Assembly (NCBI GenBank): GCA_033664045.1
Contig: GCA_033664045.1_3674.1
Length of the DNA stretch: 64,000 nt
Reading direction: 5' to 3' (one strand)
From: a phage
In this document: piece by piece, positions 1-64,000 of the stretch
Layout of the letters: each line of letters opens with the position of its first letter
How positions within the stretch are numbered: position 1 is the first letter of the stretch
Translations under genes and position numbers: made by a program
The notes under the pieces: generated by a model
The model's input: only the letters and a program-made list of their open reading frames with translations
The model's database searches: none
Told to the model about the DNA's origin: nothing

Positions 1-2
1 GG

Positions 3-584
3 GCAGGGTTTGCTGCTGCCATCATGCTGGTAGTGAACGCCCTGACAAAAGGTTTTGTCATGGCATCTATGCTTGTAAAAACCTTCAAATTCCTTAGTTC
101 TATAAGAGGTGCAGCTGGAGCAGCAGGTGCAGGTGCAGCTACCACAGAAGGATCTGGTGGTGGTGCGGCAGGAAAAGGGGGAGGTGGCCTCAAGACACCT
201 GGTGGTAAAGTTGGCCTGCTTGGTAAGCTTGGTATTATCGGTACAATATTAAGCGCCGGGGAGTTATTTAATGACCGTTTCAACCCACTGAGTGAGAGAA
301 ATCAGCAACTGGATACTATCAGTGATATGATTCGCAAAGATATCATATCTGGAGGTAACGGGTTTGTTGATCCTTTGGACACCTTACCGGGAGGGACTCT
401 TCCGTTGCCAGGTGGCCCTGGTTTTGCTTCTCAATTAAGAACTATGGAAATGCTCCCTTTAGAGATTAGTGATGGTAAAATCACGATTTCAATAGATGAG
501 GGTGAGTTTAGCAAAATACTTGATGCAAAACTTGAGTGGGAGAACAACAAGGATATTAACTTTATGTCAACAGATCTTTGGTAA
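3..584 (+). CDS. structural protein, C-terminal fragment (Gly/Ala-rich; possibly tape-measure or tail protein); 5' end lies outside the window
   Basis: Frame is open from the window edge with no upstream stop; Gly/Ala-rich stretch plus hydrophobic segment LGKLGIIGTILSAG; followed by a terminator. Confidence 0.3.
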   Translation, partial: AGFAAAIMLVVNALTKGFVMASMLVKTFKFLSSIRGAAGAAGAGAATTEGSGGGAAGKGGGGLKTPGGKVGLLGKLGIIGTILSAGELFNDRFNPLSERNQQLDTISDMIRKDIISGGNGFVDPLDTLPGGTLPLPGGPGFASQLRTMEMLPLEISDGKITISIDEGEFSKILDAKLEWENNKDINFMSTDLW

Positions 585-596
585 TAAGCAGCACAC

Positions 597-623
597 AGGG
601 GGCTCCGGCCCCCTTTATTTTAT
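597..623 (+). terminator. rho-independent terminator (GC stem, TCCG loop, T-run)
   Basis: agggggcTCCGgccccct followed by ttattttat, immediately after the stop at 582-584. Confidence 0.6.
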
Positions 624-628
624 CGGTG

Positions 629-657
629 TTGTAAAAACGGCTATTTTATGATACAAT
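629..657 (+). promoter_or_regulatory. sigma70-like promoter TTGTAA-N17-TACAAT with extended -10 TG
   Basis: Hexamers at 629-634 and 652-657 with TG at 649-650, about 35 nt upstream of the ATG at 691. Confidence 0.5.
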
Positions 658-690
658 ATTTAGATGGTATCGGAGTGTCCTGGAGAGGTT

Positions 691-1575
691 ATGCCAAGCA
701 ATATAGTTGATGAAAAAGACCTGTACAAGCCTCAAGAGGTTAAATCTCCAAAGGCTGAAAAGGCAGAGCAGCAAACTGAAAGCGATGTAAAGTACACTAT
801 GTTTGTCAGTGGTCTTAACTATGGTGGTCGCAATACGGAGATGAAGGGTAAAAACTTTACTAACGATCTTGCCATCATCTTCGATCAGATTGAGAATTAC
901 TCTTTCAAACATTCTGTTGATAAGACTGATTTTGCGGTGGAAGATAAATCTACCCTGTCAGACCACGCTGTAATTAAAGATGGTGTATTTTCTTTTACTG
1001 GTAGGGTAAATACATCACCACATATAATCTATGAGCAAAACTACATTGACAGGAATACTGACTCTAAAAACCCTGCAGCATCTATGCGACCGGGCGCTGC
1101 ACTGGAGGCTTTGACTGAGATTATCAATAAACGACAGTTGGTTTCTTTGGTTACCGAAGAGAGACTTCTTGAGAACTACATTATAACCAGCCTTTCTGCC
1201 AGCAAGTCTGTTGGTGAAGGTGCTGCAATGGTTTTTGATGTAGAACTTACAGAGTTCCGCACATTCTACTTGAACAAGGTAGTTAATGCAACTGTATACA
1301 GCAATCCTAAGAAAGTAGGCAAGACCCAACAAAAAGGTGCTGTCAACGACTGTAAGAATGGTAGTAACGTAGGTAACAAGAGGGACACAGGAGCATTCGC
1401 AGACACAGCATCCACAAATGCTGCAGAGGAGTGGCAGCCATACAAATCTATGATGTGGACAGATGAAAACGGTGTTACCCAATCGGCTGCGGATTGGTAT
1501 TATCAGGAATATGGAAGACCTTCTACCATAGTCCCATCTGAGCAGGGGAACTACAACAAAGTTAACGGGAAATAA
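691..1575 (+). CDS. hypothetical virion structural protein
   Basis: Track ORF 664-1575 trimmed to Met10, which is preceded by GGAGAGG; no motif recognised. Confidence 0.5.
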   Translation: MPSNIVDEKDLYKPQEVKSPKAEKAEQQTESDVKYTMFVSGLNYGGRNTEMKGKNFTNDLAIIFDQIENYSFKHSVDKTDFAVEDKSTLSDHAVIKDGVFSFTGRVNTSPHIIYEQNYIDRNTDSKNPAASMRPGAALEALTEIINKRQLVSLVTEERLLENYIITSLSASKSVGEGAAMVFDVELTEFRTFYLNKVVNATVYSNPKKVGKTQQKGAVNDCKNGSNVGNKRDTGAFADTASTNAAEEWQPYKSMMWTDENGVTQSAADWYYQEYGRPSTIVPSEQGNYNKVNGK

Positions 1576-1587
1576 GGGGAGCGTATA

Positions 1588-1968
1588 ATGGAGCTTAAAG
1601 ATTGGTGCATAATCACCTTTGTGTGGGACATTGACGGCTTTCCTGATCAAACCATGCGTGTTGTTTTAGACAATGAAACGTATGAAATGCGTATGCAATG
1701 GAATGAGAGGGATGAGTCCTGGTGGTTATCTCTTGGTCCAGTAGGTGACAGCCCTTTAGTAACCAGAAAAGTAACAGCTTGTCAAGATATTTTAGACGGA
1801 CTGCATTACAGAGATGATTTACCGAAAGGTAGACTGATGGCGCTGTCGTTTAAAGACGATCAATATTGGGGCAGGGTTGGAAGATATAACCTTGGGGCGA
1901 GATCTGAGCTACAACTTGTATACGGCACCCCAGTTGATCTTTACAAGGAACAGCAAGGGTTAGAATAA
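1588..1968 (+). CDS. hypothetical tail/baseplate protein
   Basis: ORF with RBS AAGGGGAG; stop overlaps the next start (TAATG). Confidence 0.45.
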   Translation: MELKDWCIITFVWDIDGFPDQTMRVVLDNETYEMRMQWNERDESWWLSLGPVGDSPLVTRKVTACQDILDGLHYRDDLPKGRLMALSFKDDQYWGRVGRYNLGARSELQLVYGTPVDLYKEQQGLE

Positions 1969-2972
1969 TGGCAGAGTACAGACGTAGAACATGGCGATTA
2001 TTGTTTGGTCGTCCTGTAGAACATGGCGGTAAATCAAAAACCAATATCCCAAAATCTGTTGAAAAGAAAGGGGAGAGTGATTCCGGAGTTTATGAAGTTA
2101 GCTCAGACACTGGTGCTGCCAATATAGAGTTTGACATACAAAAGGACAATACCAAAGAGCCAAACAAAGGTTATGTGACAGTTTACAACCTGTCTGACGA
2201 TACAGTTAACTATTTGGATATGCATCAGGCTGATGCCCTTGCAGTTATGTTTGAAGCTGGCTATGATAATGAGAACCAGTTGATATTCTCTGGAACTGTA
2301 GAGTTTGTTGAAGACAGGTGGGAAGGTCCGACCAGAAAAACTAAGTTCATCTTTGGGGATGGCACTGAGAACATCATTAAGTGCCAAAGCACAAGATCTT
2401 ATCAGAAAGGCACACCTCTGAACTCTGTGCTTAATGACCTACTGAAGGATATGAACTTGCCAAAAGGTAGGGTTGTTGGTTTTGGAAACCAGACTTTGCA
2501 ATACTCTATGGCTTTCTCTGGAAACACTGCAGAGAACCTCCGCAGGTTTGCAAGGCTGACCAACTCAACATTTAGCGTTCAGGATGGGGCTTTGTATTGG
2601 ACCAAGGTTGGAAAAAGGTTCAAAGACTCTGTGTTTGAAATAAGTGCAGAGTCTGGGATGCACGGATCTCCTACCCCTAAAAACCCAGAACCTGCTAAAA
2701 AACGAAAAGCTAAAGCTGCTGCCAAAGGTGGTTCGACATCTAAAAAGAAAAAGAAAAACCCGAGAGAGGATGTTGGCCTTACTGTAACCACATGCCTTAA
2801 CGGAGCTATCCTCCCAGAGTCCACCATTTATCTTAAAAGCAAGCAATATACAGGCTTCTATAAAGTGATCACGGTGCATCATAAGGGCACCATAGAAGGT
2901 GGTGATTACACTACAGAGCTTGGCCTTGGAGAAACAGTGGGTGGAGTTGTTGACAAAACTGAGGAGGTATAA
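1968..2972 (+). CDS. hypothetical structural protein (possible baseplate hub) with Lys-rich segment
   Basis: ORF coupled by TAATG at both ends; contains KKRKAKAAAKGGSTSKKKKK; functional call is positional only. Confidence 0.45.
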   Translation: MAEYRRRTWRLLFGRPVEHGGKSKTNIPKSVEKKGESDSGVYEVSSDTGAANIEFDIQKDNTKEPNKGYVTVYNLSDDTVNYLDMHQADALAVMFEAGYDNENQLIFSGTVEFVEDRWEGPTRKTKFIFGDGTENIIKCQSTRSYQKGTPLNSVLNDLLKDMNLPKGRVVGFGNQTLQYSMAFSGNTAENLRRFARLTNSTFSVQDGALYWTKVGKRFKDSVFEISAESGMHGSPTPKNPEPAKKRKAKAAAKGGSTSKKKKKNPREDVGLTVTTCLNGAILPESTIYLKSKQYTGFYKVITVHHKGTIEGGDYTTELGLGETVGGVVDKTEEV

Positions 2973-3649
2973 TGGCAATAAATAGGAAAGATGCTGCTGT
3001 AAGATCCTTCATAGAAAAAATAATGAGGGACTACCACACCAGTATCAGGGCCAGAGTTGTCAGTGTAGACTACAGTATCCCTTCTGCAGCCGTGCAGCCA
3101 ATAGCTGAAACCACGTTTGATGACGGGGATGTAGAGAGATACCCTCTTATCTATGACGTTCCAATTCAGGTGATGTCTGCAAACAGCGGAAAGGCAAGGT
3201 TAACACTCCCTATTAAGGCTGGAGATGTTGTAGGATTGCAGTTTTCAGAGAGAAATGAAAACAATAACGACGATCAACAAACTCACGGTCTGTTTCCGGG
3301 GTGGGCAATAACCTCTGTTCATTCAGACTCAAACGCTTTACAGATCGATCCTGATAACGTAGAGTTATGGAATGATAGGGTTTATTTTAAACTGACACCT
3401 TCTGGAGATTTTGAGCTTCAAACACCTGGTGGGACACTACGGTGCGACAGCAGCGGGGAGTTTTCTTTCACTAACGGGGCTGCCAATTTGCGAGCTGCTG
3501 TGGATGGAAATATCAGAATGAATGGTGCCACAATAGACCCATCTGGTAGAATTATAACTGCTGCTGGCGTGGATTTGGATTCATTCTATGCAGAATATAA
3601 AGGTCATACCCACTCTTGTCCTGATGGCGAGACAAGTGGACCGCACTAA
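2972..3649 (+). CDS. baseplate central spike-like protein (gpV/gp5-type N-terminal fold suspected)
   Basis: N-terminal region RARVVSVDYS...AGDVVGLQF resembles the P2 gpV-type pattern from memory; His/Cys-containing C-terminus. Confidence 0.4.
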   Translation: MAINRKDAAVRSFIEKIMRDYHTSIRARVVSVDYSIPSAAVQPIAETTFDDGDVERYPLIYDVPIQVMSANSGKARLTLPIKAGDVVGLQFSERNENNNDDQQTHGLFPGWAITSVHSDSNALQIDPDNVELWNDRVYFKLTPSGDFELQTPGGTLRCDSSGEFSFTNGAANLRAAVDGNIRMNGATIDPSGRIITAAGVDLDSFYAEYKGHTHSCPDGETSGPH

Positions 3650-3661
3650 TAGAGGGCTTTC

Positions 3662-4378
3662 ATGGCTACGCTTTATAGTGATATATTGATGGACCCACAG
3701 ACAGGCGATTTGGCGATAGACAAAGGTCTTGAGTTGATAGATTCAAACCAGGTAAGTCTGCGCCAGCGCTTGTGGATGAGGTTTAATACGTGGAAGGGGA
3801 GCTGGTACTTTGACGAGCTGTTTGGCTTCCCTTATATGGACTTTCTCAGCAAGAAGGTCATGAAGACTGTTCTTGATAACAAGATCATGGAAGTAGCAAG
3901 ACAAGAGCCGGATGTGCTAAACATCATAAACTTCCAGTCTACCATGGATCGAAGATCGAGAACATACCAAGCGTTCTTTGAGGTTGTTACCAAAGAGAAC
4001 GAGATTGTAAGGCTGGCTTTCGTAGGTCTTGATCAGTTCACATACCCACAGCCTGATTCTGGGACAACCTCTCTCTGTGATGATGAGGGTTGGATTAAGT
4101 GGGCTAATAAACTGTACTATCTGATCAACTTCAGATTACCTAGAACCGGAGATGCCACATGGTGGAACCAGTATGCTGGTCCTGAGATGGAAAACCCGAT
4201 CCCTGTAGGTTCTCTGTTGACTCAGGATAAAGATCTGCTGATGACCGAGGCAGAACAAACCATTAACCGCAATACCTGGACGCTTGCTCCAGATGAGCGC
4301 GAATACTCTGGTGTTATTGCTACCTCTAATGATGAGGCTATTGCCAACCAGTCTGGTCGTGCTATTGATGTTAACTAA
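3662..4378 (+). CDS. putative baseplate protein
   Basis: ORF with RBS in the structural block; no firm motif. Confidence 0.35.
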   Translation: MATLYSDILMDPQTGDLAIDKGLELIDSNQVSLRQRLWMRFNTWKGSWYFDELFGFPYMDFLSKKVMKTVLDNKIMEVARQEPDVLNIINFQSTMDRRSRTYQAFFEVVTKENEIVRLAFVGLDQFTYPQPDSGTTSLCDDEGWIKWANKLYYLINFRLPRTGDATWWNQYAGPEMENPIPVGSLLTQDKDLLMTEAEQTINRNTWTLAPDEREYSGVIATSNDEAIANQSGRAIDVN

Positions 4379-4387
4379 GGAGAAATC

Positions 4388-5056
4388 ATGGCTGTAGCTT
4401 ATCCTACAATACCAATTCCAGATCTTGAAGATGCAGAAACAGTCCTGAGTGATGACTTCTTGGTTGTCAACCAGACTGATGGGACAAGAAAGGCTAAGAT
4501 TGACGATGTTGTCAACGATCTTAGCATTACTAAGATAGTCTATTTCACAGAGGGTGGTTATCTTAAGAGCAAGAAGGACTTTGCTTATGACCCAGAAACT
4601 AAGCGCTACTACACGTGGAACGGGGATTATCCTAAAATAATCCTCCCAGACTCCACTGTAGAGGGTGCTGGAGGTGTGTCTGCAAATGCCTGGTCTGTTT
4701 TTGGTGAGCTTGCTGCAACTTCTTCTGGTAGAATAGTTGATTACGGATCTATCGGTGGTCAGCTTGATATGGATCTTGAAGTTGCGGATACCTTTAAGGT
4801 TCGACTAACTTCAAATACCACAATCTCTTTTGAAAATCAAACAGAAGGTCTTGAAGGGGTGGCGAGAACTATAACCGTATGCATTACTCAGACCTCTGGC
4901 GGCAACAAAGTCTATTGGCCTGGTAATGTTAAATGGTCCTACGGAAGAGATCCTATCCTAACATTTACAGCTGGTGCAACAGACATTTTCAAGTTGGAAA
5001 CCTACGACAACGGGTTAACTTGGTACGGAGCACTGATTATCGCAGGAGCTATCTAA
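4388..5056 (+). CDS. tail fiber/baseplate-associated protein with conserved N-terminal anchor domain
   Basis: N-terminus (DDFLVVNQTDGTRKAKIDDVV...FTEGGYL...DFAY) is paralogous to the N-terminus of the 7691-11491 protein; RBS AAGGAGA. Confidence 0.5.
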   Translation: MAVAYPTIPIPDLEDAETVLSDDFLVVNQTDGTRKAKIDDVVNDLSITKIVYFTEGGYLKSKKDFAYDPETKRYYTWNGDYPKIILPDSTVEGAGGVSANAWSVFGELAATSSGRIVDYGSIGGQLDMDLEVADTFKVRLTSNTTISFENQTEGLEGVARTITVCITQTSGGNKVYWPGNVKWSYGRDPILTFTAGATDIFKLETYDNGLTWYGALIIAGAI

Positions 5057-5057
5057 G

Positions 5058-7655
5058 ATGCGTATTCAACACAACATTGATAACGTATTTCAGATGATTG
5101 AGGGGCACAGGAAGTGCCTCGATAACAACACAGGTATTACCAATACCCCTACACAAAATAAGCTAGTAAACCCTGATGGTCTTATAGCTGCAGGGTGGGC
5201 AGGTAATAAGATAAATAATGATTGGGCAATGCATGAGTCCCAAGCTGTGTTGATTCTGGGATACATTGAAGCATACAGGGCATCGAAAAGCGATTTCTAT
5301 CTGGATAGGGCAAAAGATGCTTGGGAAGCTTACAATAGTCATCTTCTGGGTGCATATGCAGTAGAAAGTAAAATGCAAAGATTGTCCCACTACCCACTAT
5401 CCACAGATGGGGTTCCATCACATGGTGGGTTTAAAGATGTAGTGGTGTCTTTTACCAACGGTAGAGGAAAAATCCCAGCTGGATCTCCGACATGGGGTGA
5501 ATACCTAGACAAGGCATTCCAAGCGTATAACGGTGTGCTAGGAAGAAACACTGTAGACTCTGATGTTTACGGCGGCACAGATGCTAACCCAAATTGGACA
5601 ACATCTGGATTAAGTTGGTGGGTTGAGTGGTATATAGCATGGGATGGTAACCGCTATTGGGCCAACGGTAGCATAGCAGACAGTGGTCATACGTCGGCAG
5701 AGTTCGGCACAATCCAACTGCAGGATAAGGGTGTTACAGGCAGCCATAAGGTAACCTACTGTGTGAGATTGCCACAAGAGCAGGGTGGTTCAGTGATACC
5801 TGCTGGATCCCCTGTAATTGTAAATCCTATAAATGTGGTTGCAGACAATCAAGCCCCAGAGTTGGGCGGGGAAGAAATGTGGTGTGACGCTTGTTATCAA
5901 CTCTACACCTTAACAGGTGAGGAAAAGTATTACACAGCGTTTAAGCAGTCTTACAACAAGCTGCTTAATTTCAGCGATATAAATGCCTACGACAAACTGT
6001 TTAGAAAGACCACGTTAATTAAGGCACCGTTCACAGATGGTACTTGTCTCGTCGCAGGAACAGTTCCTGTCATGAGCAGGGACAGTGACGGGTATATCAA
6101 TTTTAGAATGAACGCACGTCAGCCTTGCGAAATAATTCAAAAAGGGACTACATACAAGATAGGCAGAGATGCTGAAATTGTTATGAATTTCGGAGGAGAA
6201 GGGGTTCTGTTCCAGCCACACTTCATCCTTAATGATGGTAACAATAACAAAAAACAGTATAGGATAGGGGTCCCTTTTGGAGGGTCAGAGGTAACAGAGA
6301 CAGTTGCCAAGGTTACTGATTTCGTAGAGGTGGTTGGTAAAGACGGTAATCCGTATCTCTTGCCAAAAGAGGAAAACATTGCCGTAAGCGGTGGCGCTAG
6401 TGTTAGTATGCAGTATGATACCGACATTTATAACCACTCCGACAACTTCACCCGTTGCAACATAGCAAGAGGCAAGGTAACTTTCAATTTTGGAAGAGAG
6501 ATTTCTTTAAACTCAGTAACTTATCGCTCAGATGATGAGATGGTAAGGGCCAAATTCCTTGACAAAGACCGTTGGTTATGGTATGCTGATCTATATGCCA
6601 CTAACGGACAATGGGTAACAGAAACTCTTACCCTAGGTGATTTTAAACTAGACCCAACACAACCTCATCACACAGAAGATGAGATTAAACCTTTCTTTGC
6701 TAATCCTAAAGGAATTACCTCTGTAGATTTCAGTCTGAGCGACAGGCAGATAGGCAATGGCTTGTTCGATCTGTATTGCGTCAACACGCTGCCGCAATTT
6801 TATGTTGCAGATAGGGATGCTTATCTGATCTGGTTTAGTGTATGGATGGCAAGTAAGACAGAATCAACAGCCAAAGTTGGTGATTGCTATGTCAGAAACT
6901 ACAAGCAAGGTGCATACAGGTACACACCGGGTGTATTCCCTGCCGGAAAGGTGATAGATAAGGAAAACTATCTCTTAGAGGAAAAGCCAAATTGGCCCTA
7001 CCCTGGCATGCAATACCCAGCAGTCTACTGCATGGGTGCAGAAAACATAGATCGCCATAGGTTGTCAAATACAATAGGCTTTCTGTATGATGCTCAAGTC
7101 TGGTATAATAATACATTTAAGACAGAGGGTCCAGTTGCCTCACGTTATGTATGGCAGAGAGGTAATGAGGGGTTGACTGGTTGGTGGGAGATGGTAGATA
7201 ACTCTAAACTCCAATCAAGAGCCTTTGTTGCTGCGTGCCGCACACTGTACGAGCTTAAGAAACATAAAGAACCTGTTGACGAAAGACTGTTCCTGTTCTG
7301 CCAGAAATGGGCATGGTTCCTCAACAGATTCCAGTCATCTCATTCAGGAAATCTGCCTACAGACTTTAACACCTCTGGGGGATATTCTTATCAAGACAGA
7401 GGGGACAGGATGTGGGTGGTAGGTGAATGGCTTGCAGGTTGCTGCTGGCTAGGTCTGTGCGGGTATTCAGAGACAATACCTCAAATAGATATTGTTGTAG
7501 AAGCCTGCGTGAAGCTACTGCAAAAGCACCACTTCATCAATGGGGATAATGTTTTAAACGGCTGCTGGGCAGTTTCTGATCCGGTGGGCTATCACTCTGG
7601 CGAAATCCTTCGCGGTCTGGGCCTTTATGCTCAATACCGTGGATTGTACCTTTAA
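5058..7655 (+). CDS. large tail-associated protein (865 aa; possible receptor-binding or enzymatic spike)
   Basis: Own RBS GCAGGAG 9 nt upstream, starting 1 nt after the previous stop; Trp/Gly/Asn-rich; no anchor domain. Confidence 0.4.
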   Translation: MRIQHNIDNVFQMIEGHRKCLDNNTGITNTPTQNKLVNPDGLIAAGWAGNKINNDWAMHESQAVLILGYIEAYRASKSDFYLDRAKDAWEAYNSHLLGAYAVESKMQRLSHYPLSTDGVPSHGGFKDVVVSFTNGRGKIPAGSPTWGEYLDKAFQAYNGVLGRNTVDSDVYGGTDANPNWTTSGLSWWVEWYIAWDGNRYWANGSIADSGHTSAEFGTIQLQDKGVTGSHKVTYCVRLPQEQGGSVIPAGSPVIVNPINVVADNQAPELGGEEMWCDACYQLYTLTGEEKYYTAFKQSYNKLLNFSDINAYDKLFRKTTLIKAPFTDGTCLVAGTVPVMSRDSDGYINFRMNARQPCEIIQKGTTYKIGRDAEIVMNFGGEGVLFQPHFILNDGNNNKKQYRIGVPFGGSEVTETVAKVTDFVEVVGKDGNPYLLPKEENIAVSGGASVSMQYDTDIYNHSDNFTRCNIARGKVTFNFGREISLNSVTYRSDDEMVRAKFLDKDRWLWYADLYATNGQWVTETLTLGDFKLDPTQPHHTEDEIKPFFANPKGITSVDFSLSDRQIGNGLFDLYCVNTLPQFYVADRDAYLIWFSVWMASKTESTAKVGDCYVRNYKQGAYRYTPGVFPAGKVIDKENYLLEEKPNWPYPGMQYPAVYCMGAENIDRHRLSNTIGFLYDAQVWYNNTFKTEGPVASRYVWQRGNEGLTGWWEMVDNSKLQSRAFVAACRTLYELKKHKEPVDERLFLFCQKWAWFLNRFQSSHSGNLPTDFNTSGGYSYQDRGDRMWVVGEWLAGCCWLGLCGYSETIPQIDIVVEACVKLLQKHHFINGDNVLNGCWAVSDPVGYHSGEILRGLGLYAQYRGLYL

Positions 7656-7658
7656 CAT

Positions 7659-7679
7659 AGGGGGCTGTTTGCCCCCTTT
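7659..7679 (+). other. intergenic hairpin (weak terminator or RNA-stability element)
   Basis: gggggcTGTTTgccccc followed by only ttt, then the RBS. Confidence 0.3.
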
Positions 7680-7690
7680 CAGGAGAAAGA

Positions 7691-10600
7691 ATGGCTGATA
7701 TTAAAGTTGTCAGAATTGAATCTCTTCCTGCCACTACCGCAGTGACAGAGGATGATTACCTGGTTGTTCAACAACCAGACCTGACCCGTCGTGTAAAAAT
7801 TGGCGATGTTGTCCATGTGGATGGGACTGTTTCTCATGTAATCTCCTTTAAGGAAGGTGGTAAGTTAAACGGCCCAATGGATTTTGCCTACTTCGAAGAG
7901 GAAGACCTCTACCTGCGTTGGAAAGGCGAATTTCCACACACTGTTCCTGCACTGTCTTCACCATACTCCGATGGCGGGATTACTGACGCTGCATGGATGG
8001 TATATACAGATCCGTCCTTAAGGGAGGAGCTGGAATCTACCATTGGCGCATCTATGATCATGACAGCCGAAGGGCAGTCTGTCCAGGATGTGATGGATGT
8101 TACTGTTCAGACAGCTAACGATGCTAAAGCGCTTGCACAGCGTGTAGATTTTGGTACAGTGCACACTGTAGGTGATGTTATCCACCTCGATAACTTTGTT
8201 GGCCCTGCAGTTATTGAAGAGGGAAGAACCACCAACTATCCTTCTGTAGCAGCTGGTGAAAAATTTCTGAACGGTGTGGTATCTCGTCGTGATACTACAA
8301 CTGTTGATGGTATTTTCCGTGGCGCTACCTCCGGAGCAATGTATACCATCGCAGTAACCAACGGTGTAGCGACAACAAAAAGAATAGCACTTCGTGATGA
8401 ATTTAAACGCCTGGAGGCAAACAACCCAACAAGAACAGTTATCCGTGCTGGAGATGATTTAAACACGGCAGGGTACTTGCAGCTTGATGCAACAGGTCGT
8501 TGGGGTATGTGGAACCAACAAACAGCTTCTTGGCAACCTCTTGCTATAGAGCAAGGCGGTACAGGGGCCAGAGATGCCGCTGGAGTCCGTATCAATATCG
8601 GGGCTTTCTATAAGCAACGTGCAGCCCTTGAGCCAAATTTCAATATCAATAATTTGACTGGTAATCAGGATGGTGTATACTACCAGCCGATGACTGCTTA
8701 TGCAACTGAGGCAAATGGTTACCCTGCAGGTTCTGGTGCTGGTCACTTGATTGTTTGGCAGAACAATGCTAACGGCGGTACAGGTTGTCGTCAGGAATAC
8801 TATCCATTCTCTAACGTAGATGTTTGGTATTTGAGAACCTATCAGGCCAACACAAATCAGTGGACTGCATGGCAGCCGATGGTCAGACCTCGTAACGATG
8901 ATACCTTCAGATCTCATATTGGCCTTGGTAAAAACAACTCGCCAGCCTTCGGGCACCTTTACCTAGCTCAATACTCGGGAGATGTTAAATCGGCCTCAGG
9001 TATTCTCCATGGAGATAAATATAATACTGACGGTGTCCTTGAGCATGGATATAGGATCTATTCTGAGGTAAGAAACGACAATAAGGCTTGGTTGACAATC
9101 CACCTGCACAAAGGCGCAAAAGGATCTGAAACTCATAGATATTTAGGCTTCCGTGAGGATGGGGTCTTAGATTGTCCTAAATATATGCAGGTTGGTGATC
9201 TGAACGGTCAGCTGGCAAACTGGGGACTTGGAGAATGGATCCGCAGTTCAGGAGCAGAAAGAGGTTTCTGGGGATCTAAGAAAGCCGCCAAGATGGTTGT
9301 CTGGGATGGTGGGATGGACGAATCCGGTAACGGCACTCTGGAATGGGGTGTTTATAACAACCGGAAGGCCAAGTGGGAACCTTTACCTCAAGCCGCAGGT
9401 GGTACTGGGGCTACAACTTTAGCAGATGCTCAGAATCTGTTCAAAGTCCCTATAGCAGCAGGTGTGAAAGACTTCTTAACACTGCCAAGAACCGCAGGGA
9501 TGGAAGATGGGAAATACTACCCAATCATCGTTAGAACAGATCCGTATTACGCCCCTTCGACAGGTACAGATATTACCATAGTTACCAGATCGTCATCTGG
9601 AAATGACCCTATGAACTGTGCGACCTTACAGTGTCACTATAGAACTGGTGGTTGGACAGACAGAGGAGACTCTTTCTACGGGGTAGTAAATTTCTACCAG
9701 AATGAAAAAGCACTTCTTGGGATGGTTGCTCCAACAAGGGGTAAACAAGAATATGTTGCTTTCTATGTGGAGGCTCGTGCCTTCCCTGTCAGCATATACG
9801 CAAGTAGAAATGTTATCGAAGTGTTTACCAGAGAGCAAGATTACCAGGTTGGCTCTGTAACAGACAATCAGGATGGGGTTAAGTTCGTTGCACCTCTTCA
9901 GTCAGCAGATTTGAATCTTGCTGTTCTAGGAGATAACAACACCAATACCAGACCTATTGTTGACTTCAAAGGTACTTCAGGGTTCTACACTGGCGGCGGC
10001 ACACAGTGGCACTATATAGGCACTGCTGAACGCTATGCTGTGATGAGCAAAATGAATATGCCAAAAGTCGAGCTATGGGCAGACGGTCTTGACTATTTGT
10101 GCTACGGCAGTCCTAGAAAGGCGTTATTCTCTAATGCAGGATTCCAGTGTGCATCAGATGGGACAGAGGATCTGACTAACGGTACGTTTACCTCTAAATG
10201 CGGTAATGGTGCTGGTCTCAAAGGTCAGGCAGAGTTCAGATCTACTCCGGAAGCGGGTCAAGTTATTGTTCGCGATGTTGTAGGCACAGCTCATAGATTC
10301 TACAACTTCAACAAGGATGGTACTTTCTCAGCTCCTGGCGGTTTTGTATGTCATACTGGTGCAGACTGGAACAACCAGTTTGGGCCTAACAACCCTTCTA
10401 AAATAATGGCAGGCAATGTCAACGGACCTGAAGGATCGATGGTTGTTGGTGGGTTGTCTGTGGCGTTTTCTGGAAACTATGCCTTCCAAATGGCTGGTCG
10501 CCTTGATCAGTTATATACCAGATCTATCGAGGGTGGTAACCATAGGGCATGGAACAAGGTTATACAGCACAGAGGACAGGGTCTTGGGACAAACGACCTT

Positions 10601-11491
10601 AACGACTACAAAGGAGATAGGGAGGGTTTTTATCATCAGGAGGCCAATGCTCAAGCCGCACTTGATAAAAACTACCCATGCTCCCAGGCAGGTACTCTCG
10701 TTGTCTACAGAAACTATGCCAACGTTCCAGAGAGTTGCGTACAGGAATATACAACATATCTTGGAGAAAAATTCCTGCGTTATGGAACAACGATAGGTGG
10801 TGTTTTCACATGGGGCCATTGGCAGCAGCTTGGTGGTAAGGGTATCACTCTAAAAACTCAAGGATCCAATCTTGAACCGGAGTTCACAATACACACGGGT
10901 GGTGGGACGGATGTTACCAACACTTCCAACATGCCTTCTAATACAGGCAGGTTGTACTATTGGGGCAATGGCGCAGATAGGAAGAATGTGCTGGAGTTTC
11001 AGATAAGTGATAACTCAACAGTCGCCAGTTGGGTATTCCACTGTGGCGCTAAGACAGATGAGGCTAAATCAAGATATTTTGCTGTCAACGGTACGGTAGA
11101 ATGTACTACTGTTAGCCAAAGTTCCGATAGGGACCTGAAGGATAACATAGAGGTCATACCTAACGCTCTGGAAGCAATTAGAAAAATGAAAGGCTATACC
11201 TACACCTTGAAAGAGAATGGTATGCCTTATGCAGGCGTGATTGCTCAAGAGGTTATGGAAGCATTGCCAGAGGCAGTAGGATCTTTCGTGAAAAGGAAGG
11301 AAATAGAAGGTCCTACTCAAGACGGTATTCCTCTGATGACCGAGGAAAGGTTCTATAACGTTGACTACGCAGCTGTAACAGGCTTGCTTGTCCAGGTTTG
11401 CAGGGAACAGGACGATAAAATAACCGCCCTTGAGGAGCAGGTTAAAAAATTGACAGAGGTTGTTACTGGATTGCAAGAGAAACTGAAGTAA
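7691..11491 (+). CDS. tail fiber/tailspike protein with C-terminal peptidase S74 intramolecular-chaperone domain
   Basis: C-terminal about 130 aa (SDRDLKDNIEVIPNALEAIRKMKGYTYTLKENG...AGVIAQEV) matches the self-cleaving chaperone domain of endosialidase/T5 pb1-type fibers; N-terminus paralogous to the 4388 protein. Confidence 0.8.
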   Translation: MADIKVVRIESLPATTAVTEDDYLVVQQPDLTRRVKIGDVVHVDGTVSHVISFKEGGKLNGPMDFAYFEEEDLYLRWKGEFPHTVPALSSPYSDGGITDAAWMVYTDPSLREELESTIGASMIMTAEGQSVQDVMDVTVQTANDAKALAQRVDFGTVHTVGDVIHLDNFVGPAVIEEGRTTNYPSVAAGEKFLNGVVSRRDTTTVDGIFRGATSGAMYTIAVTNGVATTKRIALRDEFKRLEANNPTRTVIRAGDDLNTAGYLQLDATGRWGMWNQQTASWQPLAIEQGGTGARDAAGVRINIGAFYKQRAALEPNFNINNLTGNQDGVYYQPMTAYATEANGYPAGSGAGHLIVWQNNANGGTGCRQEYYPFSNVDVWYLRTYQANTNQWTAWQPMVRPRNDDTFRSHIGLGKNNSPAFGHLYLAQYSGDVKSASGILHGDKYNTDGVLEHGYRIYSEVRNDNKAWLTIHLHKGAKGSETHRYLGFREDGVLDCPKYMQVGDLNGQLANWGLGEWIRSSGAERGFWGSKKAAKMVVWDGGMDESGNGTLEWGVYNNRKAKWEPLPQAAGGTGATTLADAQNLFKVPIAAGVKDFLTLPRTAGMEDGKYYPIIVRTDPYYAPSTGTDITIVTRSSSGNDPMNCATLQCHYRTGGWTDRGDSFYGVVNFYQNEKALLGMVAPTRGKQEYVAFYVEARAFPVSIYASRNVIEVFTREQDYQVGSVTDNQDGVKFVAPLQSADLNLAVLGDNNTNTRPIVDFKGTSGFYTGGGTQWHYIGTAERYAVMSKMNMPKVELWADGLDYLCYGSPRKALFSNAGFQCASDGTEDLTNGTFTSKCGNGAGLKGQAEFRSTPEAGQVIVRDVVGTAHRFYNFNKDGTFSAPGGFVCHTGADWNNQFGPNNPSKIMAGNVNGPEGSMVVGGLSVAFSGNYAFQMAGRLDQLYTRSIEGGNHRAWNKVIQHRGQGLGTNDLNDYKGDREGFYHQEANAQAALDKNYPCSQAGTLVVYRNYANVPESCVQEYTTYLGEKFLRYGTTIGGVFTWGHWQQLGGKGITLKTQGSNLEPEFTIHTGGGTDVTNTSNMPSNTGRLYYWGNGADRKNVLEFQISDNSTVASWVFHCGAKTDEAKSRYFAVNGTVECTTVSQSSDRDLKDNIEVIPNALEAIRKMKGYTYTLKENGMPYAGVIAQEVMEALPEAVGSFVKRKEIEGPTQDGIPLMTEERFYNVDYAAVTGLLVQVCREQDDKITALEEQVKKLTEVVTGLQEKLK

Positions 11492-11498
11492 CTGTTTT

Positions 11499-11523
11499 GC
11501 CCTCGCTTCGGCGGGGGCTTTTT
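11499..11523 (+). terminator. rho-independent terminator with TTCG tetraloop
   Basis: gccctcgcTTCGgcgggggc followed by ttttt, 8 nt after the fiber stop. Confidence 0.7.
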
Positions 11524-11530
11524 GTTTGTA

Positions 11531-11559
11531 TTGCGTATTAACTCAAAATCTGGTAAAAT
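11531..11559 (+). promoter_or_regulatory. promoter TTGCGT-N17-TAAAAT with extended -10 TG
   Basis: Hexamers at 11531-11536 and 11554-11559; same TGnTAAAATA motif as at 17065. Confidence 0.45.
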
Positions 11560-11590
11560 AACTATCATGATTGTTTAACCAGGAGGCACA

Positions 11591-12181
11591 ATGTTTTTAT
11601 GGGAAAGGCCTAGATACCTTCCAGATATTAGATTGGAGCTGCTGGCAGATATTGTTACGTTTAAAAGTCCGTTTACAGGTAAAACGCAAAAAGTAACCTA
11701 TGCCACACCTAACTGGAAAGGCACTTTGACGGTTTCCAATATCAGCGAGTCACAGTTGCTAGAGCTTAAGAGCTTTGTTGATCAGGTGTATAGAGATGGA
11801 AACATCTTTCTTATTAAAACTTACGGTCACTCAGTTACAGCTAATGAGCCAATCGCCCTTGGGCCTACTGGTAACGACGATTTTTTGAAGACGGTTGGGT
11901 GGGAGCCAAACAGAGACATAGCCAGAGCTGGGGATAAAATATCTGTCAATGATGAATTGAAAGTGGTAACAGCTCCAGTGCGTAGCGATGGTGTTGGGTC
12001 TGCTGTTATAAGCATATCTCCAAGACTTAGAAAACCTATTGCCGCAGGGGACACTATGAAGATAATAACTCAATCCCCGAAGGGTAGGTTTCATATCAGA
12101 GATATTTATAAAATTAAGCAAAAAGTTGATGCTATGCAAAAAGGTGATAATATAGTTATCAACTTCTTTGAGGATTTCTAA
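11591..12181 (+). CDS. distal tail/tail-tip protein (lambda M-like position)
   Basis: First gene of a four-gene set ending in an NlpC/P60-like protein and a J-like giant protein; RBS AGGAGG. Confidence 0.35.
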   Translation: MFLWERPRYLPDIRLELLADIVTFKSPFTGKTQKVTYATPNWKGTLTVSNISESQLLELKSFVDQVYRDGNIFLIKTYGHSVTANEPIALGPTGNDDFLKTVGWEPNRDIARAGDKISVNDELKVVTAPVRSDGVGSAVISISPRLRKPIAAGDTMKIITQSPKGRFHIRDIYKIKQKVDAMQKGDNIVINFFEDF

Positions 12182-12182
12182 G

Positions 12183-12734
12183 ATGATCAGAGCGCCATTA
12201 GATAATTTATTTCTTGAAAAGCTGGAGCTTGATGGTGTTGAGATCTTAATTGCTGCAAAGCTGGAGCTACCGACAGGAACTGTCAGGGTGTGCTCAGGCA
12301 CTGGTGTTGTAGTAATTGAGGGGCAACATTTTATAGGGATAGGTGGATCAGCAACATTAACTGCTGTGTCTGAGAAAGATGCCACCAACTTCGGATCTGT
12401 GGTAGCGACATTGAACGGGTTTGATCCTAAGTATGTGGGTGATCTACTGAAGACGGAGTATTCTGGGTGTCGTGCCACGTTGTACATTACCGCTATGGAG
12501 AATGGTCTACCTGTTACAACCAATGGCTTGTTTGACGGCCTTATAACAGATATGGCTATTCAGACGGGTGAGAATAGTGCTTTGTCCATATCCATCTCTT
12601 CCATCTTCAACAGTTGGTTAAGAGGTTTTCCTTATCGGTACACAGAGGAAAGCCATAGCTCAAGAAACGATAATGACAGATTTTTTAAATATGTGGATCA
12701 GGTGGCGAGTCGCCCGATCATTTGGGAGGTTTAA
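12183..12734 (+). CDS. tail-tip protein (lambda L-like position)
   Basis: Track ORF 12168 trimmed to the ATG at 12183, which has GAGGAT upstream and lies 2 nt after the previous stop. Confidence 0.35.
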   Translation: MIRAPLDNLFLEKLELDGVEILIAAKLELPTGTVRVCSGTGVVVIEGQHFIGIGGSATLTAVSEKDATNFGSVVATLNGFDPKYVGDLLKTEYSGCRATLYITAMENGLPVTTNGLFDGLITDMAIQTGENSALSISISSIFNSWLRGFPYRYTEESHSSRNDNDRFFKYVDQVASRPIIWEV

Positions 12735-13159
12735 TGAGCACACACCCTCGTTTAGTGGATTGGCAAGAAAGATTGTGGAAAGTATTTGACGAAGAGGCCA
12801 CCATACCTTTTGAATGGGGATTCCACGATTGTTGCACCTTTGCAGCTAAGTGTGTTGATGCCCAATACGGAACAGATTTTCTTTCTAACTTCGAAGGAAC
12901 GTATAAAACAGAGTTGGAAAGCAAAAGATGGTGCATGCTTCGTTTCAAAACTACACACCTGCCTACTATTTTTGATCTCTTTTTGACTCGACTGGATACT
13001 CCTAAACAGGTTCAGCGTGGCGATATTGTTATTTTCGAAGGTCTGAACGGCCTCACCGCTGGTGTGTTCTGGAACAACCAGATTTGGGCGAAAGGTAATA
13101 AAGGGATCTTTACGTTCGATATGAAAGATTCTATCGTTGTTGATGTCTGGAGGTATTAA
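12734..13159 (+). CDS. NlpC/P60-like tail protein (lambda K / GTA g14-like)
   Basis: PFEWGFHDCCTF (Cys motif) and RGDIVIFEG...AGVFW (His-region pattern); ATG overlaps the upstream stop (TAATG). Confidence 0.5.
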   Translation: MSTHPRLVDWQERLWKVFDEEATIPFEWGFHDCCTFAAKCVDAQYGTDFLSNFEGTYKTELESKRWCMLRFKTTHLPTIFDLFLTRLDTPKQVQRGDIVIFEGLNGLTAGVFWNNQIWAKGNKGIFTFDMKDSIVVDVWRY

Positions 13160-16100
13160 TGCCAATTGCAATGATTGATAACATCGTTGCTTCTGCAAGA
13201 TCTTCAAGTTATGACTGGAACGCATCCAAGGCAGCTCTGGCTGACAGCCTGAACACTGTTACCACCAGAACTCTGGATAAGATTTTTGAGGGCAACAAAT
13301 CTTACAGAAGTCAGCAAGATAGACAAAAGCTTCTCAGATCTTCTGCTGCACCTTGCTCTGTAGTGTATGGGAAGACACGCACATCCGGATTGCTTGCGTT
13401 TTTGGAGCAGGATAGAGACAGAACTCTCCACTGTGCTATTGTTCTTGCCAATCACCCTCTGGAAGGTATAGAAGATATACTTATCGACGGTAACCCTATT
13501 TCCTCGTATGGGGATTTGGTATCGTGGGAGCTACATAACGACAGAAAAACATCTGATCCTTTCATGGGGACACACTGCCCATCGTGGTCACCAGACATGA
13601 TAGGTAGAGGGATCAGTTGGCTACGTGCCAGTTTCAAGTTTGACCCTAACAAGTTTCCTTTTGGGTTGCCAAACGTTACACTCGTCAAGGTTGGTAAAAA
13701 ATGCTATGATCCTCGCATCAGTAAAGAGGTGTATACCAATAACGCTGCCTTGGTGATCTTAGACTATTTAAGAACGTACCTTAAATGTCCTGACGAAACC
13801 ATCAACTGGGAGTCCTTCAAGGAGGCTGCCAACATATGCGACGAGGCGGTAAAAAACGCTGACGGAACCAGTGAGCGACGTTACACCATTAACGGTGAGT
13901 TTGACATGGATGAGGTCCCCGCAAGTATTATGGCAGAAATGCTGAAAGCTTGCGGTGCAGACCTTAGTTATGTTGCTGGTAAGTATGGTTTGCTGGTTGG
14001 TGCATACTATGGTCCGGCAACAATGACATTGAGTGAGGACTGTGTCTGTGGTGAGGTTAAGATCTATCCGGAAGCCTCGTTTGACAAAAGATCCAACACA
14101 ATAACTGGCAGATTCACTAGTCCGACCAAAGGGTATTCTGAAACAGATTTTCCATCAGTGTTTGTCCCAGAGTGGATAGAGAAGGATGGAGAAAGAAAGA
14201 TAATCGATATAGACTACCGCTTTGTTACCAGTCCTTATCAAGCTCAACGTGTTTCTGCAATCTTCCTAAGACGTGCCAGAGCTGGCAGGATTATTGAAGT
14301 CACCTGCAATATGCGAGGTTTTAAATTTAAACCTGGTCGTTACGTTACAATGGACCTCCCAAGTATTGGTATAGTGGGCCAAGAAATGAGGGTTCTTGAA
14401 TGGGAGTTCACCAAAAAGGGCGGTGTCAAGGTAAAACTTCGTCAAGATGCTAAAGAGTGGAATGATGCCACAGGGCAACTTCCGGATTCTGGCGATGTAG
14501 ATATTCCGATATCTCCATCTGGTGTAGCTCAACCGCAAAACTTCAGATATTCCGTTCTCCAAGCTGGAGAAGTAACTCACGGTGTTTTGGCTTGGGACAA
14601 CGTTGGGACTTACGCTCAAAATATTGTGCAGGTAAGAAAGAACGGAGAGATTGTTTGGACAGCACAGACAGTTGAGCAGTTTGTCCGTGTTGAAGGCTTG
14701 ACCAAAGGGTCATACACAGCAACCGTGGTTGCAACATCCTATAAAGGTGGTGTATCTCCAGAAGCGTACTGTGAGTTTAACATTCAGGCACCTGAAGCTC
14801 CGGTTTCTGTAGAGGTTAAGCAAGGATACTTTGCTATCACCTTGATTCCGCATAGTAGGGATTTAGCAAGTGTTAGCACCCAGTATGACTTTTGGACATC
14901 TGGTATGACAAGGTTGCCAGACACCAGTGATGCAACCGTTACTTCAAACGCCACCCGTATGGGTGTTGGTTCAACTTGGACATCTGAAGGACTGCAGAAC
15001 GATAAGGTTTATTATTGGTATATTCGAACCACAAACGCTTTTGGTAGCTCTCAGTTTGTAGAATGCGCTGCACGCTGCTACACCTCTATAGAGGATTTGA
15101 TGCCTCAGATAGATGCCGAATTCAAAAAGACAGAAACTTATAAAGAGTTGATGAGCACTTTGGATTCCTCTATTGAAGAGGTTGAAAATCGTGTCACAGA
15201 ACTTAACAGGTACATGGAGGGTAGGGTAGATGAAGCGTTCCAGCAGCTTGGTGACAGAATAGGTGCGGTAGTTACAGAAACAACTCAGAAGTTTGAAGAT
15301 GTCAATGGTAACATTACAGCGCTGGATAGGAAACTTGTTGCTGCACAGAACAAATTCACCAACGACCTGAACACTGAAAGTGGCAGACTGGCATCTCTAA
15401 TCGAGACAACCAATAAAGCAACCACTGATCTTCTGAACAAAAAGACAGAGGCTTTAGATGAGAAATTGGTTGCCGCCAAAGGTGAGCTGGTAGAGCAGAT
15501 AGAGGGAGTTGAGAGCGGGTATTTAGCCGGAGATAAAACTCTGGATGGTAAGATCAATACTCAGAGAACAGAACTTGACGCAAGTATCTTGAGCACTAAC
15601 CAATCCACTGTAGATCTTTTGAACAGGACATCTGAAACTCTGGATCAAAAGATTAGTCAGACAAACGCGACGGTATCTAAAAACTATACCACCCTTGACG
15701 GCAAGATAACTACCGCAAAAACTGACCTCAACACCTTGATTGCCAATACCAACAAGGCCACCACTGACTTGCTGAATCAGAAAACATCTGCACTGTCAGA
15801 GCAGATAACTTCTGCACGTGGGGAGATTTCTACCAATAAGCAAGCGATTGATGCTTTGGATGGAAAACTGACCTCCACAAAAACAGCGCTGGATGCTACA
15901 ATTTCCGATACCAACAAAGCCACTGTGGACCTTATCAACGGCACAGCGTCAGCTATTCGTCAAGAACTTGCTGTTGCTAAGCAGGAGATCATGGATGATG
16001 TTGGGGATGTGTCTGAGATCAGGGCTGCAGTAGCTACAACATCTAAGGCTGTGACCGACTTAGAGGGTAAAGTAAATGCTCAATGGGGCACAAAAATACA

Positions 16101-16998
16101 GGTAGACTCCGCAGGGAATAAATATGTTGCAGGTATTCAGTTGGGGATGGAAGGGTCTGGAGGCCAAGTTCAATCCTACTTCATGGTTAGTGCAAACAAT
16201 TTTGCGGTATACAACCCTGGCAATGGAACAGCAACCCTTGCTTTCGCAATCAAGAACAACCAAGCATTCTTGAAAGACGCTTTTATAGAGAATGGCACGA
16301 TCTCCTCTGCCAAGATCGCACAAGAAATCTCGTCAAACAACTACGATGGCAACGGGTACCATAAATACGGTTGGTATATTAACAAGAACGGGCACGCCCA
16401 ATTTATGGATGTGTGGGTGAAAGGCAACATCAACGCTAGTTCTGGTAACTTCACAGGGGCAGTTAACGCCACAAGTGGTACCTTCCGTGGGGATGTTTAT
16501 GCCAATAATGGTAGCTTTAGGGGCACCATAGATGCAACCGGAGGTACCTTCCGTGGTCGTGTGGAAGCTTCTGTTATCCGCGCTAACCAGTTCGAAGGTG
16601 CAATTGTTGCACACAGAACTTACGGGGATTGTGCTCCAGTATATAACTCCCAGCAAAGGGTTTGCCGTTGGAGGTGGAGATACGTAGATAACGTTTCAGG
16701 TCAGGGTAAGAACGTAACATTCTTCTTTAAACTGAATGGTACTCTTGCCAGCTCCCAACTGAATGCATGGATAGCTGGTCATCAGATCCTTGCTGGCAAG
16801 AAGTATTTTAACGACAACAACGGTATGTGTGCGGTAGGGATAACAGGTCTGGGTGAACAAACTATAGATATTGTTATCGAGATCTACACACCATGGTCAA
16901 CGTCTTCTGTAACAGGGGTCGCAATATCCTGTCCTACTGTTGTGGTAAGCCGTTCTAACTCAAGCTTCCAGGGACCTTGGAACGAGTCTCACGACTAA
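13159..16998 (+). CDS. giant central tail fiber/host-specificity (J-like) protein with FN3-like region and coiled-coil repeats
   Basis: 1279 aa; central region resembles the lambda J / Phage-tail_3 pattern from memory; FN3-like segment; repeated TNKATTDLLN motifs; Gly-rich C-terminal beta region. Confidence 0.5.
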   Translation: MPIAMIDNIVASARSSSYDWNASKAALADSLNTVTTRTLDKIFEGNKSYRSQQDRQKLLRSSAAPCSVVYGKTRTSGLLAFLEQDRDRTLHCAIVLANHPLEGIEDILIDGNPISSYGDLVSWELHNDRKTSDPFMGTHCPSWSPDMIGRGISWLRASFKFDPNKFPFGLPNVTLVKVGKKCYDPRISKEVYTNNAALVILDYLRTYLKCPDETINWESFKEAANICDEAVKNADGTSERRYTINGEFDMDEVPASIMAEMLKACGADLSYVAGKYGLLVGAYYGPATMTLSEDCVCGEVKIYPEASFDKRSNTITGRFTSPTKGYSETDFPSVFVPEWIEKDGERKIIDIDYRFVTSPYQAQRVSAIFLRRARAGRIIEVTCNMRGFKFKPGRYVTMDLPSIGIVGQEMRVLEWEFTKKGGVKVKLRQDAKEWNDATGQLPDSGDVDIPISPSGVAQPQNFRYSVLQAGEVTHGVLAWDNVGTYAQNIVQVRKNGEIVWTAQTVEQFVRVEGLTKGSYTATVVATSYKGGVSPEAYCEFNIQAPEAPVSVEVKQGYFAITLIPHSRDLASVSTQYDFWTSGMTRLPDTSDATVTSNATRMGVGSTWTSEGLQNDKVYYWYIRTTNAFGSSQFVECAARCYTSIEDLMPQIDAEFKKTETYKELMSTLDSSIEEVENRVTELNRYMEGRVDEAFQQLGDRIGAVVTETTQKFEDVNGNITALDRKLVAAQNKFTNDLNTESGRLASLIETTNKATTDLLNKKTEALDEKLVAAKGELVEQIEGVESGYLAGDKTLDGKINTQRTELDASILSTNQSTVDLLNRTSETLDQKISQTNATVSKNYTTLDGKITTAKTDLNTLIANTNKATTDLLNQKTSALSEQITSARGEISTNKQAIDALDGKLTSTKTALDATISDTNKATVDLINGTASAIRQELAVAKQEIMDDVGDVSEIRAAVATTSKAVTDLEGKVNAQWGTKIQVDSAGNKYVAGIQLGMEGSGGQVQSYFMVSANNFAVYNPGNGTATLAFAIKNNQAFLKDAFIENGTISSAKIAQEISSNNYDGNGYHKYGWYINKNGHAQFMDVWVKGNINASSGNFTGAVNATSGTFRGDVYANNGSFRGTIDATGGTFRGRVEASVIRANQFEGAIVAHRTYGDCAPVYNSQQRVCRWRWRYVDNVSGQGKNVTFFFKLNGTLASSQLNAWIAGHQILAGKKYFNDNNGMCAVGITGLGEQTIDIVIEIYTPWSTSSVTGVAISCPTVVVSRSNSSFQGPWNESHD
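15400..15990 (+). repeat. degenerate intragenic tandem repeats (about 150-190 nt period) encoding coiled-coil heptads
   Basis: Four copies of acCAAtAAaGCaACcACTGAtcTtcTGAAc-like units at about 15409, 15596, 15748 and 15910. Confidence 0.6.
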
Positions 16999-17005
16999 CC
17001 TTTAA

Positions 17006-17033
17006 AGCCCCGCTTCGGCGGGGTTTATTTTTA
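17006..17033 (+). terminator. rho-independent terminator with TTCG tetraloop
   Basis: agccccgcTTCGgcggggtt followed by tatttttat, 7 nt after the stop at 16998. Confidence 0.75.
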
Positions 17034-17041
17034 TGCTCAGA

Positions 17042-17070
17042 TTGACTATTGTTACAAAATTTGGTAAAAT
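17042..17070 (+). promoter_or_regulatory. promoter TTGACT-N17-TAAAAT with extended -10 TG
   Basis: Hexamers at 17042-17047 and 17065-17070; 33 nt upstream of the GTG start. Confidence 0.55.
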
Positions 17071-17103
17071 ACCTTGTAGAGATTTTCATACCGGAGGAGT
17101 GAC

Positions 17104-18594
17104 GTGGCTAAGTATGGATTGACAGAGGCTGGTTTCGTTATACCAACCCTAAATGACCTAATCGTTGAAACTAAGCAAAGCCTGATCCGTGCTTTTGGCG
17201 AAAACTTCAACGTACAGAGTAACTCCGTTGCAGATAAGCTGACCACTATCTTCAACGAGCGAGAGTATCAACTTATTCTTATGGCAGCATCTGTATACGC
17301 ATCACAGACGCTGTATGGGGCAGAGGGTATTTACCTGGATGAGCTTCTTGGAAGACAGGGTATTTACCGAAGAGGCCGTTCTAAATCATCAGGTACCTGC
17401 CAGTTGACAATCAACACAACTGTGCCGTACAATATGATTTATGATTCCAAAACTTATACGCTGGACAGTGGCAACTTTGTTCTTAGCAACGATGTGCAAG
17501 TAGCAGGGAATCTTATTGCTCACAGAATAAATGCTCCAGACCTAAGGATTGGTAAATACAACTTTCAAATTACCAACCAGACAGATGGGAGTATCAAAAC
17601 AAAAAGTCTGGTTTTAACAGATAAGTCTCTGGACTCTTCTGATTTGCCAAGCTTTTACGGAGAGATTAAGCAATTCATTGTCGATAATACAACCCTGTTG
17701 AACGACGATTTGATTCAGATTGATATGTTGACAGGAACGTTGTGGATAGGGTACAATTCGAATCTTGATCAAGTTGGACTTAACAGTAGGGTAGATTTCA
17801 GAGTATCTCCGATTGTAGGGGAAAGAACTATCACACTGGATGTTATCGCTAACGAGGCTGGTGAGCTGTCAAGAGAGGCAGAAACCGTGACAACAATGTC
17901 ACCTACTCCCAGTGGATTTATCAAGCTTACCAACCGAGAAAGATTCAATGAGGGCAGGGATGTTGAGAAAGACTCAGAGTATCGCTTAAGAGCTTCCAGC
18001 ACAAAACAGTTAACATCTAAGGCTACTCGTCCTGCAATCCTTAGTGCTGTAAGCGAGGTGAAAGGTGTTGAGAAAGTGAGAGTGTTCTCCAACAACACCG
18101 ATAAAACTGATGCTAAAGGTATACCTCCTTACAAGTTCCAAGTGGTTGTGTTTGGTGGTGCAACGGAGGACATTTGCCAAGCACTTTACCAAACTATAGC
18201 CTGTACGAACAGGACTTATGGTAATATTTTCTACGATGTCACTACATCTGACGGTCAAACTGAAAGAATTTATTACTCCAAGGCAAATACCTACCGCCTA
18301 GATGTAAGAATTACCTATTCCGGAGCTGCTCTTTCCACAACCGAAAAAGATGCCATTGTAGAGGCTCTTTTGCAGGTTGTTAACGGACTGGATGTTGCAG
18401 ATACGTTGTACAATATCCAATTGGTCGGTGCTGCATCTGCTGCTGTGTCGATAGGCAGATTTAATAGACTGGTAATTCAAGTTAAACCCGTAGGAGCTTC
18501 TGATGAAGCTTATACTACAAACGATATTGTTGCGAACATGACCGAGGTGTTTGACCTCGACGAAAGTAATATAACTTTCCAACAAACTATTTAA
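17104..18594 (+). CDS. baseplate J-like protein
   Basis: GTG start with GGAGGAG RBS; N-terminal pattern resembles the Baseplate_J (P2 gpJ / T4 gp6) family from memory. Confidence 0.5.
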   Translation: MAKYGLTEAGFVIPTLNDLIVETKQSLIRAFGENFNVQSNSVADKLTTIFNEREYQLILMAASVYASQTLYGAEGIYLDELLGRQGIYRRGRSKSSGTCQLTINTTVPYNMIYDSKTYTLDSGNFVLSNDVQVAGNLIAHRINAPDLRIGKYNFQITNQTDGSIKTKSLVLTDKSLDSSDLPSFYGEIKQFIVDNTTLLNDDLIQIDMLTGTLWIGYNSNLDQVGLNSRVDFRVSPIVGERTITLDVIANEAGELSREAETVTTMSPTPSGFIKLTNRERFNEGRDVEKDSEYRLRASSTKQLTSKATRPAILSAVSEVKGVEKVRVFSNNTDKTDAKGIPPYKFQVVVFGGATEDICQALYQTIACTNRTYGNIFYDVTTSDGQTERIYYSKANTYRLDVRITYSGAALSTTEKDAIVEALLQVVNGLDVADTLYNIQLVGAASAAVSIGRFNRLVIQVKPVGASDEAYTTNDIVANMTEVFDLDESNITFQQTI

Positions 18595-18605
18595 GGCGGC
18601 GAGAT

Positions 18606-19292
18606 ATGGCAGAGATTAAGTCGGATGTTAACCACATCCACACTCTGCCAGATTTTGTTCAGGGAGGTCTTGACTACCTGCCTGGAGATTTTCTGGCTGA
18701 GAAGGTTAATTTAGTCACATTCTTAACCGTATACCTTAAAAGGTTGGAGGATGTTGATAAGATGCTGGTAGGTTTGGCTGAAGGAAGATTGCTTAACAAT
18801 GCCAGCGGAAGATACCTTGACGAAGTTGGTAATCAACTTGGTATTCTTAGGAATGGACTTTCAGATGCTGATTTTCGTGCCACACTAATTATTCAGCAGG
18901 CCGCAGCATCAAGGGGCGGGACTCGCGAAGATGTCATCTCCACCTTGCGACAATTGTTCGGAAGAGACAATTTCGATACGTGGAAAGGAGACAACTTCAG
19001 GTTTGACATAAATATTAGAAAAACTTGCTTTGACATATTGCAGTCTATCGATCAGATCTTAGATATGCTGCCATTGCCTTGTCATTTGCGTCTTACAGAA
19101 TCGCAAGGGCAAGCTTTTGGTTTTGAAGGGGACTCTACAGCTCTTGGCTTCGGATCAGTGTGGGAAGAAAACCAATTCGGAGTTGGTGGGCTGGCTACTT
19201 TGCTATATGTTCCTGACGTAAGACCTGATTGGGACACCACAACCATTTATTGTGAAAGTATTACAGTAAACGCAACTAGACAGGAGGGTTAA
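18606..19292 (+). CDS. baseplate wedge protein (P2 gpI / DUF2313-like)
   Basis: Directly follows the J-like gene; pattern LP...A.GRYLDE.G...G..R...SDADFR. Confidence 0.4.
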   Translation: MAEIKSDVNHIHTLPDFVQGGLDYLPGDFLAEKVNLVTFLTVYLKRLEDVDKMLVGLAEGRLLNNASGRYLDEVGNQLGILRNGLSDADFRATLIIQQAAASRGGTREDVISTLRQLFGRDNFDTWKGDNFRFDINIRKTCFDILQSIDQILDMLPLPCHLRLTESQGQAFGFEGDSTALGFGSVWEENQFGVGGLATLLYVPDVRPDWDTTTIYCESITVNATRQEG

Positions 19293-21364
19293 TGGCAACA
19301 GCTGTTTTTAAACCTTACCGTGATTACTCTACAATGGCTGCACAGTTTCATTACCGAACAGTTCAGGATACTGCCGTTCCTGGTAGGGATTATAATCATG
19401 TTGAGGGCGATGTAACTATCCCAATTGGGGCAACCAGTATTGAAATCCCAGTGGAAATTGTTGACAAATTACCCAACAGGTTACCAAGAAGCTTCTTTAT
19501 GGAGTTTTCATCAAAATCTCAAGGGGTGATGATTGGGACACAAAGGGCAAAATGCACAATAGTTTCAGATGAGAATCTTGACAGGATATCTTGGGATACT
19601 GTTGAGGAGAGAATGTTTCACCCAAGATATTGGGTTACAACCACCCAGCAGACTGAAAGTACCTGTATTGTTGCAGATGACAACTGTTGTATTAACCGTT
19701 TAGTGTCAAGAACATATGGAGGTATGGCTGGGTGCATTTGGGAAACAGTTGACAAGTATGACCATTTCGGTATTGGGTTTGATGATCACTATGAGATGAG
19801 AAACACCAAGCTTTGGTTCAGAATGTCAATAACCAATGCCAGCAACTTCTCCACTCCTGAAAAGATGATTATGACTGTAGACCTTGTTGATGGCACAATC
19901 ATCTATGTTCCTTTAGCTCAATATGCTGTCAGCATCTCAGAGGATAAGAATGTTGCAGAGATTCATATTGATTTCGAGGACTGCGTCGGGATGGATCAGA
20001 ACAACAACATGATGGGTGTTGATCCTCGACAGGTGAGAAGGATTTTAATACCGCTTATGCCTAAAGATTGGGTAAGTAATAGCACAGACCCGAGAACGGA
20101 AAATGTAGAGTGCGAGTTGCGCTTAGACCTGCTTCAGCCAGACACAGGTTGGAAAATGATGCAACTTAACAATATTCAGGTTAAAGAGCACGACGTTGGG
20201 ATCTGCACCGCATATGACGATATGTGGAACGTATCTCCTTTAAGGGTGTTGAACAATATCAAGCGTCTGGGCTATACCGGAACCATAAACCATTATGTTG
20301 GTATGAGTCATTATTATGACTACACATGGTCAGGAACCCAATGGTCTATAAACAGAACAGGGGCGCTAAACGCTGCAGCTTATAAATGGCATGATGATTT
20401 TATGTACAATGCCAAACGACATAACTTCGACGTTATGCAGTCTGTAAGTTTTGAGCTTTACAGCGATGCCTGTCCGTTGGAATGGACCCAAAGAGACTGG
20501 AACGATAACTACGCTAAAACAGGGTATACACCTTGTAGCTACCTCCTGTCTCCAACCATTGAAGAGGGTATGAATTTCCTTACGGCAGTATTTAAGAATT
20601 TTGCATCAGCCGCTATGAGAAACAACCTGCCAGTGATTATGCAGATTGGTGAACCGTGGTGGTGGTTCAATACCGATACTCGTAAGCCTTGTATTTATGA
20701 TTACCCTACAAAACAGGCGTTTTATGATGAGACAGGCGAGTATGCATTAGATATTGGGACTATTGACGATCCTAAAACTGGCGGTGTTTACGACAAGTAT
20801 GTAGCATTTTGTCGTGGTAAGCTTGGCGCTCGTATTGCGGCTATTTCAAAGGCAATAAAAGCACACGCTGCATCAGCTCAGATGACAGCTTTGCTGTTTT
20901 TCCCAACCATTATGGAAACCGAGCTTACGCAAAAGCTGAACCTTGCTGACCAATATAAAAAGGAAGCAGGTGCTCTTGATTTCTTCTGCACTGAGTGCTA
21001 CGATTGGGTGATGCAGGGAGGTATTGAAAAGGCAAAAGAGTCTGTAAACATACCTATCGTTAAGTTAGGTTGGCAACCGTCTGAAATACAATACCTTGCA
21101 GGGTTCGTTCCTAGTAAAGAGCTTGCTCCGGTATATGGCTACGACCCAACCAGGAATTACCAAGAATTTTTATGGAGATGTATCTGCGGGAACATGGCAA
21201 CCATAGAGTATAGATACCCTGAGGTAAAACAGTATGTGTGGGCATACCCGCAAGTAATGTCTGACAGCATCACTGTTACCGCTAGGGATTCTACCGTGCT
21301 TCATATGGGGCAGGTTGCTCTGAAAGGGTATGTAGAAGATGTTGTCCCGCCAGACTTCTCATAA
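19292..21364 (+). CDS. tail fiber/baseplate-associated protein (690 aa)
   Basis: TAATG-coupled to the gpI-like gene; Trp-rich, no firm motif. Confidence 0.35.
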   Translation: MATAVFKPYRDYSTMAAQFHYRTVQDTAVPGRDYNHVEGDVTIPIGATSIEIPVEIVDKLPNRLPRSFFMEFSSKSQGVMIGTQRAKCTIVSDENLDRISWDTVEERMFHPRYWVTTTQQTESTCIVADDNCCINRLVSRTYGGMAGCIWETVDKYDHFGIGFDDHYEMRNTKLWFRMSITNASNFSTPEKMIMTVDLVDGTIIYVPLAQYAVSISEDKNVAEIHIDFEDCVGMDQNNNMMGVDPRQVRRILIPLMPKDWVSNSTDPRTENVECELRLDLLQPDTGWKMMQLNNIQVKEHDVGICTAYDDMWNVSPLRVLNNIKRLGYTGTINHYVGMSHYYDYTWSGTQWSINRTGALNAAAYKWHDDFMYNAKRHNFDVMQSVSFELYSDACPLEWTQRDWNDNYAKTGYTPCSYLLSPTIEEGMNFLTAVFKNFASAAMRNNLPVIMQIGEPWWWFNTDTRKPCIYDYPTKQAFYDETGEYALDIGTIDDPKTGGVYDKYVAFCRGKLGARIAAISKAIKAHAASAQMTALLFFPTIMETELTQKLNLADQYKKEAGALDFFCTECYDWVMQGGIEKAKESVNIPIVKLGWQPSEIQYLAGFVPSKELAPVYGYDPTRNYQEFLWRCICGNMATIEYRYPEVKQYVWAYPQVMSDSITVTARDSTVLHMGQVALKGYVEDVVPPDFS

Positions 21365-21376
21365 TCAGGAGATAAA

Positions 21377-22417
21377 ATGTCAAAACCTAGTTTTCCATTA
21401 GAGATTTGGGCAGAGGAGGATCAGGTTCTGCCTAACACCCACAGACAGAACAGGCTACGCCCGATTGATGATTTGTGGAGAAAAGGTTGGGATCTTGGTC
21501 AAAAGCCATCCTGTGAAGAACTTAACTATATTTTCAATATGCTCGGGACTTGGGCAAAATACATTGCTGACGAGCAGATCCCCGCTCAAGAAGGCCGCTA
21601 TCTGGTACGTGATAATAACTTGAGTGATCTTTTGAACATCCCTGTTGCCCGTAGAAACCTTGGAATTATTACTAAGGAAGAGGCAGACGCCAGGTATGTA
21701 AAAGTTACAGGTGATACAATGACAGGCCCATTGGGTTTGCAACGTATCAACTTTAAAGCTGCCGAGACAGATAAGGCTTGGATAGAGACAACTATTGGCC
21801 CAGATAAGACAACTCTCGACTTTGGGTTAAGTGATAATATTGGGGCGTTTGATGATGGTGGCACCTCTACAGTAGATGCGTTCCGTTGGAGATTTCAGCC
21901 AACTCAGCCGGACATTAACCCAGAGTTCACTTTGATGTATCTGAACGCAATCACGGCTAATCGTGCGTTGTTGAAAGTGGTGGGCAATGTTGAAGTTGTT
22001 GATAACATGCGATGTAATAACCTCACCATTAGCAGCACAGCAACATTCACCAACTGCAATGTAGCTAGTCAGTTGACGGCTGGGTCAGTATATGTCAATG
22101 GCGGTGCAAGTTGTGACAGTATGGTTGTAAGAAGCCAGCATTGTGTTGTCGGTAACAGAAATGTGGTGCGCTCTGTGAATGGAGTGACGGCTAACGGCAA
22201 CGGAGATGTAACGATCACCATCCCGCAGACAGGTGTACAGGATATCAGAATCGGCGCAAGACTTGTTGATGGTGTTTCTGAATCTCCAGTTCGCAACGGC
22301 TACGTTGTCACAGGTTGGCATTTTGGTGATAAAAAAGAGATGCGTGGTTCAACCTACTGGGCAGGGCCTTTACAGAAACTTGTAAATGGTCAATGGATCA
22401 CTGTTAATTATGCGTAG
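21377..22417 (+). CDS. tail fiber protein, paralog A
   Basis: N-terminus (KPSFPLEIWAEED) and C-terminus (LVNGQWITVNYA) are paralogous to the 23432-24475 protein. Confidence 0.55.
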   Translation: MSKPSFPLEIWAEEDQVLPNTHRQNRLRPIDDLWRKGWDLGQKPSCEELNYIFNMLGTWAKYIADEQIPAQEGRYLVRDNNLSDLLNIPVARRNLGIITKEEADARYVKVTGDTMTGPLGLQRINFKAAETDKAWIETTIGPDKTTLDFGLSDNIGAFDDGGTSTVDAFRWRFQPTQPDINPEFTLMYLNAITANRALLKVVGNVEVVDNMRCNNLTISSTATFTNCNVASQLTAGSVYVNGGASCDSMVVRSQHCVVGNRNVVRSVNGVTANGNGDVTITIPQTGVQDIRIGARLVDGVSESPVRNGYVVTGWHFGDKKEMRGSTYWAGPLQKLVNGQWITVNYA

Positions 22418-22431
22418 ATCGGAGGACTAGT

Positions 22432-23016
22432 ATGAAAATACTTCAAGAGTTTAAGCTTTACCAACCGGGATCTGGCGAATACCACGCCAACAAGGAAACC
22501 AAGGAGCTGACCCCTCAAGAGGTTGAGGATTACACTGCATACACCGGGTATTTTTTACGTAATGATGATGGCGATTGGTATGTGCAGTCACGAACATTAC
22601 GACAAGAAAATCCGGGTTGTATCTTCCTCCTTGTTGACGAGAAGGGTATTCTTAAGACATCTACAGAAGAACCTGATGCCTTGTGGCCTGCTCCGGGTCT
22701 TCGTGTGGTTATCGCCAAAAAAGAAGAGGTACCAGAAAACATTATGCTCCACCACGACGCTTTGCGTTTAGTTGGTGATGAATTTGTCACAGACAATGAA
22801 TTCTTTGTTCAACAGGCAGAGGGTGTCATAGAGACAGAACTTGCTTGGGCTACTGCTAGAATTGGTGCCTATCAAGACATGATTGACCTTGAATACGATC
22901 TTACTGATGACCAAAAACGCAACATCAGAGATTTGAAAATGTACAGGGTAAAACTTCTTGAAATAGATACATCTAAAGCCCCTGACATTTTCTTCCCGGA
23001 ACGACCTACCCTCTAA
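22432..23016 (+). CDS. tail fiber assembly chaperone (Tfa-like)
   Basis: C-terminal motif DDQKRNIRDLKMYRVKLLEIDTSKAPDIFFPERP matches the Caudovirales tail-fiber-assembly pattern; sits after a fiber gene. Confidence 0.65.
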   Translation: MKILQEFKLYQPGSGEYHANKETKELTPQEVEDYTAYTGYFLRNDDGDWYVQSRTLRQENPGCIFLLVDEKGILKTSTEEPDALWPAPGLRVVIAKKEEVPENIMLHHDALRLVGDEFVTDNEFFVQQAEGVIETELAWATARIGAYQDMIDLEYDLTDDQKRNIRDLKMYRVKLLEIDTSKAPDIFFPERPTL

Positions 23017-23027
23017 GAGGAGGTGTT

Positions 23028-23342
23028 GTGGAGTTGGATTTGGCGGCATTGTACGGTATCTGCATGGGTACCGTTGTCCCGATCTGTGTATGGGCTTTCA
23101 ACCAGTGGCACACCAAATGGAAAGGCATTTCCAAGAGGTTGGATGAACTGGAGAAAGACCTCATCTTAGTGAAAAACAGTATGGTTACAAAAGATAAACT
23201 TGATTCCGTTATCGAGACCCGGTTAAGCAAGCTAGAGGCCGATATTAACGACCTTAAGCAGGATGTCAGGACAGATGTCTCCGGTATCCGAGCTGATGTA
23301 CAAAAGATTTTGCACATGCTTGTAGAGCATAGTAAAAGGTAA
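23028..23342 (+). CDS. membrane-anchored coiled-coil protein (function unknown)
   Basis: GTG start after GAGGAGG; N-terminal hydrophobic helix LYGICMGTVVPICVWAF, then a heptad-rich region. Confidence 0.4.
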   Translation: MELDLAALYGICMGTVVPICVWAFNQWHTKWKGISKRLDELEKDLILVKNSMVTKDKLDSVIETRLSKLEADINDLKQDVRTDVSGIRADVQKILHMLVEHSKR

Positions 23343-23352
23343 ACAAAGGTCA

Positions 23353-23382
23353 GAACGGAAAGGACTCCGTTCTTGCATTTTG
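23353..23382 (+). terminator. hairpin terminator overlapping the next promoter
   Basis: gaacggAAAGGACTccgttc followed by a T-rich run. Confidence 0.5.
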
Positions 23383-23401
23383 TTCTCTAAAGTGTTAAAA
23401 T
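23373..23401 (+). promoter_or_regulatory. promoter TTGCAT-N17-TAAAAT with extended -10 TG
   Basis: Hexamers at 23373-23378 and 23396-23401, about 30 nt upstream of the 23432 ATG. Confidence 0.45.
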
Positions 23402-23431
23402 AGTCCTAAGGAATTTTCTCAGGAGAACGCG

Positions 23432-24475
23432 ATGACTAAACCAGTTATCCCTCTTGATATTTGGGCCAATCAGGATGTTGTGCTTGAAAATACGGGAGAA
23501 TTGAATAAGTCCCAACCAAAAAAAGAAGAGAGATTGAAAGGTTGGGATATGACACAAAGAGTGGCATGTGAAGTTGTTAACTTTGAACTTCACATGCTTT
23601 CTGCGTGGTTAAAGCATTTAACAGAAGATGTTGTCCCAGGATGGGATAATAGATTCTTAAGGGTCACTAATAATCTGGCAGACGTTCCAGACAAAGCTGC
23701 TGCACGTCAAGTTCTCAATGTATACTCGCCTGAAGAAATGGATGACCTTTATGTTGACAAGGCTGGAGACACAATGATCCAGACTCAAACTTTAGGTCTT
23801 CAAAGAATCGAGTTTGCATCCGCGTCAACAGACAATGCGGCGATATACACCACCATAACTCCAGACAAGACGACAATGGATTTCTGGATTATGGACAACA
23901 TCGGTGGTGCTGACGGCACAGATCTTGATGATCCTTCTCACCAAATAGACGGGTTCCGTTGGAGATTTCAACCTTCTGGTGGGCAGCCTGTGTTTTCGGC
24001 TATGAAGCTCAATGCTATAACTGCCAACCGTGCAAGACTGGCTATCCAAGGGAATCTTGAATGCAACGATGCAAAAAGTTCCTCTGCAAATGCCAATTCG
24101 GTCACGATACCAAGAGCCGCTGTTAACGGACAACAATCCTGCGGAAGCGCTCAAATAGGTGGAAGAGTAGATTGTAACGATAAAACCGCCAGAGGTCAAT
24201 ATGCAACAGTTGGTGGAAGAAACGTGGTCCGCAGGGTAAATGGTAGTAGCGCAGACAGTAGTGGTAACCTTACTATTCCTATGCCTAGTAGGGGTGTTGA
24301 AGATGTAAGGATAGCAAACCGTTTCAGAACCACCTACAGAGAATCAAGAGTATACCCTGGGCATGTAATGTGCTCCGGCAATTACGCCTATAAACACCCG
24401 TATCAGGGCGACTATTGGACTGGAGCTATTCAAAAATTTGTAAACGGTCAATGGATCACCATATCTTATGCTTAA
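23432..24475 (+). CDS. tail fiber protein, paralog B
   Basis: Termini conserved with 21377-22417 (KPVIPLDIWANQD ... FVNGQWITISYA); divergent middle. Confidence 0.55.
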   Translation: MTKPVIPLDIWANQDVVLENTGELNKSQPKKEERLKGWDMTQRVACEVVNFELHMLSAWLKHLTEDVVPGWDNRFLRVTNNLADVPDKAAARQVLNVYSPEEMDDLYVDKAGDTMIQTQTLGLQRIEFASASTDNAAIYTTITPDKTTMDFWIMDNIGGADGTDLDDPSHQIDGFRWRFQPSGGQPVFSAMKLNAITANRARLAIQGNLECNDAKSSSANANSVTIPRAAVNGQQSCGSAQIGGRVDCNDKTARGQYATVGGRNVVRRVNGSSADSSGNLTIPMPSRGVEDVRIANRFRTTYRESRVYPGHVMCSGNYAYKHPYQGDYWTGAIQKFVNGQWITISYA

Positions 24476-24484
24476 AGAGGGTAA

Positions 24485-24751
24485 ATGAAATTAACTCAGT
24501 TTTTATGGGGACTGGTTGCAGCATCTGATGACCCTACAAAAGTGTCCCAATCTAAGCTATGGTCAAACATAGGCATGGCAGTGATGACTGGGGTTTTTAT
24601 TCATATGGGGTACAATGATACGCTTCCTGAATGGTATGCGTGGATATACGCACCTTCAGTAGCCTGCCCCCAGCTTATTAGCAAATTCATCTCGCTCCGG
24701 TGGGGTTGCCAGCACCCTGACCACGTTAAAAACGAAGAGCAAAAAGCTTAA
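24485..24751 (+). CDS. small membrane protein (function unknown)
   Basis: 88 aa, RBS AGAGGG, one hydrophobic helix IGMAVMTGVFIHMGY; sits between fiber genes. Confidence 0.35.
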   Translation: MKLTQFLWGLVAASDDPTKVSQSKLWSNIGMAVMTGVFIHMGYNDTLPEWYAWIYAPSVACPQLISKFISLRWGCQHPDHVKNEEQKA

Positions 24752-24760
24752 GGAGAAATC

Positions 24761-26506
24761 ATGGCGCAAGACATGACAAGCTTCGAGCAGGCGGTAGATC
24801 AAGTAATTGTTGATTCTGAACGTTTGCACTTGATTGTCAACGGTAACGCTGTGGATGAAGTTGTCGTAGAGGATGGGACCACCATCCCTACGGTACGAAA
24901 AGCCATGCTTGACACCCTTTATTTTAAAACGCCACCAATCCCTTGGGCGTATGGTGCATCCACAACAGTTTTTAACCAGTTGTATGAGTTTAAAGGGGAT
25001 ACAGGCCCTCAGTGGTGGTACGCCCCAGCAGCATCAAAATCTAACCCGGTTAGGATGCCAGCAGATCCTTCACAATCTCCGAACTGGAGATTATATACCG
25101 ATTCTGCAGTAATGGCAAAATACTACGCAAAACTTAACAGCCCAAGATTCGAAGGTGACCCGCGAGTACCTACACCTCCAATGGACGATAAGTCCGAGTC
25201 TATAGCAAACACAGAGTTTGTTGTGGACTATGTGGATAGCATATTTAAAGCCATGGAGGGGATGAAAGTTACTGTAGGGTCTTTGGTGGTAAAAGGTCTT
25301 ACAGAACTTGCTAACACCATAGTTGGTGGCACCCTTACCTTACACGGGCCTGTTAATGGAGCGGATTCTACTGCACGCTTCAGGAACCTAATCCTTACTG
25401 CAAATACTTCTACACTGACTTTTGCGTGGAGCGATCCTAAGCATGCAGACTGGAGAAGCACAGAGCTGCAACCTCATGAAGTAGCCACCCACAGAGTTAT
25501 AGCTGACACTATAACTTCTGGGAAACCAGTGGCTAATAACAACGATGTGCATTTTGATGGTCTAGGTAATAACTTTTTTGACTACGTGTACATTCGTGGT
25601 AATGCCATGAAGGCAGCAACCGAACCGACATTGCAGGTTGATGGGACCACCAGGGTTAAGAACCTTGAGGTGACAGGTACCGTTACAGGGATAACCTACT
25701 CTGTAGATGGCACCATGATCTACCCTAGCTATATTGAAAGCACGGGAGATGCACTGATCAATGGAGATTTAGAGGTTGGCGGATCTATAGTCATTCGTGG
25801 CACAGCATCCGTCCAGAACATATCTTTAAATACTCTGCGGGTGAATGAGCGTGCCACTTTTGAAGGAGAAGGGCTTACAGCCAACAAAGGTGCAATTACC
25901 GAGCTGACAACCACTACTCTAACTGCAACAACTGCAAACTCTGAAAACTGCAACGTTACCCGAAACTTGCAGGTAAATGGAGATGTTAGTTTAAACGCAG
26001 CAGGGACGGGCACCACCTACCTTCACAACCTTGAAATATCCGGCACAGTGACTGGGTGGCTGCCAGACTTCTCTAATGTCAACTTTGTTTGTAATGGCAT
26101 TAACTCCAGCGGTAAGATAACCACCTCTCAAGAAATTGAGGCGGGTAAAACCATTACTGCCCCTACTTTCCACGCAGGAAAGGTAGATTTTGATTTAGAG
26201 GAGGTTGACGCGTCCAGTGGGACATGGACACCTAACGGGCAGGCCAGTATGTATGTTGTCCACGCTAAAGGGGATTTTACAATAGGTCAGTGGCCTGGGA
26301 CATCAGCGGAAGATAAACCTTATCCATTCACTGCAGTTATCTATGTCATTCAGGATGCTGTAGGTCACAACGTGACTTTGCACGATAAGTATGCTATCCT
26401 GTCGGCAACACCTGTTATTAACAACAAGGCTAACAGTGTTACCTTGCTGCAATTAACGTATTGTGGTGTTGGTGATATCGTAGACGTAGTAATTGCACAA
26501 CGTTAA
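24761..26506 (+). CDS. tail fiber protein (581 aa)
   Basis: RBS AAGGAGA; Gly/Thr/Asn-rich fibrous composition in the fiber cluster. Confidence 0.45.
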   Translation: MAQDMTSFEQAVDQVIVDSERLHLIVNGNAVDEVVVEDGTTIPTVRKAMLDTLYFKTPPIPWAYGASTTVFNQLYEFKGDTGPQWWYAPAASKSNPVRMPADPSQSPNWRLYTDSAVMAKYYAKLNSPRFEGDPRVPTPPMDDKSESIANTEFVVDYVDSIFKAMEGMKVTVGSLVVKGLTELANTIVGGTLTLHGPVNGADSTARFRNLILTANTSTLTFAWSDPKHADWRSTELQPHEVATHRVIADTITSGKPVANNNDVHFDGLGNNFFDYVYIRGNAMKAATEPTLQVDGTTRVKNLEVTGTVTGITYSVDGTMIYPSYIESTGDALINGDLEVGGSIVIRGTASVQNISLNTLRVNERATFEGEGLTANKGAITELTTTTLTATTANSENCNVTRNLQVNGDVSLNAAGTGTTYLHNLEISGTVTGWLPDFSNVNFVCNGINSSGKITTSQEIEAGKTITAPTFHAGKVDFDLEEVDASSGTWTPNGQASMYVVHAKGDFTIGQWPGTSAEDKPYPFTAVIYVIQDAVGHNVTLHDKYAILSATPVINNKANSVTLLQLTYCGVGDIVDVVIAQR

Positions 26507-26515
26507 TATATCTAA

Positions 26516-26541
26516 CCGCTCCTGACGGGGCGGTTTTCTTA
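26516..26541 (+). terminator. rho-independent terminator
   Basis: ccgctccTGACggggcgg followed by ttttctt. Confidence 0.6.
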
Positions 26542-26554
26542 TCTGGAGAACACA

Positions 26555-29500
26555 ATGCTTCCAATCCCTTTGCTAAAACTTGGTCGTCATTTCCTCGATA
26601 AGAGGGGTGGAATTAAGGAACTTGCTGTTCTGTCATACCCAATAGACAACAGTGATGGCACAAGCACTACAGTACCCTATGTAAATAGCTTAGCTATACT
26701 TTTTGATGATGGTCAACTTAATATCACGGGCTATAACAGGTTCGGAGAGTGCCGCACTGGGGATCTTGACACGATAAACTACCCCAACGAGGCTGCCTGG
26801 AACGTTGATCATGTGTGGAGAGCAGACCGCGCGTTTGTGATCCGAACTTTTGATAACCAGTTTTTCTACATCGGCTGCACTGCAGGGCTTATCGGGTCTG
26901 ATGCTGCAGGCGGTAATGATGTTTGTGTAAGAGAGTGGACACCTCTCCCTGAACAGATTGTTAAAGGGTTGCACCTTGACACACACCCAGAGCGCCTTGT
27001 TGAGGTGATGGGTGGTATTAACAACACTATTTGGGTTATTGCAGAGGCAGAAGGCACTGGCATACTGAATCTGTATGGATCTGGTAACAACACCTACGGA
27101 TCTTTGCATGTAGATAAAAACCAGCATGCAACTCCTGTAAAGATTGGTGAAACATCGGAAAATCCTGAAACAGGTCCTTGGAAAAACCCAAGCATCAACT
27201 GCGAGGTGCATGACAACTCTGTTATTTTCGGCGGTCCTAGAGGTTTCTGGATTGCTGGATACGACTTTCTGAGAAACAACAGTAGAAACGACCTTGTTTG
27301 GCCTCCTGTGCAGATTACTCGTAACGATTTGAGAGGCATTCCTGCAGATGAGGAGTGGAAAGGGTTTATGTGTGGTCCTAACGGGGCAATAATTGCCACA
27401 CAGAGGATGCACAAACCCAATGACCAGCAGCTTGTTAACGTATTCTACGGGCAAGACGTCTGGGGAGATGACACATGGCGTTCCTTAAATATCACCTACA
27501 CTCATGAGGTGATAATGGCTCGTGGATACGGCACAAGTGGCATTTTCTTCAATAATGGCACTAAGCAGTATCGTGGATTCTCTCGCAACTTGTGTAATGA
27601 TATTGGTGCACAATCTGCAAACAATAGCCCTAGGGCTAATTTTATTCACTATCAGGCTCTGGCTACGGCTAAATACGTCGAGCAACGTCTGCCAGTTAGC
27701 TGGACAGAGAGTGTTTATTTCCAAGGCATCCACAGAGAAGGTTTCTTAGGGACCTTTACTGTTGTTAATGGCAAACTTTGGTGGTCAGGCATCCCAAGGG
27801 GGAGTTTTGCAGGCTCTAACAACCTGTTTGGCGGCAGACTTAATAGTCAGGGGTTCACAGAGGTTCCTGAGAATTGGTATAAAAATGTCCCGGTAGACAG
27901 TTGGGGTGTTGATGATATTTTCGACGTTAACGGTGTTAGCAGCGTTAGCAATATTTACATTGGTGACACGGTCAAGATGAAATTGAAGCCTCAGCCAGAG
28001 GGAGCTACGTTCATTATTGACAAGATTGAACTGGTAAATGCTGCAGGTACGGTTGTTACAGATGCAAATTACCAATTCTCCACCAACTGGAACCACGGCG
28101 GGGCCAACGAGGTTGTTGTTACCCAGTATAACAGAAATGTTAACAGACGTGGCCTGTACTCTGTAAAAATAACCTATCATGACAAGCATGGCACAGGCAG
28201 AACCCATACGACAAGAACTTTGAACTGGAACACCATAGTTCCTGCGTATCCGTCCAACGGCAAGTGGCATACTGTCGGTAGAAACAAACAGTTCCATGTC
28301 AACGATACTGTATACTTCGGGCTTAACGCAGCTCAACCTGTTGTAGAAGGCGATACATCGTATATGGTACGACTCCATAGAATGGATGCCGGGTCTGTAA
28401 CCTACGATGTGACTCAAGAGATCTACGATCAGAGACGTACTACGTATGACAATGTTGTGAAAACACAAGCCTTGTGGGAGTTCAACCCTAACGGCAGAGG
28501 CGGTAAAATGTTGCAGGTCAACGAGCAAAACGGAACATCGTTGACTGTCCATGAGCATCCAGATCCTTGGCCTGATCCTGGAAAACCTAACTCTGGTGCT
28601 CGTACACTGAAAATTGTCAGCCATGATGCAGGATATTTCGGAATACGCTGGGAAGCTACAGTAAGATATGCCGACGGGACAACAAACAACATAGGGATTA
28701 CACTTGGCGGCACTAGTGAAGATAACTCACTGAAAATTGCCTACACCCCTAGAGGCATCTCTATTGACAATATGGATGTTGTTCGCAACGGTTACGGCGA
28801 TGTGAATGTCAAAGTTACTCTTGGCGAACATCTTGGTGGGGAAAGGATCATCATGTATGCCTTTGATCATGACCCTCGCACCAACGGAACCTATGCAGAC
28901 CAGGCGTGGAGTTACCTGATAAGCGCACCTGAGCCAAATACTAAAGAATTCTACTACGGTATGAAGCGAGATGTGTGCAAGAAAACAGGGACACATGACT
29001 GGATTGCGATCTGTGTTAAAGATGAACGCACCGCTTGGAACGAGCCTGTTAACAGATGGTTCATAGGTATTCCCACCCGAAGTGATAAATACGTTGAAGA
29101 ATATATTGTGTGCATGGGCGGCACCAACCTTAATATGTGTTGGAACGAGGATGCAAACAACAAATACTCTGATTATGACTATATGCGGGACTATTCTTGC
29201 AATCAGTGGTTTAACCAACCTGGATATGCTGATCGACAGGCAAGAGTGAATCCTGCAATCTTCACAGATACTCAGGTTTTCTTGACAAAACAGGCTAACG
29301 AGGTTCAGACCTTCAAGAACAAATATGACCCTAACAAGTGGTTTTATAACTGTTATGGCGCATTTTTCTGGGGCCCAGGGGAACTACCTGGTGGTGGGTC
29401 TTGCTTCGAGGCTGCAACTTACGCCAGTGACAGATTCATGGGGCAGGTCAAGAAGTACAAGATAATTCCAGGGCCTGAAACTTTGGGTAATGCTGTTGAT

Positions 29501-32182
29501 CCTTACATCATCATGACCGTACTAAGATCGAACATGGACGGAACATCCATATCTATGCAGGTTCCGATAACAAACGGCTACAAGCGTGTTGTGATGATCA
29601 TTAAGTGCGACTTAATAGGTAAGCAAGTTCTTGCAGAAAACGGAACCTCAACACATTTATTTGAGACTGCTCTGCACTATCAGTTTGCTGATTCACCTTT
29701 TGCAGGGGATAAGAGAATATCAGATACAGACACTGCGCGGTGCAAAAAATTTATGCTTGGCGGCGGATGGTGGTGGTATGAATTTGATTTAACAGACAAA
29801 TTCACCGACACATCTAAAGTGGTGACAGGACTTCGTCTAGACCTGGGTGAGAACATGCATAAAAGTGTTTGTGATGGCACCTACGGTGATCCTACGGTAT
29901 ACTTGAAGTATGTCTCTTTTGAGCACCCTGAAGATGTTGTTTATGGTCCAAAACTGAGGCTGTTTGGCAATTGGATTGCTAAAGACAGAGAAGGGATGGG
30001 TAGGAAGGTAAGAGGCTTCTTGGTCGATGCTGGCACAGAGGATATGCTGGTGAATGCGGTGTGGCCTGAATTACCGGGAACTCAGTGGGACAATTCTGCT
30101 AAGTCTATAAACTGGTTCAATATCCACAGAGCTATGTGGGCAACTAACTGCTATCTGTGGAAAGAGTTGAATGACGGCGCTTTCGGGTTTACTGGTGGCA
30201 GAAGAATGGCAATCATTTGCTGGACAACGCTGCAGAGATGTTATGACCATGACTATGAGATTGGAGGCAGGGCATGGAAAAATATAAGGGATAGAATCAT
30301 AACTAACTTTGCAGATCCTAACGGTGGCGGGGCGTATGGTTTCGACTGCAGCAGGCTTATCCATTTGAACGGATCTTCGGCCTATAAGAAAGAAGGCTAC
30401 TCTGGGTCCATGATTGAATGGGGCTTGGTAAAAGATTCTCGTGTGTTGATGGGTCAGCAACTTGCTGCTGCAATAGGACCGAACGCAGTACAATCTGTTA
30501 AACCAGCATGGTTCGATATCCCATTATGGTCCTCTGGAACACCAGGAACTGCTGCAATCAACCCTACCACTGGGGATCTGGAAATCTCCTGGGAGGACCT
30601 GAAGCAGGTCGGTGGCTGGGATAAGACAGGGTACCAGGTGCAATGGTGGAGATCTGACGGATCGTTAGCGGCTGATGAGTTTGTTAGGGACAATTTCTAC
30701 ACTATGTCCTCTGCAAAAGCACAGCAATTATTTGGTCAGGCAACTCCGTCAACGATCACCATGTCTATGTGCTGTAAAGACAACAGGACTGGAGCTTTGG
30801 GACCAAGGGTTGCTAAGGTTTTCTCAGGTATTAAATGGAATCTTCCTGTTCAAAGTGTTGCATGGAAGCAAATAGGTGATAACAAGCTGCTGGTTACCCC
30901 TGCTTGTCAGTTCAACGCAACTCTTAACGTTGATCCTGCTGTTGCGGCAAACTCAGCTAAAGCTTCTGACTTCTCTGTGTCTAACGCTGCTATGGCAGAT
31001 GTGAGGAAGATTGACACACTGAACGCCAGAATTACCTGTAAAAACACTTATGGTACATTCCAGATCATCAACAACTTCACAGATACTGATTCTAAGGTAG
31101 TGAGGACAGCAAGCCAGACTCTGAGTTTAGGAACTCTGGCATACTCTGCCCTAATCACTGAACAGTCCTCTACCCTTCAGGGTGGGGGTGTTGGTAAGTT
31201 GATCACAACCCCTGTGTGGAAGCCAAATGAGTGGGTTGTATTCGATTTGACTGTGGACTTCTCCAGTGATAATAACTGGACATGGGTAAGGAATTGCTTG
31301 TCACAGTTGATGGGCGGTCCAAGCTCCATTAGCGATAGTCACGACTCTACTGACCCGAGCGTGTTCCAGGTGGGTAAAACTCACCCAGAGACTGGAGAAA
31401 CGTTGCCTGACAGGAAGTATGCTTTGGTTTGCATCTCCAACGGCAAGGCAGATGTCACATTCTCAGGCACACACGCTTATAACGGTACATATAACTTCTC
31501 AAGGAAGTATAGTCTCAAAGCAGGTAACATTATAGACGAGGTTGGTGTGCTGTATAATCCGGGCAACGGCATAGGGATTGTGGGCGGTAAACTGCAGATG
31601 CAGGAACCTTCTATCACCCCTTCCAACGTATCCGGGATTAGAAAGACTTGGGAAAGTAGTAATACCAACATTGCAACAGTGGATGCCACCACAGGGCTGG
31701 TAACATTTAAAGCTACTGGGAATGTCACCATAAAGTTTGTAGTTACAGATGATGCAGGCCGCAAAACGTCTTCAACATCGTTTACTGTCAGGCAGATGGC
31801 ACCTCAGTGGTTTATTTGGGAAGGAAATCCTCTTGACGGGGCTTATCCTAGACCTGCAGGAACGTCCAATATGAGGGTCTTTACCGGTCCGGTCATGAAC
31901 AATCCGACCACAACCACCAACCCTACATTTTTTGGTGCTTACATACCTGAAATTATTGGCCTACCAAGGAACCAGATACAACTGCTTTTCGGAGCAGGTG
32001 TTGATGGTCTAGCCACTTTTGGGTACAGTGACAACATTGATGCAGCCAGAAGCTCGGGTTGGATTGGATTTAAGTTTCAGTGGAACCCTGGTGGTAGAAC
32101 ATTAGGTGTTGCAAGCATAGGTGTTATGCTACCTGGTAACCAGCAATACCATCTCGAAGCTTATACAAACTTCCCTAGTTAA
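26555..32182 (+). CDS. giant tail-associated protein (1875 aa) with C-terminal Big_2-type Ig-like domain
   Basis: Uninterrupted ORF with RBS GGAGA; Trp/Gly/Asn-rich; Ig-like motif ...NIATVDATTGLVTFKATGNVTIKFVVTDDAGRK... near 31600-31790. Confidence 0.5.
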   Translation: MLPIPLLKLGRHFLDKRGGIKELAVLSYPIDNSDGTSTTVPYVNSLAILFDDGQLNITGYNRFGECRTGDLDTINYPNEAAWNVDHVWRADRAFVIRTFDNQFFYIGCTAGLIGSDAAGGNDVCVREWTPLPEQIVKGLHLDTHPERLVEVMGGINNTIWVIAEAEGTGILNLYGSGNNTYGSLHVDKNQHATPVKIGETSENPETGPWKNPSINCEVHDNSVIFGGPRGFWIAGYDFLRNNSRNDLVWPPVQITRNDLRGIPADEEWKGFMCGPNGAIIATQRMHKPNDQQLVNVFYGQDVWGDDTWRSLNITYTHEVIMARGYGTSGIFFNNGTKQYRGFSRNLCNDIGAQSANNSPRANFIHYQALATAKYVEQRLPVSWTESVYFQGIHREGFLGTFTVVNGKLWWSGIPRGSFAGSNNLFGGRLNSQGFTEVPENWYKNVPVDSWGVDDIFDVNGVSSVSNIYIGDTVKMKLKPQPEGATFIIDKIELVNAAGTVVTDANYQFSTNWNHGGANEVVVTQYNRNVNRRGLYSVKITYHDKHGTGRTHTTRTLNWNTIVPAYPSNGKWHTVGRNKQFHVNDTVYFGLNAAQPVVEGDTSYMVRLHRMDAGSVTYDVTQEIYDQRRTTYDNVVKTQALWEFNPNGRGGKMLQVNEQNGTSLTVHEHPDPWPDPGKPNSGARTLKIVSHDAGYFGIRWEATVRYADGTTNNIGITLGGTSEDNSLKIAYTPRGISIDNMDVVRNGYGDVNVKVTLGEHLGGERIIMYAFDHDPRTNGTYADQAWSYLISAPEPNTKEFYYGMKRDVCKKTGTHDWIAICVKDERTAWNEPVNRWFIGIPTRSDKYVEEYIVCMGGTNLNMCWNEDANNKYSDYDYMRDYSCNQWFNQPGYADRQARVNPAIFTDTQVFLTKQANEVQTFKNKYDPNKWFYNCYGAFFWGPGELPGGGSCFEAATYASDRFMGQVKKYKIIPGPETLGNAVDPYIIMTVLRSNMDGTSISMQVPITNGYKRVVMIIKCDLIGKQVLAENGTSTHLFETALHYQFADSPFAGDKRISDTDTARCKKFMLGGGWWWYEFDLTDKFTDTSKVVTGLRLDLGENMHKSVCDGTYGDPTVYLKYVSFEHPEDVVYGPKLRLFGNWIAKDREGMGRKVRGFLVDAGTEDMLVNAVWPELPGTQWDNSAKSINWFNIHRAMWATNCYLWKELNDGAFGFTGGRRMAIICWTTLQRCYDHDYEIGGRAWKNIRDRIITNFADPNGGGAYGFDCSRLIHLNGSSAYKKEGYSGSMIEWGLVKDSRVLMGQQLAAAIGPNAVQSVKPAWFDIPLWSSGTPGTAAINPTTGDLEISWEDLKQVGGWDKTGYQVQWWRSDGSLAADEFVRDNFYTMSSAKAQQLFGQATPSTITMSMCCKDNRTGALGPRVAKVFSGIKWNLPVQSVAWKQIGDNKLLVTPACQFNATLNVDPAVAANSAKASDFSVSNAAMADVRKIDTLNARITCKNTYGTFQIINNFTDTDSKVVRTASQTLSLGTLAYSALITEQSSTLQGGGVGKLITTPVWKPNEWVVFDLTVDFSSDNNWTWVRNCLSQLMGGPSSISDSHDSTDPSVFQVGKTHPETGETLPDRKYALVCISNGKADVTFSGTHAYNGTYNFSRKYSLKAGNIIDEVGVLYNPGNGIGIVGGKLQMQEPSITPSNVSGIRKTWESSNTNIATVDATTGLVTFKATGNVTIKFVVTDDAGRKTSSTSFTVRQMAPQWFIWEGNPLDGAYPRPAGTSNMRVFTGPVMNNPTTTTNPTFFGAYIPEIIGLPRNQIQLLFGAGVDGLATFGYSDNIDAARSSGWIGFKFQWNPGGRTLGVASIGVMLPGNQQYHLEAYTNFPS

Positions 32183-32194
32183 CAGGAGGAAAAT

Positions 32195-32224
32195 AAAAAG
32201 GGGCCAAACGGCCCCTTTCTTTTT
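32195..32224. terminator. bidirectional rho-independent terminator at the strand switch
   Basis: aaaaaggggccAAACggcccctttcttttt; A-run upstream and T-run downstream, between convergent stops at 32182 and 32229. Confidence 0.75.
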
Positions 32225-32228
32225 ATAA

Positions 32229-32429
32229 TTAGTAATATTCCCAACACGACCCATCTTCAGACGGCTGGACACGTTTACCTTCATGATCGACATAGGTGTA
32301 ACCACAGCCTTCACAGATAACAGGGGCCGCATAACCTTCCTTCCACTGGTCTTCTGTGATCAGTCCTTTCAGATCTCCGCAGTCACGACCAAACAACTCT
32401 TCAGAACAATCTTTGCAAAAATCAGCCAT
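32229..32429 (-). CDS. C4 zinc-ribbon protein (66 aa)
   Basis: CKDC...CEGC pairs; RBS GAGGA. Confidence 0.45.
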   Translation of the reverse strand: MADFCKDCSEELFGRDCGDLKGLITEDQWKEGYAAPVICEGCGYTYVDHEGKRVQPSEDGSCWEYY

Positions 32430-32432
32430 TTC

Positions 32433-32840
32433 TCAGTCCTCGTATTTAACAAATTTTTCTACAGATCCACCAAGCACAGCTTGTTGTTTGATGGCACTTT
32501 CTTCATCATAGTGGATAGACTTATGTTCCGTACCTCCAAACTTACCTGTGTGGAAGGTGTGCACCCAAATCTCTTTAGGAAGGGATTTATTCTCTTCCTC
32601 CACCAACTCCCACATACCCCACAGGTGGTCTGTAATATCTTTGATGAAATATCCCTCACCAAGATTTGTATTCACACTATAGGCCGATTCGTGATCTCCG
32701 CAAATATAACGGAAGGCAGTGTACTCTTTTCCTGGTGTGAAGTGGGTGTCCATTAGTATAGCTGTTAGAGAATAAGGATCTCGAAAACCTAAAAATTTTA
32801 GTTTGACAATTTCAACCTTTATATCTGCAAGACTATCCAT
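32433..32840 (-). CDS. hypothetical protein (135 aa)
   Basis: RBS GGAGGTG; lies downstream of the internal minus-strand promoter. Confidence 0.45.
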   Translation of the reverse strand: MDSLADIKVEIVKLKFLGFRDPYSLTAILMDTHFTPGKEYTAFRYICGDHESAYSVNTNLGEGYFIKDITDHLWGMWELVEEENKSLPKEIWVHTFHTGKFGGTEHKSIHYDEESAIKQQAVLGGSVEKFVKYED

Positions 32841-32876
32841 ACTGCACCTCCGGCTTGTTTGTTATCGATATGGAGA

Positions 32877-32905
32877 ATAATACTTCGCGAGGTGGAAGAT
32901 GTCAA
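32877..32905 (-). promoter_or_regulatory. near-consensus sigma70 promoter TTGACA-N17-TATTAT (minus strand)
   Basis: Plus-strand tgtcaa at about 32900-32905 and ataata at about 32877-32882; about 35 nt upstream of the start at 32840. Confidence 0.55.
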
Positions 32906-33009
32906 GATTAATTTTAAGCAATTTGAGAGGGTATTTTATTCAGGGGGGTAATCACATAGGGTATGGCAATTTATGAAGGCACAGGCCTCTTTTGAGGCCT
33001 TAAAATCGA

Positions 33010-33390
33010 TTATGACACTTTGACGTAGCGCTCTGACATAGCTGGAAAGCCAAAAGCAGTACCTATACTACCATATGCTACCCACCATTGAAGTTCATCG
33101 TGACACCATTTTCCGATCAGAAAGGTGCTGGGGTAGCGGGTCAGTATTTTGGCATAAGCTTTAGGGTCTGCATCCTCTGGGATAATGATACTTGGAACAT
33201 CTTTGTTATGACCACAGCAGCAGTTTAGAGTTTTCAATCCTGCCGCCCATAGACTCATGATAGGCTTAGCCATGCACTTATCAAGGCATACACGTTTTTT
33301 GCCGTCACGGAGCTTTTTAGGCACATCAACGATAACATTTTGATGCTTGGCACCTTTCACTTTCCAATTATAGGATTTACACTTGCACAT
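33010..33390 (-). CDS. Cys-rich hypothetical protein (126 aa)
   Basis: Multiple Cys clusters (CKCK, NCCCGH); RBS GGAGA. Confidence 0.45.
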   Translation of the reverse strand: MCKCKSYNWKVKGAKHQNVIVDVPKKLRDGKKRVCLDKCMAKPIMSLWAAGLKTLNCCCGHNKDVPSIIIPEDADPKAYAKILTRYPSTFLIGKWCHDELQWWVAYGSIGTAFGFPAMSERYVKVS

Positions 33391-33420
33391 TCAATCAGTC
33401 TCCATCTATAAAGCAATACT

Positions 33421-33591
33421 TTACTTAAAATCTTTGTCACCTATTACAATTGCACGAATCCACTCATTGTGATGTTCAATGGCGGTAAGGTGTAACATAA
33501 TGTAGTGATTGTCATTACTAAACACGGTGCGGTAAGCTTTAGCAGCACCATGATATAACTTCCACATCAGGTAATGATATCTTCGCCTCAT
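33421..33591 (-). CDS. small hypothetical protein (56 aa), translationally coupled
   Basis: Not in the ORF track (below its size cut-off); ATG overlaps the upstream stop as ATGA at 33588-33591. Confidence 0.3.
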   Translation of the reverse strand: MRRRYHYLMWKLYHGAAKAYRTVFSNDNHYIMLHLTAIEHHNEWIRAIVIGDKDFK

Positions 33592-34067
33592 GGCTCTTGC
33601 TCCGGTTCAGGGTCTGGGTAATCTTCAATAATAAAAGGCCATCCATTACGCTTTGCTTCAGACTTATACTTAATCTCCTTCATTGCAAACTCTAATTGAT
33701 TCTTAGCAGGAATGCAAGCCGGAGAATCATCCACCCAGATGTCGGGGTAGATATCGAACTGTGCCAAGTAGGCTGCCTTCTGCACACCTCCTGTATAGAA
33801 CACACCTACGTCCAACTCCTTGCGCCAATACTCAATGTCTACATTGTCTTGAGTGATGAATCGGAAAGTCACAAGGTATGGTGTCCACCCTTCCTTTTTC
33901 AAGTCCCTAATCAGGCGGGAGAAGATGAAAGGGCTCGCATTAAATGTCCCATCAAAGTCAATGGCAATGATGTGTGTTCCGTGGCGAGTCTCATATGGAT
34001 TGCTTGTGGTAAGATTGCTGTAGTTAAAAGGAACTTCTTCCCCGCAGTAGCTGTAGTCCATATTCAC
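33588..34067 (-). CDS. HAD-superfamily phosphatase/nucleotidase-like protein
   Basis: Motif I IAIDFDGTF and motif IV-like WVDDSP; start overlaps the upstream stop (ATGA). Confidence 0.5.
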   Translation of the reverse strand: MNMDYSYCGEEVPFNYSNLTTSNPYETRHGTHIIAIDFDGTFNASPFIFSRLIRDLKKEGWTPYLVTFRFITQDNVDIEYWRKELDVGVFYTGGVQKAAYLAQFDIYPDIWVDDSPACIPAKNQLEFAMKEIKYKSEAKRNGWPFIIEDYPDPEPEQEP

Positions 34068-34339
34068 ACCTTCTCGTTGATAAATTTACGGGCGGTTTGG
34101 TGAGTTGTTTCTGCTGTCTTCAGAATGATATTAATTTTATTGTCAAGATCATTCATCTCAGCAGTTAATTCAGGAATCTCTCCGGCATGCATGGTGAAAT
34201 CATACATAGACATACTCAGGATCTCATTGATTCGGCGGTTGCATTCTGCAGCACGCTGGTTCATTTTCCAAGCTAACACCAGAGCCTCTTGCGTAGCCTC
34301 CAGTGCAAAGTCTAATACGTCAGCTTCTTCTTTCGTCAT
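34064..34339 (-). CDS. hypothetical helical protein (91 aa)
   Basis: ORF with upstream RBS; no motif. Confidence 0.45.
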   Translation of the reverse strand: MTKEEADVLDFALEATQEALVLAWKMNQRAAECNRRINEILSMSMYDFTMHAGEIPELTAEMNDLDNKINIILKTAETTHQTARKFINEKV

Positions 34340-34394
34340 CTCAGTTTCTCTTGTTGTATTGTTGATAGGTGCATGAACACCTTATATCTCACTT

Positions 34395-34961
34395 TTATTC
34401 AAACTGTAATAGCAAGTCCACCACCGCACTAGGCCTGTCAACAAATTCCCCAGGCCCACATGCCCATAGAGGGTATCCATCAACATACCGCCATATCCAA
34501 CCTGCAGTGTGGAGCTCAAGCAGGGCAGTGCCGTCCTTACTGTCAACTACTCTTTCCCACAGTGTTGGGCAGCGAAGCTTGAGAATAGGATCACCACCCT
34601 TATACCCATCCATGTAGATACCCATTGCAAAGTTCAGCATCATCTTTTTGTGCACTGATCTCTTATTGAGGGTGCTCATCACTTCTTCTTTGTGAATGTT
34701 TGTAAGCTTCTCCCTGGCTACCCGCAGATCGTTGCAACCATTGTTCAGCAGATCTTCCAGGCACTTGATCCGAAGGTCGTGAATGTCTTTGTCGTGTACC
34801 GTTGGCACAGGGTCGTAGCGGTATAGCACTGTTGATACAAGGTTGCTAGGGTGTGGGTCTGACAGCAACCCATAGCCCCAATACTCTTCTGTATCTGAAA
34901 GGACAAGACACCCAATGTCTCTGTCAAGCTTTCCTGTGTTGTAAGCCACATTGACAGCCAT
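34395..34961 (-). CDS. hypothetical protein (188 aa)
   Basis: RBS GGAG; no motif. Confidence 0.45.
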   Translation of the reverse strand: MAVNVAYNTGKLDRDIGCLVLSDTEEYWGYGLLSDPHPSNLVSTVLYRYDPVPTVHDKDIHDLRIKCLEDLLNNGCNDLRVAREKLTNIHKEEVMSTLNKRSVHKKMMLNFAMGIYMDGYKGGDPILKLRCPTLWERVVDSKDGTALLELHTAGWIWRYVDGYPLWACGPGEFVDRPSAVVDLLLQFE

Positions 34962-34963
34962 GA

Positions 34964-35209
34964 CTATAGCTCCACTAGCAAAGTGCTTTCAAAGTGCCTC
35001 TCATGCAGACCGTTGTAAGGCACCACTTCCACAACGCCATCACGGACATATGGGGCCATCATGGTGGCATAATCTCCAAACGGGTTGGTATTGTCACTAA
35101 CCACAACCACCTTCTGTCCTTCCTTGGCAGAGTGCCAAATAGACCTGCACTTCATCAGGTGTTCGAGAGCTCCGGGTAAAATTTTGTTACGTTCTTTACG
35201 GGTCTTCAT
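34964..35209 (-). CDS. hypothetical protein (81 aa)
   Basis: ATGA overlap with the upstream gene. Confidence 0.4.
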   Translation of the reverse strand: MKTRKERNKILPGALEHLMKCRSIWHSAKEGQKVVVVSDNTNPFGDYATMMAPYVRDGVVEVVPYNGLHERHFESTLLVEL

Positions 35210-35655
35210 AACAGGTATAGCTCCTTATGAAAGTAGTCTTTTAATTTCTCACTGAGAAACTTCTTGATACCTTCCTCTAAAGTGTTTTCGATGTAGTCCA
35301 GCTTAACTGCTTCGATGGACATATCATAGATCGCCAGCTCTAAGCTGTCAAGTCCCATCATAGCATGAACCATAAGATTTTCATCTTCAGATACATTCAA
35401 GGGACTTCCTATAACATCTGTAGGTAGGATAGTCTCCCAATTATTCTGGGGAGTAGTTCTCCCGCCATCCACTTTCCGGCGCAGTTCGAAGGTGTTCTTA
35501 GTGTAGAACACTTCATAAGAAACGATACGACTGTCACTCTCATAATAAACGAAGTTCAGGTAGGAGCCTAGCCGCAGTCGGCAAACTTCTACCCCAAACC
35601 ATTGTTTCTTATAGGAATTCAGGCTAATGCTGTCGCATTCACGTTTGCTCAACAC
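35206..35655 (-). CDS. hypothetical protein (149 aa)
   Basis: GTG start preceded by AGGAGA. Confidence 0.45.
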   Translation of the reverse strand: MLSKRECDSISLNSYKKQWFGVEVCRLRLGSYLNFVYYESDSRIVSYEVFYTKNTFELRRKVDGGRTTPQNNWETILPTDVIGSPLNVSEDENLMVHAMMGLDSLELAIYDMSIEAVKLDYIENTLEEGIKKFLSEKLKDYFHKELYLL

Positions 35656-35671
35656 GGCTCTCTCCTTTTTG

Positions 35672-35905
35672 TTAATCTTCGTAAATCAGGATTTCTGCTT
35701 TAGGTTTTCGTGCTTTCAAGTCCAGCTCTATCCAGTGCACCATAGCTGTTTCAAGAAAAACAGCTTGGATGCATCCGTCCTCAGCGTGCCCCACCAACAT
35801 AACAAGATCTTCACATTCGTCATCTGCATCACGAACATACAGAATCTCCCCAGATTCAAAGTCTTTCACAACCTGATTGCTGGATAATTTACGAATTTTT
35901 GCCAT
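35672..35905 (-). CDS. small hypothetical protein (77 aa), possible member of a small-paralog family
   Basis: RBS GAGGG; weak resemblance to the two upstream small ORFs. Confidence 0.4.
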   Translation of the reverse strand: MAKIRKLSSNQVVKDFESGEILYVRDADDECEDLVMLVGHAEDGCIQAVFLETAMVHWIELDLKARKPKAEILIYED

Positions 35906-35906
35906 A

Positions 35907-36170
35907 TCAGAAACCCTCTAAAAAGCTCTTGTAGAAAATAATTTCAGTATCAACACCAGTCACGATCTTGTCGTTCCTGATTTCATCGGTAAGATAGGTG
36001 TCAAAACGCAGAACCTGTGTGGTATTGTCGCACATCCACTCAGCTGTGACCATGGCGAAAATCTTAGCATCTTCATTATCTGGTGTAAATGTTACCACCT
36101 CACCACATTTAAATTTTTCGATAGGTTGCGTGTTAGCTTTCGGTTCTGCAATAGTGATTTTCGTGGTCAT
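35907..36170 (-). CDS. small hypothetical protein (87 aa)
   Basis: TAATG overlap with the upstream gene. Confidence 0.4.
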   Translation of the reverse strand: MTTKITIAEPKANTQPIEKFKCGEVVTFTPDNEDAKIFAMVTAEWMCDNTTQVLRFDTYLTDEIRNDKIVTGVDTEIIFYKSFLEGF

Positions 36171-36427
36171 TACTCTTCCTCCATAGTTTCACCAAATACT
36201 TCGATACGAGCATCGAGCTCGGTTGCTTTCAGCTCCCCAACAAAGTATTTTAGTTCTTTCTCGTCCAGATCGTAAGCCCACACACAAGAAGAACATGCAG
36301 ATTTCACAATCAGCAGCGTAGATACACGACCTGACTCTGTGATCATGCTCACAATGGTTCCCACAGGGAACGTGTTGATAGCTTTTTTAACTGGGCGTTC
36401 AGCTTTAATTACTACCTCTGTTGCCAT
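36170..36427 (-). CDS. small hypothetical protein (85 aa)
   Basis: Track ORF trimmed to Met4, which has AGAGAGGATG upstream. Confidence 0.4.
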   Translation of the reverse strand: MATEVVIKAERPVKKAINTFPVGTIVSMITESGRVSTLLIVKSACSSCVWAYDLDEKELKYFVGELKATELDARIEVFGETMEEE

Positions 36428-36442
36428 AAATAACATCCTCTC

Positions 36443-37903
36443 TTACTTAGCGTACTCGATTAATTCCACAGTTTTCCCAAAGCTAGGGATATAATTTTTA
36501 TTATACCCTTCGGTGAGAACCCATAAAGTATCGTACTTTTTCCACTTGTTGTCAACAGCCTTTTGTTCAAAGTTATGCTCAAAGTATAGGTCGGTCAGGA
36601 CGATGACATCTTTTGCATTTGGTATGTTGGCATCCAGATACTCGAACACGCAAGCAGCTGTTGTGCCCCATGTTGAGTGGACCTCATAGTTGATCATCTC
36701 GTCTATGTTGCCGCGAGTATATACTTTAACCTCTCCGACTTCAGTTGACCAACAGAACATTGTAACCTTAAACTCTTTATACAGATTGCACAATCCGGTG
36801 ATTTCATTGAACATTTTCTTTAAAGTTCTTTGAGAGATCGAGCCAGAAACGTCTAAAGCTACCACAATATCTATGGTGTTTTCCGGATTACGACCAGGAA
36901 CAATAACGTGCTGGTTCTTGTTTATAGCCCCAACTTTTCGCATTGTGCTGGTCAAAGACCCAGATCGGCGACCAGGTTTTCTGTAGGTCAGTTCAGCCTT
37001 TCGTTTAGACAACATGCGTTGCTTAATGATGTCTATATAGTTGATTACAGGCTTGCCTCTGTTCTTGACAAACTCACGCACCGCCTCAGGGCAACGGCCT
37101 CCGGACGCTTGCATTGCTGCTTCCAGCATGTCACCAGAGTCTTGCATGGCCTGATCTTTATCAGATTGGCTGATTACAGGTTGTGGCTGATCATACCCCA
37201 TAGCCTTTCCAAGATCATCACTGGTACCACCGTTCCCACTCATGTGATCATCTGTTTGTCGCTTATCTCCTTGAGAGTTCTCACCTTTACCGCTCTTATT
37301 TTTACCGTTATTCTGATCTCTTTGCTTATCAAGAACTGCATAGACGTTCTCAGCAATCCATCCATGAAACCTCATGTCGCAGTAGCAGCTGGCTAAGAAA
37401 CCAAAAGGCTTACCTTTCACGAACGTAGTGCTTTTCCCCTTCGGGAAGAAAACACAAGGAGGCTTGCTAAAGTCAACCACAAGTCCTGTGTTGATAACGT
37501 GATCACAAGCAATATTGAACAGTTCCGGCTCAAAGCTTTTACCACGGACCAGGTGATCACAGATAATATGCCCCACCTCATGCGACAGAAGAAAGGCCAC
37601 CTCTTTCACAGATTTTGGGGAATAGAAAACTTCAGCCATCTCAAACTGCTCGTTAGTTAGAGAGGCCTTAAGAATAGCCTTGCGTTCATCAGCCAACCCC
37701 ATAATGAACTCAGGACTGTAATAGATACGTTTATGGTCGGTTGCCATGGTAGAGCACCATGTGTGGTTCTCTACGAACTGCAACCCTGACAGTAGTGTGC
37801 CATAAAACGGCAGCTTTTCAAGAAGATACATACGTGCAGCCTGCAACATTCTCAGGGCATCATCTTTCTGTGAGGCAATGATTTCTGAACTTCTGCTATC
37901 CAT
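36443..37903 (-). CDS. vWA-domain protein with N-terminal zincin-like metallopeptidase domain (DUF2201-like; CobT-like)
   Basis: HExxH in LLSHEVGHIICDH; MIDAS-type DxSxS in IVVALDVSGSIS; track start trimmed to the ATG after the upstream terminator hairpin. Confidence 0.7.
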   Translation of the reverse strand: MDSRSSEIIASQKDDALRMLQAARMYLLEKLPFYGTLLSGLQFVENHTWCSTMATDHKRIYYSPEFIMGLADERKAILKASLTNEQFEMAEVFYSPKSVKEVAFLLSHEVGHIICDHLVRGKSFEPELFNIACDHVINTGLVVDFSKPPCVFFPKGKSTTFVKGKPFGFLASCYCDMRFHGWIAENVYAVLDKQRDQNNGKNKSGKGENSQGDKRQTDDHMSGNGGTSDDLGKAMGYDQPQPVISQSDKDQAMQDSGDMLEAAMQASGGRCPEAVREFVKNRGKPVINYIDIIKQRMLSKRKAELTYRKPGRRSGSLTSTMRKVGAINKNQHVIVPGRNPENTIDIVVALDVSGSISQRTLKKMFNEITGLCNLYKEFKVTMFCWSTEVGEVKVYTRGNIDEMINYEVHSTWGTTAACVFEYLDANIPNAKDVIVLTDLYFEHNFEQKAVDNKWKKYDTLWVLTEGYNKNYIPSFGKTVELIEYAK

Positions 37904-37904
37904 T

Positions 37905-37931
37905 AAAACTCCAGAAGGGGCCAATGGCCCC
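37905..37931 (-). terminator. intergenic hairpin terminator (minus strand)
   Basis: ggggccaATggcccc palindrome directly after the stop at 37937-37939, followed on the minus strand by UUCUGGAGUUUU. Confidence 0.45.
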
Positions 37932-37936
37932 TGTCA

Positions 37937-38926
37937 TTATTTAACGTGTTTGAAAATACCTGCCAACTCGGTCATTGTCATGCGGGTGGTCTTCATAAGG
38001 TCTGTCATAGCCTTCTCCATAATTGGAGATACTACCATAAAGTTACCCTTGGTGAAACCTTTATTCCAGTCGGTCACTAATAGTGGTTTAAGTCCGACCC
38101 CGAGACGCTCACCAGTTAAAGCACAACATTTTCGAATGTACGTGCTCTTAAATTGACTGAATGACAGATCAACTTTCATACCTGCATCGTAGAACGTCTG
38201 ACAATAGAAAGTGTAAGCTTTGGCAATCTCAACATCGTCAGGCAGTGCAGGAACCTCTTCTGTGAGCTCTTCTTCGTCCCCTTGAGGCTCTTTTTCCTCT
38301 TCGTAAGCCTGTTGCGCCACTTCTTTAATCTCCTCTGCTGCAGGCTCGTTTACAATGTCAGAAATGTGCTTGTTGGCTCCACGGTTAGCCATGAAGTTTT
38401 TAAAATCCTGCATTGGTGACATATCTTCCTCCCATTCTTCGTCAAAGAGTGCCAGTTTATCCTCTTCCGTCCCATATTGCAAGATGAAATCTTCAAAAGT
38501 GTAATCACCTTTCAATTTCTCCATGCGCTCTTCGCTCAGGTGGAGCATCATCTGCTGGACAATTTTTCGATCAGTTTTGTCTTTAATCAAGATTGCGGTC
38601 TTTTTATCTACCAGGCAGTCTTTCAGAGAGTTACACCTCAATCCTACCACACAACAGTTATCAATTGCGTAAGGACCTTCATCATCTATCCGCTCCAGAG
38701 ATGGGTAGAAAGGATTCCCCAGCCCGTTTTCATCTGTGTGCATGTCGAAAGGTATAAGGGTATAGTCGCATACCCCCTCTCCTAAAAGTTTTTTACCAAA
38801 TAGGAGGTATTCTTCCCATGACAGGTTGAACTCTATATCTCGTTTCCGTGCATTATTTTGTTTGCGTCTGTATTTTTTGAGCAGGCGCTCTAACTCTTCT
38901 GGTGTATAATATTTTTCAAGATTCAT
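37937..38926 (-). CDS. protein with two degenerate HNH-like (His-Me finger) motifs
   Basis: SLERIDDEGPYAIDNCCVVGLRCNSLK and LVTDWNKGFTKGNFMVVS resemble the C..CG...DRID..GY..NV...CN..K pattern; start placed at Met66 so the gene clears the divergent promoter region. Confidence 0.35.
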   Translation of the reverse strand: MNLEKYYTPEELERLLKKYRRKQNNARKRDIEFNLSWEEYLLFGKKLLGEGVCDYTLIPFDMHTDENGLGNPFYPSLERIDDEGPYAIDNCCVVGLRCNSLKDCLVDKKTAILIKDKTDRKIVQQMMLHLSEERMEKLKGDYTFEDFILQYGTEEDKLALFDEEWEEDMSPMQDFKNFMANRGANKHISDIVNEPAAEEIKEVAQQAYEEEKEPQGDEEELTEEVPALPDDVEIAKAYTFYCQTFYDAGMKVDLSFSQFKSTYIRKCCALTGERLGVGLKPLLVTDWNKGFTKGNFMVVSPIMEKAMTDLMKTTRMTMTELAGIFKHVK

Positions 38927-38957
38927 AAGTTGTCTCTTGTGCCCTGTAGGTGAAGAA

Positions 38958-38986
38958 ATCTTATCAAGTGCCTCGACAGATGTCAA
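38958..38986 (-). promoter_or_regulatory. sigma70-like promoter TTGACA-N17-TAAGAT with TGn (minus strand)
   Basis: Plus-strand tgtcaa at 38981-38986 and atctta at 38958-38963; drives the minus-strand cluster. Confidence 0.55.
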
Positions 38987-38999
38987 CCTCAAAAACGTG

Positions 39000-39028
39000 T
39001 TGACTTTACTATAAATCCACGATATAGT
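39000..39028 (+). promoter_or_regulatory. sigma70-like promoter TTGACT-N17-TATAGT
   Basis: Hexamers at 39000-39005 and 39023-39028; RBS AGGAG and ATG at 39069. Confidence 0.6.
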
Positions 39029-39068
39029 GCACCCATTCGAAAGAAAACGAACACAGGAGCACTTAATC

Positions 39069-39968
39069 ATGGCAAATCTTAACAGCTTTAGCACTCGGTG
39101 GAAACAAGATATCACAACCAATCTCTCAGCAGGTGATATCCTTTCTGCAATTTACGAGGCTTTGGATGATAAAGCTACTTCAAAATCGGTTTGTACCAAC
39201 CCGCTAATTCCTGTAGTAATGAAGGTTATTGAGCGTAGGCTGGTATCCGGATCTGATAAGTGGACATATCTGGATAATGGAGGCCACACTTACTCCAACG
39301 GCTATGTCGATATAAAAGTAGAATATGCGGTATCATATCGCCGGAGCGGCTCTGTAACTTTCAACTTCTCTGGTGGTTTCCGATCTCTGGCAACTTCACC
39401 TTTTGTTTCCTCAGAGGAGAAGTTTGAACTTCCGTTCCTTTGGATGATGGCTAACGCGACAGGCAAAACCCCTGTAAGCATTCGCGTAAAATACAACTAC
39501 AATGGATCTAGTAAGATCTATGCCGAGAGTGTCTCAGCAAGTTTTTATTTTGTGATGGGGGATGGAATCCTCAAACATATAAAGATGTGTGATATGCATG
39601 ATGTTATAAATGAAGTGACTGATAAGAATGTTCTGGTGAAGGATCTCAACAATTTTTATACACCGGGAGACTATTACGTCAACCGTCCACTGTGCATCTT
39701 TAATGCTGCACACCCTTTAGGTGAGTATTTGATTGCCAATAGTGATATTGCCAATAACCGCTTCGAGGTATCAAGAGTACAGAATGAGGTGTTGACATCT
39801 TGCAAGAGCGGTGATAAGTTTACCGAAGAAGAGATGGGTGTTTTAGAGATGATGGGATATAAGTGTAGCCTTTGGGTAGATGAGGTGTTTAATGACGGCA
39901 TCTATGGACAGGATATTTACCCGTTAAAGAAGTACACTGATTCCAGTTTAATTTACGCGGAGATTTGA
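39069..39968 (+). CDS. hypothetical early protein (about 300 aa)
   Basis: Track ORF trimmed to Met15, which has AGGAG upstream and lies downstream of the promoter. Confidence 0.5.
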   Translation: MANLNSFSTRWKQDITTNLSAGDILSAIYEALDDKATSKSVCTNPLIPVVMKVIERRLVSGSDKWTYLDNGGHTYSNGYVDIKVEYAVSYRRSGSVTFNFSGGFRSLATSPFVSSEEKFELPFLWMMANATGKTPVSIRVKYNYNGSSKIYAESVSASFYFVMGDGILKHIKMCDMHDVINEVTDKNVLVKDLNNFYTPGDYYVNRPLCIFNAAHPLGEYLIANSDIANNRFEVSRVQNEVLTSCKSGDKFTEEEMGVLEMMGYKCSLWVDEVFNDGIYGQDIYPLKKYTDSSLIYAEI

Positions 39969-39970
39969 CT

Positions 39971-40243
39971 ATGATGAAGTCATGTGGTAGTGTATATTAT
40001 GTTGGTGAGAATGTTCAGGCAGATAGTGTGTGGAAATCCATTAAGTCCACCACCGATGATGCCTTCTTGAGCGGGTTATGTTTCCCCAATCCCGGAGACA
40101 TTCTCCCTCACCCTGGGGATTTTGTTGTCAACAAGACGGACGGTTATACAGTGTGCCTGATGGTTGAAAAAATCTTTTTAGACACTAGACACAATCACCG
40201 TCTTGTGTTAAAATTTCAAGAATGTAAAATGACAATTGCCTAA
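39971..40243 (+). CDS. hypothetical protein
   Basis: ATG 3 nt after the upstream stop; GGAG about 10 nt upstream. Confidence 0.4.
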   Translation: MMKSCGSVYYVGENVQADSVWKSIKSTTDDAFLSGLCFPNPGDILPHPGDFVVNKTDGYTVCLMVEKIFLDTRHNHRLVLKFQECKMTIA

Positions 40244-40256
40244 GGAGGCCTTACCT

Positions 40257-40613
40257 ATGTCTAAAGTTACTTATCGTGCAGCTATTTACTGCAATGAGCA
40301 CCCAATCAATAATGATGGTCACTGCCTTTTTAAAGAAAATCAGTTGGGCTGCATTGTCCTCCCTGATGAAGGGGAAGGTTATCTGATTGCATTGACAGGG
40401 TTTGAGCCTGAAGCTCTGGAAGCCAATCTGGACTACCTGGTGGAAGAGGGTGCTGCAGACTTGGTTGCCAATGGCCTCTCTGTAAGCCTTGACGAAGTGG
40501 AGCGCTTCATGGGCAATTACCGTGTAGTGCGTGAGTTTACTATCGAGGTGGAAACTCCAGAGTGGGGTAGCACTGAAACTAATGCCGAAGAAAAAGAAGA
40601 GGAGGTAGAATAA
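40257..40613 (+). CDS. acidic small protein with poly-Glu C-terminus
   Basis: RBS AGGAGG; Asp/Glu-rich, ends EEKEEEVE. Confidence 0.45.
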   Translation: MSKVTYRAAIYCNEHPINNDGHCLFKENQLGCIVLPDEGEGYLIALTGFEPEALEANLDYLVEEGAADLVANGLSVSLDEVERFMGNYRVVREFTIEVETPEWGSTETNAEEKEEEVE

Positions 40614-40870
40614 TGAAAGTACAGATCTTGACTAATGCCGAGAAGATGTTTATTGAAGATACACCTTTTGAAGCTGGTGAGCTCCAGTTTGTTTATTTTG
40701 TTGACTTAGATAAGGTGTTTCCTGCACTGAATCTGGGTCTGGATGAAGTTCCTCATAAGGTTTTGTGTCAAGTTGTTCGTGCCTTAGCGGCAGATGGAGA
40801 GTTCCACACCCTTCAAGATATCCAGACCTACGGGTATCTTGAACTACAACGAGAAGAAGAGGTGAACTGA
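40613..40870 (+). CDS. acidic small protein
   Basis: TAATG-coupled; RBS GAGGAGG. Confidence 0.45.
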   Translation: MKVQILTNAEKMFIEDTPFEAGELQFVYFVDLDKVFPALNLGLDEVPHKVLCQVVRALAADGEFHTLQDIQTYGYLELQREEEVN

Positions 40871-40872
40871 TA

Positions 40873-41253
40873 ATGGCCCGGTGGAAGACAACAGTTGACC
40901 TGCATGATCAGTGGTTAGGACGCATCACTGAAGACGGGAAACTAGCGGAGTGGGACAATAAGCATGTTAGCGAGTTGGCAAGCATTGTGGCTGGCAAGTT
41001 ACGCTCCAAGTTCCCTGAACAACTGAATCCTGATAGTTCAAAGTTCGATCCTGAGTTGGAGGATGTTGTATACTACTTCGATACCGTGGATGACTACGAT
41101 GCGTGGCTTGCAGCACGGGAGCTTTACCCACAAGGCTCTGCTATGCGCCAGATGGAAGAAGATTATCCTCCGTGCGAGCAATTTAATAGCGCAATGACTT
41201 GCCTCTACGATTGGGCAGATAAGAACCTTGTCTGGATTCGGACTGCATTCTAG
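40873..41253 (+). CDS. acidic hypothetical protein
   Basis: RBS GAGGTG; Asp/Glu-rich. Confidence 0.45.
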   Translation: MARWKTTVDLHDQWLGRITEDGKLAEWDNKHVSELASIVAGKLRSKFPEQLNPDSSKFDPELEDVVYYFDTVDDYDAWLAARELYPQGSAMRQMEEDYPPCEQFNSAMTCLYDWADKNLVWIRTAF

Positions 41254-41268
41254 CAGGCGGTGGCAAGG

Positions 41269-41562
41269 ATGCCACTTAAAAGAGTAATGAACATGTTATA
41301 CCAGAAACACGAACTTTGTGCAGAAAAAGAGTTAAATTTTGACAAAGTTATCCACAGATATTGTTATGGAAAAACCGGAAGACAACTAAGAAGATGCACT
41401 CCAGCATTCTTTCACCCCAGCAGGCGGCTAAGTCCTGAAGAGGCGACAGCAGAAAGGGTTGCATACAACTGGGAAGTTGTGTACGATATTGACAGATCCG
41501 ATGTGACATCTGTTTTGGAAAACTTTGAAAACACTTACACACAAGTAGAGGACTTTTACTAA
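41269..41562 (+). CDS. hypothetical protein
   Basis: Track GTG start trimmed to the ATG at 41269. Confidence 0.4.
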   Translation: MPLKRVMNMLYQKHELCAEKELNFDKVIHRYCYGKTGRQLRRCTPAFFHPSRRLSPEEATAERVAYNWEVVYDIDRSDVTSVLENFENTYTQVEDFY

Positions 41563-42746
41563 TGTCAAGAAACGTATTTGAAAGTGGTCAAATCACTGTC
41601 CGTGAGTTGCCAGCTATCATTCAGTTCGCCCAGCGTCATAACCGATCTGTCCTGATTTTAGGACCAATGGGCGTGGGTAAGAGCCAGGTGATGAAGCAGA
41701 TTGCAGATAATATGTTCGGTGAGCGAGATGACAACCTGGTTGACGTGCGACTGTCAGATAAAGATCCTGCTGACTTATCTGGGCTACCTATCCCTGTAGA
41801 AGCGGATGGAACTACACGTACAGTGTTTGCAATTCCAGAATTTTGGCCTGCAGATCCGGACTGGAGCGGAATTATCTTTCTAGATGAGCTTACCCATGCA
41901 GATAATTACCTGCAGAAGGTTGCAATGCAAATTATGCTCGACCACAAGTGCGGCACTTATGCATTCCCTAAGGGCTCTGTTTTTGTAGCTGCAGGTAACC
42001 GTTCTACAGATGGTGCTGTTCTTTCAGCGCTTGAAGCACCTCTGGCTAACCGCTTTATCATTGTAGAGGTTACAAGCAATGCAGAGGTGTTTATTGAGGA
42101 CTATGCATTCCTCAACGGGGTGCACTCCTCTGTAATTGGGTATTTGAAAAGAGTTCCATCAGCTATCGATAATTATGAGGCTATGGCTGAGATTAATTGT
42201 CCATCTTTTGCCACACCGCGATCTTGGGTTGCTGCATCTGATATCTTGCACGATTTTGACAGCGGTATTATTTCTGACGCTATGGCCCGTGTTCTTCTGC
42301 AAGGTGCTATTGGTCACACTGCAGCGGTAGAGATCTGGACTTACCACACCAAAAAACGCAACTTACCGGAAATCGGTCGGATTATGGCAGGAGGTTGCAA
42401 AGAATACGTAGGTCCTAAACAGCCAGACATCTTGTGGATTCTTGGATCTGAAGGTTGTATCGCTATTCGTAATATGATGGAAAATGCAAGTATCTCCGAC
42501 GAAGATCTTGTTAGCTGTGTGGCAAACTTCCTCGATTTCCTTTGGGAAAATTTCAAGGACGAGAACCGAGATTTTGTATTCTCAGTCTTTATGGCGATGA
42601 TGAAACCTAATGCCTTAGGAAATGCCTTGCTTATCGGTAAAGGGCGTGACAAGATTGTTGCTCAGCTGATCAAAGCATACCCAAACCTGATGAAGATTGT
42701 AAAAGAGTTTGGTGAAGAGTTTAGCGCCATTTTGGCTAAAGCTTGA
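41562..42746 (+). CDS. MoxR-like AAA+ ATPase (AAA_5/CobS-like)
   Basis: Walker A GPMGVGKS, Walker B IIFLDELTHAD, sensor region AAGNRSTDG. Confidence 0.7.
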   Translation: MSRNVFESGQITVRELPAIIQFAQRHNRSVLILGPMGVGKSQVMKQIADNMFGERDDNLVDVRLSDKDPADLSGLPIPVEADGTTRTVFAIPEFWPADPDWSGIIFLDELTHADNYLQKVAMQIMLDHKCGTYAFPKGSVFVAAGNRSTDGAVLSALEAPLANRFIIVEVTSNAEVFIEDYAFLNGVHSSVIGYLKRVPSAIDNYEAMAEINCPSFATPRSWVAASDILHDFDSGIISDAMARVLLQGAIGHTAAVEIWTYHTKKRNLPEIGRIMAGGCKEYVGPKQPDILWILGSEGCIAIRNMMENASISDEDLVSCVANFLDFLWENFKDENRDFVFSVFMAMMKPNALGNALLIGKGRDKIVAQLIKAYPNLMKIVKEFGEEFSAILAKA

Positions 42747-42755
42747 GGAGGTTGT

Positions 42756-43136
42756 ATGGCTAAAGTAGGTAAGCGGGGAAACTACTTGGTAGTATTGACC
42801 GAGGAGCCGGAGAAGGAGTACGAATGCAGCTCCACTTGCGTGATCGATATCCGAGAAAAAGATGTAGATGAAATCTGGTTTGAAATATTAGATGCTTGCG
42901 ACAGCAGTGATTATTTCTTCATCTATGTCAACGATAAAGCTGGGTTCTTCCATGACGACGGAGAGTTGCCGTATGAAATCTATGAACTTGTAGAGGCTTG
43001 CCATCGTGGAGATGCGGAGTTGTTTGGCTTACGGCTGAAAAGCGGTAAATTCTTCTATCAAGATGAGTGCATGAATCTTCATAACTTTGTAGAGGGAACT
43101 TGCAACGATGGAGAGATTTTGGCACACTACGATTAA
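42756..43136 (+). CDS. acidic Cys-containing hypothetical protein
   Basis: RBS GAGGAGG. Confidence 0.45.
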   Translation: MAKVGKRGNYLVVLTEEPEKEYECSSTCVIDIREKDVDEIWFEILDACDSSDYFFIYVNDKAGFFHDDGELPYEIYELVEACHRGDAELFGLRLKSGKFFYQDECMNLHNFVEGTCNDGEILAHYD

Positions 43137-43148
43137 TTTCTAAGACCA

Positions 43149-43175
43149 CCCCGCTTCGGCGGGGATTTTCTATTT
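43149..43175 (+). terminator. rho-independent terminator with TTCG tetraloop
   Basis: ccccgcTTCGgcgggg followed by attttctattt; same hairpin type as at 11499 and 17006. Confidence 0.7.
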
Positions 43176-43184
43176 GGAGTTATT

Positions 43185-43685
43185 GTGAAAATTAAGATCT
43201 TTGCTATTATTTTGAGCGCATTTTTATCGCTGCCTGTTGTTGCAGCACCAAAACAAAAAGTATACCATACTTGCAAGCCATCAGATACTAAGGAAAACAT
43301 TCTAGCATGCAATATCTACAGGGAAGCTAGAGGGGATGGCACGATGGGTATGCTGGCATCTGGGTTTGCCACATTAAACAGGAAATCTCACCCTAAATAC
43401 CCAGACACTATAAGAAAGATTGTCTACCAGCCTAACCAGTTTTCGTGGACAAACCACGGCAAAACTTTTAAGGTGACAGAAAAAGATTCATGGGATCACG
43501 CTAAAAGTCTTGCAAAGATGCTTCTAAAGGTCTACAATAACAACCATGTTGCATACATGGCTATGGACATAACAGGTGGAGCAACACACTACCATACAAC
43601 CAAAGTACGACCGAAATGGGCAAAAAAGATGCAGAGGACAGCTCAATTCGGGAGTCATATCTACTACAAGGAGCGCAATAAATGA
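43185..43685 (+). CDS. SleB-like cell-wall hydrolase with N-terminal signal peptide (candidate exported endolysin)
   Basis: GTG start; signal-like N-terminus KIKIFAIILSAFLSLPVVAAP; Hydrolase_2 signature CNIYREARGDG...ATLNR. Confidence 0.6.
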   Translation: MKIKIFAIILSAFLSLPVVAAPKQKVYHTCKPSDTKENILACNIYREARGDGTMGMLASGFATLNRKSHPKYPDTIRKIVYQPNQFSWTNHGKTFKVTEKDSWDHAKSLAKMLLKVYNNNHVAYMAMDITGGATHYHTTKVRPKWAKKMQRTAQFGSHIYYKERNK

Positions 43686-45664
43686 TTGTAAACAGTAATG
43701 AAACTAAAGCAGTACTAACCGGAAATATGGAGGTCACCAGGGGCTCAATTTCTCTGAACAAAGAGACTTTTGGGCTAATCATTAAAGGGATTTACGAAGA
43801 TAAGGTGCTGGCAAGCTGCCGTGAACCAATCTTCAATGCTGTGGACTCTCATGTTGAGTCTGGACGGAGTGATGTACCGATCATCATTCACTCTCCTACA
43901 GACCTTGAACCATACTTCTTTGTGCAGGACGTTGGATTGGGCATGTCAGAAGAGATGGTCCGCAACACGTTCATGAACCTTGGAGAGTCAACCAAACGCA
44001 ACAGCAACGCCCTGGTAGGTAATAAAGGTGTTGGCTCAAAGGCTCCGTTCAGCATGGTGGACACTTTCGATGTTATCAGTGTGCACAATGGTGTTGAAAG
44101 CACATATCTATTGTTCTTGGATCAGGGTATCCCAAACGTTACCAAGATCCGAGAGCGGAAGACTGAAGAGCACAACGGGGTAAAAGTTCAGTTCCATGTT
44201 AAGAAAGAGCATGTCCTGAAATATCGCACCGCTATTGCATCATGCCTACGCTATGCAAAATTCCCGTTCACCGTCACTGATCCGATGACGAGCAAGATGC
44301 TAGAGGGTGACAAGGTAGAGGCGCAATACTATTACGAAAAAGATGGTTGGAAGATGACCATCTTGAAGGGCTATACCAGCTCTGACGAGAGTCGTGTGGT
44401 AATGGGCCACCAACCTTACCGCTCTAAGTTCCTGGAGACATTGACCGATTACCCTGCAATCTGCGTGGAAATTCCTATTGGGGATTGCAATATTAACCCT
44501 GGGCGTGAATGGACCATAGAGGGCCATGACGACGGTGGATTCCAGGATCGCCTGGAGGCCTTTGTCAAAGAAGGTATACGTCTTCGCGGGGCAGAAGTTG
44601 TTGCAGAACTGGAGACGGCAAAAACCTCCGCAGAAGCACGTGAGATGATGAAGAACAGTGGAGTGTTCGGGCACATCTTCGGTAAGAATTTTATGTGGGA
44701 CCGATGGGAAGAGACAGGACTAGGAAGTTTGGGAGATTGTGAGATCTTCGCTGGAGGCTTAAATAAAGGCCGCATAGGTTACGCTTGTTACGGAAAGGTA
44801 GAATTCTTACGGGGAGTCTATTTAGTATTTAACGACGGAGACGGCAAATATAACCGAAATAAGTGTAACTACTTAAGCGAGATCACCGGACGCAACGTTT
44901 TCTATTGCCGTAACACGGATCTGGTGAAAGAGTTTAAAGAGGCGGCACACCATCCGTTCTTTGCAGATACGGTAAAATTGTTATCAGAGCTACCTCGCCG
45001 ACCTGCGAAGAAAGGTGAAACAAAAACTCATTATGAGCCAGGTTATTGGGTTAAAAAACTTGAGAAGGATGGTTACTTCCGTCGTGAGCGTATTACTAAG
45101 GCAGAGTTCAAGAAGATTAAGCACTGCATTCCTTATGAGGGTGATATCCAACGTGGAAGTTGTTGGCTGGGACAGCTGAGTAACATCTACCAGCAAAATT
45201 ATGATCGTGTGCGTGCGGCACTCCAGATTCCTGAAGGGGAAGATCTGTACCTGGTATCAGAATCCCGTCTGCTTTGGACTGATCCTGATTGCCAGTATGT
45301 TACAGAGAAAAATGTGGAACATTTGTTGAAAGAGGACGCCTGGAAATTCTTACTGACTCGCGCAGCAAATGAAACTTCATATGACAGCCTGTATAGACAA
45401 TTAGGGAAAATTATCCCCATGCAAGATTTTGGAAATTATCGGCCACATTTCCACAAGTGGGAAGGTAACACCGCGTGGAAGCACAGTGAGCTAAATCATC
45501 GTGCCAAAATCTTAATCGCCAACCGAGTCAAGTGCGGGAAGGCCTATATTGCAAGATTGGAAAAGAAATACCCACTTTTGAAGCATGTAGGCTTGAAATA
45601 TTGGGACACTCCTGCTATGATTGAATACCGTGAACTGATCGATACAAAGAATAACATCAAATAA
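43682..45664 (+). CDS. rIIA: rIIA-like protein (N-terminal GHKL-type ATPase fold)
   Basis: N-box-like IFNAVDS, G1-like FVQDVGLGMS, G2-like GNKGVGSKAPFS; colinear with T4 rIIA as I recall it. Confidence 0.6.
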   Translation: MIVNSNETKAVLTGNMEVTRGSISLNKETFGLIIKGIYEDKVLASCREPIFNAVDSHVESGRSDVPIIIHSPTDLEPYFFVQDVGLGMSEEMVRNTFMNLGESTKRNSNALVGNKGVGSKAPFSMVDTFDVISVHNGVESTYLLFLDQGIPNVTKIRERKTEEHNGVKVQFHVKKEHVLKYRTAIASCLRYAKFPFTVTDPMTSKMLEGDKVEAQYYYEKDGWKMTILKGYTSSDESRVVMGHQPYRSKFLETLTDYPAICVEIPIGDCNINPGREWTIEGHDDGGFQDRLEAFVKEGIRLRGAEVVAELETAKTSAEAREMMKNSGVFGHIFGKNFMWDRWEETGLGSLGDCEIFAGGLNKGRIGYACYGKVEFLRGVYLVFNDGDGKYNRNKCNYLSEITGRNVFYCRNTDLVKEFKEAAHHPFFADTVKLLSELPRRPAKKGETKTHYEPGYWVKKLEKDGYFRRERITKAEFKKIKHCIPYEGDIQRGSCWLGQLSNIYQQNYDRVRAALQIPEGEDLYLVSESRLLWTDPDCQYVTEKNVEHLLKEDAWKFLLTRAANETSYDSLYRQLGKIIPMQDFGNYRPHFHKWEGNTAWKHSELNHRAKILIANRVKCGKAYIARLEKKYPLLKHVGLKYWDTPAMIEYRELIDTKNNIK

Positions 45665-45674
45665 GGAGACCAAG

Positions 45675-46880
45675 ATGATTTTCATCTACGAACATTTCAA
45701 AACCCGTAAAGAAGCACGAGACCGCCGTGCAGAACTGGAGAAAAAGGGTTTCACATGTGCCATTGAGAAAGGCGACACAACCTGGACACTGGCAGTGGGT
45801 GCCCCAGAGTTGTTCGATCCTGACCGTGACAGCGTCTGCTACACCCGTGAGGATTTTGAAACCCGCGAAGAGGCCCGTTTATTTCGATATGGTCTGGAAG
45901 ATAACGGCAAGTACGCTATGATCTTAGATTTAGGCGAAGGTTCCGTTAAACGTTGGGGCGTGGTATATCCCCTGTGTGTTGTTCACGGTGTGGGGTTCAC
46001 TGGGGTGGCAATCAAGTCAGAAGAACCTTTAGTAGAAGTCAAAGATCCGGTGCTGGAGGTGGTGAGCAGTGTGTCTCAGCAACAGACTCGAAGCATCGAG
46101 CCTTTGGTAGTTATTTGTGGGGAACTCCTCCAGATCACCTGCAACGAAGGTATTTTTGAAATTCGCCGCAGTGAAAGTGAGGAAGTTTACCAGAAAGTCT
46201 TCGACCATATCTCTGTTCAGGAATATGATGAGGCAATTGGTGAAATCCTTGTCTGGCTGGAACGCAAGAATGAGTTCACCACACTTGCAGACAACCTGAT
46301 CATGAAAGATGGTAAGCTCTACTACTACGGTGTAGAGATGCGATCCACCATTGCAAAGAAAATTGAGAAAGACTATGCAGACGGAACACTGGATGACCGC
46401 TATGTGAAATTCCTCGTTCGCCTGCTACGCAATCCTTCTGCAAAATCTGTAAACATGCTCTACGATTTTATGCAGGCCAACGATATCCAGATTGCAGAAG
46501 ATGGTCGAATCGTTTGCTACAAAGGTGTTCAGTTTAACGGCAGCAAGTGGGTGGATTGGCACAGTGGTAAAGTTCCACAATACCAGGGTGCTTTTGTATC
46601 CATGCCTCGTAACTTTGTAGAGGATGATCCGGAAGCTGCGTGCTCCTATGGCTTACACTGCGCCAGCAAAGAGTATGCAAAAAGCTACGGCACTGTAATG
46701 ACTGTTATGGTTGACCCTGCAGATGTGGTTAGTGTGCCATACCAACACAATAGCGCCAAGTGCCGTGCATGCCGCTATGAGATTGTGGTAGCTCCGGAAG
46801 CACGCAAGGACGGAGACCCGATTGAATACGTGGTTGACAGAGATGGTAACACTATCGACATTCTTTACGAGGAGGTGTAA
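45675..46880 (+). CDS. rIIB: rIIB-like protein
   Basis: Immediately downstream of the rIIA-like gene; C-terminal pattern MPRNFVEDD...GLHCASKEY...VVSVPY...AKCRACRYE resembles rIIB from memory. Confidence 0.5.
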   Translation: MIFIYEHFKTRKEARDRRAELEKKGFTCAIEKGDTTWTLAVGAPELFDPDRDSVCYTREDFETREEARLFRYGLEDNGKYAMILDLGEGSVKRWGVVYPLCVVHGVGFTGVAIKSEEPLVEVKDPVLEVVSSVSQQQTRSIEPLVVICGELLQITCNEGIFEIRRSESEEVYQKVFDHISVQEYDEAIGEILVWLERKNEFTTLADNLIMKDGKLYYYGVEMRSTIAKKIEKDYADGTLDDRYVKFLVRLLRNPSAKSVNMLYDFMQANDIQIAEDGRIVCYKGVQFNGSKWVDWHSGKVPQYQGAFVSMPRNFVEDDPEAACSYGLHCASKEYAKSYGTVMTVMVDPADVVSVPYQHNSAKCRACRYEIVVAPEARKDGDPIEYVVDRDGNTIDILYEEV

Positions 46881-48250
46881 TGGAAAAAGGGCAGTATGAT
46901 GTAGGCACAGATGCTGCCCTCGTTGCAATCATGAGCGGTGAGAATGTCTTCGTTTCAGGACCCGCAGGTTGTGGGAAGACGTACCTCATCAACATGATCC
47001 AGTCAATGTATGGAGACTCTTGCATAACGGTTGCCCCGACAGGGGTAGCCGCTTTAAACGTTAATGGAGCAACAGCACACCGAACCTTCGATCTTGCAGC
47101 AGGTGTGAGCATGGAGTCAGACTGGACCGCAATAAGGGCAAAAACAGCAAAGCCTTTGAAAAGCAAGGCATTTACCATCCTAATTATCGATGAAATCTCT
47201 ATGATCCGTGCTGATAAGTTTATAGAGATGGATAGGAAACTTCGCTTCCTTCGAAAAAATGACAAACCTTTCGGAGGCATACAGGTCATATTGTTTGGCG
47301 ACTTTTACCAGGCACCTCCTGTTGTCTCTTCTATGGAGAAGGAAGCCTACTTCAACTTCTACCATACGGACCTGTGTTGCTATACCGAATCTTGGAAAGA
47401 GCTTGACCTCCACAACATAGCCCTAGTAGATCAGTTCCGACAGGAGTCTATTCGATTTGCCACAATGCTCAACTGTGTTCGTGAGGGTCGTCGCATAAAA
47501 GAGGTTGTAGCAGAGCTTAATGCTCGCTGTTACAAAGGCGGTGTACCAACAGACGCTCTCACAATTTGCGCCACCAACAAACAAGCAGAGGAAGTGAACA
47601 GAAGGTTCTATGATGCCATCAACGCCCCAGAGAAGGTATACACTGGTGAAATGAAGGGTAAGTTTCCCTCCACCCTACCAGTTGAGCAGGAGATGAAGTT
47701 GAAAATTGGCATGAAAGTTATGATAACCGCCAACGATGTTGACCCAACGCACAAAGTACCTTATTATGTTAACGGAACACGTGCCACAATTGTTAAATTT
47801 AAGAACAAGGCAGTGGTGGTAGAGCTTGAAGATGGAACACAGGTTGACATAGAGCAGATGTTGTGGGAGAATAACGAATATAAGCCATCTCAGAGATACA
47901 ACATTGCAGAAAGGAAGATGGAGAAGTTTATAGAGAGGGTAGTGATCGGGTCATATAAGCAACTCCCTCTGAAATCTGGGTACGCCGTAACATCTCATAA
48001 AAGTCAAGGACTTACACTAGATTGTTACAACCTAGACCTTGGAAAGAACGGAGCTTTCTCTCCTGGGATGACGTATGTCGCTTTGAGTAGAGTTAAGACA
48101 ATACAAGGAATAAACTTGTTGCGTCCACTAAGAGAGGTTGACATTATTGTTGACCCGCGAGTCGTAGAGTTTTACAATACAACATTCCCTGACTTAGACA
48201 AAATTGTCAGGAAAGATTTTGAAACCAGAGCCGAAGAGGGGGACGTATGA
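46880..48250 (+). CDS. SF1B DNA helicase (Dda/RecD/Pif1-like)
   Basis: Walker A SGPAGCGKTY, Walker B ILIIDEISM, C-terminal VALSRVKT. Confidence 0.75.
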   Translation: MEKGQYDVGTDAALVAIMSGENVFVSGPAGCGKTYLINMIQSMYGDSCITVAPTGVAALNVNGATAHRTFDLAAGVSMESDWTAIRAKTAKPLKSKAFTILIIDEISMIRADKFIEMDRKLRFLRKNDKPFGGIQVILFGDFYQAPPVVSSMEKEAYFNFYHTDLCCYTESWKELDLHNIALVDQFRQESIRFATMLNCVREGRRIKEVVAELNARCYKGGVPTDALTICATNKQAEEVNRRFYDAINAPEKVYTGEMKGKFPSTLPVEQEMKLKIGMKVMITANDVDPTHKVPYYVNGTRATIVKFKNKAVVVELEDGTQVDIEQMLWENNEYKPSQRYNIAERKMEKFIERVVIGSYKQLPLKSGYAVTSHKSQGLTLDCYNLDLGKNGAFSPGMTYVALSRVKTIQGINLLRPLREVDIIVDPRVVEFYNTTFPDLDKIVRKDFETRAEEGDV

Positions 48251-48588
48251 GTTTGTGGAGAAATATAGTTAACTACGTGTGCGGCAATCCAACTCCTGAA
48301 GAGAAGGATGTTGTGATTCACGATTTTACTAAAAGATCTCGTGAAAAAGATCTACTGCTAACAAAGGTGACTGATAAAGATCCTGCAGTAGGGGACTGGG
48401 CAGGTTTTGCGTTTACATCGGACAAATACACCTTTAACAAAGGTGACTACCTTGTTGTAGATTTTAACGAAGACATCGAGGGTGCTGAACCTTACTATCA
48501 GACCCTTATTGTTGCAGGGTGTGTTGATCTCTCTGCAGGCATGCACAGTTTGATTCTTTTTGAGCTTGACTCTGAAGACCTTGAGTAG
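48247..48588 (+). CDS. hypothetical protein
   Basis: ATGA-coupled to the helicase gene. Confidence 0.45.
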   Translation: MSLWRNIVNYVCGNPTPEEKDVVIHDFTKRSREKDLLLTKVTDKDPAVGDWAGFAFTSDKYTFNKGDYLVVDFNEDIEGAEPYYQTLIVAGCVDLSAGMHSLILFELDSEDLE

Positions 48589-48648
48589 TAAGATGTGAGT
48601 ATAAAGGGGAGGCACTCCTCCCCACAAAAACTAAGGAAGCACTAAACG

Positions 48649-48951
48649 ATGAAACGTTATAAACCATACACTTTTGAAATCGATTTCGAACTTGACGATA
48701 TGTTTACTGTAGAAGCTCAGGCAGTTGTCCAGTTGCCAGACCCGGAGTGCCGTGATTCTGATGTTGACTATTACGGATTTAGACAAATTACCGATGTGCA
48801 TGTTTACCACAACGGTGAAGAGGTGGACTTCCACCAACTGCCAAACGATTTGCGACACTCAATTTACAAACGTGCAGCCCGTGAACTAGAGTCCTATCTG
48901 GATGCAGCGACGACAGCAGCTGCATTTGCTGAAGAAGTGGGAGGTTTCTGA
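48649..48951 (+). CDS. hypothetical protein
   Basis: RBS AAGGAAG. Confidence 0.45.
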   Translation: MKRYKPYTFEIDFELDDMFTVEAQAVVQLPDPECRDSDVDYYGFRQITDVHVYHNGEEVDFHQLPNDLRHSIYKRAARELESYLDAATTAAAFAEEVGGF

Positions 48952-49349
48952 TGATTACAGGTGTGAAGATTATCCAATACCACTTAACCAAATTGGAAGA
49001 TGCTGAAAAAGAGCTTGCAGAAGTTCTGAATAGTGGATATACTTTACTATCATGCGCCTGCTCAGACACCTACGTTGTGTGGACACTTATCCGGAAGGAA
49101 GAGCCTGCGGGGATCTTGGTGCCAAACCCTAAGATCCTTAGTGAGGTGGATGACTACGCTCAGGACGGCCTGCCAGAAGGCTGGGAAGTATGGGAAGGTG
49201 GTGAAAACCCTGCACCAGGTAAGTGGGTAAAATACAAACTACGTAGCGGTGCGCAGTACGCTGACTACTCTGATGACCTAGACTGGAGTCATTCTTCACC
49301 AGGATCGTCTGCAAGTTCATATGATATCGTTGCTTTTCAGGAAGAATAA
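48951..49349 (+). CDS. hypothetical protein
   Basis: TGATG-coupled; RBS GGAGG. Confidence 0.45.
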   Translation: MITGVKIIQYHLTKLEDAEKELAEVLNSGYTLLSCACSDTYVVWTLIRKEEPAGILVPNPKILSEVDDYAQDGLPEGWEVWEGGENPAPGKWVKYKLRSGAQYADYSDDLDWSHSSPGSSASSYDIVAFQEE

Positions 49350-49361
49350 GGAGATAGTGTT

Positions 49362-49844
49362 ATGTCAGATTTTATGTGGAAAGTAGGTTACGCAGCTCCT
49401 GAAATGTGTGAGGCTTGCTTTGTGAAAATAGGCCGCGAGGATATCGACAAAGTGATCCTTAAGTTTCGTGATGTAGCTGTGATCGGCAACCGAGTGCTTA
49501 AGCACTTAAAGAATCTGAAGCTCACCAAAAAGAAGTTCTTCGGACTTTTCGAAGAGAAAGTTGATGCTTGGACCCATTGCATTCAGGAAGCTAAATCTCA
49601 CTACAGTGCTATCGTTACCCCAGAACGGGTAGCCAAGATGGAAGGACTCATCAACAGCACAGAGTTTGAGTGCCTAAAGGCTGCCCTTGATAGTTATCCG
49701 AAATGCCTCAAGCACTTGGACAAGTATGTGGAAAAGGATGGGGAAATGTATCTCACCCTGGACGCATATTATGAGATGCAAGAAATTTTAAATTTAGATT
49801 TGACATTGGTATCCACCGAGTATACAATAGGTATCCGGGTTTAA
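49362..49844 (+). CDS. hypothetical protein
   Basis: RBS AAGGAGA. Confidence 0.45.
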   Translation: MSDFMWKVGYAAPEMCEACFVKIGREDIDKVILKFRDVAVIGNRVLKHLKNLKLTKKKFFGLFEEKVDAWTHCIQEAKSHYSAIVTPERVAKMEGLINSTEFECLKAALDSYPKCLKHLDKYVEKDGEMYLTLDAYYEMQEILNLDLTLVSTEYTIGIRV

Positions 49845-49849
49845 CACTA

Positions 49850-49878
49850 GGCCCTGCCCGAAAGGGTGGGGCTTTTTG
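49850..49878 (+). terminator. rho-independent terminator with GAAA tetraloop; exact copy of the hairpin at 60657
   Basis: gccctgcccGAAAgggtggggc followed by ttttt. Confidence 0.7.
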
Positions 49879-49895
49879 CATTAGGAGACAGCAAA

Positions 49896-50657
49896 TTGAA
49901 ATTTATCTACAAAGAACACTACCACAAAGGTGTTGTGTGGAGTCTATTTGACGGGTCTGGTGGTGCAGTCATTGACTGGGCAAAAGCTGGATATCTGTGC
50001 CTGTGCTTTAATGCAGAAGGTGCTGATCACGGCAGCTATGCAGAGGTGATAACCGATCATCCCAACATTCACTACGTGGATTATTGGATTGACCCATGGT
50101 TCCCTCAGGAAACTTTTTGCATGTACCCAGCTCCAGACTTTATTCTTGCATTTCCTCCGTGCACGCATTTAGCGGTATCAGGTGCCGCACATTTTAAGAA
50201 AAAGCTGGCTAAGGACCCCATGATCCAAATTAATGCTGTAAAGGATGCTCGGGTTGCGGAAGAACTGGGAGAGATTTACGATTGCCCGTGGCATGTAGAG
50301 AATCCTGTTGGTGTTATGTCCACACTGTGGCGCAAACCTGATTACCGTTTTCATCCTTCTGACTATGGCGGGTATTTACCGGAGGATGATGTAAACCCCT
50401 GGTTTCCTGAATTTATAGCTCCACGTGATGCCTATCCAAAAATAACTTGCGGCTGGATAGGTAATGGATTTATAATCCCGGCCACAAAACCTGTCCCGCA
50501 AATAGTTGACGCGGTTAGCGGGTATTCCATGCAACACGCCAAGCTGGGTGGAAAGAGTGCAAGAACGAAGATGATCCGAAGCCTTACACCACGTGGCTGG
50601 GCAAAAGCCGTATTCTTAGCAAACGAGCCTGTAGTAAGGAGAAGGGCCAATGGTTGA
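49896..50657 (+). CDS. compact DNA (cytosine-5) methyltransferase-like protein
   Basis: Motif I LFDGSGG, motif IV FPPCTHLAVSG, motif VI ENPVG, motif X-like WIGNGF; TTG start after AGGAGA (the track's GTG start sits inside the terminator hairpin). Confidence 0.5.
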   Translation: MKFIYKEHYHKGVVWSLFDGSGGAVIDWAKAGYLCLCFNAEGADHGSYAEVITDHPNIHYVDYWIDPWFPQETFCMYPAPDFILAFPPCTHLAVSGAAHFKKKLAKDPMIQINAVKDARVAEELGEIYDCPWHVENPVGVMSTLWRKPDYRFHPSDYGGYLPEDDVNPWFPEFIAPRDAYPKITCGWIGNGFIIPATKPVPQIVDAVSGYSMQHAKLGGKSARTKMIRSLTPRGWAKAVFLANEPVVRRRANG

Positions 50658-51321
50658 CTGGAGCAAGTATTTCACCTACAGTGACGGCAAACTGTTCTGG
50701 GCGTACACTGCAAAAGCCGGAAGGGGCAGGGTTATACATTACGCAGGTGAGGAGGCCACAGGTACAGATAAAAATGGCTATAGAGTGATATATGTGTCAG
50801 GTGTTGGGAGTGTTCGTAGGCATAGAATAGTTTGGGAGATGCATTACGGGGAGATACCCGAAGGACTTGTTGTGCGGCACAAGAACGACATAGCAGGCGA
50901 TGATAGGGTAGAGAACTTAGTCCTAGGTACACAGGGCGATAATGCACGAGACATGATCTACAGTGACAAACTGAGCATTAACAATACCTCAGGGTGTCGA
51001 GGTGTACGCTACCATAAAGGCATAAAAAGATGGATTGCATCTGTTGGAGACATATACTTAGGATGTTTTAAGACAAAAGAGGATGCAATTGCATGCAGAA
51101 AGTTATGGGAGAAGGGAAAATTCGTCCCGCAAGAGTTGGATGTTAGAAACACTAGCGGTGTAACAGGAGTGTTCTATGTGCCGAGCTCTGGAAGGTGGAG
51201 AGTAAGAGTGCAAAGCGGCAAAAAGAGAAAGAGCTATGGCACTTACAATACTTTAGAAGAAGCAAAAGCTGTAAGAGATAGAGTGATGAAAGAGATTGAG
51301 GAGTTTAAAGATGGGGAATAA
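50650..51321 (+). CDS. HNH endonuclease with AP2 domains (free-standing homing endonuclease type)
   Basis: HNH_3-like RRHRIVWEMHYGEIPEGLVVRHKNDIAGDDRVENL plus two AP2-like repeats (SGCRGVRYH..., SGVTGVFYV...). Confidence 0.7.
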   Translation: MVDWSKYFTYSDGKLFWAYTAKAGRGRVIHYAGEEATGTDKNGYRVIYVSGVGSVRRHRIVWEMHYGEIPEGLVVRHKNDIAGDDRVENLVLGTQGDNARDMIYSDKLSINNTSGCRGVRYHKGIKRWIASVGDIYLGCFKTKEDAIACRKLWEKGKFVPQELDVRNTSGVTGVFYVPSSGRWRVRVQSGKKRKSYGTYNTLEEAKAVRDRVMKEIEEFKDGE

Positions 51322-53389
51322 GTTTATATCCTCTGCATATAGCCGCTATGGAGAACCCAACCCGGTTGCAACAAGATACAAAAGTGGGGGCAGTATGAAA
51401 CGAGACTATCGTGATGAAAAAGAGGTTGAAACTGTAGAGACTGTTTTAGAAAATACTAAAATTGTCCCTGTTCCACAACAGAATATAGGGCTAATGGCTG
51501 CTCAATATTTTGGTGTGCGATCAGCATTATCCCAAGAAGATGGTGTGACAGTCACTGCAACATATTTTCCATATTATGACCGCTACGGAAATCTGTCTGG
51601 TTTCAAAAAACGTGATTGGTCTAAGCCGAAAGAGCAGAAAGGACACTGGTCTGTAGTAGGCATCGTAAAGGCTAACTCCCAGATGTTTGGTCAAAAGCTG
51701 TGTGCATCTTCCAACAACCGTAAGCAGATTAACGTTTGTGAGGGGGAAGGTGATGTTATTGCAGCATGGCAGGCTGCATATCAGATACAAGTAAAAGGGA
51801 TTCTCACCAACGCTAAAGCCCCGGCAAAGGTGAAGCAGTGGGCTAAAGAGGTCCAAGACGGGATCGACGCAGTTATCAACGGTGGTGATCTGGCAGGAAA
51901 ACCCTGCCTGCCTTTTGTTGGAATTAACTGTGGATGTGCAAACGCAGTAGATACTTTTGCAAACAATGAGAAGTTTATCCGTAGCTATGGAACAGTTGTG
52001 CTGGCAATGGATAACGATGCAGCTAACGAGGTAGAGAAGCAAAAACACGTCATCAAAGGTGTTGAGGCCACGCACAATATCGCAGCATTTTTGATGGCTG
52101 ATAACGTTTACCACGTAGAATACCCCGGTGAAGTAAACGACCCTGATGGTGTAAAAGATATCCGAGACATGCTGAAGGCTAAAAAGCTGGAAGATATTGT
52201 CAACATGTTCCGGCATCCTGTTAAATATGTACCTGATGCTGTGTCGGATTTAGAAGACTTCTCTATCGAGTCTTTGCGGAAAAAGACTTCCAACGGGGTA
52301 GATATCAGTGCAGAGTTCCCAAAACTGCAAAAAATGCTAAAAGGCTTGCACAAAGGGACACTCGTAATGCTTACAGGTCCATCAGGCGGCGGTAAAACAA
52401 CCGTGGCTAAAAAACTGGAACACTGTATTGCAAGATACCTAATGGACCCGACATGCCCGAAGGCCGATGACTATGAAGAGGATGATCGTCTATGTATGAT
52501 CCATCTTGAGGAGGATCCAGAGGAAGCAATTAACTCCTTGTATGCAAACCAGTTAGGGTTTGATGTTAAAGAGTTTGTTGAAGATCCTAGCCAGTTTTTA
52601 ACTGATCAAGAACACGCAGAGATTCACCAATCATGGGCAAAAGCTGGAAAAATCAAAGTGTTCAAACATTTCGGGTCTATTCCGGTGGACGAGTTGATTA
52701 CCAAGCTTAAGCAAATGGTTTGCCTGTACCATTGTCGTTATATTGTGCTGGATCACCTGTCCATGGTAATTTCAGGGCTTAATGTTAAGGATGAGCGAAA
52801 AGAACTGGACATGGCTATGACCCAACTGGCTGCGTTTTGTAAGCAGTTTAACGTGTTTATCTTGGTGATCGCTCACCTCAAACGTACAGAGATTGTGCCT
52901 CCTAAAGACAAGGATGGTAACCCGTTACCTTTCTGGTATCCTGTGCGAAAAGAGAATTTGCGAGGATCGGCTGGGCTTGAACAGTTGAGTTGGGTAGTCA
53001 TAGGTGTCGAGGCCGAAGAAATGGTGGATCGTTCTCGTGGGCGTGTCCGTTTAGTAGGTCTTAAAAACCGTCCAGCAAAAACATTGGGTATTGCAGACAC
53101 TTTGGTTATGGACCCACATACAGGTAAGTTCCATGATGCCAGTAATTGGTACTGGGACAAAGAAATGCAAATGTTTACAGATGGAGAAGGTGGGGAGGTT
53201 GTTTGGAGACCTCAGGCTATGTTTGAGGATCAGGAGCATGCAGTTGTAGAAACACCTATGGGCAAGGTTGTGGCTGATAAGGTTGTAACTCCTACTGTTA
53301 AGCCTGTTGACACGCAGGAAGACCTCCAGTACGATGATCCGTCCTCTGACCATGTTCCTGGTTTTGAGGATGATGAAACACCTTTTTAA
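51311..53389 (+). CDS. DNA primase-helicase (Toprim + DnaB-like helicase, T7 gp4-type)
   Basis: Toprim-like VCEGEGDVIAAW; Walker A LTGPSGGGKTT; start placed at the ATG at 51311 after AGGAG. Confidence 0.7.
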   Translation: MGNKFISSAYSRYGEPNPVATRYKSGGSMKRDYRDEKEVETVETVLENTKIVPVPQQNIGLMAAQYFGVRSALSQEDGVTVTATYFPYYDRYGNLSGFKKRDWSKPKEQKGHWSVVGIVKANSQMFGQKLCASSNNRKQINVCEGEGDVIAAWQAAYQIQVKGILTNAKAPAKVKQWAKEVQDGIDAVINGGDLAGKPCLPFVGINCGCANAVDTFANNEKFIRSYGTVVLAMDNDAANEVEKQKHVIKGVEATHNIAAFLMADNVYHVEYPGEVNDPDGVKDIRDMLKAKKLEDIVNMFRHPVKYVPDAVSDLEDFSIESLRKKTSNGVDISAEFPKLQKMLKGLHKGTLVMLTGPSGGGKTTVAKKLEHCIARYLMDPTCPKADDYEEDDRLCMIHLEEDPEEAINSLYANQLGFDVKEFVEDPSQFLTDQEHAEIHQSWAKAGKIKVFKHFGSIPVDELITKLKQMVCLYHCRYIVLDHLSMVISGLNVKDERKELDMAMTQLAAFCKQFNVFILVIAHLKRTEIVPPKDKDGNPLPFWYPVRKENLRGSAGLEQLSWVVIGVEAEEMVDRSRGRVRLVGLKNRPAKTLGIADTLVMDPHTGKFHDASNWYWDKEMQMFTDGEGGEVVWRPQAMFEDQEHAVVETPMGKVVADKVVTPTVKPVDTQEDLQYDDPSSDHVPGFEDDETPF

Positions 53390-53447
53390 TGTTTAACAAA
53401 GAGTGGGAGGGGTAGTACAACCGCCTCCCCTTTAAGGAGAACACTTT

Positions 53448-56225
53448 ATGAGTATGTATAGCTTCGATTTTGAGGCCTCTGGGCTTTTGGAAGATCCAGA
53501 CCTTTATTATCACTGCGGCCTGTTTAAAGCGTTGAATAAGAACCGTTTTATGCTGTTCCTTCCTCTGAATGACCGCACACACTACTCCGAGGAGGATATA
53601 GAGAAGGCTAAGAACTTTATTCTGGCAAAGAAAACTCTTTATAAGGATTTTGAAGTTCGCATAGCAGATTTTTCGGAGTTGGAAGGGTGGCTTACAGGAA
53701 ATTCTGACTGGTCACCCACAGCTTTGAACTGCCACAACTGCTACAGCTACGACTTTATGCTGATGGAGAGATTGTCCGGTATTCATTTTGATATGTTCCG
53801 TGATCCTAAGTGTATGGGGACTATCAACGACCACCAGGTTAATCTGTTTGATACATTGGCTATGAGCCGAATTTTGTGGCCTGACCGACCTTTGCCAAAA
53901 GGTTGTCCAGACGCTGTATTCAACCCGGTTACTAAGAAAATGCAGCCTGTTGGTCCTCACGGCCTTATGGCATGGGGCTACGCTCTTGGTAACCAGAAAG
54001 TTCAAATTGATGACTGGCGCGATCTTCCGTTGTGGAAGTATGTGGATCGTGTATTCGAGGACGTTATCATCCAGGAGCTGCTCTGGAAAGAGCTGGTAGC
54101 GGAATCAAAAGGTGTATTCTACGGCAAATCTGACATGCAGAACTTTATGTACGATCCTGCCAAAGAGAAGCCGAAAGGATTCAAGAAGATCACCTGGAAG
54201 AACGCATTACGTCGAGGCATGCTGCAGCACTTCCTGATGGAGCTGCAGGCCCGTCAGGGCGTATACTTCGACATAGATGGAGCTATTGCTTTACGTGACC
54301 GTTGCGATGCGTGGATGAAAGAAATCGCTGATCGTGTTGAACCACAACTGCCTTTAAAAGAGCTGTCAATGTCTCAGCGGCCCAAGTTCCCTGAAAAGCC
54401 GTTTAACCAAGACGGGACAATCTCCAATAATGGTTGGAAATGGTTAAAAGATAAGCTTGGCTATCCTGTAGACATGAGCGCTTTAGAGTTCAAAGCCCCG
54501 CCTAAGAGAGCATTTACCTCTACAGGAGATGTCAGCAAGATGGGGATAAAATGGTGTGAAGAGATGGGATGCAAAGACCCCGATAAGATGGCTGATTTCT
54601 TGAGAGGCTATATTAAGGGCACTTCCACACCACACCCTTTGCCTAAAGAGCTGATGGATCAGGCAATAAGTGATCTACAGCAGAAGCGAATGCCGGACTG
54701 CAAGATACCTATGAAAATCAGCAACCAGGACGACATTAAGCGATACCTGATCAGTGCTGGCTGGCTTCCGACAATGTGGAGAACTAAGGATGTAACTAAA
54801 GACAGCAAGAAGAAAGCTTTACCTGATGCAGATGTTGATGCACGAGTATATGCATATATGGACGAGCTTTTGGAGTCAGAGTATTGTGACCTAATTATCA
54901 ACTTCTGGAACAAAACTGATGCTAAGTTCCAGACAACCGTGCACAAGTTCCGAAGCTTTCCTAACTCCGAAAGGATTAAAAAGGAAGTATTCGGGAAAAT
55001 ACGTAGAAAAGCTAGGGCACTTATTACTTCTCCGCAACTGAAAGATACGTTTGGACACCTATGCCCAAATCTTGAAAAATTGAACGGAGAGATGGCTAAA
55101 GATATCGTCTTGTGGTTATCATTGCGAAACCGCAGATCGGTCCTTGATCCAATCAAGGAGGATAAGGTTGATACTGGTCTTCTTAATCACCCACGCTTGA
55201 AGATTGACCATAAGCTTCCTGCTAAAAGTTCTGGATTAACAAACACTTCCCGACAGAAACACAGTATTTGTGCAAACATGCCTAAACCATCTCCTAAAGT
55301 GGTTATGGGTAAAGAGATGCGTAGTCTGTGGGGTGTTCCTCCAGGATACTTTGAGATCGGTATTGACGGGTCCAACTTAGAGCAGCTTATCGGGGCTTGG
55401 GGTGCCTTTGAGTTCGACAACGGCTTGTATTATGATGTTGTAAGTAACGGGGACGCACACCAAAACAATGCTGAGGCATATACAAAAGTAGCAGGCAGAG
55501 AGGTGTCTCGTAACGACGGTAAACCTATCACGTATGGGGTTATGTACGGGGCACAAAAAGATAAAGTTGCAGACATGCTGGATATCTCTCCAGAGTTGGG
55601 GCAAAGGGTAATCGATGCGCTTTGGGATGCCAACCCAGGTCTTAAGGGGCGTAAAGAGGATCTGGAGAAATTCTGGGAAGCAACTGGTAAGAAGTTTATC
55701 TACTCTTTTGATGGTCATGCCATCTGGACCCGATCTAAACACTCTTTACTTAATGCATACCAACAAAATGGCGGTGCATCGTTGTGTGATTTAGTTGGGA
55801 TACTCATGCACCACCAAATGGTGAGGCGTGGGTGGTACGATGAAGGTGTTCGTCGTATTATCTATTACCATGACGAATATCAGCTTCAAGTACCTGACAC
55901 ACCGAAGTATAAGACTGTGTACACCTTCGACACAATTGAAGAATTGGAAGCATTTAAGGCAGAGCAGGAGGCCAAACTTCATGTGTTCGACGGTCATAAG
56001 TACAAAAAGGCACGCAAGGATGAAAACGGAAACGAAGTGGTTGACAGAGACGGAAACACGGTGTACGATCCTATCTTGAACGATGACGGAAAGCTTGAAC
56101 TTATCTGGAGTCCTGTGGGCGAAATGGTGGTACATTGCTTCTGGCAAGCTTCTAAAATGATGGGAGTCCCGTTCCAGATCACAGGTGAATACTTGTGTGG
56201 TCGTAATTGGGGTGATTGTCACTAA
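53448..56225 (+). CDS. family A DNA polymerase with 3'-5' exonuclease domain
   Basis: Exo I FDFEASGL, motif A GIDGSNLEQ, motif B RNDGKPITYGVMYG, motif C YYHDEYQL. Confidence 0.85.
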   Translation: MSMYSFDFEASGLLEDPDLYYHCGLFKALNKNRFMLFLPLNDRTHYSEEDIEKAKNFILAKKTLYKDFEVRIADFSELEGWLTGNSDWSPTALNCHNCYSYDFMLMERLSGIHFDMFRDPKCMGTINDHQVNLFDTLAMSRILWPDRPLPKGCPDAVFNPVTKKMQPVGPHGLMAWGYALGNQKVQIDDWRDLPLWKYVDRVFEDVIIQELLWKELVAESKGVFYGKSDMQNFMYDPAKEKPKGFKKITWKNALRRGMLQHFLMELQARQGVYFDIDGAIALRDRCDAWMKEIADRVEPQLPLKELSMSQRPKFPEKPFNQDGTISNNGWKWLKDKLGYPVDMSALEFKAPPKRAFTSTGDVSKMGIKWCEEMGCKDPDKMADFLRGYIKGTSTPHPLPKELMDQAISDLQQKRMPDCKIPMKISNQDDIKRYLISAGWLPTMWRTKDVTKDSKKKALPDADVDARVYAYMDELLESEYCDLIINFWNKTDAKFQTTVHKFRSFPNSERIKKEVFGKIRRKARALITSPQLKDTFGHLCPNLEKLNGEMAKDIVLWLSLRNRRSVLDPIKEDKVDTGLLNHPRLKIDHKLPAKSSGLTNTSRQKHSICANMPKPSPKVVMGKEMRSLWGVPPGYFEIGIDGSNLEQLIGAWGAFEFDNGLYYDVVSNGDAHQNNAEAYTKVAGREVSRNDGKPITYGVMYGAQKDKVADMLDISPELGQRVIDALWDANPGLKGRKEDLEKFWEATGKKFIYSFDGHAIWTRSKHSLLNAYQQNGGASLCDLVGILMHHQMVRRGWYDEGVRRIIYYHDEYQLQVPDTPKYKTVYTFDTIEELEAFKAEQEAKLHVFDGHKYKKARKDENGNEVVDRDGNTVYDPILNDDGKLELIWSPVGEMVVHCFWQASKMMGVPFQITGEYLCGRNWGDCH

Positions 56226-56274
56226 TGTAAACTATCAACACATGGAAGTGTTGTTGAGCAAAGAGGAGACTTTT

Positions 56275-56559
56275 ATGGTAGTAGAGCCAACAAAAACATT
56301 TACATCCATGACCATTCCTGTTATTATGCAGGTGGAGTGTGTTCAGGTATCTCAAGTGTGGCCTGGCACCAAAATCCCAACAGGGCCTGATTTCTTTCAG
56401 GTTGGGAAAGTGTACAATGTCTGGAAGGCACCAGATTGTTACCCTTTCATTAAAGATGACCGTGGGATGCTGTGGTATCTTGGAAATGACTTGACACTGC
56501 ACCTTGGGAATGCTATTATTGCAGTATTCAGACTTAACAAGAAGGAGACCGATCAATGA
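56275..56559 (+). CDS. small paralog family 1 protein (94 aa)
   Basis: Track ORF trimmed to Met31, which has GAGGAGA upstream; shares FF.VGK.Y.V...IKDD.G..WY with the next two ORFs. Confidence 0.45.
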   Translation: MVVEPTKTFTSMTIPVIMQVECVQVSQVWPGTKIPTGPDFFQVGKVYNVWKAPDCYPFIKDDRGMLWYLGNDLTLHLGNAIIAVFRLNKKETDQ

Positions 56560-56783
56560 CGACTTTGGTTAAAGCTACCTTTGTAGAAGAAAAGATGACA
56601 GACCTGTCATTCTTTAAAGAAGGAAAGACCTACGAGGTTTATTACGATAAAAATCGTGCAAACAAGATGATTAAAGACGAGGAAGGGATTGCCTGGTTTA
56701 TCTCCCATCTGGCAAACGGTGAGTATCATATCTACGGAACCACCCTGCTTGCCAAGTTTGTAGCTGTTGAAGAGGGCCTATGA
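56556..56783 (+). CDS. small paralog family 1 protein (75 aa)
   Basis: RBS AGGAGA; motif FFKEGKTYEVYY...MIKDEEGIAWFISH. Confidence 0.5.
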   Translation: MTTLVKATFVEEKMTDLSFFKEGKTYEVYYDKNRANKMIKDEEGIAWFISHLANGEYHIYGTTLLAKFVAVEEGL

Positions 56784-56974
56784 AAGTAAAGTATCTGGCT
56801 GAGGGTATGAGTAGGTATTTCACCCTTGGTGAAGAATATTGGCCCTTTACAAGCAACGGCGATGTCTACGTGAAAGATAATTCCGGCACGCCGTGGTTTC
56901 TGCACTTTAATGGGCTGGGATACTCCATTTACTGCGGTGCAGTGAACAACACAACACTTGCAGAGTTTGTATAG
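56780..56974 (+). CDS. small paralog family 1 protein (64 aa)
   Basis: Motif YFTLGEEY...YVKDNSGTPWFLHF. Confidence 0.45.
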   Translation: MKVKYLAEGMSRYFTLGEEYWPFTSNGDVYVKDNSGTPWFLHFNGLGYSIYCGAVNNTTLAEFV

Positions 56975-56984
56975 GGGAGGCAGG

Positions 56985-57356
56985 ATGTTAGTAAAAGGTA
57001 CTCACACAGTCAAACAGCGTATTGAAGTTGAGATTGATGATTGTGAGCTGAAGCATATTCTACGGTCATGTTCTAACGTTTTGCTCCTTAGCATTCTTCA
57101 GGAGCGAGCAGAGAACGAGTTCTTAAATGCACTGGCAGGCCGTCCTGGTGACTTCTGTGTGCGTAAGCGTGGTGACAACAAGTCATGGCTGTGGGAAATC
57201 GATGCCGACTGGGATTACCACAAAAATGAGGGTATAGATGAGCCTATTCGTGAATTGACAGACAAAGAGGTTCAGATGTACAATGAAGTTTGTCATTGGG
57301 CAACACGCCAACAAATTTACCTCGACCCTGTGTGGCTGATTGAAAATAGTCATTGA
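56985..57356 (+). CDS. hypothetical protein (123 aa)
   Basis: Track ORF trimmed to Met10, which has GGGAGG upstream. Confidence 0.45.
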   Translation: MLVKGTHTVKQRIEVEIDDCELKHILRSCSNVLLLSILQERAENEFLNALAGRPGDFCVRKRGDNKSWLWEIDADWDYHKNEGIDEPIRELTDKEVQMYNEVCHWATRQQIYLDPVWLIENSH

Positions 57357-57432
57357 CAAGAAGTAAGATTAGATATAAGATGTTTCACACAAACAGAGCG
57401 TTGATTTTTAAATAACTAAGGAGACTGCCAAG

Positions 57433-57687
57433 ATGAAAATTACTTTGAAGCCAGAATGCGTTGAAAATGACCGAGCTTTTAAAGATTGCACAGTCGGTGC
57501 AATTTATGAAGCAGAGTTTTGTGAGAACCCTCTGGTAAAAGCCCTTCTGGAAGAAGGGGCCCCTTTATCACAAGAAGAGATCGATGAGCTGGAAAACTCA
57601 GCACAGTGCCTTACCTTTAAAGATGATGAAGGAGACTCTGTCTGGTGCACTGTTAATGAAGTAGTTTTTGTAAAACCTGAACATTAA
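57433..57687 (+). CDS. small paralog family 2 protein (84 aa)
   Basis: RBS AAGGAGA; KPECVENDRAFKDCT...FKDDEGDSVWCT is paralogous to the 57751 protein. Confidence 0.5.
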   Translation: MKITLKPECVENDRAFKDCTVGAIYEAEFCENPLVKALLEEGAPLSQEEIDELENSAQCLTFKDDEGDSVWCTVNEVVFVKPEH

Positions 57688-57690
57688 TAC

Positions 57691-57719
57691 TTGACAACAG
57701 TGATAGGGCCTAATATAAT
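57691..57719 (+). promoter_or_regulatory. consensus sigma70 promoter TTGACA-N17-TATAAT with -10 inside a 9-bp inverted repeat
   Basis: Hexamers at 57691-57696 and 57714-57719; gatagggcc (57702-57710) and ggccctatc (57720-57728) flank the -10. Confidence 0.6.
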
Positions 57720-57750
57720 GGCCCTATCAAAACGAAAGGGGACCACAGCA

Positions 57751-58023
57751 ATGACCAAACAATATCAACGAATTAAAGCCAAGGTTAAGCCAGACTATCT
57801 GGAGAAGGACTCTGCTTTTCGGGACTGCACAGCTGACAAAGTTTACACAGGTGCCGTCCTGTTGAACGATGAACTTGAAGTAGATATTCTGGGTAAAGAG
57901 GCCACTATTAAGGACGACCAAGGCGATTATGTTTGCTGCACCACACGTGAGCTAGAAATCTTAGAATACTTCGGTGAAATCTTCACCTCTCTTGATGATT
58001 ACTTAGACGACGAGGAAGCGTAA
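57751..58023 (+). CDS. small paralog family 2 protein (90 aa)
   Basis: Track ORF (TTG at 57691) trimmed to Met21, downstream of the promoter; KPDYLEKDSAFRDCT...IKDDQGDYVCCT. Confidence 0.5.
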   Translation: MTKQYQRIKAKVKPDYLEKDSAFRDCTADKVYTGAVLLNDELEVDILGKEATIKDDQGDYVCCTTRELEILEYFGEIFTSLDDYLDDEEA

Positions 58024-58412
58024 TGAAAAATATTTGGGATATTGATATCTTTGAAGCCTCTAAGCTTGACGGTGCTGATGGAGTGATTATGGTGTCTGAT
58101 GGCAAGGCAACACTAACTTCCGGAGATATCATCTATGCCTTGGACGAGCTGGCGCTTCTGAAGTCTACCGGTAACACTCTAGAGGAGCGTCTTCAAGGCT
58201 TCGCCTTCAAAGAAGGCACAAATACCGCCATGATGTGCACCACACGGACAGTTCAGGTGGGTAACGGTGTCTATATGATTATTGCTGTGTGTCCTAAATT
58301 CAGCAACGTCAACAAAGATGATGCTGACGCGGTAAACGATGTGGTTGTTCTCTTCGTGGGTGACGCTATGGCAGATCTGATGAATGCAGGAGAAGCAGCA
58401 AATGAAGACTGA
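58023..58412 (+). CDS. hypothetical protein (129 aa)
   Basis: TAATG-coupled; RBS GAGGAAG. Confidence 0.45.
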   Translation: MKNIWDIDIFEASKLDGADGVIMVSDGKATLTSGDIIYALDELALLKSTGNTLEERLQGFAFKEGTNTAMMCTTRTVQVGNGVYMIIAVCPKFSNVNKDDADAVNDVVVLFVGDAMADLMNAGEAANED

Positions 58413-58704
58413 AAACATCACCCCAGCAGGGTTCTTAAAAGTATACCGTGAACTGCTATATACTACAGAGGACAGTGTTCTGGAGTATCCAGAATATCTT
58501 TTGCTGTATAAGTATCTACAGGAGGCTGGTGAAAATCTGCCAGTTAATGCAGAAGGCGGTCCGAACTGGGTATACAGCGCATGGAGAAAGGTTGACATTC
58601 TCCCAGATCCAGGTAAAGATATGGTAGTTTGGCAGCTTATCAACAACATCGGGATTCCAATCTTCGATGAGGCTGTTAAAATCTATTTTGAACTTGACGA
58701 TTAA
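58402..58704 (+). CDS. hypothetical protein (100 aa)
   Basis: Track ORF trimmed to Met7, which has AGGAGAAG upstream; overlaps the upstream gene by 11 nt. Confidence 0.4.
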   Translation: MKTENITPAGFLKVYRELLYTTEDSVLEYPEYLLLYKYLQEAGENLPVNAEGGPNWVYSAWRKVDILPDPGKDMVVWQLINNIGIPIFDEAVKIYFELDD

Positions 58705-58721
58705 TATCAGGAGACCTTAAG

Positions 58722-58967
58722 ATGACTGAAGTAGTTGCTCGCGCAGGACAGAAAGTACGTTGTGTTGAAGTAGGTTTTGGTGGCAAAGGGTGTCAAAACT
58801 TGACTCAAGGTAAGGAATACGCTGTTATCTCTGGTGGTGGCGACGAAAGTATTGTGTTCGAGGGCCACATCCTGGATGCTGAAAACTTTGAAATCTTTGA
58901 CGACGATGGGGATCCGATCACCTGCCTGCTGGACGGGAATTGGGGAACTTTCGAAGTGATTGGCTAA
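58722..58967 (+). CDS. small Gly-rich protein (81 aa)
   Basis: RBS CAGGAGA. Confidence 0.45.
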   Translation: MTEVVARAGQKVRCVEVGFGGKGCQNLTQGKEYAVISGGGDESIVFEGHILDAENFEIFDDDGDPITCLLDGNWGTFEVIG

Positions 58968-58977
58968 CAAATACCTA

Positions 58978-59006
58978 TTGTAATTTACAGAAGGGGATGC
59001 TAAAAT
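58978..59006 (+). promoter_or_regulatory. promoter TTGTAA-N17-TAAAAT with extended -10 TG
   Basis: Hexamers at 58978-58983 and 59001-59006; same class as the promoter at 629. Confidence 0.45.
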
Positions 59007-59050
59007 AGTGTCTCCTTCTATGTTGTTCAAATAAAATCGGAGATTCCATA

Positions 59051-59416
59051 ATGGAACAAATGAACGATCAAGCGTCGGTTGCGATGAACGAGCAAGAACA
59101 ACCTCAAGAATTTTTCTTAGGGTTAAGTAAAGATCAAGTGTCTCTTCTGCTAGTGCTTTCTTCTTTCATGGGAAGACTTCAGGAGCTCACACAACAGCCA
59201 GAGGCTGAACAATTATTCCAAGCTTTGCGTGAAGAAGAAAAATATCGTCGTTTGGACTATGCCTTAGGTTGGGTAGCTCAACAACGAGATATGCTAATGG
59301 CCCTCTCTGGGACTACAAGTTTTGCAATGGGCCTGTTGGCTCAAGTTCAGGACAAATTAATTCAAGCAGGGTTTGCACACACGGCAAACACTAACGAAGA
59401 ACAAGGAGATAAATAA
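59051..59416 (+). CDS. hypothetical protein (121 aa)
   Basis: RBS GGAGA. Confidence 0.45.
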   Translation: MEQMNDQASVAMNEQEQPQEFFLGLSKDQVSLLLVLSSFMGRLQELTQQPEAEQLFQALREEEKYRRLDYALGWVAQQRDMLMALSGTTSFAMGLLAQVQDKLIQAGFAHTANTNEEQGDK

Positions 59417-60642
59417 TGAGCGTTATTCAACAATTCGCTAACCCAATGAATCCGCGTGAAACTGTTTTACTGGCTCACGGCATGATTAAACGTGTTAGCA
59501 TCAAGCCTATCAAAGGTGCTGATCCTACAACAGGTATTAAAACCACTGTGTGGCAAGGTAAGAAAATTGAATCCAGCCACACCATCTCTTTACTGATTTC
59601 TGAACTGGATTCCTCTGATAACCTGCTTCAAGGTGGTGAAGAAGTCTGGATCAGCATGGGTGATAAGCTGCTTAAACCAGGTCATCAAGACTCTGTCTCT
59701 GTTAAGATTGATGACAAGTGGGAAACCGTAACGCCAGGATGGATCGTAAATATCCCTTTGAAGGCAAACGAGCATAACGGTAAGACCTATTACAAGGGCT
59801 CACTGGCTAAGATGGTTAAGCTGGGTGCAGGAGAGGCTCCAGCAGCGACTCAGCAGCAAAAACAGCAACAAGGTGCACAATCACAAGGCCAGAAGCAGAA
59901 ACCTCAGCAGAATGCCAATCAGGACGTTTTACGCATCTATGGTGATGTGACTCAGATTGTTGGCAACGTGGTTACTGTTAATGACCACAAGATTGGCGAA
60001 GGTGCTATGGTTGTAACTGATGAGCAGCTTAAAGACCTGGTGGTAGGTGGTCGTGTTGCAGCCATTGTTGACAAAGACACCGGAAACATTATCAGTGGTT
60101 TCAAGGCCTATCCCCCTAAGGCAGAGAACGGCACTCAAGGCTCTGGTGGCAAGCGTAAATCCTCTTACGACCCTATCGGTGTGGAAACGGGGCATAGCAT
60201 CAATGCGTTGCAGATCATCCTGGATCGCGGGTTTAAGGTAGACGACCCGCTGGGCGTGGCTAAAACACTGCACGTAGTCACCATTGAGCTTAAGAAAGAG
60301 TATGCTCAAGCCACCAACCGAACTGAAGATGAAGTAGGTGCCAGTGTCGGTAATGCGGTGTTGAACGCTTGTCGCCGTATTGACAAGAAAACGAAAGTTG
60401 ATGATTTTGCAGCGGCAATTACTGCAGAAGCAAAAGATGTCTTGACTAATCTGGCTGAACCGTTGTACGATTGGATCAAGAACGGTGCTGGGTCAACCGA
60501 CCATCAAGAACCTCAGGCTGCCAAACAGGAAGCAGCTCCACAGCAAAACACTGTAGACGCTCCTCCTGTAAATGATGAGGAAGATGACCCAATGGATCAG
60601 AATCCAGCACAGTACGCCTTTGATGATGACATCCCTTTTTAA
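59416..60642 (+). CDS. ssDNA-binding protein-like with Gln-rich linker and host-SSB-type C-terminal tail (DDDIPF)
   Basis: Protein ends ...AQYAFDDDIPF, identical to the E. coli SSB C-terminal hexapeptide; low-complexity QQQKQQQGAQSQGQKQKPQQ linker; RBS AAGGAGA. Confidence 0.55.
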   Translation: MSVIQQFANPMNPRETVLLAHGMIKRVSIKPIKGADPTTGIKTTVWQGKKIESSHTISLLISELDSSDNLLQGGEEVWISMGDKLLKPGHQDSVSVKIDDKWETVTPGWIVNIPLKANEHNGKTYYKGSLAKMVKLGAGEAPAATQQQKQQQGAQSQGQKQKPQQNANQDVLRIYGDVTQIVGNVVTVNDHKIGEGAMVVTDEQLKDLVVGGRVAAIVDKDTGNIISGFKAYPPKAENGTQGSGGKRKSSYDPIGVETGHSINALQIILDRGFKVDDPLGVAKTLHVVTIELKKEYAQATNRTEDEVGASVGNAVLNACRRIDKKTKVDDFAAAITAEAKDVLTNLAEPLYDWIKNGAGSTDHQEPQAAKQEAAPQQNTVDAPPVNDEEDDPMDQNPAQYAFDDDIPF

Positions 60643-60656
60643 CAATTAGTTAACAT

Positions 60657-60686
60657 AGCCCTGCCCGAAAGGGTGGGGCATTTTTG
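60657..60686 (+). terminator. rho-independent terminator with GAAA tetraloop; exact copy of the hairpin at 49850
   Basis: gccctgcccGAAAgggtggggc followed by atttttg, then an AGGAGA RBS. Confidence 0.7.
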
Positions 60687-60704
60687 TATAAGGAGATCTG
60701 AAAA

Positions 60705-61121
60705 ATGACATTAGAAGATATCATTGTTAAACCTGAGAACTATGACCAATACAACCTGTCAACTCAATCTGTAGACCTCGGATGCGCCACAGTCAGTGCA
60801 TGGCTGGTTAACGGAAAAGAGCTTGACGAGTGCCTGGAAGCACACATGTCGGTGAATAAATTTCTTGATGAAAATACCCACTGGCTAGAGGGTGCAGGAG
60901 TATATGCTTCATGGTTGGAGAGTATGGGATTCGACTACCAATCTGAAGAGGGGTGGTGGAGCTATTTAGCTATCTGCCCAGAGACGCTGCAATGCTTCAT
61001 GAAATATTCTGAAGATTTGGAGTACCGGGCGGTGGTTGATAGTGCCATTGCCCGTTATAGCCGTAAACCTTTTTCCCACGACATTAAAACTGTGGAAGAA
61101 TTTGTTGAAGTTTTCTGTTGA
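60705..61121 (+). CDS. hypothetical protein (138 aa)
   Basis: RBS AAGGAGA. Confidence 0.45.
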   Translation: MTLEDIIVKPENYDQYNLSTQSVDLGCATVSAWLVNGKELDECLEAHMSVNKFLDENTHWLEGAGVYASWLESMGFDYQSEEGWWSYLAICPETLQCFMKYSEDLEYRAVVDSAIARYSRKPFSHDIKTVEEFVEVFC

Positions 61122-61217
61122 CACAGGTTGAAAGGTGTGCAATTATAACTTCATATAACGGGAGGACGCGATGAACGAAGAAAACTGGGATGTATAACTA
61201 ACAGGAGGCCACTGCCC

Positions 61218-61415
61218 ATGATTTATCGAATCCGTGTAAGAGAAGATGCACCAGGCTGTTACTTTGACTGGCGTGGGTGGTGGTTTCTCCACCCAATGGA
61301 TGGACTCACAGATAGAATGCTGGATGCTGCCCTTTATACAGATATCGACATAGAATATAATCTCTATCTGAAGGACGGTATAGATAACGGCCTGTTTGAA
61401 GCAATTCCTGTATAA
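61218..61415 (+). CDS. hypothetical protein (65 aa)
   Basis: RBS CAGGAGG. Confidence 0.4.
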   Translation: MIYRIRVREDAPGCYFDWRGWWFLHPMDGLTDRMLDAALYTDIDIEYNLYLKDGIDNGLFEAIPV

Positions 61416-61483
61416 GAGACTGTGATAGCCATGTTTTATGATCTCCCTGTAGCACCACCCCCTGTTGAACCCGGAGAACTAAG

Positions 61484-61909
61484 ATGATCTATGAAATGCC
61501 AAAACTGATTCGCGACGATGCCCAAAACGCTCACACCATTATTATGGGCAAGCGCATGGATATTATTTGTCATAAAGATTTCTGGGAAGGGAGTTACTTC
61601 ACAGAATATTTTGGTAAACTGGATAATGGTCTGCTGATCCAGTTCTACACCGATGCGGAAAACAACATTCACTGGGAGTTCGAAACTGAAGATATCCATA
61701 AACTTTTCACCTTCCTAGGTATTAAGGTTGAGGCCAAGTTCGAAGAAGGTGAGTGCGACGATTGTGGATTCTACGAGGTAACAGATTTCTATCTCCCAAG
61801 TGGTGAGAACCTTTACTATGAAAGCCACTTCGGCAACTCAAATATGCCACAAGGTTGGGATGAGTTTTTTGAAATTGCGGAAGAGGAGCTGGCATACCGT
61901 GATTATTGA
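61484..61909 (+). CDS. hypothetical acidic protein (141 aa)
   Basis: RBS GGAGAA. Confidence 0.45.
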   Translation: MIYEMPKLIRDDAQNAHTIIMGKRMDIICHKDFWEGSYFTEYFGKLDNGLLIQFYTDAENNIHWEFETEDIHKLFTFLGIKVEAKFEEGECDDCGFYEVTDFYLPSGENLYYESHFGNSNMPQGWDEFFEIAEEELAYRDY

Positions 61910-62357
61910 TACTGTAGAGGGAGATCTAATCTCCATTTTCAAGAAAGGGTCAGGCCACATGATCCACGGTTGTAACTGCTTTCACACAATGGGTGCAGGT
62001 ATAGCGAAAGATATTGCCCGTGAGTTCCCTCAAGCACTGGCAGCCGACAAAGAGACTGCCTATGGTAATCTAGACAAGCTGGGTATGTTTTCTTGTTGGG
62101 AGCATTTTGCCAAGAACAGGGTTGTATATGGGATCAACCTGTATACCCAGTTCTACCCAGGGCCCAATGCTGAATACTTCTCAATCATGAAAGGTTTTGA
62201 GCGAGTCAACGAGGTATTCAAAGGTGTGTCATTGCCGTTCTACATCCCTAAGATCGGGTGCGGCATAGGCGGTTTGAAGTGGGAGCACGTGGAAGATGTC
62301 ATTAATCTTGCAACCACGGATATTGATGTGGTTGTAGTAGAGTACAAAAAGTGTTGA
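61899..62357 (+). CDS. macro-domain-like protein (possible ADP-ribose binding/hydrolase)
   Basis: GTG start after GAGGAG, overlapping the upstream gene by 11 nt; GDLISI...HMIHGCNCFHTMGAGIAKDI and FYIPKIGCGIGGL resemble the macro-domain pattern. Confidence 0.5.
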   Translation: MIIDTVEGDLISIFKKGSGHMIHGCNCFHTMGAGIAKDIAREFPQALAADKETAYGNLDKLGMFSCWEHFAKNRVVYGINLYTQFYPGPNAEYFSIMKGFERVNEVFKGVSLPFYIPKIGCGIGGLKWEHVEDVINLATTDIDVVVVEYKKC

Positions 62358-62382
62358 CGACCATCTTCTGAGGTGATATATT
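62354..62382 (+). promoter_or_regulatory. promoter TTGACG-N17-TATATT with TGn
   Basis: The -35 overlaps the stop of the macro gene; RBS AGGAGA and GTG at 62412 follow. Confidence 0.45.
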
Positions 62383-62411
62383 CTCCACAACGACTAAGAG
62401 AGGAGAGCGCT

Positions 62412-62582
62412 GTGGAGACTAAAATCTTAATTCTTGCTGTGGTAGATACAACCGAAGGAGCTATATTCGAATCTGCAGGAGGGTATTTCTATCTACCATA
62501 CGGAAAAAGAACTTCCGAGCCAAGTAAAGATTCAATCCTCAAAGTGTTCCCGTGTGCTTTCTGGCTGGAGATTTTGGTATAA
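62412..62582 (+). CDS. small hypothetical protein (56 aa)
   Basis: Track ORF trimmed to the GTG at 62412, downstream of the promoter. Confidence 0.3.
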   Translation: METKILILAVVDTTEGAIFESAGGYFYLPYGKRTSEPSKDSILKVFPCAFWLEILV

Positions 62583-62608
62583 GATTGCATAGGATTTGAG
62601 AGAGAATT

Positions 62609-62803
62609 ATGAGAAACAAGAGAGAGCTTTACTCTGGAGAGTGGATAAACGATCAACAGGTTGGAGAGGTAACCTGCTTCCGGTGTTTTACTCGGTACAA
62701 TCTTAAAACTGCACCAAAAAGTGTTCCAAAGACTGATGGTTATTACATAAAAGAACCTCATTGCCCAAAATGTAAATGCCGATTATACTGGAGTAACCTG
62801 TAA
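62609..62803 (+). CDS. zinc-ribbon protein (64 aa)
   Basis: CFRC...CPKCKC Cys pairs. Confidence 0.4.
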   Translation: MRNKRELYSGEWINDQQVGEVTCFRCFTRYNLKTAPKSVPKTDGYYIKEPHCPKCKCRLYWSNL

Positions 62804-62807
62804 AAGA

Positions 62808-62835
62808 TTGACATCTTAAAACTACAGTGTATAAT
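62808..62835 (+). promoter_or_regulatory. near-consensus sigma70 promoter TTGACA-N16-TATAAT
   Basis: Hexamers at 62808-62813 and 62830-62835, about 30 nt upstream of the ATG at 62867. Confidence 0.55.
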
Positions 62836-62866
62836 ATACGCACAGACTAACAGAGAGCGACGTATT

Positions 62867-63058
62867 ATGGTAATTTTTAACCGGGATGGCATCATAGTTA
62901 GACAGCACCCCTTCCTTGAATACTATCAAATTGAGCAATGGTGCTACGGAGATTGCAGTCACTCCTATGGGCAAAGTTGGGGATATCGCACAGTTTTTGA
63001 ATCAACAGACCTTGACAAAGTAAGACAGAAAGTTTTAGAACTTATTAACAACAAGTGA
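62867..63058 (+). CDS. hypothetical protein (63 aa)
   Basis: ORF downstream of the promoter. Confidence 0.4.
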   Translation: MVIFNRDGIIVRQHPFLEYYQIEQWCYGDCSHSYGQSWGYRTVFESTDLDKVRQKVLELINNK

Positions 63059-63067
63059 GTATGACAT

Positions 63068-63400
63068 ATGGTAACATTAGAAAGACGTAAAGCTATCGCC
63101 GCAACACTGGCAGACATCTTTTGGGATTGCAACTTAAAAGATACCCGAAATTGTGGCGCATCTGTAGATGTATTATTCCCACGGCCCACCATTGTTGCAA
63201 TGGGAAACCTGTTAAACGTAGTGTACGGAGCATGGGACAAAGAAGGTGGATTCTATATCTGGCAACCTGACTACGGAGCCTGGAAAGAGGTAAGGGGTGC
63301 GGATGACTTTGGGCCTACAGTTGCTAAGATGGACGGCTGGGAAATTTATGTTGGAAACGACATGAAGCTGAAAGGCGAGATTGTTTACTGGCTACCTTAA
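63068..63400 (+). CDS. hypothetical protein (110 aa)
   Basis: ORF 9 nt after the upstream stop. Confidence 0.45.
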   Translation: MVTLERRKAIAATLADIFWDCNLKDTRNCGASVDVLFPRPTIVAMGNLLNVVYGAWDKEGGFYIWQPDYGAWKEVRGADDFGPTVAKMDGWEIYVGNDMKLKGEIVYWLP

Positions 63401-63409
63401 GGGTAAAGT

Positions 63410-63655
63410 ATGAACACAGAGTGGACATCTGTAGACGGCGTTAAAAACATGCCTCTTGGAAAGTATATCGTAGCCATGGCTGATGAGGATGGCAATGTAG
63501 ATTTCGGAGCTTGCGAGGTTATTCTTGCAGGATCTGGTAACTATGTAGACAAAACCGGGATAATTAACGGTCAGTTCTACTTTGATCACAACCCTGTTGT
63601 AGCGTATATGGCTATGCCAGAGTTTAAGTTCCCAAAGGAGGGTGCTGATGTTTAA
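63410..63655 (+). CDS. hypothetical protein (81 aa)
   Basis: ORF with AAGGG upstream. Confidence 0.4.
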   Translation: MNTEWTSVDGVKNMPLGKYIVAMADEDGNVDFGACEVILAGSGNYVDKTGIINGQFYFDHNPVVAYMAMPEFKFPKEGADV

Positions 63656-63845
63656 GCTTAAATCCGCATGGAACATTGCTGTAGGTGACGAGATCCGTAT
63701 CCCCGGTGGGAAGACCATTATGAAGATATCTCGTATTGAGTACGAAGGTGACCGTGTATTCCACATCTTCGCAGAAGATGGTCGAGAAATTTATATACAG
63801 GCAGGTTCTCACATTTATATCCGTAAGAAAGGGGACGACAAATGA
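63648..63845 (+). CDS. hypothetical protein (65 aa)
   Basis: Track GTG start trimmed to the ATG at 63648, which has AAGGAGGG upstream. Confidence 0.4.
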   Translation: MFKLKSAWNIAVGDEIRIPGGKTIMKISRIEYEGDRVFHIFAEDGREIYIQAGSHIYIRKKGDDK

Positions 63846-64000
63846 CAGAGATCATCATTTCAACTGCAGGGTATGTGTTCCTGACAATCATTGCACTGAC
63901 TATTTTGGTGACAGTGTATGGGTTTGTTATCCTTCCTATCCTTGAGACATTTAGTTTGTGTCGGTGTTGGAGAAAAGCTTACGGTCCACAACCATGGAAG
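63842..64000 (+). CDS. small hydrophobic membrane protein, N-terminal fragment (3' end outside the window)
   Basis: ATGA-coupled start; translation MTEIIISTAGYVFLTIIALTILVTVYGFVILPILETF... is helix-like; not in the ORF track because no stop falls inside the window. Confidence 0.4.
   Translation, partial: MTEIIISTAGYVFLTIIALTILVTVYGFVILPILETFSLCRCWRKAYGPQPWK

Follow-up and report, generated by a model that had tools for sequence, protein, structure and literature searches.

A putative two-part N-terminal attachment module shared by two virion proteins in an rV5-like phage

The locus and the shared N-terminal region

The window, i.e., the whole stretch of 64,000 nt analyzed here, belongs to an rV5-like Vequintavirus, an E. 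coli phage (96-97% nucleotide identity). Phages of this type infect a wide range of hosts and serve against E. coli O157 and in phage collections. The genes considered here (Table 1) are named after their rV5 orthologues: gp43 (222 aa), gp42 (865 aa) and gp41, the long tail fibre. The ORFs of gp43 and the fibre were found as described in the initial annotation. The hairpin ahead of the fibre gene was missed by the terminator scan because its T-run is short. The assignment of genes to fibres is still described as unclear in this group of phages (PMC8594841). Virions of rV5 contain gp41, gp42 and gp43, and the detection of gp41 and gp43 by mass spectrometry (PMC3606486) agrees with the earlier proposal, which required both to be virion components.

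Table 1 Features of the locus, with positions in the window
Feature	Position	Strand	Basis
222-aa protein, orthologue of rV5 gp43, probable adaptor	4388..5056	+	ORF, AGGAG 7 nt upstream
N-terminal peptide of gp43, aa 1-45, ..IPIPDLEDAETVLSDDFLVVNQTDGTRKAKIDDVV..	4388..4522	+	Homologous to fibre aa 1-45, z = 11.5
PF18668 Tail_spike_N of gp43, aa ~46-105	4523..4702	+	Pfam E 2.1e-10
C-terminal beta-sandwich domain of gp43 (conserved), aa ~115-222, putative docking site of the 865-aa protein	4730..5053	+	tblastn
865-aa protein, orthologue of rV5 gp42 and phi92 gp141, putative cassette cargo	5058..7655	+	phrog_2871
GC-rich hairpin GGGGGC-tgttt-GCCCCC then TTT, between cassette and fibre gene	7660..7676	+	Read in sequence
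1266-aa long tail fibre, orthologue of rV5 gp41	7691..11491	+	ORF, AGGAG RBS, phrog_6578
N-terminal peptide of fibre, aa 1-45, ..VVRIESLPATTAVTEDDYLVVQQPDLTRRVKIGDVV..	7691..7825	+	BLASTP, n45 profile, Smith-Waterman
PF18668 Tail_spike_N of fibre, aa ~46-105	7826..8005	+	Pfam E 2.2e-10
Peptidase_S74 intramolecular chaperone domain, fibre C-terminus	11123..11278	+	Pfam PF13884, E 7.5e-15
Intrinsic-terminator-like hairpin after fibre gene	11499..11518	+	8-bp stem, 7 GC pairs, then TTTTT

The two proteins had been proposed to share a homologous N-terminus and to differ completely beyond it, and both parts of this proposal hold. BLASTP aligned aa 8-105 of gp43 with aa 7-105 of the fibre at 38% identity and 55% positives (E = 3e-18), and the motifs DD(F/Y)LVV.Q.D.TR..KI.DVV, (T/K)EGG.L, DFAY and W.G(D/E).P all lie within the alignment. 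The Smith-Waterman score was 175 against 27.7 +/- 4.9 in 2000 shuffles (z ~30), with residues 1-46 and 46-108 by themselves giving z = 11.5 and z = 17.6, respectively. Beyond the module, the same comparison gave z = 1.6, i.e., the remainders are unrelated. When each N-terminus was compared by phmmer with the 683 six-frame ORFs of the window, it matched just the other one (E 6e-17 and 3.5e-18), and no third bearer of the module was found among these ORFs (next match, E > 0.1). At the DNA level, the common stretches of the two modules are limited to patches of 18-30 nt.

Two parts with separate distributions

The shared region had been taken as a single domain. Instead, it is made up of an N-terminal peptide (N-peptide, aa ~1-45) and a PF18668 domain, each of which is found alone in proteins of phi92: gp140 and the endosialidase gp143 carry the N-peptide without PF18668, and gp151 carries PF18668 without the N-peptide. 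PF18668 (TSP1/Gp66 N-terminal domain) has a gathering cut-off of 25 bits and was recognized at 41.0 bits in gp43 (aa 51-105) and at 40.9 bits in the fibre (aa 46-103), N-terminally placed in both. Sequence matches of the gp43 region in the PDB were Sf11 gp13, CBA120 TSP1/3/4 and G7C gp63.1. In the AF2 model of the fibre, aa 50-105 reached a pLDDT of 78-90, and the top 12 PDB matches of this domain by Foldseek were B2 Gp48, CBA120 TSP1/TSP3/TSP4 and G7C gp63.1, all with a probability of 1.00 (E 7e-7 to 5e-5); on this predicted structure, the fold of the N-terminal TD of CBA120 TSP1 is confirmed for the fibre domain. The N-module of gp43 had a pLDDT of <50 in the AF2 monomer, and for the N-peptide the AF2 monomers gave roughly 50-60 or lower. 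PF18668 occurs in >1300 phage records with very different tail types; the fold is widespread and, in many trimeric tailspikes, separates the anchor from the working part.

The N-peptide was not assigned to any family by the Pfam scan. Its consensus is ΦKΦxDLPxAxxΦxxxDxΦΦΦxQxDxT(R/K)K, and the N-peptide profile (n45) has three sequences; gp43 matches this profile, which was partly built from its own N-peptide. The only PDB chain matched by the profile at E <= 10 was a de novo TIM barrel, and a suspected resemblance to the N-terminal repeats of T4 gp12 was dropped for this reason. Word-indexed homologue searches gave few proteins, so the distribution was taken from tblastn against a phage collection and from an exhaustive profile search. 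The latter, over 1.84 billion proteins, recovered 247 cluster representatives, and the 150 of them that were listed range in length from 38 to 3549 aa. Nine of the ten long proteins scanned also carry PF18668, accompanied by S74, Collar, beta-helix or pectate-lyase domains or by no recognized partner, and the tenth has S74 alone. In the Klebsiella phage P8734, it begins three consecutive receptor-binding proteins, and one N-peptide protein of this phage has an insert of ~50 aa ahead of PF18668.

The diversity of tails with PF18668, and the fact that in Sf11 this region lies outside the resolved interface, would fit a region that both proteins received from an ancestral tailspike and that serves just for trimerisation or as a neck, with the attachment located elsewhere. 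However, the N-peptide match starts no more than a few residues into the protein for most of the 150 representatives listed, phi92 gp140 and gp143 have kept the peptide without PF18668, the peptide is near-invariant (at least 99% protein identity in >100 records) against a variable remaining fibre, and the 222-aa protein has no other candidate attachment region. We consider it very improbable that the region is not an anchor.

An anchoring role for the module can also be set beside its pattern of variation. By tblastn, aa 1-140 of the fibre were at least 99% identical in 112 phage records, and the first 110-140 residues of both gp41 and gp43 reach at least 99% in >100 related phages. Compared with WalterGehring, the fibre module of the window has 99-100% nucleotide identity and the distal fibre is variable, with patches at 8813-9113 and 10238-10538 and a tip replaced after ~10764. 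The module is the most conserved portion of the fibre within the genus. The modular exchange suggested at first stands between genera, where the module is kept on unrelated downstream parts. The rV5 protein, gp41, is a long fibre equipped with an S74 chaperone, PVP-SE1 and 4MG gp49 are colanidases, and the similarity between them stops at residue ~134. Within Vequintavirus, however, the breakpoints are not at the module boundary, as had been anticipated, but ~375-1025 residues into the fibre.

The 222-aa protein and its 865-aa neighbour

The protein gp43 is 98-100% identical across >100 rV5-like phages. The start of gp42 is located 1 nt past the gp43 stop, with its RBS inside gp43, and at all eight loci examined the start and stop of the two genes overlap or are 1-2 nt apart; translation of gp42 would be coupled to that of gp43. 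By tblastn, the C-terminal domain of gp43 was found in 526 phage records, always as the C-terminal part of a small protein encoded immediately 5' of an 865-aa-protein homologue (~520 genomes), in myo-, podo- and jumbo phages alike. The N-terminal 162 aa of gp42 were found in 519 records, at coordinates adjoining the gp43 C-domain and with near-identical taxon counts. Homologues of gp42 were compared in seven other phages (phi92, PVP-SE1, 121Q, UPF_BP2, phiEa21-4, Kaonashi and Vibrio D531), and in six of them conservation starts at residue 2-3. A PDB sequence search gave no match for the 865-aa protein.

The C-domain is conserved in eight phage groups. What precedes it in the small protein depends on the lineage: the N-terminus consists of the N-peptide plus PF18668 in rV5 and PVP-SE1, of the N-peptide only in phi92, of a helical segment in UPF_BP2 and of the T7 gp17 tail-attachment domain (PF03906) in the podovirus Kaonashi, phiR8-01 and P0005-P0011, with other types elsewhere. 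AF2 modeled the C-domain of gp43 with a pLDDT of 60-85, and its closest fold was the Pa223 capsid spike (E 1.9e-3). The label "sialidase domain" given to gp43 in BASEL records was rejected: the C-domain has no Pfam match, and the sialidases retrieved by Foldseek span 25 columns at E > 6.

The constant position of the C-domain 5' of the 865-aa homologue, combined with an N-terminus that changes with the lineage, suggests an adaptor. Two features of this class were found in the small protein, namely a lineage-specific N-terminus, which would bind the virion, in front of a conserved domain, which would face the cargo, and an obligate pairing of its gene with the cargo gene, side by side. The 222-aa protein had been presented as a second receptor-binding protein; judging from these sequence patterns, its most likely role is that of an adaptor carrying the 865-aa protein, and it probably does not bind a receptor itself. 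Its N-terminal module would fix it to the virion, and its C-domain would hold the separately encoded, glycosidase-like 865-aa protein; that gp43 binds gp42 we infer from gene co-occurrence and the logic of conservation. In the podoviruses SP6, K1-5 and K1E, gp37 is a small virion adaptor with its N-terminus on the tail and its other end holding a separately encoded enzyme. The likeness of gp43 to gp37 is one of functional class, set by description and not by sequence, and the cargo differs, being one conserved protein of ~900 aa instead of exchangeable tailspikes. Relative to the known sharing of modules, the newer detail is probably this adaptor role.

Two broader readings may be taken jointly. 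The first makes gp43 the adaptor of a mobile cassette, with a ~900-aa enzyme, that is present in ~520 phages and retargeted by swapping the N-terminus. The second makes the N-peptide a distinct, uncatalogued docking unit of ~35 residues that marks the extreme N-terminus in at least 247 protein clusters, with two to three tandem copies in some of them, and that plugs into a baseplate socket in Vequintavirinae, phi92-like phages and some prophages. Together, they seem to us a serious possibility, to be held tentatively and at rather less than even odds.

Possible mounting on the virion

Our overall explanation, to which we give a probability of roughly 0.55, is that gp41 and gp43 of this rV5-like myovirus, both of them virion proteins, each carry a two-part N-terminal attachment module. 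The N-peptide would act as a lineage-specific plug inserting into the baseplate periphery. The 1266-aa protein is the long fibre, with distal parts that differ among isolates, and downstream parts would have been exchanged over evolutionary time. Putting these parts together, paralogous copies of one anchor would carry two distinct devices for host recognition. The baseplate-wedge density of Bas49/Bas54 has been fitted with large Vequintavirinae fibres that have S74 at the C-terminus (RBPseg class TC12; PMC12143355), and the fibre described here probably belongs to this group. The phi92 and Bas49/Bas54 maps leave these proteins unresolved.

The arrangement has precedents. G7C gp63.1/gp66 and Sf11 gp13/DTP likewise have a PF18668-type domain near the N-terminus, mounted via a more N-terminal, lineage-specific element, and in Sf11 the contact is made by the extreme N-terminus of the tailspike, with the PF18668 part following. 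However, this element has ~100 residues in G7C gp63.1, where the partner is the gp10-like domain of gp66, and is a helical bundle in Sf11 gp13, where the partner is the DTP helix. The TSP1-TSP4 of CBA120 (Ackermannviridae) also combine a homologous N-terminal domain with unrelated C-terminal parts in one myovirus (PMC3966878), and their TD domains belong to PF18668 and have the same fold (ECOD "Orf210 N-terminal domain"). They differ in having two tandem TDs that dock on the T4 gp10-like XD domains of TSP2 and TSP4, whereas the rV5-like pair has one TD behind a distinct peptide of ~45 aa. In Ackermannviridae, the PF18668-type TD1 is itself the docking element, and therefore the PF18668 part could be the contact in gp41 and gp43 too.

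The tailspike-tailspike docking mediated by such TD domains in Ackermannviridae, and the attachment of fibre II to the base of fibre I in the cryo-EM of phi92, would also agree with a branched complex in which gp41 or gp43 docks on the other, e.g., gp43-gp42 at the base of gp41, in the manner of the CBA120 and G7C tailspikes. We regard this as unlikely: no gp10-like (XD) docking domain was found by Pfam and PHROGs in the tail ORFs at 3662-32756, a search that remote homologues could escape, and gp41 and gp43 carry like N-modules, with a complementary socket recognizable in neither.

A single socket, i.e., both modules competing for one identical baseplate site with mixed or alternative occupancy, was the first option raised in the initial annotation and is in our opinion improbable, even with modules homologous over their entire length and both proteins present in virions. 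The modules are just 34-38% identical and evidently derive, as far as their sequences tell, from an old duplication that predates the split of Vequintavirus and Seunavirus. In Seunavirus, conservation among the orthologues of each paralogue is 81-89%, and the identity matrix gave no sign of the concerted evolution that we had considered as a mark of a shared socket. In addition, P8734 has its three N-peptide proteins, and the reconstruction of phi92 has three fibre types with six trimers each. In the two-part attachment reading, the modules of gp41 and gp43 would rather use separate, related sockets.

The same organization appears in other genera. PVP-SE1 gp51/gp49, 4MG 049/047 and phi92 gp140/gp143 are encoded at a locus between sheath-initiator and wedge genes, as here, and comprise two proteins bearing the N-peptide. 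The second protein is a colanidase in PVP-SE1 and 4MG, and not a long S74 fibre, while in phi92 it is an endosialidase and both proteins are devoid of PF18668. Rosemountvirus gp38, also considered, is an unrelated protein of 123 aa.

It is textbook knowledge that variable receptor-binding proteins are built on conserved N-terminal anchors, and the shared module is an ordinary, already catalogued example of modular design in phage receptor-binding proteins. The general principle being established, the gp41/gp43 locus is a further example and not a new idea; the parts possibly worth more work are the adaptor plus enzyme cassette and the N-peptide. Knowing the mounting residues of rV5-like fibres would allow receptor-binding parts to be swapped with assembly intact. 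The likeness itself had been recorded before: in the 2011 GenBank annotation of PVP-SE1, a note gives gp49 as resembling rV5 gp043 in its N-terminus.

Shared N-terminal module of the 222-aa protein and the fiber

Over 100 Escherichia phages of the genus Vequintavirus, among them rV5, HMD-6, and the BASEL isolates, have 96 to 97% nucleotide identity to this tail locus (positions 4388-8100). The tail, baseplate, and fiber cluster is located on the plus strand, from 24 to about 32182, and synteny with rV5 and PVP-SE1 identified the 222-, 865-, and 1,266-aa ORFs as gp43, gp42, and gp41, respectively. GC skew and AT skew switch sign at about 32000 to 40000, consistent with a minus-strand gene block beyond the tail cluster. 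Some 18 to 23 GenBank records (MG0656xx) labeled "Campylobacter phage" (host C. jejuni) are 96 to 100% identical here to the E. coli rV5-like phages, and their host labels look doubtful.

Residues 8 to 105 of the 222-aa protein and 7 to 105 of the fiber have 38% identity (BLASTP, E = 3e-18), with a local alignment score ca. 30 standard deviations over shuffled sequences, and a search of the window's six-frame ORFs (683 in all) with either N-terminus retrieved only the other. The remainders of the two proteins are unrelated to each other (z = 1.6 relative to shuffles). The initial annotation, which had proposed homologous N-termini on two otherwise completely different proteins, was exactly right on both points. 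It would have been refuted if the two proteins were not both virion components; gp41 and gp43, together with gp42, were detected in rV5 virions by mass spectrometry (Kropinski et al., PMC3606486). The fiber probably belongs with the large Vequintavirinae fibers with a C-terminal S74 (RBPseg class TC12), which have been fitted into the low-resolution baseplate-wedge density of two Vequintavirinae phages (PMC12143355).

The Pfam domain PF18668 (Tail_spike_N) scores above its curated cutoff in both proteins, but only at residues about 46 to 105. Sequence searches of the PDB matched this part to chains of Sf11 gp13, phage B2 Gp48, CBA120 TSP1, TSP3, and TSP4, and G7C gp63.1, always after 60 to 120 N-terminal residues of the chain's own. 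An AF2 model of fiber residues 1 to 170 was confident at residues 50 to 105, and its best 12 PDB matches by Foldseek, all with a probability of 1.00, were these same tailspikes.

Judging from its distribution, the region before PF18668 (the first ca. 45 residues, or N-peptide) is a second, separable element. It occurs without PF18668 in phi92 gp140 and the phi92 endosialidase gp143, while phi92 gp151 has PF18668 at its start and no such peptide; three consecutive fiber/spike genes of Klebsiella phage P8734 all begin with the N-peptide. A 48-position profile searched against 1.84 billion proteins recovered 247 cluster representatives. The match begins within the first few residues for most of the 150 hits listed (proteins of 38 to 3,549 aa). 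PF18668 accompanied it in nine of the 10 long hits scanned; other recognized domains in these nine were S74, Collar, and beta-helix or pectate-lyase, and four had no further domain. The metagenomic proteins P0085, P0087, P0115, and P0121 start with the motif repeated two or three times in tandem, which shows that the N-peptide is self-contained and behaves as a repeat unit of ca. 35 residues. It had no family in a Pfam scan, and its profile matched no PDB chain.

The whole module might mount two devices at the baseplate periphery, the long fiber and a small adaptor with its enzyme, the N-peptide acting as a specific plug and the PF18668 part as a generic neck. Sf11, in which the extreme N-terminus of the tailspike, ahead of the PF18668 part, makes the contact, provides an analogy for this arrangement. 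However, docking in the Ackermannviridae is done by a TD domain itself. In the tail ORFs of the window (3662 to 32756), neither Pfam nor PHROGs detected a gp10-like docking domain, although remote homologues could escape such scans. The two modules may share one socket, have sockets of their own, or dock onto each other.

A 2014 description of CBA120 (PMC3966878) showed N-terminal structural domains common to several of its receptor-binding proteins, which are unrelated in all other parts. Such shared domains are now treated as the commonest modularity of these proteins, with the Orf210 (PF18668) domain named among the most reused anchors (bioRxiv 10.64898/2026.05.12.724579). The GenBank record of PVP-SE1 already notes that gp49 resembles rV5 gp043 at the N-terminus. 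The shared anchor is real but, given these precedents, known in kind and, in effect, in this lineage. Three points are possibly new: the N-peptide is separable, it has no solved structure, and a proposed adaptor and an enzyme make up a cassette.

A proposed adaptor-cargo gene pair

The C-terminal domain of the 222-aa protein (ca. 108 residues) is present in 526 phage records and the N-terminus of the 865-aa protein (162 residues) in 519; the two sets have nearly the same taxon counts, and their coordinates are adjacent. In all eight lineages examined (rV5-like, PVP-SE1, phi92, Rosemountvirus UPF_BP2, phiEa21-4, the T7-like podovirus Kaonashi, Vibrio phage D531, and jumbo phage 121Q), this domain ends a small protein encoded directly next to, or overlapping with, the gene for a homologue of the 865-aa protein. 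Alignment of the large protein with that of the window begins within the first 20 residues for six of the other seven phages and only at residue 47 for D531. In contrast, the N-terminus of the small protein differs between lineages; PF03906, the tail attachment domain of T7 gp17, occupies this end in Kaonashi and in seven homologues from metagenomes or other phages. The simplest reading of this co-occurrence is that the 222-aa protein would be an adaptor, its N-terminus binding the virion and its C-terminus holding the 865-aa protein as cargo. The two hairpins of the table suggest that this pair and the fiber are separate expression units.

The C-terminal domain was modeled with moderate confidence as a beta-sandwich; its best fold match, a weak one, was the Pa223 capsid spike, in agreement with a remark on phi92 gp140 (PMC13450770). 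The name "sialidase domain protein" carried by the 222-aa protein in BASEL records (here 4730..5053) found no support: neither Pfam nor Foldseek indicated a sialidase fold.

Features of the tail cluster, with positions in the window
Feature	Position	Strand	Remarks
222-aa protein (gp43)	4388..5056	+	
RBS of the 865-aa gene	inside the 222-aa gene	+	start codon one base past the 222-aa stop
865-aa protein (gp42)	5058..7655	+	
GC-rich hairpin, short T-run	7660..7676	+	between the 865-aa gene and the fiber gene
1,266-aa fiber (gp41)	7691..11491	+	
Strong terminator-like hairpin	11499..11518		3' of the fiber gene
Tail-tip set	11591..16998		196-aa "distal tail protein" (phrog_1302); 188-aa tail protein; 145-aa DUF6950 protein; 1,279-aa J-like protein (Pfam Phage_Tail_Tip, Ig_J)
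690-aa protein	19292..21364		Pfam NCTSP_N, TIM-barrel_NCTSP (non-contractile tail sheath protein), Calx-beta
Two paralogous short tail fibers (346 and 347 aa)	21377..24475		both phrog_4465; either side of a Caudo_TAP tail-fiber assembly protein and a 104-aa ORF
581-aa ORF	24761..26506		

Variation behind the anchor

Domain exchange behind the anchor, as suggested initially, is apparent between genera, where the module is kept and the bodies are unrelated. PVP-SE1, 4MG, and EspYZU15 carry a colanidase in the position of the fiber, and its likeness to the rV5-type fiber stops at residue ca. 134; phi92-like phages have an endosialidase or another spike in the corresponding slot, or leave it empty (PMC10269720). 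Within related phages, variation was instead found at 8813-9113, 10238-10538, and the distal end of the fiber gene. Several sampled records lose megablast similarity ca. 2,960 to 2,990 nt into the gene, and a more sensitive blastn alignment with HMD-6 stops near 10764. Both modules are conserved at ≥99% protein identity in more than 100 related phages (tblastn), and the gp43 gene and the fiber module are 99 to 100% identical in nucleotides to those of WalterGehring.

rV5 gp43 has 48 to 51% identity to Seunavirus gp51 and 39 to 41% to gp49, while the gp41 module has 34 to 38% to all three. By these values the two paralogues are old, and nothing in the comparison, which covered rV5 and Seunavirus, points to concerted evolution. 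In DNA sequence the copies are too dissimilar for homologous exchange inside one genome.

Neighboring tail genes

In this myovirus the fiber and wedge genes are separated by a set of lambda-like tail-tip genes, which phi92, PVP-SE1, and 4MG do not have at this position. A J-type central fiber would have to work alongside the hub and spike that the contractile tail already possesses. At its N-terminal end phrog_15437 is matched by the PF18668 stretch of the 222-aa protein and at its C-terminal end by the last 177 residues of the 581-aa ORF, so a phi92 gp151-type protein (L009, 19320..21281) apparently joins a start of the PF18668 kind to the tip found in the 581-aa ORF. The N-terminus of the 581-aa ORF differs from the gp151 type and, by eye, resembles the start of phi92 gp150. 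Such a combination would be another shuffled module. The 690-aa protein is the orthologue of a fiber linked by BASEL to recognition of the enterobacterial common antigen and to N4 gp64 (PMC8594841).

Follow-up and report, generated by a model that had tools for sequence, protein, structure and literature searches.

Does the large fibre gene in this 64,000-nucleotide stretch of phage DNA (hereafter the window) encode a tail fibre that cuts off its own C-terminal chaperone, and if so, where would the mature protein end? The window belongs to a Vequintavirus (an rV5-like myovirus of E. coli), and the open reading frame was recovered exactly as originally given (Table 1), with an AGGAG ribosome-binding site on its 5′ side and a terminator-like hairpin beginning 8 nt past its stop codon. 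Its 1266-aa product matched the tail fiber family phrog_6578 with 1754 bits. Orthologues of the gene are rV5 gp41 (ABI79112, 1272 aa), Bas54_0027 of phage MaxBurger and Bas58_0027 of phage HeinrichReichert, with which it shares genome position and neighbours, and at the nucleotide level it is 96.7% identical to its counterpart in phiWec191 and 95.2% identical to that in HeinrichReichert, annotated as ‘lateral tail fiber protein’. The orthologue is dispensable on E. coli K-12. The next gene downstream, 11591..12181, is a distal-tail-protein-like baseplate gene.

Table 1 Features of the fibre locus and of the Tfa-like chaperone gene, in window coordinates
Feature	Position	Strand	Details and basis
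Lateral tail fibre precursor gene	7691..11491	+	ATG start, 1266 aa, 138.8 kDa (ORF list)
Tail_spike_N (TSP1/gp66-type) anchor domain, residues 46–103	7826..7999	+	Pfam PF18668, E 2.2e-10
Variable distal part of mature fibre, residues 951–1144	10541..11122	+	Amino acid identity vs rV5/MaxBurger; T4 gp34 profile
Recombination junction vs phage PDX	11062..11086	+	Megablast; sliding identity
C-terminal intramolecular chaperone (Peptidase S74), residues 1145–1266, 13.7 kDa	11123..11488	+	PF13884; AF2; Foldseek
Ser1145 codon, predicted nucleophile	11123..11125	+	Invariant in 34 homologs; SSDR motif of S16 gp37 aligns
Lys1150 codon, predicted general base (Ser +5)	11138..11140	+	Invariant in 34 homologs; T5 pb1 spacing
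Terminator-like G+C-rich hairpin, then T run	11499..11518	+	Consensus scan: 8-pair stem, 7 GC pairs
Tfa-like chaperone gene, Caudo_TAP PF02413	22432..23016		E 8.4e-12

In order to examine the C-terminus, the protein was searched against Pfam, as the original prediction had proposed, and Peptidase_S74 (PF13884) was found at residues 1145–1196 with an E-value of 7.5e-15 and 55.4 bits (gathering cut-off 22 bits), covering profile positions 1–57 of 58. The domain stands at the extreme C-terminus of a protein that matches tail-fibre PHROGs and carries a tailspike N-terminal domain. The hallmark motif is present as SDRDLKDNI; its serine is residue 1145 and lies 122 residues from the C-terminus when counted inclusively, close to the length of about 130 that had been expected. 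Among the best 120 of 383 homologs, every one of the 120 matches listed carried PF13884, and in 34 aligned homologs Ser1145, Asp1146, Arg1147 and Lys1150 were invariant. Sequence matches of the C-terminus in the PDB were S16 gp37, the best, and the MyRF ICA domain. The catalytic dyad of endoNF is Ser911/Lys916. In T5 pb1 the dyad is Ser1264/Lys1269 and cleavage falls between Thr1263 and Ser1264 (PMC4690869). In the T5/K1F mechanism an Arg and an Asp from the region upstream, contributed by a neighbouring chain, act as a ‘folding sensor’. In the window fibre Arg1128 and Asp1123 lie near Ser1145, at positions off the T5 folding-sensor offsets, and are not conserved in prophage homologs.

The fold of the domain was modelled with AF2 as a monomer of residues 1125–1266 (pLDDT 80), giving a small alpha/beta unit, a long beta-hairpin (~1196–1224) and a C-terminal helix (~1226–1265), the element that makes the trimeric coiled coil in S74 chaperones. 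Its six best Foldseek matches all came from 7dc3 (MyRF ICA), 4uw8 (T5 pb1 with its chaperone) and 3gw6 (endoNF chaperone), with probabilities of 0.99–1.0 and E-values of 2e-4 to 3e-3 for these chaperones, the next match having E > 0.6. TM-scores to the solved chaperones were modest (0.38–0.52), which we attribute to the domain having been modelled outside its trimer. For the last 300 residues, where the tip is presumably an intertwined trimer, a monomer model (pLDDT 74, pTM 0.34) gave no significant fold match in the PDB; the R1 pyocin fibre came closest, at E 0.077.

Three known systems outside the orthologue group bear comparison. T5 pb1, likewise a long side fibre, ends in a chaperone of ~130 residues and has a Ser/Lys dyad with +5 spacing, a beta-hairpin ‘tentacle’ and a central helix, all as in the window fibre or its model; however, the two chaperones are only ~16% identical, tip domain and N-terminus are unrelated, and T5 is a siphovirus whereas the window phage is a myovirus. 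The domain of the window fibre has its family, its fold class and the proposed autoproteolytic release in common with the chaperone of K1F endoNF (3GW6), founder of the MEROPS/Pfam family S74. The endoNF chaperone serves a sialidase tailspike, whereas upstream of the chaperone in the window fibre no enzymatic domain was detected with Pfam or NCBIfam. In gp37, the distal long tail fibre protein of Salmonella phage S16 (6F45), alignment with the window fibre takes in both the beta module preceding the cleavage site and the motif ‘SSDR.(L/I)K’; S16 needs a separate, downstream-encoded gp38 adhesin, and no such gene was found in the window.

By analogy with T5 pb1 we place the predicted scissile bond between Ser1144 and Ser1145, so that the mature protein would end at nucleotide 11122. 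The original prediction had thus named the right residue, the serine of SDRDL, but its position of about nucleotide 11090 was 11 codons off. In the proposed mechanism, three fibre chains would associate, and the 122-residue S74 chaperone would nucleate and register the folding of the beta-structured distal part that precedes it. When the trimer has folded correctly, Lys1150 would activate Ser1145 to attack the Ser1144–Ser1145 bond in each chain, and the 13.7-kDa chaperones would then be released as a trimer. The virion fibre would consist of residues 1–1144 (125 kDa per chain), anchored by its N-terminal tailspike-type domain and exposing its distal part, ~951–1144, for host recognition. The predicted semi-tryptic C-terminal peptide of such a cleaved fibre is YFAVNGTVECTTVSQS (residues 1129–1144).

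Data from orthologues agree with this picture. All three named above share the C-terminal S74 domain, at 84–100% identity to that of the window fibre. rV5 gp41 is present in the virion proteome, and HHpred has tied its C-terminus to 3GW6 (2013, PMC3606486). The MaxBurger fibre with a C-terminal S74 domain shows no cryo-EM density for that domain, in a low-resolution (7–9 Å) study of an allele with a different tip (2025, PMC12143355). In a whole-genome search Bas54_0027 was the sole S74 ORF of MaxBurger, and the fibre called RBP_11 in the cryo-EM work is equated with it, indirectly, for that reason. The reading as a self-cleaving S74 fibre is therefore supported by the Pfam profile, by the invariant Ser1145 and Lys1150, by the chaperone fold, by orthology to a protein linked to 3GW6 and by the missing S74 density on the MaxBurger fibre, with cleavage itself as a prediction. 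We hold it to be very likely that the gene encodes a Vequintavirus lateral fibre with a self-releasing S74 chaperone, a virion chain of residues 1–1144 and a variable tip. S74 chaperones on coliphage fibres, those of this orthologue group included, are already documented, and the finding is in that respect an ordinary one. Its value is practical, for annotation and engineering, and it raises no new question: the mature fibre should be annotated as residues 1–1144, and host range might be engineered by exchanging the variable block (~951–1124) while retaining the S74 module.

Other fates of the C-terminus were weighed against this reading. S74 might be cleaved off and the newly exposed end then dock a separate adhesin or fibre component, as in S16, where gp38 caps gp37 once the chaperone has left, instead of serving as the receptor tip. 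That the C-terminus matches S16 gp37 best among PDB sequences, that the last ~60 residues before the serine form a shaft-type module shared with T4 gp34, and that the RBPseg authors raised the possibility of a gp38-like adhesin for MaxBurger (PMC12143355) all speak for such docking. We nevertheless find it distinctly improbable: the gene immediately downstream resembles a distal tail protein, not an adhesin, none of the fibre-locus proteins scanned matched the GP38 family, and the only Gly-rich ORF of the window (3..581) sits where HeinrichReichert, by synteny, has the annotated 3′ end of its tape-measure gene. Moreover, the MaxBurger fibre shows no adhesin density by cryo-EM (PMC12143355), and residues 951–1144 are hypervariable, as expected for receptor contact. 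It is more improbable still that the S74-like domain stays in the virion as the distal end of the fibre, whether uncleaved or cleaved but not released. The phi29 appendage is a precedent for some variation in the final location of the serine (PMC4690869), and cleavage of the window fibre is a prediction; against this, serine and lysine are invariant across the 34 homologs, the orthologue's fibre lacks S74 density in the virion (PMC12143355), and the uncleaved form of the T5 protein was unable to compete for receptor (PMC4690869).

There is next to no chance that the fibre is an endosialidase, the identity suggested by the annotation of the phage PDX orthologue as ‘endo-N-acetylneuraminidase’ and by the HHpred match of rV5 gp41 to a K1F endosialidase entry (PMC3606486). 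The likeness to K1F is limited to the chaperone, 3GW6 matching residues 1125–1266 only; residues 104–1144 contain no sialidase or glycosidase family of Pfam or NCBIfam, and sequence matches in the PDB are confined to N-terminal anchor domains and S74. We conclude that the PDX label is an artefact of chaperone-domain similarity. Sialidase identity was accordingly rejected, no glycosidase family matching the fibre protein.

Returning to the self-releasing fibre, its presumed receptor-binding tip, residues 951–1144, is the most variable stretch among fibre alleles. In rV5 and MaxBurger its counterpart is a different tip allele with 42–60% amino acid identity, compared with 66–100%, mostly ≥90%, for residues 1–950; the window tip is 6 residues shorter. 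Anchor and shaft are shared with rV5 gp41 (94–100% identity over most of residues 1–900), and Bas58_0027 is 94–100% identical along the whole length. Within the tip, residues ~1085–1144 form a T4 gp34-like ‘WGN...VNG’ beta module, with profile matches to 5nxf and 4uxe just upstream of the serine.

Comparison with PDX revealed a fibre in which a tip unlike that of the window, of rV5 type, is fused to an identical, window-type S74 module at a sharp junction 13–20 codons before the serine. Nucleotide identity to PDX was 53–68% upstream of the junction and 97–100% from ~11086 to the stop codon; in megablast of 10829..11491, coverage began at query position 237, with 99.5% identity. This raises the idea that S74 module and tip reassort independently, a tip cassette of ~200 residues being exchanged between homology arms supplied by the conserved S74 DNA and the conserved shaft; we offer it tentatively and think it unlikely to hold. 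If it did, one chaperone would serve tips that are only ~50% identical, and, by extension, a further fibre component might dock to the newly exposed gp34-like end, so that cleavage would become a checkpoint in the assembly of a branched fibre. A Vequintavirus allele without S74, pangalan_174 (1479 aa; EmilHeitz RBP_10 type), is the same fibre to about residue 1046, with 92–100% identity in most bins of 50 residues as far as residue 950; its C-terminus is replaced by ~430 residues that finish in a lectin-like head with a weak ConA-like match. Lacking S74, it presumably does not cleave itself.

The fibre had also been predicted to be the only one here with S74 maturation, the others using a Tfa-like chaperone. 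No significant second S74 was found in the six-frame translation of the window by phmmer, a custom profile (with --max) or a motif regex, nor does the whole MaxBurger genome hold another, which bears out the first part. The second part applies to two fibres: the Caudo_TAP gene sits between the paralogous short Mu-gpS-like fibres 21377..22417 and 23432..24475, a locus that BASEL relates to Mu gpS/gpU. It is too broad as a generalisation to the large fibre-like proteins (5058..7655, 13159..16998, 19292..21364, 24761..26506 and 26555..32182), which showed no sign of a chaperone; Pfam found no second Caudo_TAP gene among the fibre-locus proteins and none adjoining the other fibre genes. Neither the S74 fibre nor the short fibres nor the Tfa-like protein had a match in NCBIfam.

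At the opposite end of the S74 fibre, the Tail_spike_N domain is presumed to be the module for attachment to the baseplate or to a branched fibre complex, and its sequence matches in the PDB are the N-termini of CBA120 tailspike 4 (5w6h) and of other tailspike or tail-fibre chains. Residues 1–400 are 100% identical in rV5, MaxBurger and pangalan. A neighbouring 222-aa protein (4388..5056) also has a PF18668 domain. A self-BLASTP search of the fibre returned no internal repeats at E < 1e-3, although the knob-like segments near residues 340–400 and 1000–1065 look alike by eye.

The fibre gene encodes a 1266-residue protein, with an ATG start codon preceded by AGGAG and, 8 nt past the stop codon, a terminator-like G+C-rich hairpin followed by a T run. 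A second hairpin, a perfect one, follows the stop codon of the preceding gene (7655) and comes before the fibre gene's ribosome-binding site; these two G+C-rich stem-loops bracket the fibre gene. Two domains of the protein exceeded the Pfam threshold (see table), and it was placed in tail-fibre PHROGs families (phrog_6578, 1754 bits). The original prediction of a C-terminal S74 domain in this reading frame is essentially right, apart from two small corrections, to the coordinate of the serine and to the scope of the Tfa-like chaperone. The SDRDL motif starts at Ser1145, from which 122 residues run to the protein end; its codon, previously placed at about 11090, is at 11123-11125.

Features of the fibre gene and of the fibre locus around it
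Feature	Position	Evidence or description
222-aa protein	4388..5056	Tail_spike_N, E ~2e-10; phrog_7760
Upstream hairpin	7661..7680	GGGGGC/GCCCCC
Fibre gene (+)	7691..11491	lateral tail fibre
Tail_spike_N (PF18668)	residues 46-103	Pfam E 2.2e-10
Peptidase_S74 (PF13884)	residues 1145-1196	Pfam E 7.5e-15, 55.4 bits (cut-off 22)
Downstream hairpin	11499..11518	terminator-like
Distal-tail-protein-like	11591..12181	phrog_1302
Tail protein	12168..12734	phrog_2048
DUF6950	12722..13159	
Lambda-J-like, 1279 aa	13159..16998	Phage_Tail_Tip and Ig_J domains
"Lateral tail fibre", 690 aa	19292..21364	PF23845 (E 1.3e-79), PF23844, Calx-beta
Short fibre	21377..22417	paralogue of 23432..24475
Caudo_TAP protein	22432..23016	E 8.4e-12
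Short fibre	23432..24475	paralogue of 21377..22417

The assignment of the C-terminus to the intramolecular chaperones was supported by both sequence and predicted structure. A sequence search of the PDB matched it to S16 gp37 (6f45) and the MyRF ICA domain (7dc3), both of the S74 chaperone class. The last 300 residues retrieved 383 homologs; among the matches listed, all 120 carried PF13884 and most were E. coli prophage tail fibres. Ser1145, Asp1146, Arg1147 and Lys1150 were invariant in an alignment of 34 homologs, and the Ser-to-Lys spacing of five equals that of Ser1264/Lys1269 in T5 pb1 (PMC4690869). AlphaFold2 modelled residues 1125-1266 (pLDDT 80) as a small alpha/beta unit with a long beta-hairpin and, at the C-terminus, a helix of 40 residues, a layout that agrees with the published description of the T5 chaperone (PMC4690869). 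The six best Foldseek matches in the PDB were all solved intramolecular chaperones, those of MyRF ICA (7dc3), T5 pb1 (4uw8) and endoNF (3gw6), with probabilities of 0.99-1.0 and E values of 2e-4 to 3e-3, the next match having E >0.6. TM-scores to the solved chaperones were modest (0.38-0.52), as expected because a monomer was modelled and the domain exists only as an intertwined trimer.

The fibre gene is 96.7% identical in DNA sequence to that of Escherichia phage phiWec191 and 88-96% identical to those of many other Vequintavirus (rV5-like myovirus) genomes. At 82-95% identity, this gene of E. coli Vequintavirus phages is also present in some 18-25 unannotated "Campylobacter phage" records (MG0656xx). 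Orthologs include rV5 ORF 41 (gp41, 1272 aa), MaxBurger Bas54_0027 and HeinrichReichert Bas58_0027, a "lateral tail fiber protein" with an identical gene neighbourhood (the latter two being BASEL phages). An S74-bearing fibre is already known for this ortholog group: gp41 was detected in the rV5 virion proteome and its C-terminal domain matches 3GW6 with an HHpred probability of 98.7 (PMC3606486). In the RBPseg study (PMC12143355), Vequintavirinae fibre class TC12 includes MaxBurger RBP_11, which ends in a peptidase S74 domain, and EmilHeitz RBP_10, which terminates in a lectin-like head. A six-frame profile search of the complete MaxBurger genome found Bas54_0027 to be its single S74 ORF, which implies that RBP_11 is the ortholog of the fibre gene. 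According to a transposon study (bioRxiv 10.1101/2025.11.20.689424), bas54_0027 is not needed on E. coli K-12, and certain lateral fibre genes are conditionally essential when the hosts are clinical isolates.

In T5 pb1 the Thr1263-Ser1264 bond is cut, the serine leaving with the chaperone, and the uncleaved protein is unable to compete for the receptor (PMC4690869). Transposed to the fibre protein, Ser1145 activated by Lys1150 would cut the Ser1144-Ser1145 bond, giving a mature chain of residues 1-1144 (125.1 kDa, last nt 11122) and setting free a 13.7-kDa piece. No residue of the fibre sequence was assignable as the Arg "sensor" that a neighbouring chain supplies in the T5/K1F mechanism. Retention of the S74 domain on the fibre is unlikely, being opposed by the invariant Ser/Lys dyad and by the absence of S74 density from the MaxBurger virion fibre in cryo-EM. 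A tip formed by a gp38-like adhesin docked on the fibre, as in S16, is likewise improbable: neither the region downstream of the fibre gene nor the rest of the fibre locus yielded such a gene, and adhesin density was absent from the ortholog fibre in cryo-EM. Cleavage at Ser1144-Ser1145 is the reading we infer by analogy with T5 pb1.

Compared with rV5 and MaxBurger, residues 1-400 were 100% identical, residues 951-1144 only 42-60% and the S74 domain 84-100%. The approximately 60 residues directly preceding the serine form a module common to the T4 gp34 shaft and S16 gp37. Phage PDX combines an rV5-type tip with the S74 module of the window, DNA identity being 53-68% before and 97-100% after a step at about nt 11062-11086, 13-20 codons 5' of the serine; tip and chaperone have therefore been exchanged separately. 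The PDX ortholog (809..4627 of its record) is annotated "endo-N-acetylneuraminidase", a label reflecting chaperone similarity only, as the fibre protein matched no glycosidase family in Pfam or NCBIfam. At megablast level the last 663 nt were matched in 85 of the 123 phage records with the fibre gene, 29 of them over at least 80% of this length. The pangalan fibre is common up to about residue 1046 and continues with some 430 unrelated residues that gave a weak concanavalin-like match; S74 is absent from this allele. A small hypothetical gene, pangalan_175 (5940..6144 of that record), starts at the fibre stop codon with a 1-nt overlap; its first 68 residues have no Pfam match, and it could encode the lectin-like head's own chaperone.

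The claim that no other fibre here matures in this way held: a second S74 domain was not found when the other fibre-locus proteins were compared with Pfam, nor by phmmer, an unfiltered custom S74 profile or a motif search of the window translated in six frames. The suggestion that the other fibres use a Tfa-like chaperone stands only for the two paralogous short fibres, which flank the one Caudo_TAP gene in a locus linked by BASEL to Mu gpS/gpU; no chaperone was identified for the other, large fibre-like proteins of the window. Upstream, the 222-aa protein shares Tail_spike_N, at a similar E value, and phrog_7760 with the first part of the large fibre (7691..8120), suggesting a common type of docking site for the two in a branched fibre complex. 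The 690-aa protein, which BASEL considers an ECA-targeting deacetylase fibre, matches the TIM-barrel and N-terminal domains of the non-contractile tail sheath protein. The four genes at 11591..16998 form a siphovirus-style tail-tip module within this myovirus fibre locus, and in the rV5 record they are annotated as similar to tail proteins of Yersinia phage PY54.

Follow-up and report, generated by a model that had tools for sequence, protein, structure and literature searches.

Gene content of the distal tail region

The window (the whole 64,000 nt stretch of DNA analysed) comes from a Vequintavirus, i.e., an rV5-like myophage of E. coli, and shows 97.8% nucleotide identity to many genomes. 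The region is covered to at least 80% by 112 independent phage records, mostly at 95–99% identity. RefSeq and BASEL annotations were taken from slur16 and WalterGehring, which are 97.6–97.7% identical across the region, and in these genomes the genes for sheath, tube and tape measure lie directly upstream.

Six ORFs between 11591 and 19292 were verified on the plus strand (Table 1). In the annotated relatives (RefSeq, BASEL), the second and third start at ATG 12183 and ATG 12734 rather than at upstream TTGs. Positions 11591–16998 hold a four-gene tail-tip cassette (Dit, L-like, DUF6950 and J) that forms a 5.4-kb transcription unit, with the last lateral-fibre gene on its left and the wedge genes on its right.

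Table 1. Baseplate genes, cassette genes and boundary units in the window, with the domains of the J-like protein.
Feature	Position	Strand	Supporting match or content
Tube initiator (Dit_like family), first ring of central baseplate hub	664..1575	+	Pfam Dit_like 1.4e-22
Baseplate plug/spacer, Pam3 gp18 type	1588..1968	+	Pfam Pam3_gp18 2.9e-18
Trimeric baseplate hub of contractile tail	1968..2972	+	PHROG 196 'baseplate hub' 2e-83
Central membrane-piercing spike, phi92 gp138 / P2 gpV type	2972..3649	+	PF18352 1.4e-9
Sheath initiator, gp25-like, myovirus marker within window	3662..4378	+	PHROG 120 'baseplate wedge subunit' 1e-20
Left boundary unit	11492..11590	+	intrinsic terminator 11499-11518, then extended -10 promoter-like site TGGTAAAATA 11551-11560, RBS
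Siphovirus-type distal tail protein (Dit), 196 aa	11591..12181	+	PHROG 1302 'distal tail protein' 1e-50
L-like hub piece, 183 aa	12183..12734	+	PHROG 2048 9e-68
DUF6950 protein, 141 aa, gpK/g14 position	12734..13159	+	Pfam DUF6950 1e-33
J-like hub and fibre protein, 1279 aa	13159..16998	+	Phage_Tail_Tip 1e-38, Ig_J_second 1e-30
J, hub	residues 48-490		
J, two Ig/FN3 domains	residues 493-652		
J, coiled coil	residues ~650-955		
J, tail-tip fibre domain	residues 957-1097		
J, lineage-specific C-terminal domain	residues 1117-1279		
Right boundary unit	16999..17103	+	terminator 17005-17026, then promoter-like site TGGTAAAATA 17062-17071
Large baseplate wedge, 496 aa, T4 gp6 / P2 gpJ type	17104..18594	+	Pfam Baseplate_J 3.8e-9
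Small baseplate wedge, 228 aa, P2 gpI position	18606..19292	+	PHROG 4056 2.5e-103

A complete contractile-tail baseplate

The first baseplate gene is annotated in BASEL as 'tail tube initiator' and its product and the homologue in SSE121 are 51% identical in aa; for the hub protein the value is 60%. The plug has its equivalent in phi92 gp136 (PMC13450770), and the L091 homologue of the sheath initiator carries PF10934 (Sheath_initiator). For three proteins, the spike and both wedges, homologues with solved structures in phiTE and phi92 were checked directly. The spike matches the phiTE puncture protein (9cuy_Y, 5e-62) and phi92 gp138 (3pqi_A (3PQI), 2.5e-18), confirming the gpV-like candidate proposed within 2972–4378. 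The large wedge, which matches phiTE Wedge 2 (2e-158) and phi92 gp145 (1e-55), is the baseplate J-like protein predicted to follow the cassette directly. The small wedge matches phiTE Wedge 1 (6e-67) and phi92 gp146 (3e-23), and it is because of these solved homologues that it is given a wedge role; the gpI-like assignment stands for its position, but the DUF2313 profile gave no match to it. Wedge protein identity falls gradually through the myophage genera (60%, 50% and 32%).

With tube initiator to sheath initiator encoded at 664–4378 and the wedges at 17104–19292, the contractile baseplate set (tube initiator, plug, hub, spike, sheath initiator and two wedges) is therefore complete without the cassette. 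The original prediction had named assignment of its proteins to unrelated families, or a lack of myovirus markers together with a simple siphovirus tip, as outcomes that would count against it; the proteins did not fall into unrelated families, and myovirus markers are present.

Proteins of the cassette

The AF2 model of Dit (pLDDT 86.6) gives a full-length Foldseek match to T5/DT57C pb9 (E 7e-9, TM 0.66), and the protein is predicted to carry the T5 pb9 fold. Sequence identity to the Seuratvirus and PY54 Dits is 33–37% (33% for Seuratvirus). Vequintavirus Dits are 32–38% identical to those of siphophages, which share 49–64% with each other. Dit is the tube-proximal component and is diverging unusually fast.

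The L-like protein is 40% identical to its Seuratvirus counterpart. Its AF2 model (pLDDT 72) was matched by Foldseek to the T5 pb3 N-terminus, GTA g13, T1 gpL and lambda gpL (E 7e-6 to 2e-4), and PF09931 (formerly DUF2163) was matched weakly in 8 of 60 homologues. A conserved KKDAP tail at the C-terminus is found in 78 of the 79 copies from siphophages and in none of the four from Vequintavirus.

The third protein had been called NlpC/P60-like. It occupies the gpK/g14 position, but its family is DUF6950: the D-C and Q-x-G-D motifs are invariant in the family alignment, an invariant His is absent from it, and NLPC_P60 was matched by only one of 14 members, weakly (E 0.1). An NlpC/P60 identity is unproven. 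The protein is 45% identical to its Seuratvirus counterpart and 46–49% to those of Queuovirinae, and family members are found at the matching position in Mesorhizobium, Paracoccus and Pseudomonas phages.

The giant protein is assigned to PHROG 31 ('central tail fiber J', 8e-163), also its RefSeq name, and matches lambda J in the PDB (2e-28) and lambda_TipJ (2e-45). Residues 48–758 are 54% identical to the J of Seuratvirus, and identity of J to that of Queuovirinae is 58%. The N-terminal profile finds T5 pb3 residues 264–764 (3e-11), T1 J (2e-9) and, in a Mesorhizobium phage, the megatron (2e-8). In T5 the L-like piece and the J N-terminus have their joint counterpart in one hub protein, pb3. 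Mean hydropathy of the 40 residues preceding the J hub is +1.02 across 79 copies from siphophages but −0.41 in Vequintavirus, where nine of these residues are charged. Among the matches listed, the C-terminal domain of J occurs in Vequintavirus only.

Synteny, boundaries and distribution

The predicted order of three small genes and a giant J-like gene, as in lambda and GTA, was found in all 80 related loci fetched, and it is not a chance resemblance. Dit and L-like sizes are near constant in these loci, the DUF6950 protein ranges from 132 to 144 aa, and J varies in length. Besides Queuovirinae and PY54, roughly 75 contigs of enterobacterial siphophages and the GTA-like phages have the cassette 3′ of the tape measure gene; in the GTA-like group the annotated layout (Dit, hub, peptidase, megatron) matches that of the cassette. 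The cassette is most closely related to that of Queuovirinae, which are siphophages of E. coli.

The right boundary unit is a near-duplicate of the left one. SSE121 has a single equivalent terminator-promoter unit, upstream of its wedge gene, whereas the window has two, flanking the cassette. The near-identity of the two units in the window could simply follow from the consensus that promoters and terminators share in this phage, and upstream of 23432 there is a third, looser example. None of the four cassette proteins matched the tail regions of Seunavirus SSE121 or the phi92-like phage alia by tblastn, although every core baseplate gene did. Homologues of Dit and of the J N-terminus are at least 90–95% identical within Vequintavirus and less than 60% identical elsewhere, where, among the matches listed, all lie in siphophage-sized genomes; as the tblastn lists were read only in sampled rows, a further myophage with the cassette may have escaped notice.

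Judged from these sequence comparisons, the cassette appears to be a genus-specific insertion added to a complete myovirus baseplate. The hybrid tail of the original prediction holds in that the genome encodes both a siphovirus tip set and a myovirus baseplate, but it is better read as an add-on. The simplest account is horizontal transfer, in which the cassette would have entered an intergenic terminator-promoter unit 5′ of the wedge genes; which way the genes moved, and that they were inserted once, is deduced from the distribution. Alternatively, the common ancestor of Vequintavirinae and their relatives would already have had the cassette, and Seunavirus, Certrevirus and phi92-like phages would have lost it. 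The saturated dS between Vequintavirus lineages, which makes the cassette old in this genus, and the long branches of Dit and L-like relative to all siphophage copies are in keeping with such a history, but it requires multiple independent clean losses, and the very same site in SSE121 still carries one terminator-promoter unit that is intact. J and the DUF6950 protein also group closest with those of Queuovirinae, E. coli siphophages, so that a donor sharing the host fits better than deep ancestry, which we consider quite improbable.

Selection and exchange

Selection was assessed by comparison with a divergent Vequintavirus lineage, for which synonymous sites are saturated. Identity to this lineage is 84% for Dit, 87% for L-like, 57% for DUF6950 and 79% for J, and dN/dS is 0.02–0.16 where computable, the DUF6950 gene being the least constrained of the four (0.16). 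All four cassette genes are under purifying selection. In L093 the wedge proteins are 99% identical and the cassette proteins 57–87%; Vequintavirus lineages swap the cassette as one unit. The cassette ORFs are intact and translationally coupled. That the cassette is a decaying passenger, or that the contig is chimeric, would find a point in its favour only in the foreign origin of the genes, and is scarcely credible given the 112 phage records, the intact coupled ORFs, the strong purifying selection and the J peptides found in virions (see below).

Possible role of the cassette

In the virion proteome of rV5, J (gp37, 1279 aa) was weakly detected, with four peptides, 4.2% coverage and one convincing tryptic peptide. 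Peptides of Dit, L-like and DUF6950 were sought among the 19 proteins detected, and none was found. Lambda gpK is required for tip assembly and is absent from the particle, and it is conceivable that J alone is structural here, as an ordinary lateral fibre, with the other three products serving as unincorporated folding or assembly helpers of its hub domain. Such an arrangement would agree with the recovery of J peptides alone among cassette products and with the lower constraint on DUF6950 than on the other three, but a proteome of 19 proteins is too shallow to exclude low-copy small proteins, which may escape detection. Dit and L-like are constrained like the wedge proteins (84–87% identity, saturated dS) and retain full-length structural folds, and the L-like piece completes the hub in solved tips and is fused to it in T5. 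A helper role for all three is thus unlikely.

The cassette probably encodes a tip complex that was gained by horizontal transfer and now serves as an accessory fibre module. Dit, L-like and J may still build a tip-like complex, with a Dit ring, a trimeric hub and a fibre of approximately 60–70 nm, which would no longer cap the tail tube or conduct DNA. Docked on the baseplate or the fibre network, it would act as an accessory adsorption organelle displaying the lineage-specific C-terminal domain of J. The DUF6950 protein probably contributes to complex assembly or is a minor enzymatic component. Loss of contacts to tube, tape measure and membrane channel would fit three lineage-specific changes: loss of the hydrophobic J N-terminus, loss of the conserved L-like tail and the unusual speed at which Dit diverges.

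A J without its hydrophobic N-terminus would also suit a coaxial layout that has the spike in the hub lumen. The Dit-L-J complex would then be axial, placed under or around the gp138-like spike, as a true central fibre that must open or be shed at sheath contraction. By their fold matches, Dit rings and J hubs are made for axial six-fold to three-fold stacking, loss of the hydrophobic segment, which in siphophages presumably sits in the lumen or the membrane, would clear the lumen, and the RefSeq label also suggests a central fibre. However, the phi92 and phiTE baseplates, whose core parts all have homologues here, shut the axis with spike and wedge pins and need nothing further, reconstructions of the Bas49 and Bas54 baseplates show fibres at the periphery only, and micrographs of rV5 show five to six thin 70-nm fibres and no single central one. 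An axial object of ~0.6 MDa would probably have drawn notice, and a position on the axis seems rather improbable. In keeping with an accessory fibre module, a cryo-EM study of two Vequintaviruses could place only three of the nine fibres annotated and reported that the head of one fibre was joined to density that fits no fibre model (PMC12143355). An E. coli myophage with a full contractile baseplate also encodes a full siphovirus tip set, probably reused as an extra host-binding fibre.

Comparison with known tail systems

The baseplate resembles those of phi92 and phiTE, whose structures are known from cryo-EM, and the simple P2/Mu-type baseplate; the spike and both wedges are directly homologous to those of phiTE and phi92, while tube initiator, plug, hub, sheath initiator and gene order agree by family and annotation. 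The Dit/L/DUF6950/J cassette is absent from the published part lists of phi92 and phiTE, and from alia and SSE121.

The predicted lambda/GTA-like tip is supported by gene order, J homology and the fold matches to gpL and g13. The lambda series gpM-gpL-gpK-gpI-gpJ shares the small-small-small-giant order, the Ig and tail-tip fibre domains of lambda J are homologous to those of J here, and the gpL fold matches the L-like model (8iyk_L, E 2e-4). The likeness does not extend to the lambda M, L and K families, for which a Pfam search gave no sequence-level match in the cassette proteins, and the cassette differs from lambda in having no gpI gene, JAB domain or four-Cys Fe-S site; gpM has 109 aa compared with 196 aa for the two-domain Dit. 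Rhodobacter capsulatus GTA g12–g15 and GTA-like siphophages have the same four-gene layout, and in GTA-like phages with a megatron, DUF6950 fills the 'peptidase' slot. The g13 fold matches the L-like model (6tba_7A, E 1e-4), but L-like has 183 aa compared with 292 aa and so lacks the C-terminal domain of g13. Of the GTA-related profiles, DUF2460 gave no match and Phage-tail_3 was sub-threshold (E 0.11).

In T5/DT57C, pb9 is the best structural match for Dit, and the pb3 N-terminus matches the L-like model. T5 pb3 is a single chain, whereas the hub here is split into L-like and J, and the fibre part is nearer to lambda and T1 J than to T5 pb4. The T5 complex caps the tube, while that of Vequintavirus would lie away from the tube end.

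Queuovirinae (Seuratvirus, Nonagvirus), PY54 and enterobacterial siphophages and prophages share all four families (PHROGs 1302, 2048, 2134 and 31) in identical order, with near-equal Dit, L-like and DUF6950 sizes and stop codons that overlap the next start, as here. Their cassette lies 3′ of the tape measure gene and provides the sole tail tip, while in Vequintavirus it lies 3′ of a lateral-fibre gene in a myophage with its own hub and spike, lacks the hydrophobic J N-terminus and the L-like KKDAP, and has a longer coiled coil and another J C-terminal domain. The cassette is of the Queuovirinae/PY54 type, and structurally nearest to T5 pb9 and pb3 and to GTA g12–g15.

Genomic setting and contractile-tail baseplate genes

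Over 11591-19292 the window shares 97.8% nucleotide identity with Escherichia phage phiWec191, and about 100 other rV5-like phages (genus Vequintavirus) match this region at 95-99%; these relatives are myophages of about 137 kb. The rV5-like phages are among the most often isolated E. coli myophages, are included in therapy and biocontrol cocktails, and have been noted for broad host recognition. Eighteen GenBank records (MG065644-MG065682), titled 'Campylobacter phage' and giving Campylobacter jejuni as host, also match the region and the proteins encoded at 11591-16998 (about 97.5-97.7% nucleotide identity among the matches listed). Their sizes are Vequintavirus-like, and the stated host is questionable.

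Between 24 and 32182 every gene is on the plus strand, and the genes are densely packed. At about 32.2 kb both the GC skew and the coding strand flip, and they flip back at about 40 kb; the interval (about 32200-40000) marks where the structural operon ends and a block of small genes on the minus strand lies. In phages slur16 and WalterGehring (BASEL collection), genes for the major capsid, neck, tail sheath, tail tube, chaperones and tape measure lie upstream of the point where the window starts.

The window carries a complete set of myovirus baseplate genes (see table). Two myovirus markers, the sheath initiator and the spike, are inside it, and the sheath and tube genes, which the original proposal was to seek outside it, are annotated directly upstream in genomes 97.6-97.7% identical over the region. 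The large wedge protein has a Baseplate_J domain (36.7 bits, cut-off 21.1) and solved homologues in phiTE, phi92, Bas63, Pam3 and XM1. The small wedge protein has no Pfam match to DUF2313, the gpI family, at E values up to 10, and its only Pfam match is to DUF2612 (E 0.25); its wedge role rests on phiTE Wedge 1 and phi92 gp146, not on the P2 gpI profile. The cryo-EM part lists of phiTE (PMC11972413) and phi92 (PMC13450770) consist of exactly these baseplate proteins plus fibres, so the original prediction was right in placing a spike within 2972-4378, in recognising Baseplate_J, and in the position and wedge role, though not the family profile, of its gpI-like gene.

Baseplate genes, tail-tip cassette and flanking units in the window
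Feature	Coordinates	Strand	Length (aa)	Matches or elements
Tape measure gene, end	24-584	+
Tube initiator	664-1575	+		Pfam Dit_like 1.4e-22
Plug	1588-1968	+		Pam3_gp18 2.9e-18
Hub	1968-2972	+		PHROG 196, 2e-83
Central spike	2972-3649	+		phiTE puncture protein 5e-62; phi92 gp138 crystal structure 2.5e-18
Sheath initiator	3662-4378	+		PHROG 120; PF10934 on homologue
Left terminator-promoter unit	11492-11590			terminator 11499-11518; promoter-like 11551-11560
Dit	11591-12181	+	196	PHROG 1302 'distal tail protein' 1e-50
L-like hub piece	12183-12734	+	183	PHROG 2048 'tail protein' 9e-68
DUF6950 protein	12734-13159	+	141	PHROG 2134 (unnamed) 9e-49
J	13159-16998	+	1279	PHROG 31 'central tail fiber J' 8e-163
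Right terminator-promoter unit	16999-17103			terminator 17005-17026; promoter-like 17062-17071
Large wedge protein	17104-18594	+		Baseplate_J 3.8e-9; phiTE Wedge 2 2e-158; phi92 gp145 1e-55
Small wedge protein	18606-19292	+		phiTE Wedge 1 6e-67; phi92 gp146 3e-23

A siphovirus tail-tip cassette of the Queuovirinae/PY54 type

The four genes between the last fibre gene and the wedge genes are a siphovirus tail-tip cassette of the Queuovirinae/PY54 type. All four proteins match those of the Seuratvirus KS_A3 and of phage PY54 by BLASTP (1e-28 to 0.0), with amino acid identities of 33-37% for Dit, 29-40% for the L-like protein, 45% for the DUF6950 protein and 40-54% for J. In both phages the tape measure gene is followed by genes for Dit (194-198 aa), a 194-aa 'tail protein', a 133-144-aa protein and J, PY54 having one additional small ORF. 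The order Dit, hub piece, DUF6950, J, with coupled genes, is kept in the window as in all 80 loci returned by a scan of IMG/VR. Mesorhizobium phage P1 has the same layout, annotated as distal tail protein, hub protein, peptidase and megatron, as have Paracoccus phage Shpa and Pseudomonas phage MR15, and in all three the third slot is filled by DUF6950. What stood of the lambda/GTA-like tip first proposed was this GTA-type four-gene layout, the gpL/g13 fold and the J domains described below; profile matches to lambda M and L were lacking.

At the level of annotation the genes are not new: they entered GenBank with the sequence of rV5, and the labels 'tip attachment protein J', 'central tail fiber J' and 'distal tail protein' are in use for them in several records. 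An incomplete literature search found no paper treating the four as one imported siphovirus tip complex, or its role, and searches on DUF6950, the Vequintavirus central tail fibre and myovirus distal tail proteins returned no discussion of the cassette.

Folds and domains of the cassette proteins

Profiles of the Dit, L-like and DUF6950 alignments gave nothing significant against PDB sequences, making structure prediction followed by Foldseek necessary. For Dit, a word-based homologue search with the 196-aa protein alone returned just 7 close relatives, and a repeat search from alignments seeded with IMG/VR loci succeeded. The resulting model (79 sequences, pLDDT 86.6) matched pb9 of T5 and DT57C over its full length (8hqz_H, 6.7e-9; 7qg9_V, 2.9e-8), with a TM score of 0.65-0.66 over about 206 columns, as well as the Dits of R4C, Chi and JBD30, and the protein is accordingly modelled as having a distal tail protein fold. 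No Pfam match to the lambda gpM family (Phage_min_tail) appeared at E values up to 10, and hhalign of the Dit alignment with the single lambda M sequence gave a probability of 0.2%. DUF2460 likewise had no Pfam match at E values up to 10, and the NCBIfam search gave no match to DUF2460, Phage_min_tail, Phage_tail_L or DUF2313.

The model of the L-like protein (pLDDT only 72) resembled the N-terminal part of T5/DT57C pb3, tip proteins of JBD30 and Sf11, and, with a probability of 1.00 each, GTA g13 (6tba_7A, 1.2e-4), T1 gpL (9l9p_J, 1.6e-4) and lambda gpL (8iyk_L, 2.3e-4). On this model it shares the fold of the last three. Neither Phage_tail_L nor PF09931 (formerly DUF2163) matched the window protein in Pfam at E values up to 10, although PF09931 was weakly present in 8 of 60 homologues (best E 0.002), and hhalign found no match to the single lambda L sequence (probabilities of 0.2-7.5% across the M, L and K runs). 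It also differs from lambda gpL in the four-cysteine site of the Fe-S cluster, having two cysteines, neither of them invariant in the alignment.

The 141-aa protein belongs to Pfam DUF6950 (1e-33). An invariant D-C pair (D32-C33) and an invariant Q-x-G-D motif in 14 diverse members are reminiscent of motifs of NlpC/P60, the family first suggested for this gene. That assignment is not established: the NLPC_P60 profile matched one of the 14 members, weakly (E 0.1), hhalign with the single lambda K sequence aligned only the Q-x-G-D motif (probability 7.5%), and no histidine to pair with a catalytic cysteine is invariant among the 14. If derived from NlpC/P60, the protein may not be a conventional hydrolase. 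The labels 'cell wall hydrolase' and 'CHAP protein', used for it by some GenBank annotators, are names rather than tests.

J matches Phage_Tail_Tip (1.2e-38) and Ig_J_second (1.2e-30), both above their cut-offs, and Ig_J below its 29-bit cut-off (24.7 bits, 2.5e-5). It matches lambda J in the PDB at 1.7e-28, and scores 154.6 bits on the NCBIfam lambda_TipJ equivalog against a cut-off of 1950. A profile of 11 J N-termini found T5 pb3 residues 264-764 (2.8e-11), T1 J (1.9e-9) and gp24 (7e-7), showing an N-terminal baseplate-hub domain, while Pfam Phage-tail_3 reached only E 0.11 there. Since the L-like protein resembles the N-terminus of pb3 and J its residues 264-764, the two together are the equivalent of a whole baseplate hub protein divided between two chains. 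Beyond the hub, J continues with two lambda-J Ig domains, some 300 residues of coiled coil, a lambda-type tail-tip fibre domain and, in Vequintavirus alone, a C-terminal domain of roughly 160 residues; the alignment to Seuratvirus J covers residues 48-758.

Among Vequintavirus loci J occurs in lengths of 1199, 1279 and 1381 aa (window compared with L005 and L091). The indels are in the coiled coil (window 15200-16100, residues about 700-1000), whereas identity over the hub and over the C-terminal 280 residues remains at 78-93%. Because the differences concentrate in the coiled coil, it seems to be the length of the fibre that varies rather than its tip. Judged by position in a published alignment, J seems to rank among the most variable 'lateral fibre' genes. 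The 1279-aa gp37 of rV5 was detected in virions (4 peptides, 4.2% coverage) in a proteome of just 19 proteins, and the same file contains no peptides of the three small cassette proteins. This pattern would suit an alternative in which J alone is structural and the other cassette proteins are helpers; on the other side stand the predicted Dit fold and the split hub, in which the L-like protein would be a structural partner of J.

Insertion site, selection and exchange

In tblastn searches of the 33-kb tail regions of SSE121 (Seunavirus) and alia (phi92-like), every core baseplate gene of the window was matched, and none of the four cassette proteins was. Wedge protein identity falls gradually by myophage genus (Seunavirus 60%, Certrevirus about 50%, phi92-like 32%), while that of Dit and the J N-terminus jumps from at least 90-95% within Vequintavirus to below 60% in siphophages. 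The tblastn matches to Dit fell into two groups: Vequintaviruses at 90% or more, and, below 60%, genomes that were all siphophage-sized among the matches listed (PY54, Seuratvirus, Nonagvirus, and Vibrio, Providencia and Acinetobacter phages). From these comparisons the cassette is taken to be an insertion specific to the genus Vequintavirus. An unlikely alternative is ancestral presence followed by multiple losses.

Where the cassette lies in the window, SSE121 has just one unit, made up of a terminator hairpin, a T-run, an extended -10 and an RBS, between the last fibre gene and the wedge gene. Two near-duplicates of such a unit flank the cassette exactly, with 66 of about 106 aligned columns identical; TGGTAAAATA occurs exactly twice in the 64 kb, and the pair of units accounts for both copies. 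A looser third unit upstream of 23432 indicates that part of this similarity is the regulatory consensus of this phage, and the boundary repeats were for that reason not adopted as proof of insertion scars.

In the comparison with L091, a Vequintavirus lineage divergent from the window, synonymous sites have reached saturation, yet amino acid identity is 84% for Dit, 87% for the L-like protein, 57% for the DUF6950 protein, the least constrained of the four between lineages, and 79% for J. Where computable, dN/dS in the cassette is 0.02-0.16, similar to the wedge proteins. These ratios, the many relatives at 95-99% and the J peptides in virions led to rejection of an artefact or pseudogene reading. 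In a further locus, L093 (GCA_034689965.1), both wedge proteins are 99% identical to those of the window, but the cassette (8001-13172) is divergent (82% for J); it carries the L091 allele, with values against the window identical to those of L091 for the first three proteins. The cassette thus recombines, and is exchanged, as a unit.

The Vequintavirus proteins also differ from the siphophage ones in specific parts. Their Dit stands apart, sharing 32-38% identity with siphophage Dits, which share 49-64% among themselves, whereas J and the DUF6950 protein are in or near the siphophage identity range, with Queuovirinae closest. The L-like protein stops 11 residues early, without the GSKKDAPGFxY tail; the KKDAP C-terminus is present in 78 of 79 siphophage copies and in none of 4 Vequintavirus copies. 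Over the 40 residues before the J hub start, 79 siphophage copies have a mean Kyte-Doolittle value of +1.02 (range 0.60-1.36) and at most 4 charged residues, compared with -0.41 and 9 charged residues in Vequintavirus.

Neighbouring modules

The gene directly downstream of the wedge genes (19292-21364) encodes a 690-aa homologue of the phage N4 gp65 'non-contractile tail sheath' receptor-binding protein, with PF23845 (1e-79), PF23844 (8.5e-13) and Calx-beta domains. A 2026 preprint links a domain shared with N4 gp65 to recognition of the NGR polysaccharide. The gene is missing from the equivalent position in SSE121 and lies elsewhere in the fibre cluster of alia (42% amino acid identity); given its N4 homology and differing position, it represents a second morphotype-crossing module in the locus. 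PF18668, an N-terminal TSP1/gp66-type adaptor domain, is common to a 222-aa protein (4388-5056) and the 1266-aa fibre (7691-8100), and recurs on different fibres in sister genera (e.g., SSE121, locus L089, 10275-10949 and 13748-14146), suggesting a branched tailspike-adaptor system like that of CBA120/G7C.

A possible accessory tip complex

The locus holds a foreign, complete and selected tip cassette, with its own predicted expression unit, inside an otherwise complete myovirus baseplate cluster. Tentatively, and with slightly less than even confidence, we propose that Vequintaviruses build a complete, tube-less siphovirus tip (Dit ring, split hub and J fibre) mounted on the contractile-tail baseplate as an accessory organelle. 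In the favoured reading of the cassette, its three structural products would still assemble as a Dit ring, a trimeric hub and a fibre some 60-70 nm long; the complex would no longer cap a tube or form a channel, and, docked on the baseplate or fibre network, would serve as an additional adsorption device. By analogy with the solved lambda and T5 tips, the parts that have changed (J N-terminus, L-like tail and Dit) are expected to be those facing tube, tape measure and membrane.

It is unclear, according to the BASEL paper, which genes build which fibre in rV5-like phages. In the RBPseg cryo-EM study (PMC12143355), 3 of 9 annotated fibres were fitted in two Vequintaviruses, and density at the head of one fibre is fitted by no fibre model. 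The tip complex could be this fibre-head-connected density in the Bas49 and Bas54 maps. For the Vequintavirinae fibre of class TC5, the same study notes an N-terminal region 'common in central tail fibers'. A less likely rival arrangement is a coaxial central tip beneath the spike.

Treating the four genes as one imported tip complex supplies a specific model, open to testing, for some of the missing density, and explains the hub domain on one of the most variable 'lateral fibre' genes. It also provides a case in nature of an entire multi-protein tail machine, beyond a receptor-binding domain, crossing tail morphotypes and taking on a new use. If the accessory reading is true, a DNA-conduit machine would have become, as a whole, the anchor of a fibre. 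Because natural exchange already moves the cassette as a unit, it is a candidate swap unit for host-range engineering.

In Queuovirinae and PY54, whose tails are non-contractile, the cassette follows directly on the tape measure gene. In the window it is preceded instead by the 1266-aa fibre gene, which has an S74 chaperone domain, and the tape measure gene, 11 kb upstream, is followed by the myovirus tube initiator. The Queuovirinae/PY54 cassette further combines a hydrophobic J N-terminus of about 40 residues with the KKDAP tail of the hub piece, and the Vequintavirus copies are without both.
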